Of a stretch of 64,000 nt of DNA, positions 1-64,000 are shown one piece after another. Position 1 is the first letter of the stretch. The number at the start of each line of letters is the position of its first letter. This DNA is from an uncultured Acidobacteriota bacterium. GTDB taxonomy: Bacteria; Acidobacteriota; Vicinamibacteria; Vicinamibacterales; CAVVIG01. The translations under genes were made by a program, and so were the position numbers. The stretch lies in the NCBI GenBank assembly GCA_963789075.1, contig CAWBJQ010000003.1, forward strand, positions 102,004-166,003, given 5' to 3'. Under the pieces are notes generated by a model. That model ran no database searches. It saw only the letters and a program-made list of their open reading frames with translations, and had not been told where the DNA came from.

Positions 1-1252
1 GCGCCTCGTCGGCGCGCTGCACGAGCGCGATGTGGCGCACGTTCGTGATCTCAGGACGATCCTGCTGAACGTCGACGTCCAGCGCCGACACCAGACGCTG
101 GCGCACATCGTCCACGCCGTCGCCGGTGATGGCCGACGCGTCAACGGCGAACGAGCCGGCCGCGCCCAGCGCGTCATGCGTCCACGACGCCTCGCGGTCG
201 GCCTTGTTCGCCACGATGACTCGTGCGCGACCGTTCGTCCCGGCGATGATCTCGCGGTCGGCGTCTTCGAGCGGCGCCGATCGATCGACGACGATCAGGA
301 TGACGTCGGCGACGCGCTGCGCCTGACGGGATCGCCGGACGCCTTCGGCTTCGATGGCGTCACCCGCCTCGCGGAGTCCGGCGGTGTCGACCAACGTCAC
401 GCGAAGGCCATCGACGTCCACGACGTCGCTGACGAGATCACGCGTCGTGCCGGGCACATCGGTGACGATCGCGCGTGACGCCCCCGCGAGCGCGTTGAAG
501 AGGCTCGACTTGCCGACGTTCGGCTTGCCGACGATCGCCACCTGAAAACCTTCGCGAACGAGACGACCGCGGCGTGCCGCCGCGAGCAGCGCGGCCGTAC
601 GCGCGCGAAGGCTGTCGATCGCGCCGGCCAGGACGCCGGGATCCACGAAGTGATAGCCCTCTTCTGGAAAGTCGACTGACGCCTCGAGCTGCGCGATCAA
701 ATCGAAGAGTGCCTCGTCGATCTCTCCGATCGCCCGCGTCAACGTCCCCTGGAGTTGGTCGAAGGCGGCACGCGCCTGCAGCGGCGTCACCGACTCGATT
801 AAATCGGCGACCGCTTCGGCCTGCGTCAGATCGACGCGGCCGTTGAGAAACGCCCGCAGCGTGAATTCGCCGGGCTCAGCGTGCCGGCCGCCGGCTTCGA
901 GCGCGGCGCCCACGATCGCGCGCAGCACCACCGGACTGCCGTGCGCGCTGAGCTCCACCACGTCCTCGCCGGTGTAGGAATGCGGACCGGGAAAGTACGT
1001 GGCGACAACTCGATCGATCGCTTGCGATTCCACCTCCGCCAAGGCTCCGGCGGACAGGTCAGCCGAGCGCGGCGCGCTACATCCATTCCAAATCGTCGTG
1101 AAGGTGGCGTGCCGCGGTTTGAGCGGTCTGTCGTGAGTGATGAGGCGAACCGCGATCGCGCGCGCCTCAGCGCCGCTGATCCTGACGACGCCGATTCCGC
1201 CGCGCCCCGGCGGCGTCGCGATGGCGACGATGGTGTCTTGCGTGGAGAACAT
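1..1252 (-). CDS. mnmE: tRNA uridine-5-carboxymethylaminomethyl modification GTPase MnmE/TrmE (3' end outside window)
   Basis: Manual translation from ATG 1252 gives MFSTQDTIVAIATPPGRGGIGVVRISG...PHSYTGEDVVELSAHGSP...AEPGEFTLRAFLNG; P-loop GKPNVGKSS near 510-535; conserved position after jag/yidC. Confidence 0.97.
   Translation of the reverse strand, partial: MFSTQDTIVAIATPPGRGGIGVVRISGAEARAIAVRLITHDRPLKPRHATFTTIWNGCSAPRSADLSAGALAEVESQAIDRVVATYFPGPHSYTGEDVVELSAHGSPVVLRAIVGAALEAGGRHAEPGEFTLRAFLNGRVDLTQAEAVADLIESVTPLQARAAFDQLQGTLTRAIGEIDEALFDLIAQLEASVDFPEEGYHFVDPGVLAGAIDSLRARTAALLAAARRGRLVREGFQVAIVGKPNVGKSSLFNALAGASRAIVTDVPGTTRDLVSDVVDVDGLRVTLVDTAGLREAGDAIEAEGVRRSRQAQRVADVILIVVDRSAPLEDADREIIAGTNGRARVIVANKADREASWTHDALGAAGSFAVDASAITGDGVDDVRQRLVSALDVDVQQDRPEITNVRHIALVQRADEA
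1028..1080 (-). repeat. Composite REP-like element inserted in frame in mnmE
   Basis: 1028-1069 is the reverse complement of intergenic 22677-22718 (41/42 nt); on the - strand the element starts GTAG and encodes CSAPRSADLSAGALAEVE. Confidence 0.9.
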
Positions 1253-1304
1253 CAGGGCCGGAGCTCGGGACTGGGGGCAGGACCTAGCCTCTCGTCTCTC
1301 GCCC

Positions 1305-1757
1305 CTATCTCCGTTTGGAGATCAGCACCGTCTTCGAGAACGCGTCGCCGACGCTTTCGGTGGCGGCGCCCGGAATCTCGGCGACCGCCATGTGGACGAT
1401 CCGCCGCTCGTACGGGTTGAGCGGACCGAGCTGCTGATCGAGGCCGGTGTCCTTCGCCTTCTCAGCGAGCAGCTTCGCCATCTGCCGCAGCTCGACGTCC
1501 TTCCCCTTGCGGTACTCGAGCGCGTCGACGAAGACGCGCCGATCGTCGCCGAGCGTGCGGCCGAACGCCATGTCCACGACGACCTGCAGCGCCTTCAACG
1601 GCTCGCCGCGATGCCGGACCAGGAGCTCGGCTTCGTCCCCCGCCAGATTGATGCGAGGACCATCGGCCGTCTCTTCGACGTGAACGGTCGCGTTGATGCC
1701 GAGGGCTTCGGTGAACTTCTTCAGGAACTCGACGATGGGCGTAGTCTGCATGGTCAT
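1305..1757 (-). CDS. jag: Jag/EloR/KhpB-family RNA-binding protein (KH + R3H only)
   Basis: GEPLKALQ KH segment, LGPLNPYERRIVH R3H motif, lies between yidC and mnmE. Confidence 0.88.
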   Translation of the reverse strand: MTMQTTPIVEFLKKFTEALGINATVHVEETADGPRINLAGDEAELLVRHRGEPLKALQVVVDMAFGRTLGDDRRVFVDALEYRKGKDVELRQMAKLLAEKAKDTGLDQQLGPLNPYERRIVHMAVAEIPGAATESVGDAFSKTVLISKRR

Positions 1758-3496
1758 GATTCGCGGGCGGCCGCTTCGCTTTTACTGCCGCCAACGCGCT
1801 TCAATTTGCGCTCGGCCGGCGGCCTCACAGTTCGAATAGTGGGCGGACCGATTATGTAGTTCGTGGCGTACTGCTGGCCGATGCCCCAGAGGTTGCTCAT
1901 GAAATAGTAGAGCGCCAAGCCGGCCGGTGCCCAGAGGAAGAAGAACATCATCATGACGGGCATCATGTACATCATCATCTTCTGCTGCGTCGGATCGGTG
2001 CCGGCGGCGGCAGGCGTCATCCGCGCCTGCCACACCTGGCTGACCCCCATCAGCACGGGGAAGATGTACAGCGGATCGTGCAGCGAGAGATCGTGGATCC
2101 AGCCGAAGAACGGTGCGCCCCGCAACTCGATCGAATACGTCAGCAGCGACCAGAACGCGAACAGCACCGGCATCGTCAGCAGCATCGGCACGCAGCCGCT
2201 GGCAGGATTGACACCCTTCTCTTTGTAGAGGGACATCATCTCCTGGTTCATCTTCTGCTTGGCCGGATCGGTCGCCTTCAGCTTCGAGTAGCGATCCTGG
2301 ATCGCCTTCACCTCGGGCTGAATCTCCTGCATCTTGCGCATCGAGACGACGCTCTTGTGCCGGAGCGGAAACATGATCGCGTTGATGATGATCGTGAGGA
2401 TGACGATCGACCACCCGAAGTTGCCGACGAAGCTGTTCACCCACTTGAGCGAGCGCAGCAGCGGCACGACGAGGATCGAGAACATGCCGTAGTCGATCGT
2501 GCGCACCAGATCGCGATCGATCGAGGCGAGCAGATCGAAGTCCTTTGGTCCGAAGAAGAATTTTTCCGGCGCACCGCTGTGGGCCGGCTCGACGGTGTAC
2601 GACACGAGATCGCGCGCCGATTCCGTGCTGCCCGGCGGAGGCGGAATCGAGACCGGCTGGAAGCTGACCGTCGACTGCCCCGGGAAGAGCGCGACGGTCA
2701 TGAAATAGTGATCGTCGACGCCGGCATACGCGAAGTCGCCCGTGTAGGACGGCTGCTTGGCGATCGCCTTCGGATCGTACCGCTGAACCTTGCCGGCGGA
2801 GAAACTGATCCCTTCAGCTTTCTTGATGTAGCGGCTCGTTTCGCCGGTGACGTCCCCGAGCGCGGGACCCCACTGCACGACCGGCGTAACGGCGCGATCG
2901 CCGTCGGTGACCGAGGCACGGAAGCCGATGATGTACGACGAAGGTTCGAGATGAAATTCTTTGACGGCGTGAACGCCTGCGGTGTCGCGATACTCGAACT
3001 TCAGGTCGGTGCCGGTCGAGGCCGGCGCGTTCGCCGCCGGCTCGCCGCTCACCTGATAGAGTGCGCCGTTGAGCGTCGCGCTGACGGCTGCGTCCGAGGT
3101 CTGCAGCGAAAAGGGCAGCGGGTGCGATCCCGCGAGCTGGGTCGGGACGAGCTCGAGCGGCTGATGGTCCGCGTTGAAAAAATGCTTCAGCCGCCAGCTC
3201 TTGATCCGCGCACCGCGATTGGTGAACACCGCGACGACGTCGCGCGTCTCGATGCGCACGTCGTGCTCCACCGAGTCGCCGACGAGCGTGGTCGCGCCCG
3301 GGGCCGACGGTGCGACCGCCGATGTGGCCTCGGCCTGGTTCGTCGCCGCAGCGGGCGAGCCCGGAACCCCTTGTGACGCGGAGGTGGTCGCCGGCGCGCC
3401 AGTCACCGGCTTCGGGACCGGCTTCACCACCATCGCCTGGTAGAGGTACAGCACGATGAACGACAGAAAAATGGCGATGAGGACGCGTCTTTCCAT
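1754..3496 (-). CDS. yidC: Membrane protein insertase YidC
   Basis: N-terminal TM, periplasmic domain, FFGPK, GVNPASGCVPMLL, WIHDLS, LYYFMSN motifs. Confidence 0.97.
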   Translation of the reverse strand: MERRVLIAIFLSFIVLYLYQAMVVKPVPKPVTGAPATTSASQGVPGSPAAATNQAEATSAVAPSAPGATTLVGDSVEHDVRIETRDVVAVFTNRGARIKSWRLKHFFNADHQPLELVPTQLAGSHPLPFSLQTSDAAVSATLNGALYQVSGEPAANAPASTGTDLKFEYRDTAGVHAVKEFHLEPSSYIIGFRASVTDGDRAVTPVVQWGPALGDVTGETSRYIKKAEGISFSAGKVQRYDPKAIAKQPSYTGDFAYAGVDDHYFMTVALFPGQSTVSFQPVSIPPPPGSTESARDLVSYTVEPAHSGAPEKFFFGPKDFDLLASIDRDLVRTIDYGMFSILVVPLLRSLKWVNSFVGNFGWSIVILTIIINAIMFPLRHKSVVSMRKMQEIQPEVKAIQDRYSKLKATDPAKQKMNQEMMSLYKEKGVNPASGCVPMLLTMPVLFAFWSLLTYSIELRGAPFFGWIHDLSLHDPLYIFPVLMGVSQVWQARMTPAAAGTDPTQQKMMMYMMPVMMMFFFLWAPAGLALYYFMSNLWGIGQQYATNYIIGPPTIRTVRPPAERKLKRVGGSKSEAAARES

Positions 3497-3777
3497 TAAT
3501 GCTTCACGGGCACGGGATCATGACCAGCGGCGCACAGCGGGTGGCAGCGCGCGAGGCGTCGGGCAGCCAGCCAGCTGCCGCGAACCAGACCGAACCGGGT
3601 CACTGCCTCCGCCGCGTAGTCGGCGCACGAAGGCAGAAAGCGGCAGGATCCTCTGAAATACGGTGAAATAAAGAGTTTATACCCTCGAAGCGCGAGAAGA
3701 GCGGCGCGAGCCCCAATGGACAGGCTATCGCCGGTGTCCGAAGCGCCGTTCGAGGAGGTTGCGATAATCTGCTTCAA
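3496..3777 (-). CDS. yidD: Membrane protein insertion efficiency factor YidD
   Basis: [18 protein letters not shown]...[17 protein letters not shown]; start uncertain because it overlaps rnpA. Confidence 0.93.
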
Positions 3778-4066
3778 GAACGGTCAGGCTGGCGTCGAGC
3801 CACCCGCGTTTGGGAATGACGATGACATCGAACCCTGGCGCGAGCTTGTTCCGACGGAAAACCTCTCGTATTAAACGTTTAGCGCGATTTCTCTGGACCG
3901 CGCCACCCAGTTTCTTGGTCGCCGCGATGCCGAGGCGGCCGACCGCCAGGGCATTCGGTTGGATGAAAACGGTGCTATATCGACTGTGTATGCGGGCGCC
4001 CTGTTTGTAGATGTGCTGAAATTCAGCATGACGGCGAATCCGCTCATGACGCCCAAAGCCACCCAT
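3725..4066 (-). CDS. rnpA: Ribonuclease P protein component
   Basis: [25 protein letters not shown] (RNR motif); follows rpmH. Confidence 0.95.
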
Positions 4067-4107
4067 TTTCTGTCCCGCCCTGAGCATCGGCGAAGGGCTG
4101 GGTTGTG

Positions 4108-4260
4108 TTACTCGCTGCTGACGGTCAGCCGTTTGCGACCTTTGGCGCGGCGGCGCTTGAGCACCAGGCGGCCATTCTTCGTGCTCATACGCACCAAAAA
4201 CCCGTGGGTTTTTGCGCGGTGCCGATTATTCGGCTGGAACGTGCGTACTCCCTTAGCCAT
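4108..4260 (-). CDS. rpmH: 50S ribosomal protein L34
   Basis: Manual translation [50 protein letters not shown]; too short for the ORF track. Confidence 0.97.
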
Positions 4261-4291
4261 GACATCCCTTCGGAGTGAAAACGAAACTTCT

Positions 4292-4321
4292 ATGGTAACG
4301 AACCCGTTCCAGGGGTGTCAA
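4292..4321 (-). promoter_or_regulatory. Putative sigma70 promoter of rpmH operon
   Basis: - strand TTGACA (4321-4316), 18-nt spacer, TACCAT (4297-4292). Confidence 0.6.
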
Positions 4322-4408
4322 TGACCGCGGTTTGTGTTACAGTCGGCGTCCTTCCCGGGTGCCGTCTCCGCCCAGCGGATCCCATGCCTGTTTGGTCTCT
4401 CCCCAAAG

Positions 4409-4476
4409 TTTTCCACACCTGTGGAAAAAACTGTGGAAAATCGCGAAAAGCCACGCCGAAGGGGCCGTTTTCCACG
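4409..4476. promoter_or_regulatory. DnaA-box cluster upstream of dnaA (oriC part 1 / autoregulation)
   Basis: TTTTCCACA 4409-4417, TGTGGAAAA 4420-4428 and 4432-4440, TTTTCCACG 4468-4476. Confidence 0.85.
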
Positions 4477-4478
4477 AA

Positions 4479-5822
4479 ATGACGAACCTCTGGGACCAGA
4501 TTCTGGCGCGCATCGAGACGAAGGTGAACCGCCACAGCTTCTACACCTGGTTCAAGCCCACGTCGTTTGTCAGGGAGGACGCGGCAAGCGTCACCGTGCG
4601 TGTGCCGAACAGCCTGTTCAAGGACTGGCTGACCAAGCACTATTCCGGGGTCATCAACGAAGCCATGGGCGAAGTGCAGAAGGCGCACTTGACCGTTTCT
4701 TTCGTGGCTGAGTTGCAAACCGACGCGGCCCCGATTGCGCTCGCTCCCGACGAGGCAGCCCCCGCGCTCGAAATCTTGGCCGCACCTATCGCCGTCGGAG
4801 CGCCACCAGCCGGCCTGAACCCACGCTACACCTTCGACACCTTCATCGTCGGGTCGTCGAATCAGTTCGCGCATGCGGCCTCGCGGGCCGTCGCGGAGGC
4901 GCCCTCGCGTTCGTATAATCCGCTGTTCATCTACGGCGGCGTGGGTCTCGGCAAGACGCATCTGATGCACGCGGTCGGCCAGTACGTGCTGCAGCACGAT
5001 CGCAATTTGAAGCTCACCTACATCTCGTCCGAGCGGTTCATGAACGAGATGATCAACGCGGTCCGATACGATCGCGTGCTCGATTTTCGCGAGCGGTACC
5101 GCAGCGTGGACGTGCTGCTGGTCGACGACATTCAGTTCCTCGCCGGAAAAGAAGGCACGCAGACCGAGTTCTTCCACACGTTCAATGCGCTCTACGACTC
5201 ACAGAAGCAAATCGTGCTGAGCAGCGACTGTCCACCGCACGAGATTCCCGCGCTCGAAGAGCGGCTGCGATCGCGCTTCGAATGGGGGTTGATCGCGGAC
5301 ATTCAATCTCCAGATCTGGAAACGAAAGTCGCGATTCTGAAGAAAAAAGCGGAAACCGAAGCGGTGCCGCTGCCCGACAACGTCGCGATCTACATTGCGG
5401 GCAAGATCAAATCGAACATCCGCGAATTGGAAGGATCGCTGATCCGGCTGATCGCGTATGCCTCGCTGACGGGACAGGAAATCACACTGCCGCTCGCGCA
5501 GGATGTGCTGAAGAACATCCTGGACCACGAGGAAAAGGCGGTGACGATCGAGATCATCCAGAAGTTCGTCGCCGACTACTACAATCTGAAGATGATCGAT
5601 CTGAAGTCGCGGAACAACTCGAAGTCGGTCGCCATGCCGAGGCAGATCGCGATGTATCTGTGCAAGGCTTTGACGCACGCATCGCTGCCGGAAATCGGTC
5701 GCAGCTTCGGCGGCAAACATCACTCCACGGTCATTCATTCGATCCGGAAGGTGGAAGATCTGCGGAAAAAGGACGGAGATTTCAACACCCAGATCGGAAA
5801 CTTTCTCGAAGGATTCCGGTAG
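4479..5822 (+). CDS. dnaA: Chromosomal replication initiator DnaA
   Basis: [17 protein letters not shown] Walker A, LLVDDIQF Walker [10 protein letters not shown], domain [22 protein letters not shown]; start set at ATG 4479. Confidence 0.99.
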
Positions 5823-6030
5823 CCGCCGGCCTTTTCCACAGGTCTCTCCACGGCCGCCTGCGGAAAACTCCACAAGCTGGGCTGCCGGCCAATCGCACCG
5901 TTTGACCGGCGGATTGCATCCACGTTTTTTGCACAACCTAAACTACTCATTAACAAGGGGTAACAGGCAGGGCACACTTTCCAACACGCCCTCTCTTCCT
6001 ATATAATTTTATATTCTCGAATCACTCCTC
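5823..6030. other. Replication origin oriC (dnaA-dnaN intergenic) with DnaA boxes and AT-rich unwinding element
   Basis: TTTTCCACA 5832-5840, TGCGGAAAA 5859-5867, AACTCCACA 5866-5874, TTTTGCACA 5927-5935, AT-rich TATATAATTTTATATT ~6000-6015 after a GC clamp. Confidence 0.85.
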
Positions 6031-6083
6031 TCCTTTGGGGATCGCGGGCCCAGGCCCCCGCCTACTTCGAGGTCAGCACTGCT

Positions 6084-7193
6084 ATGGAACTAGTCGTCCG
6101 CAAGAACGACCTTCTGCGAGAACTGCAACTTTTTCAGGGTATCGTCGAGCGCAAGAACACGATCCCGATTCTCGCCAATGTGCTGATGGAGGCCAAAGGC
6201 GACACGGTTCGATTTCTTGCCACCGATCTCGAGGTTGGGCTTCGCAGCAGCTGCAAGGCGACGGTGACGAAAGGCGGCACGCTGACGCTGCCGGCCAAGA
6301 AGTTCTACGAGATCGTCAAGTCGCTGCCGGAAACCGACATCCGGATTGCGGACGACAAGGGCGGCGTCAAAATCGCTGCCGACCGCTTCGAATCGCGCAT
6401 GCAGACTTTGCCGCGCGAGGATTTTCCGACGCTGCCCGAATCTGGCGGCGCCGCGACCGCCACGCTGCCCCGCAGCGCCGTGAAGGAGATGGTCGCGAAG
6501 ACGCAGTTTGCGATCACCGGCGAGGACACGCGCTATTTTCTGAACGGCGCGCTCTTCGTGCTGCGGCCCGAGGAAATGAATCTCGTCGCCACCGACGGCC
6601 ACCGCCTGGCGCTCGTGAGCGTCGCGCGCGACGGCCACGCGAAGGACGGTGACGAGAACAAAGCCATCCTCCCGAAGAAAACGCTCGGCGAATTGGGGCG
6701 CTTGCTGATGGAAGGCGAGGGGGATATCGGCTACGAGCGCGGCGAGAATCATCTGTTCTTCACCGCCGGCGATCGGCTGCTCATTTCGCGGATGATCGAT
6801 GGTCAGTTTCCGGCGTACGAACGCGTGATCCCGAAAGGCAACGACAAGCACATCGAGTTCGAGCGCGATCGGCTGACCAATGCCGTCAAGCGCGTGGCGT
6901 TGATGTCGAACGAGCGCTCGCGCGCCGTGAAGTTTCAGATCGACAAGGGGAAGGTCGACGTCACGTCGAGCAGCCCGGACCTTGGCGAGGCAAAGGAGAC
7001 GCTGCCGGTCGATTACGCCGGATCATCAATGGAGATTTGCTTCAACGCTCAGTATGTGCTCGATTTTCTCTCGGCGGTCGCGACCGACGTCGTGTCGCTC
7101 GAGCTCAAAGACGAGGTGAGCCAGGCGGTGATGAAGCCGGTTGGTGCAGAGGGCTACGACTACACCTACGTCATCATGCCGATGCGCGTCTGA
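6084..7193 (+). CDS. dnaN: DNA polymerase III beta sliding clamp
   Basis: TIPILANVL, ATDLE, VATDGHRL, FNAQYVLD, YVIMPMRV. Confidence 0.99.
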   Translation: MELVVRKNDLLRELQLFQGIVERKNTIPILANVLMEAKGDTVRFLATDLEVGLRSSCKATVTKGGTLTLPAKKFYEIVKSLPETDIRIADDKGGVKIAADRFESRMQTLPREDFPTLPESGGAATATLPRSAVKEMVAKTQFAITGEDTRYFLNGALFVLRPEEMNLVATDGHRLALVSVARDGHAKDGDENKAILPKKTLGELGRLLMEGEGDIGYERGENHLFFTAGDRLLISRMIDGQFPAYERVIPKGNDKHIEFERDRLTNAVKRVALMSNERSRAVKFQIDKGKVDVTSSSPDLGEAKETLPVDYAGSSMEICFNAQYVLDFLSAVATDVVSLELKDEVSQAVMKPVGAEGYDYTYVIMPMRV

Positions 7194-7209
7194 CAGACGG
7201 CCACCTGTT

Positions 7210-7320
7210 GTACGGCGGGTCCTTTACGCCTCCGCGCGAGGCTTCGGCGGACCGCCGCAGCGTCGCGAATGCGGTTGGACCCACCGCGATGCTGGAGCCC
7301 TGAAAGGCCCGGCCGACACG
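7210..7320. repeat. Nested REP-like cluster
   Basis: GTACGGCGGGTCC-TTTA...GGACCCACCG stem is interrupted by two inverted CCGCCGxAGC..GCGxA(G/T)GCG units (7227-7274); partner hairpin ~7290-7320. Confidence 0.7.
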
Positions 7321-7340
7321 CGTAATCTGGCGCCCGTTAA

Positions 7341-9977
<2,637 letters not shown>

Positions 9978-10197
9978 GGGTGCCAGGGTGCCAGGGTGCC
10001 AGGGTGGCAAGGTGCCTACGCATTGGCAGTGGCGGCACCAATTCCAGAGGGCACCTTTGGCACCGTAGCACCGTAGCACCGTAGCACCGTAGCACCCTGG
10101 CACCCTGGCACCTAGCACCCTGGCCCGTTGCACGTTGGCACCTCTTGGCACCGTAGCACTTTGGCACCCTGGCAACTCTTAGCCCCGTGGCACCTCC
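9978..10197. repeat. Inverted arrays of degenerate 8-bp tandem repeats between gyrB and gyrA
   Basis: About 5 x GGGTGCCA (9978-10017) face about 15 x GCACC(G/C)T(A/G) units (10051-10197). Confidence 0.92.
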
Positions 10198-10198
10198 G

Positions 10199-12764
10199 AT
10201 GACAGACCAAGTATCAGCAACAAACCCCGTCAACATCGAAGACGAAATGAAGCGGTCGTACATGGATTACGCGATGAGCGTGATCATTGGACGAGCGCTG
10301 CCCGACGCCCGTGACGGGTTGAAGCCGGCGCACAGGCGCGTGCTGTACGGCATGAAGACCATGGGGCTGTCGGCCGGGCGCGGATACCGGAAGTGCGCCG
10401 AAGATCGTCGGCGAGGTGATGGGCAACTTCCATCCCCACGGCGACGCGTCGATCTACGACACGCTCGTCCGGTTGGCGCAGGACTTCAACATGCGCTACC
10501 CGACAGTCGACGGGCAGGGCAACTTCGGATCGATCGACGGCGACCGCCCCGCGGCGATGCGGTATACGGAGGCGCGCCTCAAGGCGCTCGCCGACGACAT
10601 GATGACGGATCTCGACAAGGAGACCGTCGACTTCACGCCGAACTACGACGAAACGAGCGAAGAGCCGACCGTCCTCCCGGCGCCGTTTCCGAATCTGCTC
10701 GTCAACGGGTCGGCCGGCATCGCCGTCGGCATGGCGACCAACGTCCCGCCGCACAACCTGCGGGAAGTGATCGACGCGTGCATCTGGCTGATCGAGAACA
10801 CGCACTTGAAGGCGTCGGACGAGGCGCAGGACTCAGGCGTCGCGCAGCCAGATGTGGCGCAGGACTTGAGTCCTGCCCGTGGTCCGCTCACGCGCGCCGA
10901 CAAGCTGCGGAATCTGATCCGCCTCGTTCCCGCCCCCGATTTCCCGACTGGCGCCTTCATCGTCGGCCGGCAGGGGGCCGTGCAGGCGTACATGACCGGT
11001 CGCGGCTCGATTCTGATGCGCGCGAAGTCGGAGATCGAGACGAACAAGAAAGGCGACCGCCAGGCGATCATCGTCACCGAAATTCCGTATCAGGTGAACA
11101 AGGCGAAGCTGATCGAGCGGATCGCCGACCTCGTGCGCGAGAAGACGATCGAGGGCATCTCCGATCTGCGCGACGAGTCCGATCGCGACGGGATGCGGAT
11201 CGTGATCGAGTTGAAGCGGGGCGAAGTGCCGGAGGTGGTGCTGAACAACCTCTACAAGCACACGCCGATGCAACTGAGCTTCGGCATCATCATGCTCGCG
11301 ATCGTCGGCGGGCGGCCGAAGGTGATGACGCTGCTCGAGCTGATCGAGACCTTCATCGACTTCCGGCGCGACGTGGTGCGGCGGCGGACGGAGTTCGAGC
11401 TGCGCAAAGCCGAGGCGCGGTATCACATCCTCGAGGGGCTGAAGATCGCGCTCGACCACCTCGACGCCGTGATCACCCTGATTCGCGAGTCGAAGACTGT
11501 GTCTGAGGCGCGCGATGGCCTGATGACGCAGTTCAGCCTGTCGCAGATTCAGTCCCAGGCGATCCTGGACATGCAGTTGCAGCGCCTGACCGGCCTGGAG
11601 CGCCAGAAGATTCTCGACGAGCTGGCCGAGCTGCTGAAGACGATCGAGCGGCTGCGCGCGATTCTGGCGAGCGAGCGACTGCTGATGCACATCATCGTCG
11701 ACGAGCTCAAGTCGGTGCGGGAGAATTACGGCGACGATCGCCGCACCGTCGTGATCGAAGGCGACGGTGAACTGAGCGTCGAGGAGCTGATCGCCGAAGA
11801 AGACATGGCGATCACGGTCAGCAACACGGGCTATATCAAACGGACGGCGATCTCGACGTACCGGAACCAGCGCCGCGGCGGCAAGGGGCGCATCGGCATG
11901 CGCACGCGCGCGGAGGACTTCGTCAGCCATCTGTTCGTTGCCTCGACGCACGCGTACATCATGATCTTCTCGGATCGCGGCCGGGCGTATTGGCTGAAGG
12001 TCCACGAGATTCCGGACGTCGGGCCGGACGGCAAGGGAAAGGCGATCGCGAACCTCGTGTCGATGGAAGAAGGCGAGCGCATCGCCGCCATGCTGGCGGT
12101 AAAGGAGTTCGAAGACGACAAGTTCGTCGTGATGGGCTCGCGCAAGGGCGCGATCAAGAAGACGCCGCTGTCGTCGTTCAGCAACCCGCGCGCCGGCGGA
12201 ATCATCGCGATGGGCGTCGAGGACGGTGACGCGGTCATCACCGTGCAGGTGACCGACGGCTCTGGCGAGATCTTCATCGGGACCCGGAACGGTGTGGCCA
12301 TCCGCTTCAAAGAGGGCGACGTCCGTTCGATGGGGCGTACCGCGTACGGCGTCCGCGGGATCTCGTTGCGAGACGATGATTACGTCGTGGCGATGGAGGT
12401 CGTGAAGCCGGGCGGCACGCTGCTCACCGTGACGGAGCGCGGCTACGGCAAGCGCACCGTGATCGGCGAGTATCGCCTGACGTCGCGCGGCGGTCTCGGC
12501 ATCATCGATATTCAGACATCCGACCGCAACGGGAAGGTCGTCGGCTTCACGTACGTGCACGAGGGTGACGAGCTGCTCGTCATCACACAGCAGGGGATGA
12601 TCCTGCGCATGCAGACCAATGACGTCCGGCTGATCGGCCGGGCGACACAGGGCGTGAAGCTGATCGATATCGAAGGGGACGACCAGGTCGTCTCGATCGC
12701 GCGACTCGTCGAAAAAGAAGAAGAAGAAGGCGAAGAGCCTGGCGCGCCGACTCCCGAGGAGTAG
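10199..12764 (+). CDS. gyrA: DNA gyrase subunit A (apparent frameshift at ~10398, probably a sequencing error)
   Basis: [24 protein letters not shown] in one frame; [17 protein letters not shown], GyrA-box QRRGGKG and CTD repeats in the next. Confidence 0.98.
10854..10876 (+). repeat. GTGG-type REP-like palindrome in frame within gyrA
   Basis: GTGGCGCAGGACTTGAGTCCTGC matches intergenic copies at 13203 and 33650; partial copy at 10821-10833; encodes VAQDLSPA. Confidence 0.88.
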
Positions 12765-12771
12765 CGCCGCG

Positions 12772-13143
12772 GTGAAGGCCCGTCTGGTCCTGATGATGGT
12801 CGCGCTTGGGCTGAGCGCGATCGCGTGCGCCGGCGGCTACGAACAGGCGCTGCTCGCGCAGTTCTTCACGGCGTCACGCCTGCTCGATCGCACCGCGCTG
12901 CAGAACGTGGCGACGGTGATCTTCGATCCGCGCACCGACGGCACGGTGCTCCGCTTCGACGTCGAACGCATCGTCCCGGAGGACCACAACGAGAAGCGCG
13001 TCACCGTCTCCGCGCGCGTGCACCTTCCGAACGGCGACACGGTTCAGCAGACCTTGGTCGTGACCATGCGTCGCGCTGATCCGGCAGTGGACAAAGGGAC
13101 GACGTCGCAATGGATTATCACCAAGGTCGCGAACGACAGGTAA
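12772..13143 (+). CDS. Hypothetical lipoprotein
   Basis: Signal peptide with lipobox-like AIAC; directly downstream of gyrA. Confidence 0.65.
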   Translation: MKARLVLMMVALGLSAIACAGGYEQALLAQFFTASRLLDRTALQNVATVIFDPRTDGTVLRFDVERIVPEDHNEKRVTVSARVHLPNGDTVQQTLVVTMRRADPAVDKGTTSQWIITKVANDR

Positions 13144-13226
13144 GCAGGTCTAAAGACCTGCGCCACGACAGTCTCGGTTCACGCCGGTCGCGCAGAGCAG
13201 TTGTGGCGCAGGACTTTTAGTCCTGC
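13144..13226. repeat. Inverted REP doublet between convergent genes
   Basis: GCAGGTCTAAAGACCTGCGCCAC (13144-13166, -) and GTGGCGCAGGACTTTTAGTCCTGC (13203-13226, +). Confidence 0.88.
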
Positions 13227-13231
13227 CTGAC

Positions 13232-15511
13232 TCAGGCCATCTGCAGCCGCGCGAACTTGGCGCGCAGCGTCTTCTGGCCGACATCTGCGAACCGTACGAC
13301 GAGCTTGGTGTCATCGTCCAGCGCTTCGACGCTGATCACGGTGCCGATGCCGAATTGCAGGTGCCGGACTTTCATCCCCGGCCGCAGCGCCAGCCCGGTC
13401 GATTGATCCTCGTCCTCGTACGAATACGGCGCCGGTTCTTCGCGCGCGCGCGAGCCGCGCCGGCCGCCGTGTCCGTACGGGTTCGTGCGGAACTCGTAGT
13501 GCGCGAAGGCGCCCTGGCGCCCCGGTGAATAGGCGGGGGCGATGCGGTCCACCAGCTCGGCGGGCACCTCGTCGATGAACCGGGACGGCTCGCTCGACTG
13601 ATATTCGCCGAAGATGCGCCGCCGTGCCGCGCCAGTCAGCACGAGCTGCGCCCGGGCGCGCGTCATCCCGACGTAGCAGAGCCGCCGCTCTTCTTCGAGC
13701 TCCTCCTCGTCGTCTCGCGATCGCGAGTGCGGAAAGAGGCCCTCCTCGAGCCCGGCGAGGATCACCACGGGGAACTCGAGGCCCTTTGCGCTGTGCAGCG
13801 TCATCATCCAGACGCGGGCGTCGCGGGTCCCTGCTTCCTCGTCGGCATCCGACAGCAGCGACAGCCGATCGACGAAGCCGTTCAGCGTGGGCTCCGTCTC
13901 GCGGCCTTCGTATTCGCGCGCGGCGGACACGAGCTCGGCCAGGTTCTCGACGCGGCCGTCGGCCTCTTCGCTGCGCTCGTCGCGCAGGTCCTGCAGATAG
14001 CCGCTTTGGTCGAGCATCTTGCCGATCGCAATGGACACCGGCTCCTGCCGCGCCACCTCGGTGAGCCTGACGATCAGATCGCGGAACGTCGCAAGCGACG
14101 CGGCCGCGCGTCCGGTGAAGGCGCGCTCCTCGAGGCCGCGCACGAGGCGCGTCCACAGGGAGTTCGCCGACAGCGCCGGCGCGAGGCCGGCGGCCAGCAG
14201 CGGCAGATCCTCGTGGGTGACGTTGGGCGAGATCTTCTCGATCGCATCCATCACGCCCTTGCCGATGCCGCGCGCCGGCACGTTGATCACCCGCCGCAGG
14301 CTCACATCGTCGTGCGGGTTGATGACGAGGCGCATGTAGGCGAGCGCGTCCTTCACTTCCTTCCGCTCATAGAAGCGAACACCGCCGATCACCTTGTACG
14401 CGACACCCTCGCGCATGAGGGCGTCTTCAATCGCACGCGACTGGGCGTTGGTGCGATAGAGCACCGCGACCATGGCCTCAACATCGTCGGCCAGCGCCGT
14501 GCGCGCGGTGCGCGTGATGAAGTCGGCCTCCTCGAGCTCGTCGGCACCGCGGAAGTACGCGATACGCGCGCCGCCTTTGCGGTCGGTCCAGAGGTGCTTG
14601 TCCTTGCGATTGCGGTTCTGGCTGATCACAGCGGAAGCCGCGTCGAGAATCACCTGCGTCGAGCGATAGTTCCGTTCGAGCTTGACGATCTTCGCTTCGC
14701 CGAAATCCTGCTCGAAGTCGAGAATATTGCGCAGGTCGGCGCCACGCCACTTGTAAATCGACTGATCGGGATCGCCGACGACGCAGAGATTGCGATGGAC
14801 CTCGGCGAGACGCCGGATCAGCAGGTACTGCGGCCGATTAGTGTCCTGGTATTCGTCCACCATCACGAAGCGGAACTGCTCGGCGTATTTCCGCCGGACC
14901 CGTTCTGACTGCTCGAAGACGTCGACCGTTTTCAGCAGGAGGTCGTCGAAATCGAGCGCGTTGCACTCCGTGAGCGCGTTGAGATAGTAGGCGTAGACCT
15001 TGGCGATCTGTTCGTCGCGACGGTTCCAGCCCGCTGCGTTCGCGATCGCGTCGGGACCCTCCATGCGGTTCTTCGCGCTGCTGATGCGCGACAGCGCGGC
15101 GCGCGGCTGGATGAAGCTGTCGTCGATCTGCAGCGACTTCAGCGCCTGCTTGACGACCGTCAGCTGATCGGAGGAGTCGTAAATGACGAAATCACGCGAG
15201 AGACCGATCGCCGGGGCTTCGCGGCGCAGCAGCCGAGCGCAGAGCGCGTGGAACGTCGACACCCACATGCCGGTGACGTCTGAGCCGAGCAGCGACTCGA
15301 CGCGCGCACGCATTTCCTCGGCGGCTTTGTTGGTGAAGGTGACGGCGAGCACTTCGTGCGGCTTGGCGTGGCCGTCGCCGACGAGATACGCGATCCGGCT
15401 CGTGATCACGCGCGTCTTGCCGGATCCCGCGCCGGCCAGGATGAGCAGCGGCCCGCTGGTGTGCAGGACAGCTTCGCGCTGTTCGGGGTTGAGCGTTTCG
15501 AGAAAGTGCAT
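13232..15511 (-). CDS. pcrA: ATP-dependent DNA helicase PcrA/UvrD
   Basis: ILAGAGSGKT, VDEYQDTN, VGDPDQSIY, LERNYRS, TLHSAKGLEF, EERRLCYVGMTRA, C-terminal Tudor-like domain. Confidence 0.96.
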   Translation of the reverse strand: MHFLETLNPEQREAVLHTSGPLLILAGAGSGKTRVITSRIAYLVGDGHAKPHEVLAVTFTNKAAEEMRARVESLLGSDVTGMWVSTFHALCARLLRREAPAIGLSRDFVIYDSSDQLTVVKQALKSLQIDDSFIQPRAALSRISSAKNRMEGPDAIANAAGWNRRDEQIAKVYAYYLNALTECNALDFDDLLLKTVDVFEQSERVRRKYAEQFRFVMVDEYQDTNRPQYLLIRRLAEVHRNLCVVGDPDQSIYKWRGADLRNILDFEQDFGEAKIVKLERNYRSTQVILDAASAVISQNRNRKDKHLWTDRKGGARIAYFRGADELEEADFITRTARTALADDVEAMVAVLYRTNAQSRAIEDALMREGVAYKVIGGVRFYERKEVKDALAYMRLVINPHDDVSLRRVINVPARGIGKGVMDAIEKISPNVTHEDLPLLAAGLAPALSANSLWTRLVRGLEERAFTGRAAASLATFRDLIVRLTEVARQEPVSIAIGKMLDQSGYLQDLRDERSEEADGRVENLAELVSAAREYEGRETEPTLNGFVDRLSLLSDADEEAGTRDARVWMMTLHSAKGLEFPVVILAGLEEGLFPHSRSRDDEEELEEERRLCYVGMTRARAQLVLTGAARRRIFGEYQSSEPSRFIDEVPAELVDRIAPAYSPGRQGAFAHYEFRTNPYGHGGRRGSRAREEPAPYSYEDEDQSTGLALRPGMKVRHLQFGIGTVISVEALDDDTKLVVRFADVGQKTLRAKFARLQMA

Positions 15512-15539
15512 GGGGGTCAGGGATCGGGATCCCTGTCCC

Positions 15540-17385
15540 CTATTCTACAGTCACCGACTTCGCGAGGTTCCGCGGCTGATCGACGTCGCAGCCGCGGCGG
15601 ACGGCGATGTCGTACGCGAGGAGCTGCAGCGGCACGACCATGACAATCGGCATGAGCAGCGCGGGCGCCTGCGGCAGCTCGAGCACGACATCGCGTTCGC
15701 GATCGAGGATCGACGCCAGCTTCTGGTCGCCGCGGGTCGTGAGGACGATCACCGATCCACCTCTCGCCTTCACTTCCTGCATGTTGCCGATCATCTTCTC
15801 GAACACGGCGTCGTGCGGCGCGAGCGTCACGACCGGCATCCGCTCGTCGATCAGCGCGATGGGCCCGTGCTTCATCTCGCCGGCCGGATAGCCTTCGGCG
15901 TGGATGTAGGAGATCTCTTTCAGTTTGAGCGCGCCTTCGAGCGCGATCGGATAGTTGATGCCGCGGCCGAGATACAGAAAATCGGTACGCGCCTGAAAGC
16001 GGCCGGCAATCTCTTCGATCTGCGGCGCAAGCTTCAGCGTCTGCTCGAGCAGCAGCGGCAGCTGCAGCAGCGCGTCGATGTGTGGCTTGGACTGCTCCGG
16101 CGACAGCACGCCACGCGCCTGTCCGAGGCGCAGCCCGAGCAGGTACAGCGCGACCAGCTGCGAGGTGAACGCCTTGGTCGAGGCCACGCCGATCTCCGGC
16201 CCTGCGTGCGTGTAGATCGTGCCGTCGGTCTCCCGCGTCGCCATGCTGCCGACCACGTTGCAGATGGACACGCTGCTGGCACCGCCGTGCTTCGCCTCGC
16301 GCAGCGCCGCCAGCGTATCGGCGGTTTCGCCGGACTGCGTAATGACGATGGCCAGCGTGTTCTTCGGCACGATCGGCTGGCGGTAGCGGTACTCCGATCC
16401 GTAGTCCACTTCCACCGGTACGCGCGCCAGCTGCTCGAGCATGTACTTGCCGACGAGGCCGGCGTGCCAGGAGGTGCCGCAGGCGAGGATCATGACGTGC
16501 TCGACCGCCGCGAGCTGCGCGTCGGTGATTTTCATCTCTTCGAGGAACACCTTGCCGGTGTCCTGCGACACGCGCCCGAGAATCGTCTCGCGCGCCGCGG
16601 TCGGCTGCTCGAAGATCTCCTTGAGCATGAAGTGCTTGTAGCCCGCCTTCTCCGCCATGATCGGATCCCACAGCACGCGCTGTGTCGCTTTGGACACCGG
16701 GCGGCCGAAGAAATCCGTGAACTCGACGCCGGTGCGCGTGATGATCGCCATCTCCTCGTCGCCAAGAAAGACGACATCGCGTGTGTGGCTGAGAATGGCG
16801 GGAATGTCTGAGGCGACGAAGAACTCGCCGTCGCCCAACCCCACGACGATCGGCGGGCCGTTGCGGACCGTGACGATCTTCTCCGGATCGTCGGCGGAGA
16901 TCAGCACGAGCGCAAAGAGGCCGCGCATCAGCATGCAGCGCGCGGCGTACCGCGTTCTCGAGGCCGTCGCTCTTCATCTCCCGCTCGACCAGATGCGCGA
17001 CGATCTCGGTGTCGGTTTCGGTGACGAACGTGTGGCCCTGCGCCTGGAGCTCGAGCTTCAGATCGAGATAGTTCTCGATGATGCCGTTGTGGACCACGAC
17101 AATCTTGCCGGTGCAGTCGCGATGCGGGTGCGCATTTTCCTCGGTGGGACGGCCGTGCGTGGCCCAGCGCGTGTGGCCGACGCCGTAGTCCCCCTTGATC
17201 GGATTCAGCTTGATCACGTCCTCGAGGCGCGAGAGCTTGCCGGCGCTGCGCCGCAGATCCATCGCACCGTCGTGCACGACCGCCACGCCCGCCGAGTCGT
17301 AGCCGCGATATTCAAGCCGCCGCAGCCCGTCGATCAGCACGGGCACGACGTCCTTTGGTCCGATGTAGCCGATGATTCCACACAT
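15540..17385 (-). CDS. glmS: Glutamine--fructose-6-phosphate aminotransferase (frameshift ~16935, probably an error)
   Basis: MCGIIGY N-terminus, [19 protein letters not shown]; C-terminal [13 protein letters not shown]. Confidence 0.97.
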
Positions 17386-17399
17386 TGTTGATCCTTGTC

Positions 17400-17420
17400 G
17401 GGATTTGGGATTTGGGATTC
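17400..17420. repeat. 7-bp tandem repeat (GGGATTT)x3 between glmU and glmS
   Basis: Read directly; related heptamers at 15513-15540 and 22256-22290. Confidence 0.75.
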
Positions 17421-17425
17421 GGTCG

Positions 17426-18811
17426 TCAGTCCTTTTTCTTGCTCTTCCGCTCCGCGACCCATCCCTCGATCGTCCGCTGGTTCCCGGCGCTGACGGCGAG
17501 GGCGCCGGCCGGCACGTCGGCGCGAACCGTGGTGCCGCTGCCGACATACGCGCCCTGGCCGATGGTCACCGGCGCGATCAACTGCGAGTCGCTGCCGATG
17601 AACGCACCATCCTCGATGATCGTCTTGTTCTTCGTGACGCCGTCGTAGTTGCAGGTGATCGTACCGGCGCCGATATTCACCTTCTCGCCGATCGTCGCGT
17701 CGCCGAGATAGGCGAGGTGCATCGCCTTGGAGCCGGCCCCGAGCGCAGTGTTCTTCAACTCGACGAAGTTGCCGGCCTTCGCACGTTCGCGTACGCGCGA
17801 GTGAGCGCGCAGATGCGCGAAGGGCCCGACGCTGGCGCCCGCGTCAAGCGTTGAGTGTGTGATGACGCAGTGATTCAGCACCGTCACGCCGTCGCCAATC
17901 CTCGAATCCACGATGCGCACGCCACTGTGAATCTCGCAGCCGGCGCCGATGACGGTGTTCCCTTCCAGCGATACGTTCGGATGCAGAATGGTGTCGGGAC
18001 CCACCGCGACGTCGCGGCCCACGTACGTGGTCGCCGGATCTTCGAGCGTGACGCCCGACGCCATCAACGCGGCGTTCTTCTGTTCGCGCATCACGCGGCT
18101 CATGTCGGCCAGCTCGGCCCGGCTGTTGATGCCGCGTATTTCGTCCGGGTTGGTCACCGTCAACGTTTCAACTCCAAGGCCTTTCGCGCGGTAGATAGCG
18201 ATGAGATCCGGCAGGTAGTACTCGCGCTGCGCGTTTTCGGCGGCGATGCCGCGAATCGCATCGAACAGACCGTCCAGGGCGAAGGCGTAGATTCCCGAAT
18301 TGATCTCGCGGACTTCGCGTTCCGTCGAGCTGGCGTCCTTCTCCTCGACAATACGTGCAATACGCTCGCCGGATCGGACGATGCGCCCGTATCCGTGCGG
18401 ATCGTCCACCACCGCCGTGACCACCGTGGCCGACGCACCGGTTTTCTCATGGTGATCCACCAACTGCTGCAGTGTCTGCGGTGACAGCATCGGCACGTCG
18501 CCCGAGAGCAACACGACGGTACCGGTCGCGCCGCGCAGCGCGCCCTCCGTCGTCAGAAGCGCGTGCGCCGTTCCAAGTTGTGGCTCCTGAACCACGAAGG
18601 TGAGTCCCGGCCTTCCATCGAGCGTCCGCCGCAGCGCGTCAGCCTGATGCCCGACGACGACGAGGGTGCTGCGTGGATGGAGCACGGCGGCAGTTTGCAG
18701 CACGAGGTCGATCATGGGTGCGCCGGACACCCGGTGGACCACCTTTGGCAGCGCAGACTTCATGCGCGTGCCCTTGCCTGCGGCGAGGACGACGATGTGG
18801 ACGTCGGACAT
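17426..18811 (-). CDS. glmU: Bifunctional UDP-GlcNAc pyrophosphorylase / glucosamine-1-P acetyltransferase
   Basis: [16 protein letters not shown], hexapeptide repeats, [13 protein letters not shown]. Confidence 0.98.
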
Positions 18812-18822
18812 GACGTCGTTGA

Positions 18823-19521
18823 TTATCGCGCTGTTCTGGTCCGGATCGTCGGTCGGCGTGCGTGGTGCGGGAGCGGCGCCGTGTCGAGCGCGCTGCGGAA
18901 CGACTCGTGGCCGCGCAGCGGCTCGAGATCCGGGTCGCGCTTGGCCAGGCCGCGGTTCTCCGGATTGAGCGCGATGGCGCGTTCGAGGTGCGCAATCGCT
19001 TCTGCGTGCTCGCCCCGCTGCGCGTGGGCGACGGCGAGCATGTAAAGCGCGTGATCGTTATCGGGATCTTCGTCGCGCACCAGCCGCAGGTGCGCGATCG
19101 CCTGATCGTATTTCCCGCCGTTGATCGCGAGCGTGGACGCGTACAACCGCTCGTCAATCGTCTGGGGACCGGCTTCGTGAGGTGAAGCGTGCCGCTCGCA
19201 GATGTTCAGATACAGGCGCACGCGTTCGTGGAGCTCTTTTTCCTCGGGATACTGCTGGAGCACGGATTTGAGCAGCTGAGCGGCTCCGGCGTAGTCGTGC
19301 CGCTGCAGCGCCTCCAGCCCGCGCTCGTACAACGCAACCGCGTCGGCGTAGCCGGCCCGGCGAGCCTGGCCCGCTGCCGGGCCGGCACTCGCCGGGGCAG
19401 CACTCTGCGGCCTCCCGGTCGAGCCGGAAGAAGCAGAGCCTGCAGGGTGCGCAGGACTTGCCGATGATGCTATGGCTTGCGCCTTAGTTGACTTGGGCTG
19501 CGGCCGCCGTTGCTTCGCCAT
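18823..19521 (-). CDS. Tetratricopeptide repeat protein
   Basis: TPR helices (ALYMLAVAHAQRGEHAEAIAHLERAIALNP) and a low-complexity N-terminus. Confidence 0.8.
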   Translation of the reverse strand: MAKQRRPQPKSTKAQAIASSASPAHPAGSASSGSTGRPQSAAPASAGPAAGQARRAGYADAVALYERGLEALQRHDYAGAAQLLKSVLQQYPEEKELHERVRLYLNICERHASPHEAGPQTIDERLYASTLAINGGKYDQAIAHLRLVRDEDPDNDHALYMLAVAHAQRGEHAEAIAHLERAIALNPENRGLAKRDPDLEPLRGHESFRSALDTAPLPHHARRPTIRTRTAR

Positions 19522-19650
19522 GAAACTCCTGCGCGCGAGGGACGCGGAGCGAGTGTTTCGCGCCGAAAGCGGGCGGTAAGGTAACAGAAGGGTCGAAGCT
19601 GGTCAAGCGGAGGGCTGAACCGCGCGAAAACAGGCGCAATTTTGCGCTGG

Positions 19651-20499
19651 TCATTCAACCAATTTCTTAGCCCGCTCGATCGCGGTGTACACGTCGTTAG
19701 GCGTCATTCCATATTTCTCAGCCAACGAGATCAGAACCTTCCGGCGTGACAGGCCGGCTGATTTGGTCGACAGACCAAATTCTGAAAGGATGCGGCTGTC
19801 TGGCGGAGGTTCGTCCTTGTTAGTTATGGTCATTCGACCAATTAATAGCACGACCGTAAACTCGCCTTTCGGCTCTGTCAGGCACTCGAGAGCGAATGAT
19901 ATTGGTCCTCTGACCAATTCTTCATGCTTCTTCGTAAGCTCACGTCCAATAACCAGTTGGGTGTCGCCAACGGCGGTCAGCAGGTCCGCCAGCGTTCTGC
20001 GGATCCTGTGTGGGGCCTCGTAAAAAACCACGACCGGGCCTGAGGTGCGCAGCCGATCAAGCCAGAGTTTTCTGTCTTTCGACCTAGTCGGCGGGAACCC
20101 GAGAAACGTGAACGCCTCCGTCTCGAACCCAGAAACCGCCAATGTGGCAATGGCTGCGTTCGGGCCGGGAACCGGCTCCACGCGAATGCCGGCCGTAAGC
20201 GCCTCCCGAATCAGATGGTTGCCCGGATCGGAGATCGTTGGCGTTCCCGCATCGGAAACCAACGCCACCGACTCGCCGGCCGCCAGGCGGGCGACCAGGG
20301 CGGCGGTCTTCCGTCCTTCGTTGTGCTCATGCAGACTCGTGGTCGGCGTCTGAATCGCGTAGCGAGCGAGCAGATGGCTGGTCCGGCGCGTATCTTCGGC
20401 CGCGATCAGCGTCGCTTCGCGCAGGACCCGCAGCGCGCGCATCGTAATGTCTTCGAGATTTCCGATGGGTGTGGCGACCACGAACAGCGTGCCGGGCAT
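19651..20499 (-). CDS. rsmI: 16S rRNA C1402 2'-O-methyltransferase RsmI
   Basis: LFVVATPIGNLEDIT, AAEDTR, LVSDAGTPTISDPG, FYEAPHR, RELTK.HEE. Confidence 0.96.
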   Translation of the reverse strand: MPGTLFVVATPIGNLEDITMRALRVLREATLIAAEDTRRTSHLLARYAIQTPTTSLHEHNEGRKTAALVARLAAGESVALVSDAGTPTISDPGNHLIREALTAGIRVEPVPGPNAAIATLAVSGFETEAFTFLGFPPTRSKDRKLWLDRLRTSGPVVVFYEAPHRIRRTLADLLTAVGDTQLVIGRELTKKHEELVRGPISFALECLTEPKGEFTVVLLIGRMTITNKDEPPPDSRILSEFGLSTKSAGLSRRKVLISLAEKYGMTPNDVYTAIERAKKLVE

Positions 20500-20600
20500 T
20501 AGAGGGGACGGTTTATTGTACCATTGGCGGATCTAGCCGACGGATCCCGCCGACGCCAGCTCGTCCGGCTGACTCCGGCCACAACAACGCTTGCGAACTC

Positions 20601-22256
20601 ATGATCGCTTCTGAACCACTGCCACATTTCATCGACGACCTTCTCGGGTATCTCCACGAGACGCACCCGACACACGCCACCCTCGACGGTGTGCACACGC
20701 ACGACGACCTGCTCGAAGATCTCAGTCGGCAGGGGATGGAGGCTGAAGCGCGCGCGCTGGCCGGCTATCTGCGCCGGCTGGACGAGATCAACGGCGACGG
20801 CCTCACCAGCATTGAGCGTCTCGAGCACCGCATGATCACGTCGCACGTGAAGGCGCGGATGTTTGAGATCGAGGAGGTCCGTACGTGGGAGAAGAACCCG
20901 CAGTACTACTCGGACATCCTCGCGTCGAGCCTCGCTGGTCAGGCGCTCTTTTCGCACGCGCCTGCGTCCGAGCGCGCCCGCCGCGTTCTGTCGAAGCTGC
21001 GCCAGACGCCCCGCCTGATTCAAGCCGCGCGCGACAACATCAAGGAGCCGCCCGGCATCTTCGTCAAGGTCGGCATCGAGACGATGAGGGGTGCGCTGAA
21101 GTTCATCGATGACGATCTGCCGCGCGCATTTTCGAGCGTGGACGATCTCCATCTGCTCGGCGATCTGGCGGACGCGCAGACCGAAGCGTCGCAGGCGGTG
21201 CGCTCGTACGTCGAGTATCTCGAGACCGACCTCGCGCCGCGCGCGCGTGGATCCTTCCGGCTCGGCCGCGAGAGCTTCGAGAAGAAGCTGAAGCTCGACG
21301 AAGGGATCGCGGTCCCGGTGGACCGTCTGCTCGGCATCGCCCTGCGCGAGCTGAAATCGACGCAGGAGGCGTTCCGGGCGCTGGCGGGCAAGATGAACGG
21401 CGGCGATCCGCAGGCGGCGTGGGCGCATCAGAAGGCCCAACACCCGGCACCGGGTGAGCTCGTCGGGATCGGCCGTCAGCAGCTCGAAGAGCTGGCGACG
21501 TTTCTCGAGCGGCAGGCGATCATCTCGCTGCCGGCCGGCGAGCCCGTGACGGTGGCGCAGACGCCGGACTTCTATCGGTGGTCGTTTGCGAGCATGTGGA
21601 CACCGGGTCCATTCGAGACCAAGCCGACACGCGCGTACTACTACCTCACCGACGCGGATCCATCATGGCCGGCCGATCGTCAGAATGAGTATCTGCGCGA
21701 CTACAATTTTCCGACGCTGTGGTCGATCTCGATTCACGAGGTATACCCCGGCCACTTCCTGCACTATCAGCATCTGCGGCGCGTCGAGTCGAAGGCGCGC
21801 AAGTCGATCCTGTTCGCGCCCGCCTCGTTCGTCGAAGGGTGGGCGCACTACTGCGAAGAGATGATGCTTGAAGCCGGCTTCGGCCGGCAGGATTACGGCA
21901 TCAAGCTTGGCCAGCTCGCCGAGTCGCTCATCCGGCTCGCGCGGTTCATCGTCTGTATCAAGCTGCACACCGAGGACATGTCGGTCGAACAGGGAATGCG
22001 CTTCTTCCGCGAGGAAGCCTTCATGGAAGAGGCCAGCGCGCGGCGCGAGGCGGAGCGCGGCACGTTCGACCCCACATATCTCGTGTACAGCGTCGGCAAG
22101 CTGATGCTGCTCAAGCTGCGGCAGGATTACAAGGCGCAGCAGGGCAAATCTTTTTCGCTGAAGTCGTTCCACGATACGCTGCTCGGGCAGGGCACCGCGC
22201 CGTTCTGGCTGCATCGGCAGTTGATGCTTGGAGAAGAGGGCGATCTGCTCGAGTAG
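20601..22256 (+). CDS. DUF885 family protein (putative metallopeptidase, no signal peptide)
   Basis: HEVYPGHFLH and VEGWAHYCE motifs; YSVGKL..FHDTLL C-terminus. Confidence 0.85.
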   Translation: MIASEPLPHFIDDLLGYLHETHPTHATLDGVHTHDDLLEDLSRQGMEAEARALAGYLRRLDEINGDGLTSIERLEHRMITSHVKARMFEIEEVRTWEKNPQYYSDILASSLAGQALFSHAPASERARRVLSKLRQTPRLIQAARDNIKEPPGIFVKVGIETMRGALKFIDDDLPRAFSSVDDLHLLGDLADAQTEASQAVRSYVEYLETDLAPRARGSFRLGRESFEKKLKLDEGIAVPVDRLLGIALRELKSTQEAFRALAGKMNGGDPQAAWAHQKAQHPAPGELVGIGRQQLEELATFLERQAIISLPAGEPVTVAQTPDFYRWSFASMWTPGPFETKPTRAYYYLTDADPSWPADRQNEYLRDYNFPTLWSISIHEVYPGHFLHYQHLRRVESKARKSILFAPASFVEGWAHYCEEMMLEAGFGRQDYGIKLGQLAESLIRLARFIVCIKLHTEDMSVEQGMRFFREEAFMEEASARREAERGTFDPTYLVYSVGKLMLLKLRQDYKAQQGKSFSLKSFHDTLLGQGTAPFWLHRQLMLGEEGDLLE

Positions 22257-22290
22257 ATCAGGGATCAGGGATCGAGAAGCCGGGGATCAG
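22256..22290. repeat. Degenerate 7-bp tandem repeat (GATCAGG)
   Basis: GATCAGG GATCAGG GATCGAG ... GGATCAG. Confidence 0.7.
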
Positions 22291-22301
22291 AAGGACCAGG
22301 A

Positions 22302-22676
22302 ATGCCGCTGTACGAATATCAGTGCGATGCGTGTGGGCATCGCTTCGAGAAGATTCAGAAATATTCGGATCCGCTGGAGACGACGTGCCCGAAGTGCGGG
22401 GGCGTCGTGCGCAAGCTGGTGTCGTCGCCTGCCATTCAGTTCAAGGGCAGCGGCTTCTACATCACCGACTACGCCAAGAAGGATTACGTCAGCGCATCGA
22501 AAGCGGATCATGACGGCGGGAAGGGCGACGGCCATTCCGGCAAGGGCGAGCATACCGAAAGCACGGCGAAGAGCGACAAGAGCGAGAAGTCCGCTTCGTC
22601 TGGCGACGCGTCGTCGTCCAGCTCGCCCACGGTGACGCCCGCCGCGGCGCCAGCCAAATCCACGACGAGCGATTGA
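22302..22676 (+). CDS. FmdB-family zinc-ribbon protein
   Basis: MPLYEYQCDACGHRFE..CPKCGG..FKGSGFYITDY plus a Ser/Lys-rich tail. Confidence 0.92.
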   Translation: MPLYEYQCDACGHRFEKIQKYSDPLETTCPKCGGVVRKLVSSPAIQFKGSGFYITDYAKKDYVSASKADHDGGKGDGHSGKGEHTESTAKSDKSEKSASSGDASSSSSPTVTPAAAPAKSTTSD

Positions 22677-22731
22677 CGCTCGGCTGACCTATCCGCCGGA
22701 GCCTTGGCGGAGGTGGAAGCCTTCGCGCTAC
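22677..22731. repeat. REP-in-REP composite
   Basis: GCTCGGCT-[GACCTATCCGCCGGAGCCTTGGCGGAGGTGGA]-AGCCTTCGCGCTAC, compared with the uninterrupted GCTCGGCTAAAGCCTTCGCGCTAC at 33579-33602. Confidence 0.88.
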
Positions 22732-22822
22732 GAACAATCCTACGGCACCGGTGGGGCTGCCTGCCCCGCGTTCTTGGCGGGGTTCGCGGACAGGACCCGC
22801 CAGGCGAATTTTGCAGCGCGTT

Positions 22823-23722
22823 CTAAATCTTGCCGGCCGGCGTGCGAATGTCGAGCGAGCGCAGGTAGGCCGAGAACTTCTCGGCGAGATCCGGCCTCCG
22901 TAACGCAAAATAGACGACCGCTTTGAGGAACCCCAACTTGTTCCCCGTGTCGTGCCGGACGCCCTTCACCTCGCAGGCGTAGATCGGCCGCGACTTGAGC
23001 AGCTCGCGCAGCCCGTTGGTGAGCTGAATCTCGCCGGTGCGATCGCTTTTCGTTGCGGCGAGCGCGGGGAAGATGTCGGGCGTGAGGACGTAGCGCCCGA
23101 TGATCGCGAGATCCGACGGTGCTTCGTCGATCGGCGGCTTTTCGACCAGGTCGCGGACCTCGTGGATGCCGTCGCCCAGATCCGCGCCCGGCTTGACGTC
23201 GATGACGCCGTAGCTCGAGACCTCGTCGTGCGGGACGCGCTCGACGGCGAGGACCGGTCCGCCGACGCGCTCGTAGACGTCGATCAACTGCTTCATTGCC
23301 GGCGGGTCAGCGTCGATCACATCGTCGCCGAGGATCACAGCGAATGGCTCGTTGCCCACGAGCTCGCGTGCGACCAGCACGGCATGCCCGAGGCCGAGCG
23401 GCTCGCCCTGACGCACGTAGGCGAAGTTGATCAGGTTCGAGATCTTGCGCACTTCGGCGAGCTGAGCTCCCTTGCCGCGCGCTTCCAGGAACGATTCGAG
23501 CTCGACCGAGACGTCGAAGTGATCCTCGATCGCGTTTTTGCCGCGTCCAGTGACGAGGATGATGTTGGCGATGCCGGAGGCGACCGCTTCTTCGACGCCG
23601 TACTGAATGATCGGCTTGTCGACGAGCGGCAGCATTTCCTTCGGCTGCGCTTTGGTGGCGGGGAGGAACCGCGTGCCCAGACCGGCAGCGGGGAAAACGG
23701 CTTTGCGAACCGGCGATGGCAC
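22823..23722 (-). CDS. galU: UTP--glucose-1-phosphate uridylyltransferase
   Basis: KAVFPAAGLGTRFLPATKAQPKEMLP, QGEPLGLGHA, VEKP; start set at GTG 23722. Confidence 0.96.
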   Translation of the reverse strand: MPSPVRKAVFPAAGLGTRFLPATKAQPKEMLPLVDKPIIQYGVEEAVASGIANIILVTGRGKNAIEDHFDVSVELESFLEARGKGAQLAEVRKISNLINFAYVRQGEPLGLGHAVLVARELVGNEPFAVILGDDVIDADPPAMKQLIDVYERVGGPVLAVERVPHDEVSSYGVIDVKPGADLGDGIHEVRDLVEKPPIDEAPSDLAIIGRYVLTPDIFPALAATKSDRTGEIQLTNGLRELLKSRPIYACEVKGVRHDTGNKLGFLKAVVYFALRRPDLAEKFSAYLRSLDIRTPAGKI

Positions 23723-23783
23723 GTTCGAATCGTAACAGAGGACCTGATCCGCGCGCGAATATAGAATGGATGGCTGAGGTAGC

Positions 23784-25086
<1,303 letters not shown>

Positions 25087-25135
25087 TCCAATAGTCCGCG
25101 GCCAGGCAGACAATAGATTTAGCGACAACTAAGGA

Positions 25136-25164
25136 TTGACCGCGCCTTCGGGTACTTCTATGCT
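25136..25164 (+). promoter_or_regulatory. Putative sigma70 promoter of kinase operon
   Basis: TTGACC-N17-TATGCT ending 15 nt upstream of ATG 25180. Confidence 0.65.
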
Positions 25165-25179
25165 TCTTCTTCCCCTGTC

Positions 25180-27303
25180 ATGATCGGCCAAACGATCTCG
25201 CACTACGGTGTGCTCGAAGAGCTCGGCGCCGGCGGCATGGGCGTCGTCTACAAGGCCCAGGATCTGAAGCTCTCGCGATCGGTCGCGCTGAAATTCCTGC
25301 CAGCCGATCGGAACGACGATCGTCCTGCCGTCGAGCGATTCCTGCGCGAGGCGCGCACGGCGTCGGCGCTCAATCACCCGAACATCTGCACGATCTACGA
25401 AATCGACGAGCACGACGGCGCGCAGTTCATCGCGATGGAGCTGCTCGAGGGGCAGACGCTCGATCGCCTGATCGGCGGCCGGCCGCTGCCGATCGGCACG
25501 CTGCTCGATCTGGCGATTCAGATCGCCGACGGCTTGAGCGCCGCGCATGCGCAGGGGATTCTCCATCGCGACATCAAGCCGGCGAACATCTTCGTCACGA
25601 CGCGCGGCCAGGCCAAGATTCTCGACTTCGGCCTCGCGAAGACGGTCAGCCCCTCGCGACACGACAGCCTGATGACCGCGGCGGTCACCCGCTTCACCGA
25701 AGATCTGTTGACCACGAAGCATGGCGTCACGCTCGGCACCGTGGCGTACATGTCGCCAGAGCAGGCGCGCGGCGAAGAGCTGGACGTCCGAACGGATCTG
25801 TTCTCGTTCGGCGTCGTGCTCTACGAAATGGCCACGGGCGAGCGGACGTTCCAAGGCGCCACGACCGCGGTGATCTTCGACGCGATCCTGAACCGCGAAC
25901 CACCGCCTCCGCGAGAGCTGAACGCCAACGTCCCCGCCGAGCTCGACGAAATCGTCGGCCGGGCGCTCGAGAAGGATCGCACGCACCGCTATCAAACCGC
26001 GACGGATCTCCGCAACGATCTCGAGCAAATCAAACGTGAGCGCGACTTGAGCGCCAGCGGATCGCGCGCCGCGGCCACGAGCGGTTCTCGCAGGGTCTCG
26101 GCATCGGGCGCGGCGCGCACAGTCACCGCGACGCCGGCGCCCGCTCCCGCCGTCCCGCGACGCCTGCGCCGGCGAAGACGCGCCGAGCGCTTCTCGCGTC
26201 GGCGGCCGGCGTGGTCTGTTTGGGAGCGGCCGTCTTGTTCTTCGAAATGAAGCCGCGCCGAGCGGCGGAGATTCCGCCGGCGGCCCTGACGCTCGCGCCG
26301 GCCATTGCACCGGCCACCGTGCCGGCCACCGTGCCCGCACCCATCGCCGTCAGCGAACCACCGCCGCTGCCTGTCACACCGGCCGCGGTTTCGACGTCCC
26401 CCGCCGTCGTCCCAGCGGCGGCACCGGCAAGAGTCCCGGCGGCCTCGCCAGCCGCCACGGTTGTCGCCGCGTCGGCCGGACGTGCACCAGCGCCGCTCGT
26501 GCCGGCGGCCGAAGATGGCGTCTCAAAGCCGCCTCGCGCGGGGGCGGGCGCCAACGCCAACGCTGCGCGCACCGATGCGACAGCGGAAGCGATTCGGATC
26601 GCGACCGCGAAAATGGACGCCAAGCTGTACGACCAGGCGCTGGCGGACTTGAAATCGGCTCTGTCCAGCAATCCCTCCTCGGCGAGCGCACCCGAACGCG
26701 TACCTGCTGATTGGCAGCATCTACGAGCGTCAGCAGCGCGTCGAAGATGCGATGGCGAACTACGTCGAGCTGCGGAGCAAGTTCGGATCGACGCGGCAGA
26801 GTGCCGACGCCACGTTTCGGCTGGCCGAGCTCACGCTTCGCTCCAAGCGCGACGACCGCGAGCGCGCCGCGATCTCGCTCTTCGACGAGGTCGTGAAGCT
26901 TCAGCCTGCGAGCCCGCTGGCACCACGCGCGCTGGCGCGTAAGGCGGACCTCGAGGATCGGGCCAAGCTGCGAGTTCTCGACCCGCAACTCGCGACCTCT
27001 GTTCCAGCCTCGTTGATCTCCTACCGGATGGTCGTGGAGACTTATCCGGACTCCGAGGGCGCCGACGCTTCGTTCGCCAAGCTCGCGGACATGTACGAAG
27101 ACATGAAGCGCTACGAGCTCGCGGCGCAGACCCTCGTGCAGCTCGCCACCCGCTTCCCCAGCAACGGCCACGATGCCGCGTGGCGAGCCGGCGAGATCTA
27201 CGAGAAGCGGCTCAAGAACGCGGACCAGGCGCGCGCGGCATTCGCGCTCGTGCCGCAGCGGTCGGACCACTACAAGGACGCCCAGAAGAAATCCCAGCGC
27301 TGA
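25180..27303 (+). CDS. Hanks-type Ser/Thr protein kinase with TM, Pro/Ala linker and C-terminal TPR domain (frameshifts ~26150 and ~26690)
   Basis: [31 protein letters not shown]; downstream frames give a hydrophobic segment, a PA-rich linker and TPR-like helices. Confidence 0.88.
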
Positions 27304-27377
27304 CATATAATGCGGCACCTCGGCGTCTGCGTGTCTGACTCCGCGGCGTCCAACGCGCATCCTGCGGGAGAATTGGC

Positions 27378-27716
27378 ATGCAGATCACACAGCGAGCTGT
27401 CGGTGACGTCATGATTGTGACGGTCACTCACGACATCACCTTGAACGCCGGCGGCGATGTCATGCTCAAGGACAAGGTGCGCAGCCTGTTGGAACAAGGG
27501 CACAAGAAACTCGTGCTCGATCTCGGCGGCGTCTCGTACGTCGACAGCGCCGGGCTGGGCGAGCTCGTTCAGGCATATGCCACCACGAAGAACAAAGGCG
27601 GCTCGCTGAAGCTCCTCGGCGTGACCAAGCGCCTCAAAGATTTGCTCACCATCACCAAGCTCGTGACGGTCTTCGACACATACGACACCGAAGCCGCCGC
27701 GATCGCGAGCTTCTGA
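27378..27716 (+). CDS. STAS-domain anti-sigma factor antagonist (RsbV/SpoIIAA-like)
   Basis: LVLDLGGVSYVDSAGLGELV with the conserved phospho-acceptor Ser. Confidence 0.92.
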   Translation: MQITQRAVGDVMIVTVTHDITLNAGGDVMLKDKVRSLLEQGHKKLVLDLGGVSYVDSAGLGELVQAYATTKNKGGSLKLLGVTKRLKDLLTITKLVTVFDTYDTEAAAIASF

Positions 27717-27729
27717 TCGACAGGACGCG

Positions 27730-29362
27730 GTGACCGCCGACGCCTCGCCTCGGCTCCTCGTCACCGACGTGCTCGGTCGACGGCTCGTGCCCATCGACAA
27801 GCCGGTCGTAACCCTCGGCCGCCGGAGCGAAACCGACGTCCGCATCCCGGGCGCCGGCATCTCGCGAGTACACGCCGAGATCGTGTGCGACGAGGGTGTC
27901 TGCCGTCTGCGCGACCGCGCATCGACATACGGCACGTTCGTCAACGGCGAACGCGTGTCCGAGCGCGTCCTCGCGCACGGCGATCAAATTCGCCTGGGCC
28001 AGTCGGACGACACCAAAATCGTCTTCGTCGTCGGTGACGACGCGCCCGTCGGTCGAACGCAGCGCCGCCGCCGCCGCCAGCGAGCTCCGGCACATGGCGA
28101 GCCTCCTCGAAGGTTTGCGCGCGCTGGGGTCGGGACGGGTCCTCGAGGACGTGCTGGCGCTCGTGCTCGATTCCGCGATCGATGTGACCGGCGCCGAGCG
28201 CGGTTTCATCATGCTCGTCAACGATGCCGGAGAGCTCGAATTCAAGCTGGCGCGAGGGTACGGGCGTCTGACGCTGCCGGGCCGGACGTTCGCCACCAGC
28301 CGCAAGATTCCCGAGACCGTCTTCGCCACCGGTCGCGACGCCATCGTCGAGGATCTGCTCGACGAGGGGTTGGCCGCGCTGCACAGCGGCACCGTGGCCC
28401 TCGGCATCCGCTGCGTCCTCTGCACGCCGCTGCGCCTCGTGCGGTATGTGGAGCGCATCGACGAACCGATCGACGACAAGATCATCGGCGTGCTGTACCT
28501 CGATAGCCGCGAACGGGGCGCGCTCAGGTCGGAGTCGACCCGCGCTGCACTGGACACGCTCGGAACGGAAGCGGCAGTCGCCATCCAGAACGCGCATCTC
28601 TACCGCCAGGCGCTCGATCGGGCGAAGTACGAGCAGGAGCTGAAGGTGGCGGCGGGTATTCAACAGGCGCTGCTGCCGGCGTCGGGGCGCGCCGGCGCGT
28701 TCTTCACGACAGCGGGCGCCTCGGTGCCGTGCCGCGCCGTCGGCGGCGATTTTTTCGACTACGTGGATCTCGCCGGTGGGCAGTTCGGTTTCATTCTCGG
28801 GGACGTCGCTGGAAAAGGCTCGCCCGCGGCGCTTCTGGCGGCGGCGTTGCTCGGCATGTTCAGCGCCGAATCGGTCTATCACACGAGCGCGTCAGCGCTG
28901 ATTACGCGGCTCAACAGCGGCCTCGTGCGGCGCGCCATCGAAGCGCGTTTTCTCACCTCCTTCTATGGCCTGATCGGGCGCGACGGATCGCTGACCTACT
29001 CGAACGCGGGCCACAACCCGCCGATCCTCGTCACCGCCGACGGCGTGCGGCGGCTCGAGACCGGCGGCGTCGTGCTGGGCCTTTTCGACCACGCTACTTT
29101 CGACGAAGAGACGGTCGCGCTCCGCCCGGGCGATGCGATCGTCCTCTTCAGCGATGGCGTCACCGAAGCGTTCAACGCGGCGGGCGAAGACTTCGGCGAC
29201 GAGCGTCTGCTCGCCGGGATCGAAGCGCACCGCAGCAAATCGCCGCAGGCGCTCCTCGATGCGCTGCTCGGGGAAGTGAGGGCGTTTTGCGGCGACGCGC
29301 CGCAAAGCGACGACATCACGATGATAGTGGTCCGCTTCGACGGCGAACCCACCCCGTCCTGA
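27730..29362 (+). CDS. FHA-GAF-PP2C (SpoIIE/RsbU-like) phosphatase (frameshift ~28040)
   Basis: FHA (GR..ISR.HA..STYGTFVNG), GAF, then VGGDFFD, GDVAGKG, SNAGHNPP, FSDGVTEA, DDIT. Confidence 0.9.
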
Positions 29363-29364
29363 CA

Positions 29365-29500
29365 CGCCGAAGCGCATCGCGCGAAGGCGGCCGGCCTGAC
29401 GATGGCGGCTCGCGAAGCGAAATATCGTCTCGCCACATGGGCCAGTTGTGGCCGCGACCGTCACCCGGCGAAAGCCTGACTAAAGCCAGGCTTCAGCCGG
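29365..29500. repeat. Repeat cluster between convergent genes
   Basis: CGCCGAAGC..GCGAAGGCGG unit (29365-29390), ~49-nt segment shared with 41309-41358, TAAA-loop hairpin ~29472-29493. Confidence 0.7.
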
Positions 29501-29512
29501 ACCGTCCAGCGA

Positions 29513-29923
29513 TCAACGGCGGAAATCGAGCGTGACGATGTTCCGTCCGTCTTCACGGCGATATTCGAAGACGTCGGCAAACGCCCGCATCAGATGAATA
29601 CCCAACCCCCCGACAGGAACATCCTCAAGGGTGGTGGGAACGGCAGGCGCCGGCTGACGCAGCGGGTTGAACTCGCGGCCACCGTCTGTGACCACGGCGC
29701 GGATCCCGTCGTCCAGCCTCTCCAACGAGATCGTGATCGTGCCGCGCGATCCGTCTTCGTAACCGTATCGGATGATGTTGGAGACGGCCTCGTCCAGACA
29801 CAGATCGATGTGGTACGTGAACGCGTCGTCGACGCCCGCTTCGCTGCCATAGGCTCGGATCCACTCCGACAAACACCGCAGTTCGGAGAGGTCGTTCGAG
29901 AAGCGGCGCGTCTGCACCGGCAT
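29513..29923 (-). CDS. RsbW/SpoIIAB-like anti-sigma kinase (HATPase_c)
   Basis: LDEAVSNIIRYGY, DGGREFNP, GGLGIHLM. Confidence 0.9.
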   Translation of the reverse strand: MPVQTRRFSNDLSELRCLSEWIRAYGSEAGVDDAFTYHIDLCLDEAVSNIIRYGYEDGSRGTITISLERLDDGIRAVVTDGGREFNPLRQPAPAVPTTLEDVPVGGLGIHLMRAFADVFEYRREDGRNIVTLDFRR

Positions 29924-29925
29924 GC

Positions 29926-30285
29926 CTATCCGAAGGCCGCCGGCCGCGCTTTTGCCGCCACCCGCGCCTCGTCGAGATCCACGTAGGTCAGAATGATCTG
30001 ATCGATGCGTGTCGAGGCGAGTACCTGTCTCACAGAAGGTTGGGGGTTGAAGAGCACCATGTTGCCCTCGCGCCGATGGACCGCTTTCGCGTTGCGCACG
30101 AGCGTGGCCAGCCCGAGAGAGGCCATGAAGTCGACTGCCGTGAGATCGACGACGATGAACGCCTGACGAGTGGCCGTCAGCGCGGTGAACTGCAGGTCGA
30201 TAGACGCAGCGCCTTCAAGATCCATGCGACCGGTCAGTTTAATCATGCGGACGCCGTCCGGAAGGTCTGCGCAGGTCAATTCCAT
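29926..30285 (-). CDS. STAS-domain protein
   Basis: LTGRMD, VVDLTAVDFMASLGL. Confidence 0.88.
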   Translation of the reverse strand: MELTCADLPDGVRMIKLTGRMDLEGAASIDLQFTALTATRQAFIVVDLTAVDFMASLGLATLVRNAKAVHRREGNMVLFNPQPSVRQVLASTRIDQIILTYVDLDEARVAAKARPAAFG

Positions 30286-30449
30286 TGTCGCTCCTCAGCG
30301 TCCAAAACTGTAGCGCGGCTCCCGTGACGTCCGTGTAAACTCGGCACCGGCGGCTCCGAACTGGTCTCGGCTGGTTGCCGCATGGCCGAGTGCGCCTGCG
30401 CATTCTCCCATGACATCAGGCGCCCGGGTGCGGTAGGCTCCGCCACACC

Positions 30450-31835
30450 GTGACTGTGCTCGCCGAGTGCGACGTTCCCCTGATCCGCGGCATCGGCGTG
30501 CGGAGCGCGACGCTGATGGTCATCACCAGCGTGATCGGATCGGCGATCTTTCTGACGCCGGGGTCGATGGCGGCGACGCTGCCGTCCGAGTCGCTGTTGC
30601 TCCTTGCCTGGGGAGCGGGCGGCATCATCGCACTCTGCGGCGGGCTGACGTACGCCGAAATGGGCGCGATGTATCCACGATCGGGCGGCCTCTACGTGTT
30701 TCTCGAGGAAGCCTATGGCCCGCTTGTCGCGTTCCTGTTCGGATGGACGTGCATGCTCGTCATCCTCACCGGAGGCGTCGCGACCGTGGCGGTCGGCTTC
30801 GCGAAGTATTTCAGCTATTTCGTCCCAGCGCTTTCGACAACCAACGACATCGTCGTGCTGACGATGCCGTGGGGAAGGTGGTCGATCTCGGCCGGACAGA
30901 TTGTCGCGGCCGTGTCGATCCTGGCGCTCGGCGGTGTGAACTATTTCGGCGTCCGCAGCGGCAACCGTCTGCAGGTCGTGCTGACGGTGTTGAAGGTCGC
31001 GGCCCTCGCGGCGCTGCCGATCGTCGCGATTGCCCTGCATCCGGTGACGCCCTCCTTCACGCCGCTGGTGCCGCCTATCGCCAGGCCGGCAGCCGCCTTC
31101 GGCATCATCATGATCGCCGTGATGTGGGCGTACGAAGGGTGGTACTACCTGCCGTTTTGCGCCGGCGAAATCGCGGATGCACGGCGGGCCGTTCCGACGG
31201 CGCTCGTGCTCGGTATTCTGTCGCTGATCGCGATTTATGTCGCGGTCAACGTCGCCTACATGCTGGCGCTGCCGCTCTCTGAAATTCAGGGCGTCGAGCG
31301 CATCGCCGAGAAAGCCGTCACGGCGCTGCTGGGGCGAGGCGGCGGCGCTCTCGTGGCAGCGACCGTGGTCGTCTCGACCTTGGGATGCAATGCGGCGGCT
31401 GTCATCAGCATGTCGCGGGCGTGCTATGCCATGGCTTGCGATGGGTTGTTCTTCAAATCAGCAGCGTCGGTTCATCCCGAACATCACACCCCGCATGTGG
31501 CGATCGCGATGACGTGCGCATGGTCCGCGTTGTTGGCGCTCACCGGCACCTACGAGCAGCTGTTCACCCGGGTGACGTTCGCGTCTGTCGCCTTCGGCGT
31601 GCTCGGCGGCGTCGCGATTTTTCGTCTGCGCCGCATCGCGCCAGGCGTCGAACGTCCGTACCGCGCCTGGGGTTACCCGCTGGTGCCGGCGGTGTTCGTC
31701 CTCGGACTCGGCGCGCTCGTCGTCAACACGGCGATCGAGAAGCCGACTGAATCGCTGATCGGCACACTCATCGTCGCGCTTGGCGTGCCGGCGTTCTGGT
31801 ATTGGCGTTCGAACGAAGCGAAGGAGCGTTCGTGA
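30450..31835 (+). CDS. APC-family amino acid permease
   Basis: IGSAIF, YAEMGAMYPRSGG.YVF, WAYEGW, RPYRAWGYP; about 12 TM. Confidence 0.92.
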   Translation: MTVLAECDVPLIRGIGVRSATLMVITSVIGSAIFLTPGSMAATLPSESLLLLAWGAGGIIALCGGLTYAEMGAMYPRSGGLYVFLEEAYGPLVAFLFGWTCMLVILTGGVATVAVGFAKYFSYFVPALSTTNDIVVLTMPWGRWSISAGQIVAAVSILALGGVNYFGVRSGNRLQVVLTVLKVAALAALPIVAIALHPVTPSFTPLVPPIARPAAAFGIIMIAVMWAYEGWYYLPFCAGEIADARRAVPTALVLGILSLIAIYVAVNVAYMLALPLSEIQGVERIAEKAVTALLGRGGGALVAATVVVSTLGCNAAAVISMSRACYAMACDGLFFKSAASVHPEHHTPHVAIAMTCAWSALLALTGTYEQLFTRVTFASVAFGVLGGVAIFRLRRIAPGVERPYRAWGYPLVPAVFVLGLGALVVNTAIEKPTESLIGTLIVALGVPAFWYWRSNEAKERS

Positions 31836-33572
31836 TGCGTCGCCTGTTCGTGCTGTCCGCGGTGCTCTCTCTCACGGTGATCGGGCCGCGCGGCATCGCG
31901 CAGACGACATCGCCCTTCGCGTCGCTGGTCGACGAGTATCTGGATCGCTTCGCGCAATACCATCCCGTCGATCGCCGCCGGCAACGGCATCCACAGCCAC
32001 GATGGTCAGCTCGAAGACTTTTCGGCCGTCTCCATCGCGGCCGAAGTGACGTGGCTTCGAGCGACGCGCGGCCGCCTCGACGGTCTCGACGCGGTACGCT
32101 TGACGCCGGACGAGAGGGTCGACCATCGCATCCTGCAGGGCATCATCGACGGCTGGCTTCTCGATCTCGAGACCGTCAAGACGTGGACGCGCAATCCGAT
32201 GATTTACGCCTCGGCCGTGTCGGACGGTGCGCACAACCTGATGACCATGGAGTCGTCGCCTGCTCCCGATCGGATGAAGCAGGCCGTCACGAAGCTCCGC
32301 GCGGTGCCGACGCTGCTGGCGTCGGCGCGCGCCAACGTCCACAACCCGCCGCGCGTGTTCGTGGAGCGCGCGGCCGTCATGTTCCGCGGTGCAGCCGACC
32401 TGCTGGCTCACGATCTGCCGCTCGCGTTTGCCGATGTCAACGACCCGACGCTGCAGAGCGAACTGCACGTGTCGGCAGACGCCGCACGCCAGGCGATCGA
32501 GAAATACGCGACCGAGCTCGAGACGACGACGGTGAAGAGCGCGGCGGGCAACTACGCGATCGGCACCGCCAACGTCGAAGCGCGATACCGCGCCGAGGAG
32601 CTGATCGACACGCCCGCAGCGCAGTTGCTCGCAATCGGCGACCGCGAGCTGACGAATCTGCAGCACCAGTTCACGGAGGCGGCGGCACGCGTGGACCCGT
32701 CGCGGCCGGCGCTCGACGTGTGGCGGGACGTGCTGAACGATCATCCGAAGCGCGGCGAGGTTGTTCCGGCGGCACAAAAGATCGTCGACGAGCTGTTTGC
32801 GTTCATCCGCGAGCGACGCCTCGTCGACCTCCCGCCCGGCGAACGCGTCGTCGTCGCCGCGGCGCCCGTGTACGACCTCGGGCTCGCATCGATGCACTCG
32901 TCGCCGCCGCTCGAGCCGCATCCGGTGAAGAGCTTCTACTACATCACCGACGCGCAGGCCGACTGGCCGGCCGAGCGACAGAATGTCTGGCTGCAGAAGT
33001 TCAATTACGCCACGCTGGCCGACATCACCGCTCATGAAGTGGCGCCTGGCCATTACGTTCACAGCCTGTTCATGCGGCGCACTCCGGGAAAGATCCGGCG
33101 CATCTGGATCGGTCTCAACCCGTTCCCGCAGCCATCGTCCGGGCAGGACGGGTGGGCGCATTACGCGGAGCAGCTGGTCGCCGACGAGGGATTCAAAAAG
33201 GACGATCCACGCTATCGCCTCGCGCAGACGAGCGAGGCGCTCACGCGCGTGTGCCGTCTGATCGTGGGACTGCGCCTGCACAGCGGGGAGTGGTCGATCG
33301 ATCGGGCGGCGCAGCTGTTCGAGCAGGAGGCGCACCTGCCATCGCAGGCGGCTCGCCAGGAAGCCATCCGCGGCACCTACGATCCGACATATGGCGGCTA
33401 CTTTCTTGGCAAGATGGCCGCCTTGAAACTGCGGCGTGATTATCAGGCGGCACGCGGTGCGGCGTTCAACCTGCGCGAATTTCACGAGCGTGTGATGACC
33501 GACGGCATCGCGCCGTGGTGGGCGCATCGACAGCTGCTGCTGCCGGGCGACCACGGAACGGTGCTCGAATAG
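31835..33572 (+). CDS. Secreted DUF885 family protein (frameshift ~31965)
   Basis: Signal peptide MRRLFVLSAVLSL..; HEVAPGHYVH, QDGWAHYAE, FNLREFHE. Confidence 0.85.
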
Positions 33573-33578
33573 CGAGAC

Positions 33579-33672
33579 GCTCGGCTAAAGCCTTCGCGCT
33601 ACCAGCTGCCGTAGGGCGAAGGCTTTTAGCCGAGCCGTGCGCGGCGTTCGTGGCGCAGGACTCTAGTCCTGC
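33579..33672. repeat. Three REP-like palindromes (GTAG doublet plus a GTGG copy)
   Basis: 33579-33602 (-) and 33611-33635 (+) GTAG(C/G)GCGAAGGCTTT(T)AGCCGAGC; 33650-33672 GTGGCGCAGGACTCTAGTCCTGC. Confidence 0.88.
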
Positions 33673-34451
33673 TGACGCTGATCTCGTGCTAATTGATCTC
33701 CGGCGAAATTCACGGCGACCGTCGTCGTCAGAATGAAAAACCCTGGCGCGAGCGCGAGCCACGGCTCAGTGCTGAGCGAGGCCTGCGCCTGATAGAGCAT
33801 GTTGCCCCAGCTGGCCTGCGGCGGGCGGACGCCGACACCGAAAAAACTGAGCGCCGATTCGATCAGGATGCCGCGTGCAACGGCCAGCGTGAGCGAGACG
33901 GCGACCGCCTGCGCCGCATTCGGCAGCAGATGGCGCACCAGCACGCGCACGTGCCCGGCGCCGGACGCTCTCGCGCTTTCGACAAATCCCTGCCCGCGCA
34001 GCGCGCCGAACTCCGCACGCACCACGCGTGCGGTTTCCATCCATCCGACGAGGCCGATGAGCAGAATCAGCTGCGGCACGGACGGCTGCAGCACGACGGC
34101 GGCGATCATGAGCAGCGGCAGCCTCGGCATCGATAAGACGCCATCGGTCACGCGCATCAGCACGGCGTCGACGGCCCCGCCGGCATAGCCCGCCACGCCG
34201 CCGATCGCGATGCCGCTCGCGCCGGCGACGACGGCCGAAAGCAGGCCGACCGCGAGCGAGATGCGCGCGCCGAACAGCACGCGCGCGAGCACGTCGCGGC
34301 CGAGCTCGTCGGTCCCGAACCAGTGGGCCGCAGACGGCGGCGATCGCCGGATCGACAAGTCGATTTGATCTGGCGCATACGGCGCCAGCCGCGGCGCCAT
34401 GACGGCCGCGCCGATCAGACACACGAGCACGATGGCCGGCAGGCGCTTCAC
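33663..34451 (-). CDS. Peptide/nickel ABC permease (DppC/OppC-like)
   Basis: HWFGTDELGRDV, EAA-like loop FVESARASGA, RHLLPN, ESALSFFG. Confidence 0.92.
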   Translation of the reverse strand: MKRLPAIVLVCLIGAAVMAPRLAPYAPDQIDLSIRRSPPSAAHWFGTDELGRDVLARVLFGARISLAVGLLSAVVAGASGIAIGGVAGYAGGAVDAVLMRVTDGVLSMPRLPLLMIAAVVLQPSVPQLILLIGLVGWMETARVVRAEFGALRGQGFVESARASGAGHVRVLVRHLLPNAAQAVAVSLTLAVARGILIESALSFFGVGVRPPQASWGNMLYQAQASLSTEPWLALAPGFFILTTTVAVNFAGDQLARDQRQQD

Positions 34452-35395
34452 GTCGTCACGCGCGGGTCGATCGCGGCGTGCATCGCATCCGCCGCGACGT
34501 TGAACAGGATGACCGCCGCTGACGACAGCATCAGCAGCGCCATGAGGACGGAGTAGTCGCGGCGCGCCAGCGCCTCCGTGAAGAGGCTGCCGAGGCCGGG
34601 CCACGCGAAGACGCTTTCCGTGACGACCGCCCCCGAGACGAGCAGCGCGGCGTCCACCGTGACGATCGCGATCAGGGGTCCGAGCGCATTCCGCAGCGCG
34701 TGTCTCAGGATCACCCGCGTGGCCGGCAGCCCGCGCGCCTCGGCGGCAACGACAAACGGTTGGCCGATCGTCTCAATCATCGACCCGCGCAGGTAGCGCG
34801 ACCAGCTCGACGCCAGCACGAGCGCGAGAACCGCCGTCGGCATCACGAGGTGTTGCAGATGATCGGCGACATCGTCAGCTCCCGGGGTGGCGCGGCCGGA
34901 CGATGGCAGCCAGCCGAGAGCGAGCGCGAAGATCATCTGGAGCAGCAGGCCAAACCAGAACCCCGGCAGCGACAAGCCGACCATCGACGTCATCGTCGTC
35001 AGGCGGTCGAACCAGCGGCCGCGGCGCACGGCAGACCACACGCCGACCGGAAGCGTCAGCGCGAGCGCGACCGCGAGCGCTGTGCTCACCAGCTCGATCG
35101 TCGCGGGAACCCGTTCGAGGATCCGGCTCGCGACCGGCCGGCCATCGCTGAAGCTGTAACCCCAATCGCCCTTCAAGAAGGCGGCGAGCCACGACCAGTA
35201 CTGAGTCCACAGCGGACGGTCGAGCCCGAGCGCGTGCCGCAGCCGCTCGATGTCCTCGGGCCGCACGTTCGGATTGGACAGATAAATCGCGAGCGGTCCG
35301 CCCGGCGCGGCGTGAATCAACAGAAAGACGAGCGCGGAGACGATGAACAGCAGGGGAACCGCGTGCGCGAGGCGTCTGGCGAGGAACCGGACCAC
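34448..35395 (-). CDS. Peptide/nickel ABC permease (DppB/OppB-like)
   Basis: GLDRPLWTQY, GDWGYS, AAEARGL..RHALRNAL, ESVFAWPGLG. Confidence 0.93.
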   Translation of the reverse strand: MVRFLARRLAHAVPLLFIVSALVFLLIHAAPGGPLAIYLSNPNVRPEDIERLRHALGLDRPLWTQYWSWLAAFLKGDWGYSFSDGRPVASRILERVPATIELVSTALAVALALTLPVGVWSAVRRGRWFDRLTTMTSMVGLSLPGFWFGLLLQMIFALALGWLPSSGRATPGADDVADHLQHLVMPTAVLALVLASSWSRYLRGSMIETIGQPFVVAAEARGLPATRVILRHALRNALGPLIAIVTVDAALLVSGAVVTESVFAWPGLGSLFTEALARRDYSVLMALLMLSSAAVILFNVAADAMHAAIDPRVTT

Positions 35396-35404
35396 CGCGT
35401 CAGC

Positions 35405-37018
35405 TTATTTGATTTCCCACTCGTGGACGTTCCAGAAAATGCCGGTGTTCGTCGGGTTGCCCTTGAAGTTCACCAGCGAGGCAGGGAGCGCGTCGAGGCG
35501 CGTCACGGTGTAGAGCGGGATTTCCGGAACCGCCGCGGTGATGATGGCTTGCGCGCGCGCGAGCAGTGCTCCGCGTGCGCGGCGATCGACCGTCCGATCC
35601 GACGCGTAGAGCAGCTTGGTCAGCTCCGCGTCGCGAAAATAATTGATGTTGCGTCCGGCCGGCGGCGTCCGATCGGCCGCGAAGAACGTCGTCAGCTCCG
35701 GATCCGACGGCATCTGCCACCAGTGCAGCATGGCGTCGAACCGGCCCTCGAACCAAATCGAGCTGATGGCCGTGCCGTCCTGGAGCTCCACCTTCACGTC
35801 GACGCCGACGTCGCGAAGCTGCCGCTCGATGGCCTGAGCCATGTTCTCGCGAATGGCGTAGCCCGCTTGAGTGATCAGCGTGAACGCGAGGCGCTCGCCC
35901 GCGCGCTCGCGAATGCCCTCCGCACCAACGCGCCAGCCGGCATCGTCGAGCAGCGCGCGAGCCTTCGCCGGATCGAATGGATACCGTGTGATCCGGTCGG
36001 AGTACGCCCACGAGATCGGCTGGATCGGACCGTGCGCCACCGGCGCCAGACCGTCGAGGATCGTGCGCACGTACTGATCGCGATCGAGTGCCGAGATCAG
36101 CGCCTGCCTCACGCGGATGTCGGCGAACGGCGGAAAGTGCCTTTCGTTCAGCGTGACGTGCTCGTACGCGTTGCCCGGCGTCTTCGTGATCACGATCGAC
36201 TTGAGATCCGCGATCTCACGATACTTGTCCCACGGGATCAACGCGACGACGTGCACTTCGCCGCTCTTCAATTGATTGATGCGCGTGTTCGTGTTGGGAA
36301 TGAACTTGAAGAGCAGTCGTCGAATCTTCGGGTACTCGTCGCCCCGCCAATAGTGCGGCACGCGCTCGAGCAGGATGTACTCACCGGCTTTCCATTCGAC
36401 GACGCGATACGGGCCGGTGCCGAGCGGATTGCGGTTGTAGTCCTGCGCCCGATCGATGTCGCGTCCCTGGAGGATGTGCTTCGGCAGCGCGCCCCGGATG
36501 AACTGGATGTCGTACGGCGCGTAGACTTCCTTGTAGTGGACGACGGCCGTCAGCGGGTCGGGCGTGTCGACGGACGAGATGCGATCGAAGCCGTCCGTGC
36601 TCTCGGGGTTGTAGTTCGGGCCGTTGATCGCCTCGACCGTGAACTGAACGTCGGCGGACGTGAACGGCGTCCCGTCATGCCATTTCACGCCCGGGCGCAG
36701 CTTCCACGTGACGTCCATCCCACCGTCGCCGCGCAGCAGGACACCGCCGTTCTCGACGGTTGGCACGTCGGTCGCCAGCAGCGGCACGACGCGCATCTGC
36801 TCGTCCGTCGTGGTCAGCCCCTCGACGATGCAGGTCTGGATGTCTTCGAGGATGTGGGTGCTGAAGCGATTCAGCGTGTCGGGCTCGCGGTCGTAGCCGA
36901 CGATCAGGAGGTCGTTCGACGGCGCGGTCGTGCCGGCGTGGCCGCGGCAGCCAGGCGCGATGATCAAGGCGCCGATCAGAAATGTGGCGCCGAGCGCACG
37001 CCGGGCGATCGCGTCCAT
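35405..37018 (-). CDS. Family 5 (peptide) ABC substrate-binding lipoprotein
   Basis: Lipobox-like IAPGC, KLRPGVKWHDGTPFTSADV, GTGPY; fused to the upstream ORF in the track because of a frameshift. Confidence 0.9.
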   Translation of the reverse strand: MDAIARRALGATFLIGALIIAPGCRGHAGTTAPSNDLLIVGYDREPDTLNRFSTHILEDIQTCIVEGLTTTDEQMRVVPLLATDVPTVENGGVLLRGDGGMDVTWKLRPGVKWHDGTPFTSADVQFTVEAINGPNYNPESTDGFDRISSVDTPDPLTAVVHYKEVYAPYDIQFIRGALPKHILQGRDIDRAQDYNRNPLGTGPYRVVEWKAGEYILLERVPHYWRGDEYPKIRRLLFKFIPNTNTRINQLKSGEVHVVALIPWDKYREIADLKSIVITKTPGNAYEHVTLNERHFPPFADIRVRQALISALDRDQYVRTILDGLAPVAHGPIQPISWAYSDRITRYPFDPAKARALLDDAGWRVGAEGIRERAGERLAFTLITQAGYAIRENMAQAIERQLRDVGVDVKVELQDGTAISSIWFEGRFDAMLHWWQMPSDPELTTFFAADRTPPAGRNINYFRDAELTKLLYASDRTVDRRARGALLARAQAIITAAVPEIPLYTVTRLDALPASLVNFKGNPTNTGIFWNVHEWEIK

Positions 37019-38666
37019 CACCAGATGTGCTCCAGCAGAGGCACGGGAATGGAGCCGAACGACAGCACGCGATCGTGGAACCGCCGGAGGGAGAATGCGG
37101 CCCCCTCGGACTCGTTCACGGGCGCCGCGCAGGCGATGGAGGCCGTCGGTGCCGAGCCAGTACATGATCGCCGTCGCCGGAAACATCGAGTTCTTGCAGG
37201 CTTCGCTGCGTGCCGCCTCCGGCGACATGCCGACGCGATCGCGATACAACGCGACCACATCGTCGAAGCTCATCGATCCGCTATGAAGACCGAGGTCGGC
37301 GACGGCGCGGGCGAGGAGCCGCGCGCGCGTGTGCTGCTGCGCGAGCGACTCGTCGGCATTGAGAAAACCGATCTCGTCCATCAGGTCCGTCGCGTAGCAC
37401 GCCCAGCCTTCGGCCATCGTGCCGCCGAGAAACATGCCGATGCGGTTGGCGCAGTCCACGGCGGCCACGCGTCCGATTTCGGATTCACCGGTGTACGCAT
37501 AGTAGTTCTGCACGTGATGGCCGATCGCGCCGTGATGCACCACGTGATTCAGCTTGATGACGCTCGTGTTCGTCGCGCGGAGGCGACGCTGCTGTTCCTC
37601 TCGCGCCATGTCGGTGTCGATCGGCGTGACGACGTAGTCGTGTATTGGTGCGCGGTCGTAGGGCGCGGGCGAGCGGTAGAAAAGATAGTAGAGGAATGGC
37701 GCGGCTTCGCGAGTGTGCAGCGGAATAGGCACGTAGCGAATCGGGTACGTCGGCCACGAGACGAGGTCTGATTTGATGGACGCGTCGCGACACTCGTTCC
37801 AGAGGTGCTGATAGGTGCCGAGGTAGTCAGCCACGGTCGGATGCGCAGCCGCGAGCCGTGCCTGAACTTCCGGCCAGCCGCCAGGCGCCAGCCGCCCGGG
37901 CACGCGTATCGAGCGAGGCGAGCGCCTCGTCGAGCGCGGCGTTCGCGTCGATTGTGAGGGACGCGGCGCTGGCTGAACACCAGTGTCCGCGCGTCAGCAG
38001 CCGGTCGAAGAGATCCGATCCGGCGGCGTAGCGCTCCGGTGGCGCGGCGGCGACGTCGTGCTCGAGCCATCGCCGAAACTCATGGAGAGCAGTGCGCGCG
38101 CATTCAGACGCACGGAGCACGGACGGTTCGTTCACCGATTCGATCGCGAGCCACTTGGGAACGCCGTCTCTCAGCAGGCGCTCTGCGCCGTCGCACTCGC
38201 GCAGGCACTTCGCGCGCCACTCGTCTGGAACGCCGTGGACGATCGATTCGCGCGCGCCCGCGAGAAAGCCGGACCACGCGTCGAGACGTGCGGCGAGCGC
38301 GCGCGCACGCTGTGCGGCCGGCGCGAACGGGCGCGTGATCAGCGACACCACGCCGAACACGGCTTCGCCGAGCGCGAGAGATGGATTGCCGCGCTGAAAG
38401 TGCTCACTGTCGATCTCGGCAATCTGAATATCGAGAAACGAGATCGCCAGCGCGCGGTCCCGAAGAGCGACGTCGCGCAGCGAGGCGTCGTCGGCCGGAG
38501 CCTCGCCGAGCGACGCGCGGATCGATCGCATCTCGTCCGCTGCCGCCGCGAGGCCGTCGGGCGACCAGTCGGGCAGGCGATCGTCGTGCTCGTGGACGCC
38601 GGTAAACGTCGCGTTCACCGGACGCAGACGGTAGTAGCTGGCGAAGAATGCGTCGAGGCCGCTCAT
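37018..38666 (-). CDS. Divergent DUF885 family protein (frameshifts ~37880 and ~37120)
   Basis: YYRLRPVNATFTGVHEHDDRLPD N-terminus; HHGAIGHHVQ, AEGWACYA, YWLG, FSLRRFHDRVLSFGSIP. Confidence 0.82.
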
Positions 38667-39787
38667 GGCGTCAGCGGCAGCGAGATCCAGCGGCGCTCCC
38701 GGTAGGAGCGCTCCACGGCGTTGATCACTTCCTGAATCCACGCGCCGTCGCCGAAGTCGCCTTCGTTGGCCGGATCGTCGCTGAGGATTTCCGTGATGAA
38801 GCTGCTCACCAGGTTGGCGTAAAACAGCGTGCGCCACGACTCCGTGCGGCTGCCACCCGGCGGATAACAACGCGCGGGAATCTCGAGCTCGCGGAACTCC
38901 ACCTGGTCGGCCTTCGCCGCGCGCAGCGTCTCGCAGATGCCGGCCTCCTCCACGAGCCGGCAGATGAGCGCGCCTTCGCTCCCATATGCGCGTGCTTCGA
39001 TGCCGGGATAATTACCGACCGTCACGAAGCTCGTCTGGATGGAGCACAGCGCGCCGTTGGCGAACTCGCCGAGAAAAATGTCGCCATCGTCGATGTTCAT
39101 GCGCATCATGCGATTGGTGGCGCGCACCATGCGATCCGGAATGAAGTTGCGCATCGTGCCGACGACCTGCGTCAGGTCGGCGCCGACGAACAGATGCGCG
39201 AGGTCGATGATTGGCGCGCCGTAGCCTTCGAGCGACGACACCTGCAGCACCGACTGATCGGCCTCGTGGTCCACCTGCCGCAGCGGAGTCATCGGGTCGA
39301 GCCACTGCGAGTTCTGTTCGTAGCCGTTGAAGATGAACGGCGTGCCGATGAAGCCGCCGGCGACCAGCTCGCGCATGTACCGCATCGCCGGGCTGTAGCG
39401 GAAGGTCAGCCCGACTTTCGTCTTCAGATGCTTTTTCCTGGCGAGATCGCGCGCCCGGATCGTGTCGCGGTAGTCGTAGGCGACCGGCTTCTCGCAGAGG
39501 ACGTGCTTGCCCGCCTCGAGCGCGGCCCACGCCAGCTCGAAATGCGTGTGGCTCGGCGTGCAGACATCGATCAGGTGGATGTCGTCGCGTTCGATCAACT
39601 CGCGCGCGTTCGCGGTGGCCGTGGGAACGTCGAACTCCCGCGCGGCGGCGCGCGCGCGATCGATCTCGACGTCGGCGATCGCCACGACGCGGCAGCGCGG
39701 GTCGCGGCGATAGCCCGGAAGATGCGCGCCGCGCGCCCAGGCACCCGCGCCGAGGACGCCGACGTTGACGATGCGCGTGGACGTCAC
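38663..39787 (-). CDS. Gfo/Idh/MocA-family NAD(P)-dependent oxidoreductase
   Basis: GVLGAG Rossmann motif, CTPSHTH, GKHVLCEKP. Confidence 0.92.
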   Translation of the reverse strand: MTSTRIVNVGVLGAGAWARGAHLPGYRRDPRCRVVAIADVEIDRARAAAREFDVPTATANARELIERDDIHLIDVCTPSHTHFELAWAALEAGKHVLCEKPVAYDYRDTIRARDLARKKHLKTKVGLTFRYSPAMRYMRELVAGGFIGTPFIFNGYEQNSQWLDPMTPLRQVDHEADQSVLQVSSLEGYGAPIIDLAHLFVGADLTQVVGTMRNFIPDRMVRATNRMMRMNIDDGDIFLGEFANGALCSIQTSFVTVGNYPGIEARAYGSEGALICRLVEEAGICETLRAAKADQVEFRELEIPARCYPPGGSRTESWRTLFYANLVSSFITEILSDDPANEGDFGDGAWIQEVINAVERSYRERRWISLPLTP

Positions 39788-40029
39788 TGATCGGCCTCTC
39801 GATGGATGGCGCGAGGCTCAATGCGCCCGCGCCGGGCCTCTAGCGTCGCACTTCTGCGGCGTCATCGGCAAGGCGCGTCGACAAAGGCGTTGAAACGTTG
39901 CTGCGCGTGACGGTCCGCAAAAAGCGCGTCTCATATTTTCGTAAAGAGGATTCCGCGGATCGCATCGCCTGGCAGAGCTTGTACCGCTGTTCTATCGCCC
40001 GTTACAATTCCTGCGAGGAAAACATTCAG

Positions 40030-40671
40030 ATGAAAATTCGCGTTTCGATGTTGGCGACCGCGTTGTTCGTACTCAGTGCCGCGACGATTCATGCACAGAC
40101 GATCACGACGGGCGTCAAAGTGGGTATCGACTTCAGTTCGTTGCCGAATGCCGGAGAAGTCATCGATCAAATCGTGAAGCAGCCGAGCACCGAAACGTCC
40201 TCGAAGGTCGGCGCGCTGTTCGGCGGGTTCGTGACCGTGCCATTCTGGAATCAGCTCTCGGTGCAGCCCGAGCTCCAGTTCGTGATGAAAGGCGTCAACC
40301 TGACCGAAGCGGCCGGCGGCGGCACCGTCAACGCCCGCGTCCGGTATCTCGAGTTCCCGGTGCTGCTTCGGTATGCGGTGTCCGTCAACGACCACACGGG
40401 ATACGTCCTGGTCGGACCGACCTTTGGCGTGAAGGCGGGAACGAGCGCGCAGCTGGATGGCCCGAACCAGACATCCGCCGTCAACATCGACCCGGCGATC
40501 CGAACGTTCGACGGCGGCCTCGCCTTCGGAGGCGGGCTCGACTATCAGCAATATTTCTTCGAGCTGCGGTTCACGCAGGGCCTCAATGACGTCGCGGCGG
40601 AATCGTTCCCGCACACCGATTCGGTGAAGAATCGCGTCTTCGCGATCGCCGCAGGCATTCATTTCAAATAA
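40030..40671 (+). CDS. Outer-membrane beta-barrel protein (PorT/OmpA-like)
   Basis: Signal peptide, GVKVG, SVQPEL, YLEFPVLLRY, C-terminal aromatic residue (HFK). Confidence 0.8.
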   Translation: MKIRVSMLATALFVLSAATIHAQTITTGVKVGIDFSSLPNAGEVIDQIVKQPSTETSSKVGALFGGFVTVPFWNQLSVQPELQFVMKGVNLTEAAGGGTVNARVRYLEFPVLLRYAVSVNDHTGYVLVGPTFGVKAGTSAQLDGPNQTSAVNIDPAIRTFDGGLAFGGGLDYQQYFFELRFTQGLNDVAAESFPHTDSVKNRVFAIAAGIHFK

Positions 40672-40682
40672 AGCGCTCGCGC

Positions 40683-40748
40683 GACCCGACGAGGATGCTG
40701 CTGATCGGCGACGGTCTGGCCATGGCGCTGCGCAAGCGGCGGCCGTGA
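40683..40748 (+). pseudogene. Possible orphan PEP-CTERM sorting-signal relic
   Basis: Reads DPTRMLLIGDGLAMALRKRRP*: a PEP-like start, hydrophobic stretch and basic cluster with no gene body. Confidence 0.4.
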
Positions 40749-40782
40749 CGCGCGATTGACGGAACTCACCCGCAAGTCATCG

Positions 40783-41253
40783 CTCTGACGTCGCCCTATC
40801 GACTGCTCCGCGTCCCCGAGGTCGACGGCGCGGGAAACCGCCGCTCCGGGAGGTGGGCACAGCGTCGGCCAGGTCCGTGACCTGGCCTGGACTCGGCCCT
40901 GCGCTGGCGGTTTCCCACCTTACGCTCGCGTCGCGCCGCTCCCACGGGGCCGCGGATCAGCCGATAGGTCGCCCGCGCAGACCAGTCACTTGCGCGTTGA
41001 CGACAAGCGCGCTCGACGCGCTCGAGACTGGCCCGTGTACTCGGTGGGACGATGTCTCGCACAGCGAGCCGTATAGTCAGGCCGGGCACCTCTCGCACGA
41101 AAAACGGCGCGAAGCGGCGCATTCCCGCGGCGGTCTGATCGAAAGCCACACAGCCGTGGGCGTTGCCCGAGTGCCGGTTGTTCCCTTGAGCGATGTTCGA
41201 ATTAGTAAGACCGCCGCGTGCAGCGTCAGAAGAGGGAGCGGCGCGACGTTTTT
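40783..41253. ncRNA. Candidate structured non-coding RNA or MITE-like element (unassigned)
   Basis: Helices: 40929-40943/41234-41248 (15 bp perfect), 40795-40817/40946-40968, 40832-40842/40906-40916, 40867-40887, 41126-41136/41208-41218; no credible ORF. Confidence 0.45.
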
Positions 41254-41358
41254 CCGGCCTCCGCTCGCGCATTTATTTCCGCGAGCTACGGCGGGCGGCG
41301 CGACGGCGTGACGGATGACGGCTCGCGAAGCGAGATATCGTCTCGCCGTCAGGGCCAG
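41238..41358. repeat. CCGCCGTAGC-type hairpin flanked by an 11-bp direct repeat, followed by a 49-nt shared segment
   Basis: GCGGCGCGACG at 41238-41248 and 41295-41305; 41309-41358 resembles 29397-29445. Confidence 0.75.
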
Positions 41359-41390
41359 CCTGGGTCACCAGATTCCCGAAAGGCATGAGC

Positions 41391-42755
41391 CTAAAGCCGG
41401 ACACTGCGTCCAACTGAAAACGCGGCGAACAAGGCGCGGCCGGCGAGTCCTGCCGCCAGCAGCGCCAGCGCGGCGGCGCCGTTCACGGTGTCGCCGGCCA
41501 GCATCCCCACCATCAACGCGGCGGCGCCGGCGAAGACGATGCCGGCCGACCAGGGATAGCCCCACGCGACGAACGGCCGGACTCGTGCGGGCTCGCGCCT
41601 GCGCAGGACGAAAAGCGCGAGGCAACAGATGGCGTAGTTCAACGCGAGGAAGAAGGCGGTGATCGCCACGAGCCGCTGAAACGAGCCGCTCGCAATCAGC
41701 ATCACCGCCACGGCCGTGGTCGCGAGCGTCGCGATCGTCGGTGTGCCGCCCGCGTTGACGGCTGCCGTCTCCTTCCACAGCAGGCCGTCGCGCCCCATCG
41801 CGAACAGAATGCGCGTGCCGATCATCAGGATGGCGTTCAGCATCGGCGGCAGCGAGATGAGCGACAGCACGGTGATGATCAGATGACCGCGCGGCCCGAG
41901 CAGCACGCGCGCCACGTCGGCCGCCGGCAGCGTGGACCGCGCCATGTCGCCGATCGGCAGCACCGACAAGGAGCGCGAGGTTGACGAGCAGGTACACGAC
42001 GATCACGGACACGACGCCGCCAATCATCGATCGGGGAATGTTCCTGTCGGGGTCGCGATCTTCTTCAGAAAAATAGAGCGCGCTCTGCCACCCTCCGTAC
42101 GTGATGACGACCGCCTGCAGTGCGACGATGAGGCCGGCAATCGAGGTGGCCGGCGCAGCCAGGCCCGGCACGACCCGCGTATGAGGGATGACGAACGCGG
42201 CGACGACGACCGCCAGAAACGCCACGAACTTGACGGCCGTCGCCCCTTGCTGAAATCGGCTGCTCACCTGCACGCCGGCCCATTGCAGCGCGACAAGGCC
42301 GACGAGCACCGCGATGGCCACGATCGTGACGGATCCGCCGAGCGGCGGGAGAAGGATCGCGGCGAACTCGCCGATGCCAATCGACACGTAGCCGAGGACC
42401 GAGCAGTACGTCAGCCAGTCGGTCCACCCGACGGCGAATCCGACGGTGTCGCCGAACGCATGGCGCGCGTAAACGTAGTAGCCGCCGGCCTCGGGCAGCA
42501 TGGTTCCGAGCTCCGCGAAGCACACCGCGCCGAGCAGCGTGTACAGGCCGCCGACGAGCCAGACGAGGAGCACGAGGGAAGGCGTCGACAGCTGACCGGC
42601 GACCAGACCGGGCGTCCGCAGAATGCCGATGCCGAGCGTGCGCCGACGATCACGGCGAGGCCGAAGCCGAGGCCGAGCACGCGGCGGAGACCGCGCGGAG
42701 GTGCGGCGCTACGGCTTGAGGGCGACAAGGACCACGTCGACTGCGTGACTGACAT
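41391..42755 (-). CDS. APC-family amino acid permease (frameshifts ~42640 and ~41965; start uncertain)
   Basis: LRRVLGLGFGLAVIVG, FAELGTMLPEAGGYYVY, TYGGWQ, RPFVAWGYP. Confidence 0.85.
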
Positions 42756-43344
42756 TGCGCGCCGAGTGGCTCGACCCGCGTGCTTCGAATTCGACGTCGC
42801 CCGGCTTCCATCGATTCACGACGGTCTTGCCGTTGGCCGTGTCCTCGATCTCGCCGCCCGACAGATGCACGACGACGGTGTCGGACGCATGCGTGTGAAA
42901 GCCTTCGCGCGCGTCCACGTCCATGCGCGCACGAAGGACCGAGACGCGTGCGTTCTCGAAGAGCGGCACGAAGCTCATGCCGGTGAACGGTGCATCGCCA
43001 GGTTTCGATCCCGATGGAGGAGCTGATGTGGAACGTGCCGGACGCCCAAGCGGCTGGACGATCACAATCGAGCTGCCGCCCGCGTCGCCAGGCGGAGGCG
43101 CCGCGGCGTCATCCATCCAGATCGCGCGGCCGGCTTTTCCCGCTGGTCCGTCCTCGAGCCAGACGACGACGCCCGGAGCGTGGACGACACCGGCACGTGC
43201 GCCCTCAGTGGTCCGATACGCGCGGACGTGCGCGTTCTGCAGTGCGACGATCGCGCGGACGCCGGCGCCTCGACCAGCGGCCGGCGACTGCGCGTGGAGC
43301 GACGCTGCGATGGCGATCGCGCCGGCTACGGCAAGAATTTTCAT
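42709..43344 (-). CDS. Secreted cupin-like protein
   Basis: Signal peptide; FENARVSV, FHTH, WKPGDV..HSARN cupin motifs. Confidence 0.7.
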   Translation of the reverse strand: MKILAVAGAIAIAASLHAQSPAAGRGAGVRAIVALQNAHVRAYRTTEGARAGVVHAPGVVVWLEDGPAGKAGRAIWMDDAAAPPPGDAGGSSIVIVQPLGRPARSTSAPPSGSKPGDAPFTGMSFVPLFENARVSVLRARMDVDAREGFHTHASDTVVVHLSGGEIEDTANGKTVVNRWKPGDVEFEARGSSHSARNVSHAVDVVLVALKP

Positions 43345-43423
43345 GGCACTCTCCCGATGGGCGCGGTCATCTTACATCGGCCGCTGGCGGGACGGCCGCA
43401 TGAACGAGTAGGCTCTGACCAAC

Positions 43424-44401
43424 ATGGATTATCGGCGTCTGGGATCGACCGGCTTGAACATATCGCGCCTCGGGCTCGGCTGTGGCAACTTCGGGGGCAT
43501 CGGCTCGGCGCCGGCGTTTTTCGGAAAGGGCGAAAACGAGGCGCAGGCGGCCGCGCTGATGGATCACGCGTACGACGCGGGCATCAATTTCTTCGACACC
43601 GCCGACGCTGTACGGCGGCGGCCGCAGCGAGGCCTATATCGGCCGATGGCTGCAGGCGAAAGGCTGCCGCCGCCAGGCAGCAGCTGCTTCTGAGCTCGAA
43701 GGTGTTCAATCGTGTCGGACCGGGACCGAACGACCGCGGCCTCTCGCGGCGGCACATTCTGCGGCAGGTGGATGAAAGCCTGGCGCGCTTGCAGACCGAT
43801 CGGCTCGATCTCTATTTGATTCACGAGCCCGATCCCGACACGCCGCTCGAGGAGACGCTCGGCGCGCTGGACGATTTAGTGCGGATGGGGAAGGTGCTCT
43901 ACGTGGGCGCGAGCAACATCGAAGCGTGGAGGCTCGCGCGCGGGTTAGTGGATCAGCGACGTGCGCCGCCTGGTCCGCTTCGAGTGGGTGCAGAACTCAT
44001 ACAGCCTGCTCGATCGCACGCCGGAGCGCGAACTGTTTCCGCTCTGCGCAGATCAAGGGGTCGGCTTCACGGCGTTCAGTCCGCTCTCGGGCGGCTGGTT
44101 GACCGGAAAGTATCGATCGCCAGGCGTTTACCCGGAAGGATCGCGGATGACGCTTCGGCCGGAGCCGTACCAACACCTCGTGTCCGATAAGGTGTACGGC
44201 GGGCTGGCCACGTTCGCCGAAGAAGCGCGCGAGCGCGGCGTCGAGATGAGCGCGCTCGCGATTGCGTGGGTGCTGCACCATCCAAGGACCGACGCGGCCA
44301 TCATCGGCCCTCGCACCATCGCGCAACTCGACGCGGCAGTGTCGTCAGTATCTGTGGCGATGTCCGACGCCGACGCGCAGCGGCTCGCGAATCTCTTCTG
44401 A
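43424..44401 (+). CDS. Aldo/keto reductase (frameshifts ~43605-43660 and ~43945)
   Basis: [50 protein letters not shown]. Confidence 0.9.
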
Positions 44402-44486
44402 TGCTCGTGTGCGAACGCAACGGCTACACGCGGTCGGTGAGCAGCAGAGCGAATCCTCCACGATATTCCCGGTTCTGGTGTGTGTG

Positions 44487-44906
44487 TCATTGCAGGCCGG
44501 TGACGAGCGCGCCAGCGAGGCAGATCGCGATCAATCCGTCTGGAATGATTGGCGTGATGAAGAAGTACCGCCAGGCGAGCGAGGCGTGCACCAGATTGGC
44601 GACCAGGAACAACGCGACGATCGGCCTCACGTCCGCTCCCGCCTTTTGCGCGAGGGAGCCGAGCAGCCAGAACAAAGCCGCTTCAACAAACACGGTGGCC
44701 GCCGCCATCAGCCCGTATCCCGTGTAGAAGTCCCAATAGCTGCGCATCGAGCCGACATAGTCGAACCGATGTGCCTGCATCGCGTGTACGACCTCGCGCT
44801 CCGCCAGCCCGTGCGTCGGGGAGGCGGTCACAAACAGCCATGCGTGCGCGATCCCCTGGAGCAGCGCCAGCAAAGAAGCCACCCGGAGCCAGATCATCCT
44901 CGCCAC
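44487..44906 (-). CDS. Small four-TM membrane protein
   Basis: Four hydrophobic segments, RSYWDFYTGYG; divergent from the HxlR regulator. Confidence 0.7.
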   Translation of the reverse strand: MARMIWLRVASLLALLQGIAHAWLFVTASPTHGLAEREVVHAMQAHRFDYVGSMRSYWDFYTGYGLMAAATVFVEAALFWLLGSLAQKAGADVRPIVALFLVANLVHASLAWRYFFITPIIPDGLIAICLAGALVTGLQ

Positions 44907-44949
44907 CCTCCTGTGAAGCGTTCGCTCACCGGCACACGATATCGCGTCT

Positions 44950-45002
44950 AGTTTATAAAATCAACTTCACGATTGACAAAATAAATCGTTGAGGAATACT
45001 CT
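44950..45002 (+). promoter_or_regulatory. Promoter and probable operator of the HxlR regulator
   Basis: TTGACA 44973-44978, N18, TACTCT 44997-45002; inverted repeats AGTT-N9-AACT (44950-44966) and ACGATT-N9-AATCGT (44969-44989). Confidence 0.6.
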
Positions 45003-45008
45003 ACCGTC

Positions 45009-45710
45009 GTGGGAACAGGACGAAAGCGCTCGGCACCGGGGCGTCGCGGTTCAACGCGCAGCGTGCCGCAGGCGCCCGCGCGTACGTATGGCCAGTACTG
45101 CGGCCTGGCGAAGGCACTCGACGTCATCGGCGATCGCTGGACGCTGCTCATCGTTCGCGAGCTCATGATCCAGGGGCCGTGTCGGTACACCGACATCAAG
45201 AACGGTCTTCCGGGCATCGCGACGAATCTGCTGTCGGAGCGGATTCGCGGGCTCGAGGAGGCGGGGCTGATCGAACGCGTCGATGCGCCGCCGCCGATTG
45301 CGACCGCGCTGCTCCAGCTCACGCCGCGCGGCGAGGATCTGCGGCCGGTGCTGTCCGCAATCGGCCGATGGGGCAGCGCGTACTTGAACGATTACAACGC
45401 GGCGGACGCGTTCCGCAGCCACTGGATGGCGTTGCCGTTGGAATTGCTGCTGAAGGACCATGCGCCGAGCCGGCCGCCGGTGCAGATTGAATTGCGCACG
45501 GGCGATCGGCCGCTCGTCGTCGAGACCTGCGAAGGAGCGATCCGAACGCGGCCGGGCGGCGCCGATCGGCCCGATGCGGTGCTCAGCGGCTCTCCGCAAG
45601 TCGTGATGGCCGTGCTCACGGGAAAGCTGTCCCTGCCTCGGGCACGCGCGCAAGGCGCAAGCTTCGAAGGCGCGGTTCAGGCTCTGCGCCGCATCCAGCC
45701 GGCAGTCTAG
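45009..45710 (+). CDS. HxlR-family winged-helix regulator with C-terminal SCP2-like domain
   Basis: YGQYCGLAKALDVIGDRWTLLIVREL, LPGIATNLLSER, LTPRGEDL. Confidence 0.88.
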   Translation: MGTGRKRSAPGRRGSTRSVPQAPARTYGQYCGLAKALDVIGDRWTLLIVRELMIQGPCRYTDIKNGLPGIATNLLSERIRGLEEAGLIERVDAPPPIATALLQLTPRGEDLRPVLSAIGRWGSAYLNDYNAADAFRSHWMALPLELLLKDHAPSRPPVQIELRTGDRPLVVETCEGAIRTRPGGADRPDAVLSGSPQVVMAVLTGKLSLPRARAQGASFEGAVQALRRIQPAV

Positions 45711-45864
45711 AGTCCGGCCTGCCGGTCATGCCATCACAATCGCGTCGAGATGACAGCGAAAACAGGATGCCGACACACCTTTTGTCACTCGCCGGACAGC
45801 TCCTCCAGGCATCGCATCTCGCCAAGTTATTGGCCGGAAACGAGACAAGCTCTTCAGCGCGCGA

Positions 45865-45878
45865 GGAACGCCCTTTGC
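45865..45878 (+). promoter_or_regulatory. Putative sigma54 -24/-12 promoter
   Basis: GG-AACGCCCTTT-GC. Confidence 0.55.
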
Positions 45879-45923
45879 TTACTGCTGGGGTGAACGGATG
45901 CCGCTGCATCCCGGAGCTAGATC

Positions 45924-46612
45924 TGCGTTCATCCAAGGCGTTCATTTCCGTCGCCGCCGCTGGTCTGCTCGCCGCCGAGCGTTTGCGTGTTCGAGCGGCG
46001 ATGCCCCGGTCACGCCCACTCCGAGCACGCCGACATCGAGCGCGACCAGCGGAGGCACCAGCAGTTCCACCGGCACGCTGGGGATTCGCCTCGGACGGAC
46101 AACGCCCGTTCCAGCGATGCCGAGGCGCTGCTCGTCACCTTCTCGGACGTCAGCGTTCATAGCGCGAATCCCGGCGATTGGAAGACGCTGCCCTTTGCGT
46201 CGGGATCGAGCCGAACGTGCGACTTGAAGAGAGCTGAGATGGGGCCACCGATCTGCTCGGCGTCGGGTCGCTGCCGGCCGGGATGTACACGCAGATTCGA
46301 CTGACCGTCTCGAGCGCCGCGATTTATTTCGACGCCCCGTCCGTGGGCGGTCCGTGCGCGCCGCAGATCGCGCCCCCGGCGGGCACGAGCGCACCGGTCG
46401 ACATCCCGTCAGGCGACGTGAAGCTCAATAACGAGTTCACACTGGCAAGCGCTGGCACGACGATACTCCTCGATTTCGACGGCGATCAATCGGTACGTCA
46501 GACCGGGAGCGGCAACGGCAACGCGGGCAACGGCAACGGTAACGGTGGCAATCCGAACAGCAACACGAAATACATGATGGTGCCGGTCATCCGCGTCGTG
46601 AGCGTGCAGTAG
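45924..46612 (+). CDS. DUF4382-like lipoprotein (3-4 frameshifts; error-ridden or pseudogene)
   Basis: Pieces ACSSGD.., ALLVTFSDVSVH, TCDLK, YTQIRL, TILLDFDGDQSVRQTG, YMMVPVIRV. Confidence 0.7.
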
Positions 46613-46631
46613 CACCGCGGGACCGGAGTCT

Positions 46632-47177
46632 CTACTGCCCGCGCGAGGAGGGCGGCACCATTCCCTTGATCCGGAAGTACGTGACGAGGTTGCCGTAATG
46701 CTCCTGCACGTGGCCCGTGTTGCCCATCAGCGCGCTCGCGCGTGAGCTCGACGACGTGCCGAACGGCATCTGGATCATTTCGGCCGCCTTCTGGTCCGTG
46801 AGCGAGGCGTACACCTTGTCGCAGTAAGCCACCGATTCGCGCAGTGCCTTCGTGATCGCCGCCTTGGTCGTCGCGCTCTTCTCGTATTCGTCTTCCGCGT
46901 GCGGCGGTTTTTCGCCGACGGCCGCGGAGCAGAACACGTAGTTGGCGCCGGCGACGTGCGCGACGACCGCGCCAAACGAGCGGACGGTGTCGACCGGCTT
47001 GAACGCGTAATTCGCTTCCGGCATCTGGTCGGCCGAGTCGAGGAGATATTTCTTCGCCGAGTCCCACTGCTGGTTGATCGCCCGGCTGATTGGATTGGCG
47101 GCCGGTCCGCCAGCCTGCGCGTGCGCCGTCGCTGGAATCAGTAACCCGATGCTCAACGTGAGAACTATCTGGCGCAT
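46632..47177 (-). CDS. Secreted DinB-family protein
   Basis: ADQMPEANYAFKP..RSFG..VAH; C-terminal H..EHYGNLVTYFRIKGMVPPSS. Confidence 0.88.
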   Translation of the reverse strand: MRQIVLTLSIGLLIPATAHAQAGGPAANPISRAINQQWDSAKKYLLDSADQMPEANYAFKPVDTVRSFGAVVAHVAGANYVFCSAAVGEKPPHAEDEYEKSATTKAAITKALRESVAYCDKVYASLTDQKAAEMIQMPFGTSSSSRASALMGNTGHVQEHYGNLVTYFRIKGMVPPSSRGQ

Positions 47178-47207
47178 GTTGACCTCTGTGGAAGGAGAGA
47201 GCAGCCG

Positions 47208-47238
47208 ATTATAGTTCGACCGCGACTCGCGGTCGAAC
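47208..47238 (-). promoter_or_regulatory. DinB-gene promoter overlapped by an 11-bp-arm palindrome
   Basis: TATAAT (-) 47213-47208; GTTCGACCGCG-ACT-CGCGGTCGAAC 47214-47238 covers the spacer and -35 (TCGACC). Confidence 0.5.
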
Positions 47239-47359
47239 CCGGCCTCGGCCGACGATCCCGGCGTTGCGGGCAATCCCCGAGAATGTAAGCGCATCACGAT
47301 CCCGTCGGACGATCCCTGAGGGATTGTCGATTTCGGCCGATTTTCCACGCAGTCGCTGC

Positions 47360-47373
47360 GGTACGGGCGTTGC
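47360..47373 (+). promoter_or_regulatory. Putative sigma54 -24/-12 promoter
   Basis: GG-TACGGGCGTT-GC, then GGAGG and ATG 47402. Confidence 0.55.
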
Positions 47374-47401
47374 TGCCACGCCGTCCCTGGAGGTGAACTC
47401 G

Positions 47402-48008
47402 ATGCGTTCCACATGGACGACGCTCGGCCTTGTACTGTCGGCGTTTTTGACCGTCACGCCGGTTTACGCCGATGCTCATGGCCGACCGCCCGTCACGCCG
47501 CAGCATCCTCAACCGGCGAAGACCACGGTCACGCCAATGACGGCCAAGCCTGCGACCGCGAAGCCGACAACCAGCACGACACATCCCGCGACATCGCCTG
47601 CGCCCACGACGTCGGCGGCCGGCTCGACGCGATTGAATCCCATCGCGGCAAAAATCTCAGCGAAGCCGCAGCTCGATGCCAGGATCACCGCGATGCTGCC
47701 GAAAAACATGACGCTCAACCAGGCGTCCAAGGGCTTCAAGAATCAAGGACAGTTCATCGCGGCGCTGCACGTCTCGCAGAACCTTGGCTGCGACTGCTTC
47801 AAGCAGCTTCAGACGGACATGACCAAGAAGAACATGAGTCTCGGCCGGGCCATTCAGGACGTGAAGAAGACGGCCAACGCGACGACAGAGGTGCATCGAG
47901 GGGAAACTGAAGCGGACGCCGATATCAAAGCGACGACGACCTCTACGTCCACATCCACGTCCACCGATCAGGCCAAGAAAGAAAACAGCGCACGGCGGCG
48001 ATCGGTAA
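47402..48008 (+). CDS. Secreted Thr-rich hypothetical protein
   Basis: Signal peptide; core GFKNQGQFIAALHVSQNLG..LGRAIQ; probable true stop TAA 48006-48008 after an indel near 47980. Confidence 0.65.
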
Positions 48009-48205
48009 TGCCCGTTGCGCGCGTGTCACCGATGATGGCGAGTGCCGCTCTGGTGCTCGCCATCGCCGTTCCCGTCAATGCCCAGGGCAAGAGCGGCAAG
48101 GGGAAGGGAACCAAGAGCTCGCCGCCGAGCAGCAGTCCGTTGCCGAGTCCGACGACAGGGCCGGCGGCTGGCGCGTCGCCGCGAGCTCGAGCCCGCTGCT
48201 CGGGA
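48008..48205 (+). pseudogene. Truncated 5' fragment of a secreted protein
   Basis: TAATG-coupled start, signal peptide ..VPVNA/QGKSGKGKG, Ser/Pro linker, then runs into the convergent TIGR03118 gene. Confidence 0.45.
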
Positions 48206-49420
48206 TCACGGCTGCGCGTTCAGACGGCCAAACAGGCCATCTTGTTCGCCGTTCGGTCCCGCGGTGAAATACACGGCTCCCGGATCGCCACCGTTCCCGC
48301 CGTTGCCAACACGCAGCGCCCAGAGTCCATCGATGACGATGGCCTGTCCGTGCGCATCGCGCAACTTCTCGACGAACGTCCCGTCAGGCGCGAAGACGTT
48401 CACGTGGCCGTTTCCGAAGTTGCCGATCAAAATGTCGCCGGCGATTGCGCCGAACGTCGTGGGTGCGATCGCAATGCCCCACGGCGAATCGAGCTGACCA
48501 TGTTGCGCAGATCGGATCGCCACCTGGCCGCTCATGTCGTACGTGTCCACGATCCCATGGCCTTGTCCCGCGACGTCGTCGTGCTTGGCGGCATCCTGCT
48601 TGGCGTAGGTCACCAGCAGCCCAAGCGCGCCGTTCATCGGTAAGGCGGCGATGTTGAAGGGCGCGTAGCCCTTCGGCAGTTTCGGATCGGTGAACGCGTC
48701 GGCGGCACCTGTGGGTGTGAACGACGAGTTGAAGACCTCGACGGTACCGGCGCGGAAATTCGTCGCATACAGCAGCGTCTCACCAGAGCTGGGATTCGTG
48801 GCGATCGCCAATCCCTTGTAAACCGCGCCCGATGTCGGCGTCGGCTGGGTCGAATGGTTGACGGCAATGATGCCGTCACTGCCCACCTTGGCCGGATCGA
48901 AACCCACAGGATTCACGCCGGGGTTCCATCCCACGATCGTTCCGTCTTCAGTGGAAAACAGGAAGACAGCGGGCGCCGAAGTCGCCGCACCCGCGCTTGT
49001 GACCCCAGAGATCATGAAGGCCTGTTGGCCCAAAGCGATGTTGAATACGGTATCGGTGGGTGTGCCACCCGAGCCCAGCGGGTCGCCTGGCGCGGGGATC
49101 GAGACCACCAACGACTGCGGTGCCCCAGCCGTGTTGTGCAGCGTGGAAACCCCAGCGCCATTGTCGGAAACCCAAAACGGCGAAGTGGGCGACGCGGTGA
49201 GCCCCCACGGATTGACGAGATTCGCGTCGAAGAACTGCGCAAGGTGTACGACGCCATTTCCATCGGTCAACGTCGGCACACCATTCACTTGCCGGTTCAC
49301 CACGAGATCTGTCTCGACGAATCCAGTCCTCCCGCTTTGAGCTGTTCCCACGGCCACGCTGAATGCCGCAGCCACTGCCACTCCCACTGCCACTGTCACG
49401 TATCGAACGATCATGCGCAT
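48206..49420 (-). CDS. TIGR03118-family secreted protein
   Basis: NLVNPWG, SPFWVSDNG, TEDGTI.GWNP, YKGLAI, PFNI, LDSPWG, GNFGNG, YFTAGPNGEQDGLFG. Confidence 0.88.
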   Translation of the reverse strand: MRMIVRYVTVAVGVAVAAAFSVAVGTAQSGRTGFVETDLVVNRQVNGVPTLTDGNGVVHLAQFFDANLVNPWGLTASPTSPFWVSDNGAGVSTLHNTAGAPQSLVVSIPAPGDPLGSGGTPTDTVFNIALGQQAFMISGVTSAGAATSAPAVFLFSTEDGTIVGWNPGVNPVGFDPAKVGSDGIIAVNHSTQPTPTSGAVYKGLAIATNPSSGETLLYATNFRAGTVEVFNSSFTPTGAADAFTDPKLPKGYAPFNIAALPMNGALGLLVTYAKQDAAKHDDVAGQGHGIVDTYDMSGQVAIRSAQHGQLDSPWGIAIAPTTFGAIAGDILIGNFGNGHVNVFAPDGTFVEKLRDAHGQAIVIDGLWALRVGNGGNGGDPGAVYFTAGPNGEQDGLFGRLNAQP

Positions 49421-49447
49421 GGTGCCTCCTGAATCATGAGGTCGAGC

Positions 49448-49461
49448 GCAATTGCCGTACC
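49448..49461 (-). promoter_or_regulatory. Putative sigma54 -24/-12 promoter
   Basis: - strand GG-TACGGCAATT-GC, then AGGAGG and ATG 49420. Confidence 0.6.
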
Positions 49462-49619
49462 GCGGTGCCCGACTATCGATCGCCTGCTTCCATTGGCAAT
49501 CGTTAATAGGAAAGCGTATCGAGCGGTCCGGAATCGAAACGCGGTTTCACCGCGCGTAATCAGTCGACAACCAACTGAGTCGGTCTCTGTTGGCCGCTTA
49601 TATTTCGCTGCTTGTCTGC

Positions 49620-50254
49620 TTATCGTTCGGCAGCCGCAAGGTCCCTGCGCAGTTCCTCGGCCGTGCGGCGCGGACCGTAGCCAGGCGTGTCGCGCTGAAT
49701 GCGCCACCCTTCGTTCAGCGGGCCGGCATCGACCGTATCGAACCCGAACTCGTCAAGTAGACGGCTCACGGTTGCCTTGGCGGACGGATCGTTGCCGGCG
49801 ATGACCAGCGCTCGACGGTTATTCGCGCCTGCGGGCAGGCCGTCCGTCGTCAGCTGCACGGCATAGATGTGATTGAACGCTTTGACGACGTGCGACCTCG
49901 GGAGATGAGCTGGAGCAGCTCGGAGGTCGTAGTCGACTCATTGTCCAGCTCAGCGATGTGACCGTCACGCTCGGGTAGTAGTTGTTGGTGTCGATCACGA
50001 TCTTGCCGGCGAGCGGCTCGACCGGGTCCTGTCCGATAGTGTTTCAGCGGAATCGTCACGACGACGATGTCTCCGGCCTTCGCGGCGTCGACGACGGTCG
50101 CTGCTCGGGCTTTCGGTCCGAGCTCGGCGACGAGCGTCGTCAAAGTTTCAGGCCCGCGCGAATTGCTGACGACGACGTCGTAGCCGTGCGCGACCGCCAG
50201 GCGCGCCAGCTGACTTCCGATATGCCCGGCGCCAATGAGTCCAATAGTAGCCAT
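49620..50254 (-). CDS. NADP oxidoreductase, F420-dependent reductase family (several frameshifts)
   Basis: IGLIGAGHIG, NSRGPETL, VIDTNNY, VVKAFNHI, IAGND..DAGPL. Confidence 0.85.
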
Positions 50255-50333
50255 GACAAAACTATAGCCTCGATCGACTTCCGCTCCTGAAACCCCCTAT
50301 CATTGCGGGATTCCCCGGCGCGAATGATGACGA

Positions 50334-51565
50334 TTGCACGCGGAGATCCGGATCACGGCGATGGTTGCCTGCGGCGTCTTCGCCGTCAGCGTCGCCGTGT
50401 GGCTGGCCAGACCGAGCGCACCGGACATTACGGTCGCTCGTGCGGAGTTCGGTGAGTTGAAGTCCTGGGTCACGACCAACGGCATCGTAGAGCCTGTCAC
50501 CTCTGACGTGGCCCGCGCGCGCATCACCACGCACGTCACCCGTGTGCTGGCGACCGAGGGTCAGATGGTCGAGCCCGGTGACCTCATACTCACGCTCGAC
50601 GTTGGTCCGCAGCAGGCCGAGCTGGCGCATCAGCGCGAGGCGCTGAAGCGTGCCGAGAACCAGCTGAAGGCTCTCGAGGCGATCGGCCAGTCCGGCGACC
50701 TCGCGCAGGTCGATGCGCAGCTGCGCAGCGCCGACGCTAATCTCGCCCACCTGACGCAGCAACGGGCGGGAACCGTCCGCCTCCTCGAGAAACAGGCGGC
50801 CACCCGCGAGGAGCTGGATCAGATCAATCTCGCGGTCGCCCGCGCCCAGGCGGCGCGCACGGTCCTGGCGCAGAAACAACAGAGCTTGCAGCGCAGCAGC
50901 GCGATGGACGTGAACGCCGCCACGCTGGCTGTTCAGCAGGCACGCGACGCACTGCAAGTCTCCGAAGCGCTCGTCAAGTCGGGAGAGATCCGCGCCTCGA
51001 TTCACGGGACCGTTTACGCACTGCCCGTGCGCCGCGGCGTGCAGGTCGACGAGGGTGCCGTGCTCGCCGAAGTTGCGGATTTGAAGGCCTTGCAGGTTCG
51101 CGCCTACGTCGACGAGTCCGAGCTCGCCGCGATTGAAGCGGATCATCAGGTCGAGATCTCGTGGAACGCCGTCCCCGGTCGCGTCTGGACCGGACGCACG
51201 ACCCGAATCCCGAAGACCGTGGCTCAACGCGGCGACCGCCGTGTCGGCGAGGTGATCTGCTCGATCGATCACAGCGCGCCTCCCTGATTCCCAACCTCGA
51301 CGTCGACGTCCGGGTCCTCGCGCGGTCCGAGCCGCACGCGCTGCTCGTGCCGCGCGCGGCGGTCCGCACGGATCGATCGCAGCGCTATCTGTTCGTGGTC
51401 AAGGATGGCGTCGCGCATCGGCGAGCCATCGACGTCGACGGATCCAGCTCCACCAGCTACGCAATCACGCGGGGGCTCACCGAGGGAGAGTCGGTCGTCG
51501 TGCAATCCAATACGGAACTTCAGGACGGCATGCGCGTGAACGCCGTGACGCCGCAGGCCGAGTGA
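50334..51565 (+). CDS. Efflux periplasmic adaptor (MacA/HlyD-like membrane fusion protein; frameshift ~51275, start uncertain)
   Basis: TM anchor, EGQMVEPGDLILTLD, coiled coil, IRASIHGTV, ALLVPRAAV, GLTEGESV. Confidence 0.88.
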
Positions 51566-52295
51566 AGATCGCCGTCTTCTTCGCACTCGATGCCGAGTGC
51601 GCACCGTGGCGAGCCGGCCATCGTTTCCAGCCATGGCGGACGCCGACGGATCGCTCTTCGAGACCACACTCGGGCAATCGCGTGTCCGTCTCGCGCTCAT
51701 CGGCGTTGGCGCTCGTCGTCTCGATTCGATCACGGCACGCGCGCTGAGTGGCGACATCGACGTGGTCATCGGCGCCGGAGTGTCGGGAGGATTGCAGGAT
51801 CGACAGAAGGTTGGAGACGTTCTCGTGGCCCAACAGGCTCTCTCCGAACGCGACGGGCGGACCGCTCGTGCCGATGATCGGTTGATCGCTGTCGCGGCGT
51901 CCTGCGGCGCGCGGATTGTCGAGACCTTTCTCACCACCGACCACATCGTCAGAGGTGTCGCGCGAAAGCGTGAGCTCGGCGCGCGGGCCGAGGCGGTGGA
52001 TATGGAAGGCTTCGCGATTCTGCGCCATGGCGGCCGAGCGAGGCATCCCGGGTCTCGCGGTCCGGGTCGTCGGTGATGAAGTCGATGTGGCGTTGCCGCT
52101 CGATTTCGAGTCTGCGATCCGGCCCGACGGCACGATCCGCGCGATGAAACTGTTCACACAGGCGGTCGCGCACCCACGAGACTGGCCCGCCCTGGTCGCG
52201 TTTGGCCAGGTCGCAGCGGCGCGCGCTCGACGGGCTCGCGCGTTTCCTGGATCGACTTTGTGGCGGATCTTACGAACCGCTCTGGCCTTCCGTAA
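51562..52295 (+). CDS. hpnG: PNP/MTA-SAH nucleosidase family, HpnG-like adenosylhopane nucleosidase (about 3 frameshifts)
   Basis: FALDAE, GAGVSGGL..VGDV, AVDMEG, VRVVGD..LPLDF..IRPDGTI; sits in a hopanoid cluster; 3' end approximate. Confidence 0.65.
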
Positions 52296-53010
52296 CGAGG
52301 TCCTGGCGCCGCACTGCGTGTCGTCGATCGCCACGGCGCGGAGACCCGCATCGCGCCACCGAGGGAGCCATTCGCCCACCGCTTTCAGCGTCTCCTCACG
52401 ATCCGCGCCGAGCGCCTGATGAGAGCCGTCGTGCAGAACGAGGATGTCGCGCTCCGACACGCGCGCGAGCTGTTGCCCCAACCGAGCGGCGGGACGGCCA
52501 TCCCAATCGTGCCCAATCACCGTCCACATCACGACGTGATGGAGGCCACTCGCCTTCACCGCCGCCGTCAGCTGCGGGCCCCGAAATCCCCAGGGCGGCC
52601 GGAAGAGCGTCGGTCGTATCCCCGCGGCGTCTTCAATCGACTCCTGGCAGCGCCGCAGTTCGTCGCAGATCTGCTGTCTCGACCGCCATACCGAGATTCG
52701 GATGCGTGTCGGTGTGATTGCCGAGGACATGACCTCGGGCGGCGATCTCGCGGACGATATCCGGGCACGCACGCGTCCACCGTCCGATGACGAAGAAGGT
52801 CGCACGCGCCTCGTGCCGATCGAGGAGGTCGAGCAGTCGCGGTGTGACGGCAGGATTGGGACCATCGTCGAAGGTCAACGCGACCAATCGCGCGGAGCTC
52901 GTGCGACGAATCGTCGGGCCAAATAGTTGGGACGCTGGATGAAAGGCCCCCCACGCCGCGAGTCCCGCCGGCACGGCGGCGGCCCCGAGGACGAACGGCC
53001 AGGTTGCCAT
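52270..53010 (-). CDS. NodB-type (CE4) polysaccharide deacetylase (frameshift ~52695; 3' end approximate)
   Basis: VALTFDDGP, ATFFVIG, GNHTDTH, LFRPPWG, ILVLHDG. Confidence 0.88.
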
Positions 53011-53018
53011 ACGACGGC

Positions 53019-54335
53019 TCACGGCACGAGCTGATTCAGTTCGCCGGTTTCCGTGCGGAGTTGGAGATCGGCTTGTTGGCGCTCGTACTCGGCCATGAAG
53101 AGCGCCGTCCACGCTGCCGCCTCGTCGAGTTGCGCCTTTGCGAGATCGGCCTGAGCCGCGCGTCCCTCGGCGGCGCGCTCTCGGAGCACGCGGATGCTCT
53201 CTTCGGCGAGCTGCACTTCCAGATCCGCAACATCGCGCTTCGCGACGGACCCACGGAGCTGCTGGGCGGCTCGACGGACGTTCAACGCCAGCTCCGCGCG
53301 CCTGGCGCGAAGGGTCGCCTCCGCCTCGATGAGCTCGCTTTGCGCGAGGGCAATCGACGCACCAGTGGCGGGGTTGAGGATCGGCACGGACGCCTGAACG
53401 CCGACGTTGACGTTATTCCGTTGAAAGGCCAGAAAGTACGTATCGTAGTTATTGTATCGACCGAGCACCGAGTAAGTGCCAACCAGATCGAGCGATGGCC
53501 AGTAGCCTTTCCGCTGCGCGGCCAGATGCTCCTCGCTCGCGCGTCGCTCAGCCTCGACGACCCGCAGTTCCGGACTGTTCGCTTCAGCAGCGGCGACCAG
53601 CGTGTCCATCGTCCGATCGGGCGACCGAGGCAGCCCCTCGAGGGCGATCTGCAACGGCTGTCCCGGGTCGACACCGGTCGCGTCGCGGAGCTGCTGCTCG
53701 ATCACGGACGCGCGGCCTTCCAGGTCGATGATCTGCTGCCGCGCGCGGGCCGCCGAGAGACGCGCGCGCAGCACATCGCTGCGCAGGGCACGCCCTTCGG
53801 CCAGTTGGTTGAGCGTCACGTCGACCAACTCATCGACGCCCGTCACCGCGCTCGCCTGGCGCTCGAGCGATCGGCGAATGGCGACGAGCTCGAGGTACAT
53901 CGACGCCGTTTGCAGGATCACCGCCGCTCGCACCTGCGCCACGGACAGGCGCTGCGCTTCCGCATGTCCATCGGCGGACTGGACGTCGGCACGGGCCGAA
54001 GCGTTGAACAGTGTTTGCGAGTAGGCGAGATGGAAGAGGGACGGAATATTGCCGCCAGGCGCAAGCGGAAACCCACTCGTGTATTGCGCACCGGTACCTG
54101 TAAACAAACTTGGCTGAAAACGCGCATGCGCTTTTTCGGCCTGCGAGGTGGCGGATCGCTGCTTCGCCAGCGCTTCCGCGATCTGCGGGCTGCGCTGCAC
54201 GGCCAAGGCGAGCGTCTCCTTGAGGGTGAGCGGCGATTGCGGCGACTGGGCCATGACTCTGGCGCCGTCGAAGGACAACGCCGCCACGAGTACCGTCCAT
54301 CGGGTCCATCGGATCAAAGTCGTCCGTTTATTCAT
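53019..54335 (-). CDS. TolC-family outer-membrane efflux protein
   Basis: Signal peptide, LTLKETLALAVQRSP, two OEP repeats, YWPSLDLVG. Confidence 0.9.
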   Translation of the reverse strand: MNKRTTLIRWTRWTVLVAALSFDGARVMAQSPQSPLTLKETLALAVQRSPQIAEALAKQRSATSQAEKAHARFQPSLFTGTGAQYTSGFPLAPGGNIPSLFHLAYSQTLFNASARADVQSADGHAEAQRLSVAQVRAAVILQTASMYLELVAIRRSLERQASAVTGVDELVDVTLNQLAEGRALRSDVLRARLSAARARQQIIDLEGRASVIEQQLRDATGVDPGQPLQIALEGLPRSPDRTMDTLVAAAEANSPELRVVEAERRASEEHLAAQRKGYWPSLDLVGTYSVLGRYNNYDTYFLAFQRNNVNVGVQASVPILNPATGASIALAQSELIEAEATLRARRAELALNVRRAAQQLRGSVAKRDVADLEVQLAEESIRVLRERAAEGRAAQADLAKAQLDEAAAWTALFMAEYERQQADLQLRTETGELNQLVP

Positions 54336-55533
54336 AGCGCAGTGCATCCACGGCTTCGAGGTTCGCGGCCCGATTGGCTGGCAGATAGCCGAAAAACAGG
54401 CCGGCTCCCGCCGACACCGCGAACGCCACGACGATTGAGAGTCCCGACACCTGAACCATCACACCTGACGGCAGAAACAGACGGGCAAGGGCGAGCACGA
54501 TCAGAGCGACGGCAATCCCGCCGACCGCGCCACCGCCGCCAATCACCGCCGCCTCGCTCAGAAACTGCAAACGCACGTCCTTCCCGAGTCGCGCCAACCG
54601 GCTTTGCGCAGTCCGATTTCACGCGTTCTCTCAGCGACCGTCACGAGCATCACGTTCATGATGCCGATCCCGCTGATCAGAATCGCAATGACCGCGACAA
54701 CCAGCAGCGTCATGGTGAGCGCCCTGGAGATGCGGTGCGCGGCGGCCAGGAGTCCGGTCAAGTTTTCGACCACGTATTGCGCGCCCGTCCGATGCCTGAC
54801 GTCCAACAGCCGGCGCACCTCGTCGGTCACCTCTGGTTACTGCAGCGGGGCTGGTCGCTTGGGCGTAGAGCACGCGGAGAAAATCCTGTCCGGTCGCCGC
54901 CGACAAGGCGCGATGAGGAATGAGCGCCGACTCACGCTGAATCTCCGACGCACCAAACGTCGAGACGCGCTCGCTGAACGTGCCGATCACCGTCAGAGGC
55001 AGCGTATTGATCCGAGCGATCGAGCCGATCGGATCTTCGTCGGGGAACATGCGAGCCGCGAGGCTCTCGGTCAACAGGCACACTTTCGATCCCAACGCGA
55101 GCTCGTCATCGTCGAAATAGCGTCCTTTGACGATCGAGAGATTGCGAATGTGTTGAAATCCGGCGGTCACACCGATCAGCCGGATCCCACGCTCTTGTCC
55201 ACTCGCCACGACGGTTGCGGGCTCGTCCCGGGTGCCCGCCACGTCGACGACGTCGGGAATTTCCGTCCGGATGGCCTCCAGGTCGCCGATCCTCAGTTCG
55301 TCTGCCCGCATCGCCGGGCGATCGCTGTCCGCGTGCACGCGCGTTGCGTACACAAGGTTCGCCCCGACGCCTTCGATCTGCTCGACGACGTACTGCTGCG
55401 CCGTGGCAGCGACGCTGACCACCAGCACGATCGAGGCGCTGCCGAGCACGACGCCGAGCGTGCTGAGAACCGCCCTCGTTCGGTATTCGTGGAGGGCGCC
55501 GAACGCGATGCTCCAGGTCTCAGTCGTTCGCAT
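54328..55533 (-). CDS. MacB/FtsX-like ABC permease without fused ATPase (frameshifts ~54835 and ~54600)
   Basis: [66 protein letters not shown]. Confidence 0.9.
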
Positions 55534-56736
55534 CAGGCCGACTCAGTAGAGATCGCGCTCGGTCCGCACCCGTCGTGAACCGCGACGATGGGCACCAACT
55601 GGCCGCGCACAAGGTGGAACTCGCGTCCGCGCCACTCGATCCGGTCGATAGACATGCGCGGCGCACGCCACGAGAAAACTGATCGCGTCGCGGACCGGCA
55701 GCAGCCACCACCGTCGTCGTACGGTGTCGTCGCGCAGAACGCCGGCGCCGACCACCCAGGCCATGGCCGTCCGCAGCACCATATAGGCAGCAATGTAAAC
55801 GCATGCGATGACGGCCGACGAAGACACGGCGACCGCAGCGATGGTCCAGGGCAGTCCGTGCGTGACAAGGGTCCGTACGAGATAGCTCCAGGGCCGGCAT
55901 TGCCGCTGCGTGATCGCCCAGCGTAGCTCGTGCCGGAAGAACGGAGCAAACGTCGCCGCGACGCACACGGTTCGAACGACGCAATCGGCCAACGCGACGC
56001 GGTAGCCTTGCGCGGCCACGCGAGAGCCGAGCTCGAAATCGTCGGCGCACCGGTCGACCATCGCCTCGAATCCGCCAATCTCGGACAGATGGGCGCGGGT
56101 CGTCGCCATGGTCGCGCCGAGCGCAAACCGCACGCCTTCCACTCGTTCGGCTACCAGCACACCCGCCATGAAGTCGGCGGAGATCCCGAGCGCTTCCAGA
56201 TCCGCCCACACGTGCCGGCCGTCGGGGACGCCGCGATACAGACAGGTCACGACGCCGACGCTCGCGTCGTTGAACGCCGCTGCGACCGCTCGGAGATATC
56301 CGGTGGGGACGCTCACGTCGCTGTCGCAGATCACGAACAGGTCATGACGCGCTTCCCGCACGAGGCGACAGAGGGTGCTCACCTTGCTGTTGGGGCCAAC
56401 GTCAGGGATGCCGCTCACGAGCCGGATCGAGCGATCTGGAAACTCGGCGATCAATCGCTGCACGATCGCAATCGCCGCATCATCAGGATCCGCAACGCCG
56501 AAGATGATCTCGTAATCGGCATAGTCCTGCCGGCAGAACGTGGCGTAATGCCCGTAAGCGCCCGGATCGATGCCGCGCACGGGCTTCAGCACGCTCACCG
56601 CGGGCGCAGATGCCGGGTTGAAACGCGGAATCCGCCGATTGAGGAAGCGGACCGCCGTGGCGATCGCGATCGCGTAGTACACGAGCGGCAGGCACGCGGC
56701 GCCAAGAATGCTCCGCGCGAGCCAGATGGGTATCAT
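55533..56736 (-). CDS. hpnI: Bacteriohopanetetrol glucosamine glycosyltransferase HpnI (GT21-like; frameshift ~55660)
   Basis: SVLKPVRG, QDY..YEIIFGV, GPNSKV, CDSDV, FALGATMA, ADDFELG, HELRW, IEWRG. Confidence 0.88.
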
Positions 56737-56745
56737 CGCGAGGCC

Positions 56746-57114
56746 TCAGCCGGCGAGGACGAGCAGCACGCCGGAGCAGATGAGCACAATACCGGCCCAC
56801 CGGCCGGCGCTCAGACGCTCGGACAGGAAATACCGCGCGCCGATGGCCCCGATGACGTAACTCAACGCCGTGGCCGGTACCGCGACGCTCACATCTTCCC
56901 AGGAGAGCAGCGCGAGCAACGAGAAGAAGGCCACTGCCTGCAGCCCCAGGCTCACCCACATCGATCGAAGACGGAATGCCCGGGTCAGCGAGGACATGAT
57001 GGCAGACGGTGTGAAATCCACCACTTCGCCGGTCTGCTTCATGGCATACGCCGCGGCAAGATCACCGCCTGTCCCCGTCGCCAGGAGAACCGATAGACAC
57101 CACAAGGTGCGCAT
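56746..57114 (-). CDS. Small EamA/SMR-like (ArnE/ArnF-like) membrane protein
   Basis: 4 TM; LLSWEDVSVAVPATALSY, LSERLSAGRWAGIVLI. Confidence 0.85.
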   Translation of the reverse strand: MRTLWCLSVLLATGTGGDLAAAYAMKQTGEVVDFTPSAIMSSLTRAFRLRSMWVSLGLQAVAFFSLLALLSWEDVSVAVPATALSYVIGAIGARYFLSERLSAGRWAGIVLICSGVLLVLAG

Positions 57115-57117
57115 GGC

Positions 57118-57519
57118 TCAGCCCCGATCCGTCGCGCGTTGCGTGCTGATCGGTGTGCGTCCCACGAGCGCAACCCCGATCGCGACGAGCAGCACGCCAA
57201 CCCATCGAATGGCCCCGACCGTCTCTCCGCCGAACACGTGGCCGAGCAGTGGGACGACGATGTAGCCGCTCGCGGAAGCGGGCAGCACATAGCTGTAGTC
57301 GGCCCAGGAGAGCAGCAGAAGGTGCAGGATGTAAAACAGTATCAGGCTCGCGATGCCGGCGAGGATCGCGCCGGTCGTGAACGCCCCCGCGAGTACGTTC
57401 AGCAGCGGCCCGATCGACCAGGTGCGAACTTCGCCCACCTGCTTCATCCCGGCGCTGAGCAGGAAGTTTCCCATCGAATTGAACAGGACCGTCAGCGCCA
57501 GCAGTGTGTAGGTCCGCAT
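57118..57519 (-). CDS. Small EamA/SMR-like (ArnE/ArnF-like) membrane protein
   Basis: 4 TM; LLSWADYSYVLPASASGY, GETVGAIRWVGVLL. Confidence 0.85.
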   Translation of the reverse strand: MRTYTLLALTVLFNSMGNFLLSAGMKQVGEVRTWSIGPLLNVLAGAFTTGAILAGIASLILFYILHLLLLSWADYSYVLPASASGYIVVPLLGHVFGGETVGAIRWVGVLLVAIGVALVGRTPISTQRATDRG

Positions 57520-57556
57520 CGAGCGGACGGTCGCAGACGGCGCGTCGTCCCACGGT

Positions 57557-59036
57557 TCAACGGGGATCATCGGCTCCGGCGACGGCTAGGGGCTGGCCGC
57601 GCCCAACGCGCGCCCGCGCCATCCGCCGGCGTTCATGGAGATAGTCGAAGAACTCGCCGCCCTCCCGCAGACGGCGGACCAGCATCTGCCGGTCTGTCGC
57701 CATTTCGCGCAGGAAGCGCAGAATCGGCTTGAACCGGAAATAGAAGCGCCGATACATCCGCTCGACCGCATCTTCAATTTCGTCGGCGGTCAGGTGCGCG
57801 TACCGCAAGGTCGAGACCTGTATGCCGGTCTTCGAGACGAGGGCCTGTTCATCCAGCCATCCGTTCGCGCGCGCGTCCTGATACAGCTCGGTGCCTGGAT
57901 ACGGTGCCGCGATCGACACCTGAATCGAGAACGGATCGATCTCCTCGGCGAAGCGGATGGTCTCCTCGATGGTCTCGTGCGTCTCGATCGGCAGGCCGAT
58001 CATGAACGTCCCGTGGACGCGGATGCCAAGGCTGGCAGTTCCTCATGAAGGTGCGCGCGGTCTCGAGGCTGAGGCCTTTCTTCGCGCGGTCCAGAATCTG
58101 CTGATTGCCCGATTCGAACCCGACGAGCAGCAGGCGCAGACCGTCGTCGCGCAGCTCGCGCAGCGTTTCGTAGTCGAGATGCGCGCGCGCGTTGCAGGAC
58201 CAGGTCAGCTTCAGCTTCTTGAGGCCCCTGGCGATCTCGACGGCGCGCTCGCGATCGATCGTGAACGTGTCGTCGTCGAACATCCACTCGCGGACGCGGT
58301 CGCCGAACAGCTCCTTGCCGATCTCCATTTCGCGTACGACGGCAGCCGGCGATTTGGTGCGATACGCGTGGCCGCCGATCGTTTGCGGCCACAGACAGAA
58401 CGTGCACTTCGCCGGGCACCCGCGCCCTGTGTAGAACGAAACGTACGGATGGAGCAGATAGCCGATGAAGTAGCGTTCGATCTGCAGATCGCGATGATAG
58501 ACGGGCAGCACGCTCGGCATGGCGTCCCAGTCGTGAATGAGCGCCCGCTCGGGGTTGTGTCTGATCCGGCCCTCGCGATCGCGCCAGCTCAGGCCCGTGA
58601 TCGTGGGCCACGCGTTCCCTTGCGCCAGCTCGAGGCACGTGTAGTCGAACTCGTTGCGGCACACGAAATCGATCACGTCGGACTGGCGCAGTGTCTCCTC
58701 GGGCAGAACGGCGACGTGAGCGCCGATGAAGCCGATCGACGCATGCGGGTTCTTCGCCTTGATCGCCTCAGCGCACCGGATGTCGTTCGGCAGCGACGGC
58801 GTGCTGGTGTGAAGGATGAACAGCTCGTAGTCGTTCGCGATCGCCAGCACGTCCTCGATCGTCTGGTGATGGGGAGGCGCGTCCATGAGCCGGCTGCCCG
58901 GCACGAGGGCCGCAGGCTGCGCGAGCCAGGTCGGAAACCAGTAGGACGTGATCTCGCGCTTCGCCTGATATCGCGCACCCGCTCCTCCGTCGAAACCGTC
59001 GAACGAGGGCGGACTGAGAAAGAGCGTTTTCAGCAT
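57557..59036 (-). CDS. hpnJ: Hopanoid-associated radical SAM protein HpnJ (frameshift ~58035)
   Basis: KTLFLSPPSFDGFDGGAGARYQAKREI..WFPTWLAQPAA, GRGCPAKCTFCLWPQT (CxxxCxxC). Confidence 0.93.
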
Positions 59037-59045
59037 GGATCATTC

Positions 59046-60111
59046 CTACCGGAGACGAGTGAGGGTCATTTCGATCGACCGCTGACGTCCGTCGGCCCGG
59101 GCCCACTGGACGAGGATCGGACATTGATACGGACCCTCCGCGATCGTCCCCTTGCCCGTCAACTCGCGGTCGGTGACCAGCAGGCTCACCGACCGCTTCA
59201 TTCGAAGGAACCGGCGCGCCGGAACCGCGACGAGGCGCGCGAACAGGTTCTCCATCATCGATTCGCTCATCCGGAACGCCTCGAACACCTTGTTGCAGAC
59301 CTGGACGAAATCGTACGTCGCGTAATCGATCGTCCGGTTCGGGATGCCCCATGGATCGGTCAGCAGATATCCGTCCCTTCTCCGCCACGAATCGCAGCGG
59401 GTTCCCGAGCACTTCCCGGAGATCGTGCCGCATCAGCAATGTCTCGTACTCGTTGACGGTCAGCCCCGCGTGCCGCTCGCTCGCCGCCAGCGCCAGGTGC
59501 ACGCGCCCATTCTGGACGCCATGCCGTCCAATCAGCTCCTGCATCTGTTCGTACAAGCCGATGCGCGAGTCCTTCAGGTTCAATGAGTCGATCGGATGTG
59601 ACGACATGGGAATCACGAACGGCTCGCGCGCCACCACTTCCTCGTGGTGGAACCCGATGACGCTGGTCAACCGGCGGCGCGGCTGGTCGTTGCACACCCC
59701 GTCGAGATCAACGAAGTACACCGGCTCGTTCGGACGGTTCACGTAGTTGACGCAATTACTGAGGCCGGCCGCGATGAACGCCAGATGCGCGTCCGCGTTC
59801 TTCGGCTCGACGGTGCGCTGAACGTCGGTCAGCTCCTCGCGTCGATTCAGATCGTCGTGCCGATAGCCGGCGCCCTCGGGAAACATCCGCCGGAACACGT
59901 GAATATACGGGCCGATGCCCAGCTGCGCCTGACTGAGACGGGAGGCGAGGCCCTGATCGAGATATCCAGCCGTCGTGTGGAACGAGGAGTAGAGCGCACG
60001 TGGGAACTCCTCCAGCCCAGCGCCTTTGGCGACGGCCTCCTTGCGCACGTCGATGAGATCGAAGCGGGCGCCAGGTGTGACTTCCAACATCAGTTCGACG
60101 GGATCATGCAT
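59046..60111 (-). CDS. Tandem YjbQ/UPF0047-like domain protein (frameshift ~59365)
   Basis: Domain 1: HTTAG, YRHD, NADAHL, YFVDLDG..PRRR. Domain 2: HAGLTVNE..RHDL, SVSLLV, GPYQ. Confidence 0.65.
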
Positions 60112-60120
60112 GGCGCGACC

Positions 60121-61137
60121 TCAGGCGACGGAGCGGCCGCGACCCGTCGCCCGCTTGACGTATCCCCGTTCCATGTACCATCCAACCGCGCGATCGAGCG
60201 CCGCCTCAATCGCGCCCGACTCGAATCCGAGCTCGCGCCGCGCTTTCGACACGTCGACGAACATCACGTGACGCGCCATCCGAACCGCTTCGAGCGGCAC
60301 GACCGGTTCGGTTCCCCGCGCGCGCGCGACGAGCTGGCTGCCGCAGCCGACGGCCAGGGCCAGCGCGTGCGGAATGCGCAGGGACGGGGCGCGACGCCCG
60401 GTGAGACGGGCGAGCACGGCCCACAACTCCTTCAGAGCCACGTTCGGTCCGCCCAGAAGATATCGTTCTCCCACGCGGCCCCGCTCCGCGGCGATGAGAT
60501 GACCCGCCGCGACATCCTCGACCGGCACGAGATTGAGCCCGGTCTCCACGTACGCGAGCATACGCCCGCGGAGGAAATCGAGGATCATCCGGCCCGTCGG
60601 CGTCGGCTTCCAATCGCCAGGCCCGATAGGCGTCGTGGGATTGACGATGACCGCCGGCAGTCCTGACGCGGCGGCCGCACGTACCTCCTGTTCGGCCAGA
60701 AACTTCGAGCGCTTGTAGGCGCCGGTCATCTCGTCGAGGCGAGCCTCCGTCTCCTCGGTCGGCAGCGCGCCAGAGCGAGGCACTGCGATCGTCCCCACCG
60801 TGCTCGTGTAGATGAACCGCTCGAGGTCCGCTCGACGACACGCGTCGATCAGATTCCGCGTTCCGACGACGTTGCTCTCGTACAGCGCGGTGGGGTCCGA
60901 GGATCCCAGTCGATAGTCGGCGGCGACATGAAACACGCGCTGGACGCCTCGCACCGCCGAATTCAGCGATTCGCGATCGCGCAAATCGCCGAACACGATT
61001 TCGACGGGGAGTCCCTCCAGCGCGTGGAGGTGACTCGCCCGCCTCGCCAGCACGCGAACGTGATCGCCCCGATCGACGAGCTGGCGCGTCACATGGCTTC
61101 CGACGAACCCAGTGGCGCCGGTCACCAACGTGGTCAT
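60121..61137 (-). CDS. hpnA: Hopanoid-associated NAD-dependent epimerase/dehydratase HpnA
   Basis: LVTGATGFVG, FHVAADYRL, YKRSK, VNPTTPIGPGDWKPTPTG. Confidence 0.92.
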   Translation of the reverse strand: MTTLVTGATGFVGSHVTRQLVDRGDHVRVLARRASHLHALEGLPVEIVFGDLRDRESLNSAVRGVQRVFHVAADYRLGSSDPTALYESNVVGTRNLIDACRRADLERFIYTSTVGTIAVPRSGALPTEETEARLDEMTGAYKRSKFLAEQEVRAAAASGLPAVIVNPTTPIGPGDWKPTPTGRMILDFLRGRMLAYVETGLNLVPVEDVAAGHLIAAERGRVGERYLLGGPNVALKELWAVLARLTGRRAPSLRIPHALALAVGCGSQLVARARGTEPVVPLEAVRMARHVMFVDVSKARRELGFESGAIEAALDRAVGWYMERGYVKRATGRGRSVA

Positions 61138-62192
61138 GGCACGGGGCTCGAGTCGTGGAGCGGCGGCAAGGGCACTTCTGCCGAACCTCCTCCCAGCTGC
61201 CATCGGAGCAGTTTCCAGCTATCGGTCAGCCGACGATTGCCGCCGAGGACCGCGGACGGCTCGTAACCCACGTGAACCATGCAGTCTTCGCACCGCGGGT
61301 CGCGCCCGCGACCGTACGTCTCCCACGGTGTGCTGTCGAGGAACTCTTTGAACGTCGCGTGATGCGCATCGGTAATCAGATAGCAGGGCGCTTTCCATCC
61401 GCGCGTGTTGTAGGTGGGATTCGCCCAGGCCGTGCACATCATCTCTTCGCGCTCGCCCCGCAGATATTCCATGTAGATCGGGGAGGTCATCAGGTTGAAT
61501 CCGTCGAGCAGCCGCTGGGCCGCCTGGAACTTCTGATGAATCTCGGCGCGGTTCATGAACAGCTCTTTCGACTCGACCGCGGCATACGAGTACGCCGGCG
61601 ACAGCATGAATCCGTCGACACCCAGGCCGGTGAGAAATCCGAAGAGGTCGGCGATCTCTGCCATGTCCGTCTGCTTGTAAATCGTCGTATTCGAGCAGAC
61701 GAGGAACCCGGCCGCCTTGGCCGCCTTGATGCCTTCGATGGCTTCCCGGAACACGCCGGCGCGCTCGACGATGATGTCGTGCGTCGCTTCGAGGCCGTCG
61801 AGGTGCACATTGAAAAAGAAGCGCGACGAGGGACGGAACTCTTTCAGGCGGCGGCGGATGAACATGCCGTGGGTGCACAGATAGATGTGCCGCTTCCTCG
61901 CCAGAAGCTCGCTCACCAGTTTGCCGAGCTCGGGATAGATCGTCGGCTCGCCGCCGCAGATCGACACGATTGGCGCGCCGCACTCATCGGCCGCCGTCAG
62001 GCACTGCTCGACCGACAGCTTCTGGGTGATCGTCGGTTTGTACTCCCGGATGCGTCCGCAGCCGGTACACGTCAGGTTACACGCGTGCAGCGGTTCGAGC
62101 ATCATCACCAGCGGAAACTTCTCGACGCGCCGCAGTCGTTTGCCGGCGATGTAGCCAGTTACGCTGGCCGTCATGGTCAACGGAAATCTCAC
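61134..62192 (-). CDS. hpnH: Adenosylhopane synthase HpnH (radical SAM)
   Basis: FPLVMMLEPLHACNLTCTGCGRI, SICGGEP, HLDG, CTAWANPT, DPRCEDCMVHVGYE. Confidence 0.92.
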   Translation of the reverse strand: MRFPLTMTASVTGYIAGKRLRRVEKFPLVMMLEPLHACNLTCTGCGRIREYKPTITQKLSVEQCLTAADECGAPIVSICGGEPTIYPELGKLVSELLARKRHIYLCTHGMFIRRRLKEFRPSSRFFFNVHLDGLEATHDIIVERAGVFREAIEGIKAAKAAGFLVCSNTTIYKQTDMAEIADLFGFLTGLGVDGFMLSPAYSYAAVESKELFMNRAEIHQKFQAAQRLLDGFNLMTSPIYMEYLRGEREEMMCTAWANPTYNTRGWKAPCYLITDAHHATFKEFLDSTPWETYGRGRDPRCEDCMVHVGYEPSAVLGGNRRLTDSWKLLRWQLGGGSAEVPLPPLHDSSPVP

Positions 62193-62252
62193 TCTTGCCC
62201 CCTGTTGCACGGCTGGCACCCACGGCGCGCCTGGCGTGCAACCACCATCGGA

Positions 62253-64000
62253 TCAGTCATGGCCAACACCACCGTACGCGCAGCCTTGGCCAACACGATC
62301 AGCTTCAGCCAACGCTACATCAGATTTGCTTCCCTGGCGGACATAGCGCCCGAGCGCTGCCAGCGGAAACGCATGCCGGTACAAGTGGTACTTCAAGTAG
62401 AACACTCGTGGAAACCCCGTCCCCGTCGTCGCCGTCTCATCCCACGATCCCGACGAGTTCTGCGAATCCAGCAGATACTCGAGGGCCAACTCGACGGCCG
62501 GGTCGTCTTCGGGCGCACGGTCGCCGAGCAACCCGATGAGAGCCCAGGCGGTCTGTGACGGCGTGCTCGGTCCCTGGCCCTTCTGCGCTGGATCGTCGTA
62601 CGACGCGCAGGTCTCGCCGAAGCCACCGTCGACGTTCTGCACGGACCGCAACCACGACGCGCCGCGCTGGACCCAGTGCATCGTCGCCATGTCGAGCACT
62701 TGGGCCGCTCGAAGCACAAAGCCCGTCCCGTAGAGATAGTTCACCCCCCATCGTCCGTACCAAGAGCCGTCGGCTTCCTGTTCGCGCTGGAGATACGCCA
62801 CTCCACGCGCGACCGCTGGATCGCTGCCACGGCCGAAGGTGGCGAGGCATTCGAGAACGCGGGCGGTGACGTCCACCGTCGACGGGTCGATCATGGCGTT
62901 GTGGTCCGCGAACGGCACGTGCGTCAGGATGGCCGTGTCGTTGTTCCGATCGAACGCCCCCCATCCGCCATCGTCGTTCTGCATGCTGACCATCCAGGTC
63001 AACCCGCGCTCGAGCGCGGCATGCGCGCGAATCGGGTCCGGGTGGTTGACGCTGAGGAGCGCCATCAGCACGAACGCCGTATCGTCTACGTCCGGATAGA
63101 AGTCGTTGCGAAATTCGAATGCCCAGCCGCCCGGCGCGGTGGCCGGATTGCGAATCTGCCAGTCGCCGGGAGCGATGATCTGGCGATCGAGCAGCCAGTC
63201 CGCCGCTTTCACCAGCGCGGGATGCTCCGCTGGCAGGCCCGCTTCGGTGAGGGCGGTGATCGCAATGGCCGTGTCCCACACGGGCGACACACATGGCTGC
63301 ACGCGAATCGTTTCGTGGTCTTCGATCTCCAGCTTCTGCAGCGCATCGATCTGGCTGGCAAGCGGCGGATCGTCGGGCGCGTAGCCGAGCGCGAGCAGCG
63401 CGAACGCCGCGTTCATGATCGCGGGATAGATAGCCCCGAGACCATCGCTTTGCTCCAGGTGGTGAAGCAACCAGCGACGCGCACCGTCCAATGCCACGCC
63501 GCGAAGCGGCTTCCACGGCAGCCGCTCATAGATTTTAGCGACGCCATCCAGCGCGAGAAAGACGTTTCGCCAACTGGCGAGCCGGGAATCCCAGGCAAAG
63601 CTCGCGTACCGGTCGGCCGGGTCCAGGAACAGCTCGTCCACGCGCGGTGCGACGCGCCAGCACGGCTTGACGGCGTAGAGGATCGTCAGCGGCACGACGA
63701 TGGCGCGCGTCCACGACGACATGCGGTAGATGCTCAGCGGCAGCCAGTCGGGAAGCGTCACCAGCTCGGGCGGAACCGCAGGCACCATGTCCCACTCGAG
63801 GGCACCGACCAGGACGAGATAGAAGCGAGTGAAGGAATTCGTGCGTTCGATGCCACCCAGCTCGTGAATGCGCCGGCGAGCCTTGGCCAGGCAGGGCGCA
63901 TCGATCGAATCTCCCGCGAGCTTGAGGGCCACGTACGCCTTGACGGTCGCATTCAGCTCCGAGGGTCCGCCCTCGTAAATGCTCCAACCGCCGTCGGCAA
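62253..64000 (-). CDS. shc: Squalene--hopene cyclase (5' end outside window)
   Basis: YPDVDDTA (DxDD), QW repeats (QNDDGGWGAFD, QEADGSWYGRWG), TGTGFPRVFYLKY. Confidence 0.98.
   Translation of the reverse strand, partial: ADGGWSIYEGGPSELNATVKAYVALKLAGDSIDAPCLAKARRRIHELGGIERTNSFTRFYLVLVGALEWDMVPAVPPELVTLPDWLPLSIYRMSSWTRAIVVPLTILYAVKPCWRVAPRVDELFLDPADRYASFAWDSRLASWRNVFLALDGVAKIYERLPWKPLRGVALDGARRWLLHHLEQSDGLGAIYPAIMNAAFALLALGYAPDDPPLASQIDALQKLEIEDHETIRVQPCVSPVWDTAIAITALTEAGLPAEHPALVKAADWLLDRQIIAPGDWQIRNPATAPGGWAFEFRNDFYPDVDDTAFVLMALLSVNHPDPIRAHAALERGLTWMVSMQNDDGGWGAFDRNNDTAILTHVPFADHNAMIDPSTVDVTARVLECLATFGRGSDPAVARGVAYLQREQEADGSWYGRWGVNYLYGTGFVLRAAQVLDMATMHWVQRGASWLRSVQNVDGGFGETCASYDDPAQKGQGPSTPSQTAWALIGLLGDRAPEDDPAVELALEYLLDSQNSSGSWDETATTGTGFPRVFYLKYHLYRHAFPLAALGRYVRQGSKSDVALAEADRVGQGCAYGGVGHD

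Follow-up and report, generated by a model that had tools for sequence, protein, structure and literature searches.

Gene content and organization of the locus

The window, by which we mean the entire 64,000-nt stretch of DNA analyzed, comes from a soil acidobacterium in which parts of a MacB/TolC-type pump lie inside a cluster of hopanoid lipid genes. Based on family profile matches, positions 50334-64000 carry a minus-strand run in the order shc-hpnH-hpnA-(YjbQ-like)-hpnJ-EamA-EamA-hpnI-MacB-type permease-TolC-NodB deacetylase, together with a converging plus-strand pair, a membrane-fusion protein (MFP) gene and an hpnG-like gene. All the genes named in the initial annotation were found in their places, and its description of tight or overlapping packing, with the plus-strand pair coupled by a GTGA overlap, was also borne out: the GTGA at 51562-51565 holds the stop codon of the MFP gene and the GTG start of the hpnG-like gene, and in the intact sister locus the spacing between genes ranges from overlaps of 14-20 nt to gaps of 3-9 nt.

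The minus-strand run begins with the gene for squalene-hopene cyclase (SHC; 62253 to beyond 64000; TIGR01507, 680.1 bits, cut-off 431.1). The cluster had been expected to continue past 64000; it does so with the 5' end of shc, which extends about 196 nt beyond the window (own-genome match up to C3:166199), and with ispH (LYTB/IspH; L008 267-1385, minus strand) upstream of shc, but no further, the next genes being unrelated. SHC is followed by the radical SAM enzyme HpnH, an adenosyl-hopene transferase (61134-62219; TIGR03470, 419.5 bits, cut-off 225), and by HpnA, a hopanoid-associated sugar epimerase of the SDR type (60121-61203; TIGR03466, 442.2 bits, cut-off 367.65). The next gene (59046-60111, frameshift near 59368) encodes a 354-aa protein that is weakly UPF0047/YjbQ-like (PF01894, 20.1-21.3 bits, below cut-off); it had no NCBIfam or PDB match, and tblastn of the other loci detected no homologue, so that among the loci examined it is limited to the genus. 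HpnJ, a B12-binding radical SAM enzyme (57557-59036), is split by a 2-nt deletion near 58033 and matches TIGR03471 (cut-off 577.6) in two parts, with 564.1 bits for model positions 2-333 and 155.4 bits for 345-471; the sister HpnJ is a single ORF of 493 aa. Two half-size EamA/DMT membrane proteins come next, EamA1 (57118-57570, 150 aa; PF00892, 20.5-21.1 bits, below cut-off) and the ArnE-like EamA2 (56746-57114, 122 aa; PF00892, 31 bits). EamA2 adjoins HpnJ in most loci, and orthologues of EamA1 are paired with EamA2 in many, often by a 4-nt overlap. The glycosyltransferase HpnI (GT2/GT21; 55520-56736), frameshifted near its 3' end, passes its model (TIGR03472, 333.8 bits, cut-off 310) and matches PF13506 with 148.9 bits.

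Three components of the pump are present. The permease (54328-55533, minus strand) is of the MacB type (type VII ABC, FtsX family) and has no ATPase domain; it matches MacB_PCD (PF12704) with 115.6 bits, its FtsX-type C-terminal piece aligns to positions 566-646 of the MacB model, and its gene carries three 1-nt insertions, at about 54583, 54598 and 54837. The outer-membrane factor of the TolC family (53019-54347, minus strand), an intact protein of 442 aa with a signal-peptide-like N-terminus, contains two OEP repeats (PF02321, 143.8 bits) and scores 133.6 bits with TIGR01844, under the cut-off of 225. The MFP, a periplasmic adaptor of the HlyD/RND_mfp type (50334-51565, plus strand; frameshift near 51282), has an N-terminal TM anchor and matches HlyD_D23, HlyD_3 and Biotin_lipoyl_2 of Pfam; its two fragments give 65.5 and 62 bits with TIGR01730, and the intact sister copy of 413 aa gives 126.6 bits.

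The HpnG-like nucleosidase/phosphorylase (51562-52295, end approximate, plus strand), the sole gene of its kind in the genome, is interrupted by several frameshifts; fragments of 46 and 42.9 bits were obtained with TIGR03468, and even the intact sister copy (100 bits) falls below the cut-off of 187.1. The last gene of the minus-strand run (52270-53112, low coordinate approximate; frameshift near 52693) encodes a polysaccharide deacetylase of the NodB family (PF01522) with a hydrophobic N-terminus, for which the sister ORF is intact (279 aa). The NodB, PgdA and PdaB models all match this protein, which is not a YdjC-type HpnK; an HpnK-like gene is located away from the cluster, at C4:11474-11986.

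Nearly every gene of this region is broken by indels of 1-2 nt. Relative to the sister genome (96.7% identity), whose genes are all intact, there are 17 indels over 13.7 kb, and for all seven within 53000-60000 contigs from four additional soil runs also speak against the indel, in the same direction. The frameshifts are therefore assembly errors.

Absence of a linked ATPase

The initial annotation reported no ABC ATPase in the window, and we likewise detected none there, in the 20 kb beyond, or at the loci of the sister and of two genomes of other genera (G015 and G006). The motif E-R-T-R-E-I-G-x-R-x-x-V-G-A in the TM2-TM3 loop is invariant in three aligned MacB-type orthologues, and PMC8277102 places the major coupling helix of MacB to its ATPase at this position, suggesting that the permease has kept an ATPase partner.

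Linkage of pump and hopanoid genes in relatives

The proposal that the pump serves hopanoids had been made to depend on linkage of efflux and hpn genes in relatives, and on this point the idea survives. We examined 48 acidobacterial HpnJ loci, that of the window and those from the phylum sample. At 26 of them, two or more of the four parts (MFP, a periplasmic TPR protein, MacB, TolC) lie within 6 kb, a count that includes non-independent kin, with family f45 predominant. Both EamA genes, or one of the two, were present at 39 of the 48. ABC ATPases, which are much more abundant in general and serve as an internal control, were represented at one. No pump part lies within 6 kb at 15 of the loci; for example, families f63, f54, f91 and f35 have HpnJ-HpnK-EamA-EamA-HpnI and lack the pump throughout. 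The permease is the least constantly linked part, since its gene is missing from 21 of the 26 positive loci. The commonest arrangement, that of f45, has the order MFP-TPR-TolC-HpnJ, with no room for MacB.

The sister genus-mate (G001) has an identical gene order. In G015 and G006 (about 55% identity), the order is MFP-TPR-MacB-TolC-HpnJ-EamA-EamA-HpnI on a single strand, and MFP-TPR-MacB-TolC-x-HpnJ-EamA-EamA-HpnI was found in all five loci of highest identity (47-51%) among 80 fetched with the MacB profile. The secreted TPR protein of the acidobacterial loci sits in the gap between MFP and MacB. In addition, an MFP-MacB-TolC trio directly precedes shc-hpnH-hpnA-hpnG-SQS-hpnI-hpnJ-hpnK-hpnL in G093 and lies about 13 kb upstream of hpnI-hpnJ in G318. 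Across several acidobacterial families the pump genes are syntenic with hpnJ-EamA-EamA, while the flanks are rearranged. One non-acidobacterial MAG (L043) carries HpnJ-TolC-MFP-ABC ATPase-MacB on a single strand; its sister (L051) has three HpnN copies and a flank devoid of hpn genes.

Phylogeny and distribution of the permease and HpnN

In the MacB tree, all 14 hpn-linked sequences fall within one clade of 31 (SH-aLRT 99), and 11 of them make up a core clade consisting exclusively of linked genes (SH-aLRT 100); its nearest outgroups include cyanobacterial permeases that are candidate DevC proteins. With the clade profile, 46 of 401 genomes of the phylum had a MacB match scoring 289 bits or more, including 40 with HpnJ over cut-off and two more with a split HpnJ. 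Nine of the 49 HpnJ-positive genomes had no match at this level, and eight f47 genomes, all without HpnJ, scored just under the line (278-286 bits). Genomes of f45 keep one MacB of the hopanoid-linked clade elsewhere.

As noted initially, hpnN is absent from the window, and the host genome also gave no HpnN (best match 29.9 bits, cut-off 751.85). HpnN over cut-off was found in none of the 401 genomes, pump-bearing or not, nor in G001, G006, G015, G053, G093, three gp2 genomes or the L043 genome. The anti-correlation between hpnN and the pump that had been proposed as a check is thus little informative inside this phylum.

Possible function of the pump

We consider it somewhat more probable than not that the region is an acidobacterial hopanoid (bacteriohopanepolyol) supercluster that has recruited a dedicated envelope-spanning exporter, and, to the same degree, that this exporter is DevBCA/HgdD-like and carries BHT-glucosamine or cyclitol-ether hopanoids, the EamA pair flipping them and an ATPase encoded away from the cluster serving the permease. 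This choice of substrate we infer from the gene neighbourhood alone. Going by family assignments and published genetics, SHC, HpnH and the HpnG-like enzyme would build the C35 side chain, while the conversion of BHT to BHT-glucosamine and the cyclitol ether, on the cytoplasmic side, would fall to HpnI, a deacetylase and HpnJ. The EamA half-proteins may act together as an ArnE/ArnF-like flippase that brings the glycosylated hopanoid to the periplasmic leaflet. The permease would then extract it from that leaflet and, by way of the MFP and the TolC-type channel, deliver it to the cell surface or outer membrane, as DevBCA-HgdD does for heterocyst glycolipids. Since no ATPase is fused or adjacent to the permease, it would have to borrow a MacB/LolD-type ATPase encoded elsewhere, as would most of the many FtsX-type permeases of the genome. 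The earlier suggestion of an undescribed ABC/TolC hopanoid route is thus upheld in part: linkage recurs, also in one MAG outside the phylum, one MacB clade is concerned and HpnN is absent from the genome, but MacB is often unlinked and no acidobacterial locus has a linked ATPase. We found no paper describing a MacB/TolC-type pump linked to a hopanoid cluster; if true, sugar-decorated hopanoids would here leave by a route not yet described, in a phylum sample without detected HpnN.

It is possible, but rather unlikely, that the pump serves envelope or stress efflux and shares its regulation with hopanoid tailoring; hopanoids would then condition the membrane, and the cargo would be, for instance, a drug, another lipid or a surface polymer. 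The substrates of MacB-type pumps are diverse according to PMC8277102, the host genome abounds in permeases of this kind (108 MacB_PCD matches), and the loci without a nearby pump (15 of 48) and the frequent separation of MacB also fit this idea. However, the linked MacB genes fall in a single clade nearly confined to HpnJ-bearing genomes (42 of 46), the linkage is specific to hpnJ-EamA-EamA and persists though all other neighbours are rearranged, and in G093 the trio directly precedes shc and shares the strand of the hpn genes.

Two further readings appear improbable. The EamA half-pair, as a proton-driven DMT/SMR-like heterodimer, might itself be the inner-membrane engine working with MFP, TPR and TolC, the MacB-like permease being an optional accessory. 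This would account for the missing ATPase, and it agrees with the EamA pair or one half being the most constant neighbour of HpnJ (39 of 48 loci) and with the f45 unit, MFP-TPR-TolC-HpnJ-EamA-EamA without MacB or ATPase. No DMT or SMR engine is known to us from a tripartite pump, however, and the reading sits poorly with the same-clade MacB retained elsewhere in f45 genomes, with the full ATPase-MacB set of L043, and with the conserved loop motif, which suggests continued docking of an ATPase by the MacB-like protein.

We judge equally doubtful that the HpnI-type GT2, the NodB deacetylase, the EamA pair and, in relatives, a PMT_2/ArnT-like GT-C enzyme form an Arn-like pathway whose product, and not free hopanoids, is served by the pump, and, no less doubtful, that a lipid-carried amino sugar is placed on lipid A or another outer-membrane acceptor. 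The component set does parallel ArnC, ArnD, ArnE/F and ArnT, with a NodB-type deacetylase and a weak ArnE match; PMT_2/ArnT-like genes adjoin HpnI or MacB in G015, G006, G112 and L030, and G015 and G112 have a second HpnI-like GT2. Nevertheless, HpnI exceeds its equivalog cut-off, the linkage is anchored by the hopanoid-specific enzyme HpnJ, the deacetylase occurs in two genera only, and the host genome has no PMT_2 homologue at E 1e-10.

Finally, it is highly improbable that the pump genes are functionally unconnected with the cluster and came to lie there by chance or by an insertion that happened recently in this genus: although, with 108 MacB_PCD matches, it is not unusual for a gene to have a permease nearby, and the MFP here lies on the opposite strand to the remaining pump genes, linkage of orthologous genes recurs in other genera, families and another phylum, and judged from this synteny it is not due to chance.

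Comparison with known systems

The best solved relative of the permease is E. coli MacAB-TolC (5nik residues 257-646, 183 bits, with the intact 400-aa sister permease), with which it shares four TM helices, a periplasmic core domain, and MFP and outer-membrane-factor (TolC-family) partners. Unlike E. coli MacB, which has a fused N-terminal ATPase, it has none fused or adjacent; it scores 206 bits against a MacB equivalog cut-off of 966, and its genomic context is lipid biosynthesis.

As in the Arn pathway, two adjacent half-size EamA-type proteins stand beside a GT2 and a NodB-family deacylase, and relatives add a PMT_2/ArnT-like GT-C enzyme; but the ArnE scores are 21.6-23.9 bits (cut-off 92; EamA2 23.9 with model NF011625), the ArnT score in relatives is 70.9 bits (cut-off 567), the glycosyltransferase passes as HpnI, and the lipid carrier would be a hopanoid instead of undecaprenyl phosphate. 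In LolCDE, too, a permease of the FtsX/MacB type draws a lipid-anchored cargo out of the inner membrane's outer leaflet, a mechanism akin to the one proposed. Unlike the pump described here, LolCDE works without MFP or TolC, and the LolC/E models give 25.2-39.3 bits (cut-off 362); because the hopanoid-linked clade is almost entirely confined to HpnJ-bearing genomes, it is, unlike LolCDE, not housekeeping.

HpnN (RND/HAE-3), with its proposed partners HpnM, HpnS and HpnT, has been assigned the same task, the transfer of hopanoids from the inner membrane to the outer one, and likewise sits in hpn clusters (PMC8277102; bioRxiv 10.1101/2025.07.29.667474), but it belongs to an unrelated protein family and uses another energy source. 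DevBCA-HgdD of Anabaena is described in PMC8277102 as a MacB-like tripartite exporter of heterocyst glycolipids with a TolC homologue. It differs from the present system in that devA, the ATPase gene, lies within the dev operon whereas none is linked here, that the DevC equivalog model misses the sister protein and gives the G093 protein 20.3 bits (cut-off 290.35), and that the acidobacterial modules are accompanied by a secreted TPR protein. Both systems nevertheless combine an MFP and a TolC-family channel with a MacB-type permease that is a separate protein and has a periplasmic domain, and in both a membrane glycolipid, there as given in PMC8277102 and here a predicted hopanoid glycoside, would be delivered beyond the inner membrane.

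Gene organization and integrity of the cluster

Our map, which is based on an ORF listing and family scans, places the following genes on the minus strand of the window: SHC (62253 to beyond 64000; TIGR01507, 680 bits), HpnH (61134-62219; TIGR03470, 419.5 bits), HpnA (60121-61203; TIGR03466, 442.2 bits), a 354-aa protein (~59046-60111), HpnJ (57557-59036), two half-size EamA proteins (57118-57570 and 56746-57114), HpnI (~55520-56736), a permease of the MacB type that has a periplasmic core domain but lacks an ATPase domain (54328-55533), a TolC-family protein (53019-54347) and a NodB-family deacetylase (~52270-53112). Converging on this run, on the plus strand, are a membrane-fusion protein (MFP; 50334-51565) and an HpnG-like nucleosidase; the start codon of the nucleosidase (GTG) and the stop codon of the MFP overlap in the tetranucleotide GTGA (51562-51565). 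The gene list and the tight packing described in the initial annotation were right: in the sister genome of the same genus (G001), where the genes are intact, neighbours overlap by 14-20 nt or sit 3-9 nt apart.

Frameshifts that had escaped that annotation break nearly all genes of window 50300-64000. The MacB reading frame is left and then re-entered, and HpnJ, HpnI, the deacetylase, the MFP, HpnG and the YjbQ-like 354-aa gene are each divided between frames. G001, which is 100% complete and shares 96.7% identity with the window over 13.7 kb, has all genes of the locus as single open frames, and between it and the window there are 17 indels, each of 1-2 nt; for all seven that fall in 53000-60000, related organisms' contigs from four further soil runs disagree with the window in the same direction as G001 does. 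Because the frames are open in G001 and the soil-run contigs contradict the indels, we treat the breaks, on this sequence comparison, as assembly errors rather than pseudogenes. The window's own genome (G000) comprises 14 contigs with a completeness score of 80.8%; the indel damage probably extends across the whole assembly, and fragmented gene calls are to be expected throughout. Just upstream of the MFP, a 134-aa N-terminal fragment of an NADP-oxidoreductase (F420_oxidored; 49850-50254) is probably another frameshift-truncated gene. Fifteen sequencing runs matched, all at small shares, and all are soil metagenomes by label; no RNA run was among them.

The initial annotation had the cluster continuing past 64000. 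There is neither an ATPase nor hpnN in that continuation: what follows is only the 5' end of shc and ispH (267-1385 of the fetched locus L008), and then unrelated genes for VWA, MgtC, aldolase and Ser/Thr kinase proteins.

Hopanoid enzymes and their neighbours

Genetic work, as given in parts of Damste et al. (2017; PMC5462960), assigns the C35 side chain to HpnH and HpnG, and BHT-glucosamine and the cyclitol ether to HpnI, HpnK and HpnJ. The HpnI of the window belongs to its family despite 3' frameshifts (TIGR03472, 333.8 bits; cut-off 310), and HpnJ matches TIGR03471 (cut-off 577.6) as two fragments of 564.1 and 155.4 bits covering model positions 2-333 and 345-471, its orthologue in G006, a genome of another genus, scoring 726.5 bits. 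The HpnG-like protein does not reach the TIGR03468 cut-off of 187.1 bits, the intact sister copy scoring 100 bits; it is the sole such gene in its genome, and its orthologues adjoin hpnA in the genomes G015, G006 and G093.

The deacetylase of the cluster is of the PF01522/NodB type and not a YdjC-type HpnK (TIGR03473, cut-off 232.6 bits). HpnK was reported missing in SD1/SD3 acidobacteria in the part of Damste et al. (2017) drawn on here, and we considered the NodB deacetylase as a substitute. This idea is weakened by the presence of YdjC-type HpnK-like genes in all five genomes checked, with scores ranging from 154.9 (the window's genome, partial) to 208.9 bits, all under the cut-off; the copy in the window's genome lies on another contig than the cluster, that of G015 about 3 kb from the cluster, and that of G093 directly after hpnJ. 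A NodB-family deacetylase with a hydrophobic N-terminus occurs in the cluster of two genera (in the second at 10339-11064 of locus L029).

The 354-aa protein between hpnA and hpnJ has a sub-threshold match to UPF0047/YjbQ as its sole match, with none in NCBIfam or the PDB, and among all loci examined was seen in this genus only. In four other lineages a PMT_2/ArnT-like GT-C glycosyltransferase adjoins HpnI or the MacB-type permease (L027 5852-7798, L029 21-1928, L110 10979-12739 and L030 17522-18442), and may point to glycosyl transfer in the periplasm as a step linked with this module. The window's genome has no homologue of this glycosyltransferase, nor of the periplasmic TPR protein described below, at E 1e-10.

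A MacB-type permease and its missing ATPase

The permease has a PF12704 match (residues 22-232, 115.6 bits), and the intact sister copy can be aligned over its whole length to the transmembrane and periplasmic domains of Escherichia coli MacB (5nik residues 257-646, 183 bits). It has four TM helices and, separating TM1 from TM2, a large core domain in the periplasm, as is typical of the MacB/FtsX-type (type VII) permeases, and the HlyD/RND_mfp adaptor and OEP/TolC protein expected of a tripartite system lie in its cluster and are kept together in relatives. It passed no equivalog model, scoring 206 bits where MacB demands 966 and 25 where LolC/E demands 362; against DevC (TIGR01185, cut-off 290.35 bits) the sister-genome protein gave no match and that of G093 reached 20.3 bits.

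We found no cognate ATPase, fused or adjacent: C3:102004-186003, the stretch of contig covering the window and its continuation, has no PF00005 match and holds none of the 77 ABC_tran matches of the genome, and a tblastn search for an ATPase gave no match in the window, L008 or the relatives' loci L025-L029. The same genome has about nine MacB/LolD-type ATPases but 108 matches to MacB_PCD, many of which lie in duplicated permeases of the ADOP type, so that a permease without its own ATPase is the rule there and most MacB_PCD permeases must share or borrow one. A hunt for an orphan among the nine ATPases, which are >43% identical to one another, yielded no named candidate; two were flagged by a local test as far from a permease, one of which in fact adjoins a MacB_PCD match.

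The motif ERTREIGxRxxVGA in the TM2-TM3 loop is invariant in all three intact orthologues, and its place appears to correspond, by sequence position, to the major coupling helix of MacB that contacts the ATPase in the account of a review (PMC8277102), which suggests that the permease has kept an ATPase partner.

Two nearby candidates were set aside. The gap of 1.1 kb that separates MFP from MacB in G015 and G006 is filled by a TPR protein, which carries a signal peptide and is therefore no stand-in for a cytoplasmic ATPase. An ABC-2 ATPase and permease pair lying divergently upstream of the MFP in gp2 acidobacteria was judged to be a separate transporter; similar ATPase matches are present in L030, L032, L033 and L038. 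In the gp2 locus L031 this pair, together with a PLP-dependent decarboxylase-like gene that stands between TolC and HpnJ, accounts for 5026-6988 and 12664-14049.

Linkage of pump and hopanoid genes in other genomes

A search with the MacB fragment in 41 genomes (40 relatives and G000) found orthologues with 97% identity in G001 and G002, 56% in G015 and 55% in G006, the remaining matches being at or below 31%. The survey of gene neighbourhoods proposed at the outset bore out the linkage, pump genes being joined to hpn genes in G001, G015, G006 and the five best public loci. G001 has the same arrangement as the window. In G015 and G006, which belong to other genera, the order is MFP-TPR-MacB-TolC-HpnJ-EamA-EamA-HpnI-PMT_2 on a single strand, the TPR protein being the secreted one found in the gap, and the placement of shc-hpnH-hpnA-hpnG differs between the two. 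In G015, MFP and TPR form one 754-aa ORF (L027 13631-15895), owing either to a fusion or to a sequencing error where the two meet.

A profile of the three intact permease orthologues (A1) was used to fetch 80 loci from a collection of species representatives. The five best of these (47-51% identity; gp2 and other acidobacterial MAGs) share MFP-TPR-MacB-TolC, one gene, and then HpnJ-EamA-EamA-HpnI; the intervening gene, in the one locus scanned (L031, gp2), is PLP-dependent decarboxylase-like. Another, L034, has TPR-MacB-TolC close to a contig end. L043, which comes from a non-acidobacterial MAG (labelled Deltaproteobacteria), is the only locus with an adjacent cognate ATPase, its order being HpnJ-TolC-MFP-ABC ATPase-MacB, all on one strand; a version of the module with an ATPase therefore exists. 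Head to head with this run lies an AsmA/YhdP-like gene (2110-4938), of a family implicated in intermembrane lipid transport. The other 73 loci have no hpn gene in their flanks, except for an SDR match to HpnA in L072.

We then drew an even sample of 401 genomes from the phylum, G000 included. HpnJ exceeded its cut-off in 49 of them (this count of 49/401, and those of 46, 40/49 and 23 below, rest partly on the unpublished genomes G063 and G188). In G063 HpnJ exceeds its cut-off, and MacB is matched at 293.8 bits on a different contig; G188 is included in the tallies of MacB matches and HpnN. About 20 kb around HpnJ was fetched for 47 of the 49 genomes (all except G063 and G415), giving 48 loci with the window. 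Within 6 kb of HpnJ, at least two pump parts (MFP, TPR, MacB of the clade described below, TolC) were present in 26 loci, one in 7 and none in 15. Three loci scored 'one' or 'none' have the module farther away in the same cluster: G112 has TolC close to HpnJ, with TPR and MFP at 6-8 kb; G093 has MFP-MacB-TolC directly upstream of shc-hpnH-hpnA-hpnG-SQS-hpnI-hpnJ-hpnK-hpnL; and G318 has MFP-MacB-TolC about 13 kb upstream of hpnI-hpnJ. By coordinates, MacB of G415 is 1.8 kb from HpnJ. Family f45 usually has the order MFP-TPR-TolC-HpnJ-EamA-EamA, in which TPR and TolC leave no space for MacB between them; its genomes have one MacB of the same clade located elsewhere. This relocated MacB adjoins PMT_2 and HpnI-like genes in G112 and a TPR gene in G311 and G301; in G213, G232 and G223 the queries used recognised no neighbour.

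In a quick maximum-likelihood tree (SH-aLRT only) of 53 of the 96 extracted MacB proteins, from which 43 more distant non-acidobacterial matches were left out, all 14 hpn-linked MacBs fell into one 31-row clade (SH-aLRT 99), with cyanobacterial permeases among its nearest outgroups. Within it, a clade of 11 rows, all of them linked genes (SH-aLRT 100), unites the window lineage, G112, G053, G183/G271 and the gp2 MAGs; the remaining branches hold the relocated genes of f45, a Bryobacterales/Solibacter group, G093/G318 and L043/L051.

A candidate route for composite hopanoids

We know of no route of hopanoids to the outer membrane other than in HpnN-bearing proteobacteria. The proposed search of the rest of the genome found hpnN absent, the best match being 29.9 bits with a cut-off of 751.85 (TIGR03480). 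No genome of the 401 had HpnN over the cut-off; HpnN-like proteins of 321-433 bits occur in 23, none of which is among the 49 with HpnJ.

The EamA proteins are of 122-165 residues, share an LSWAD-S-V-PA motif, and are encoded back to back, frequently with a 4-nt overlap. The pair, or one half of it, lies within 6 kb of HpnJ in 39 of the 48 loci, and the half-size EamA/DMT pair (56746-57570 in the window) is the most constant hpnJ neighbour in Acidobacteriota, occurring also in families without pump genes. The matches to ArnE are weak, 21.6-23.9 bits with a cut-off of 92. A complex prediction for EamA1 and EamA2 (alignments A2 and A3) scored 0.10 where the mark is 0.32, which speaks neither for nor against binding. 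The pair looks like an unnamed hopanoid-associated component, likely a general one, and is possibly a flippase.

From the genes, their families and their linkage we infer cargo, direction and energy source as follows. HpnJ is a radical SAM enzyme, which must work in the cytoplasm, so that its product is made on the inner leaflet. Flipping to the periplasmic leaflet would fall to the EamA pair, and extraction to the MacB-type permease, powered by an ATPase whose gene lies elsewhere; the TolC-family channel, the MFP and, where there is one, the periplasmic TPR protein would then take the lipid on to the outer membrane or surface. Acidobacteriota, for which no bona fide HpnN turned up, may have their own route of two steps by which amino-sugar hopanoids (BHT-glucosamine or the cyclitol ether) get there, with an ArnE/F-like EamA heterodimer as flippase and a MacB-clade permease that is energised in trans by an unlinked ATPase and hands the lipid to the MFP, a secreted TPR protein and the TolC-family channel, a reading that we hold tentatively, at a little under even confidence.

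It is rather unlikely, although a serious contender, that the pump is co-regulated with the hopanoid genes and carries another cargo. Matches to A1 of at least 289 bits occur in 46 of the 401 genomes, of which 40 (40/49 of those with HpnJ) have HpnJ over the cut-off and two more (G000 and G242) a split HpnJ; the threshold of 289 bits does not separate the genomes cleanly, since eight from f47, which are off the tree, have 278-286 bits and no HpnJ. Nine of the 49 HpnJ-positive genomes have no A1 match of that strength. In families f63, f54, f91 and f35, HpnJ has no pump parts nearby and in most cases adjoins HpnK, the EamA pair and HpnI.

We consider it improbable that the EamA pair is the real engine of the MFP-TPR-TolC system; this would account for the missing ATPase and for the f45 arrangement. 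There is likewise little to commend an Arn-like amino-sugar pathway acting on another acceptor, which is suggested by the NodB deacetylase and by the PMT_2/ArnT-like genes of relatives. Chance placement of the pump genes is very improbable. ABC ATPases belong to a gene family that is far more common, and one lies within 6 kb of HpnJ in 1 of the 48 loci.

Relation to known systems

Acidobacteriota are abundant soil hopanoid producers, and cyclitol-ether hopanoids serve as environmental biomarkers. If the proposed export route is true, it would be a new hopanoid trafficking pathway with the first MacB-type pump dedicated to a triterpenoid, would widen the known cargo range of such pumps, and would bear on the envelope position of cyclitol-ether hopanoids. 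The conserved module tied to hpnJ, with its MFP, TPR, TolC-like, MacB-like and EamA-pair genes, offers a concrete and testable candidate.

A full-text literature search found no paper in which hopanoids are connected with an EamA protein or with a pump of the MacB, TolC or ABC kind. The portions of PMC8277102 and PMC11713862 consulted handle hopanoids and MacB apart, and those of Damste et al. (2017; PMC5462960) mention no transporter. A microsynteny study of hopanoid transport (bioRxiv 10.1101/2025.07.29.667474) proposes, in its main text, HpnM, HpnS and HpnT as HpnN partners; MacB, TolC, ABC, efflux and EamA have zero occurrences in that main text, and the survey, by its own account, holds few acidobacterial sequences. 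Tables S3 and S8 of the preprint by Lawrence et al. give further conserved families in the vicinity of shc and may already include these domains. The cluster presents a putative tripartite exporter of the MacB type that belongs to a new clade, stands in a new genomic setting, depends on an ATPase encoded apart from it and has a TPR protein as partner.

According to the parts of PMC8277102 used here, HpnN is the characterised hopanoid exporter, and MacB-like extraction and export steps are found in DevBCA-HgdD, which serves heterocyst glycolipids.
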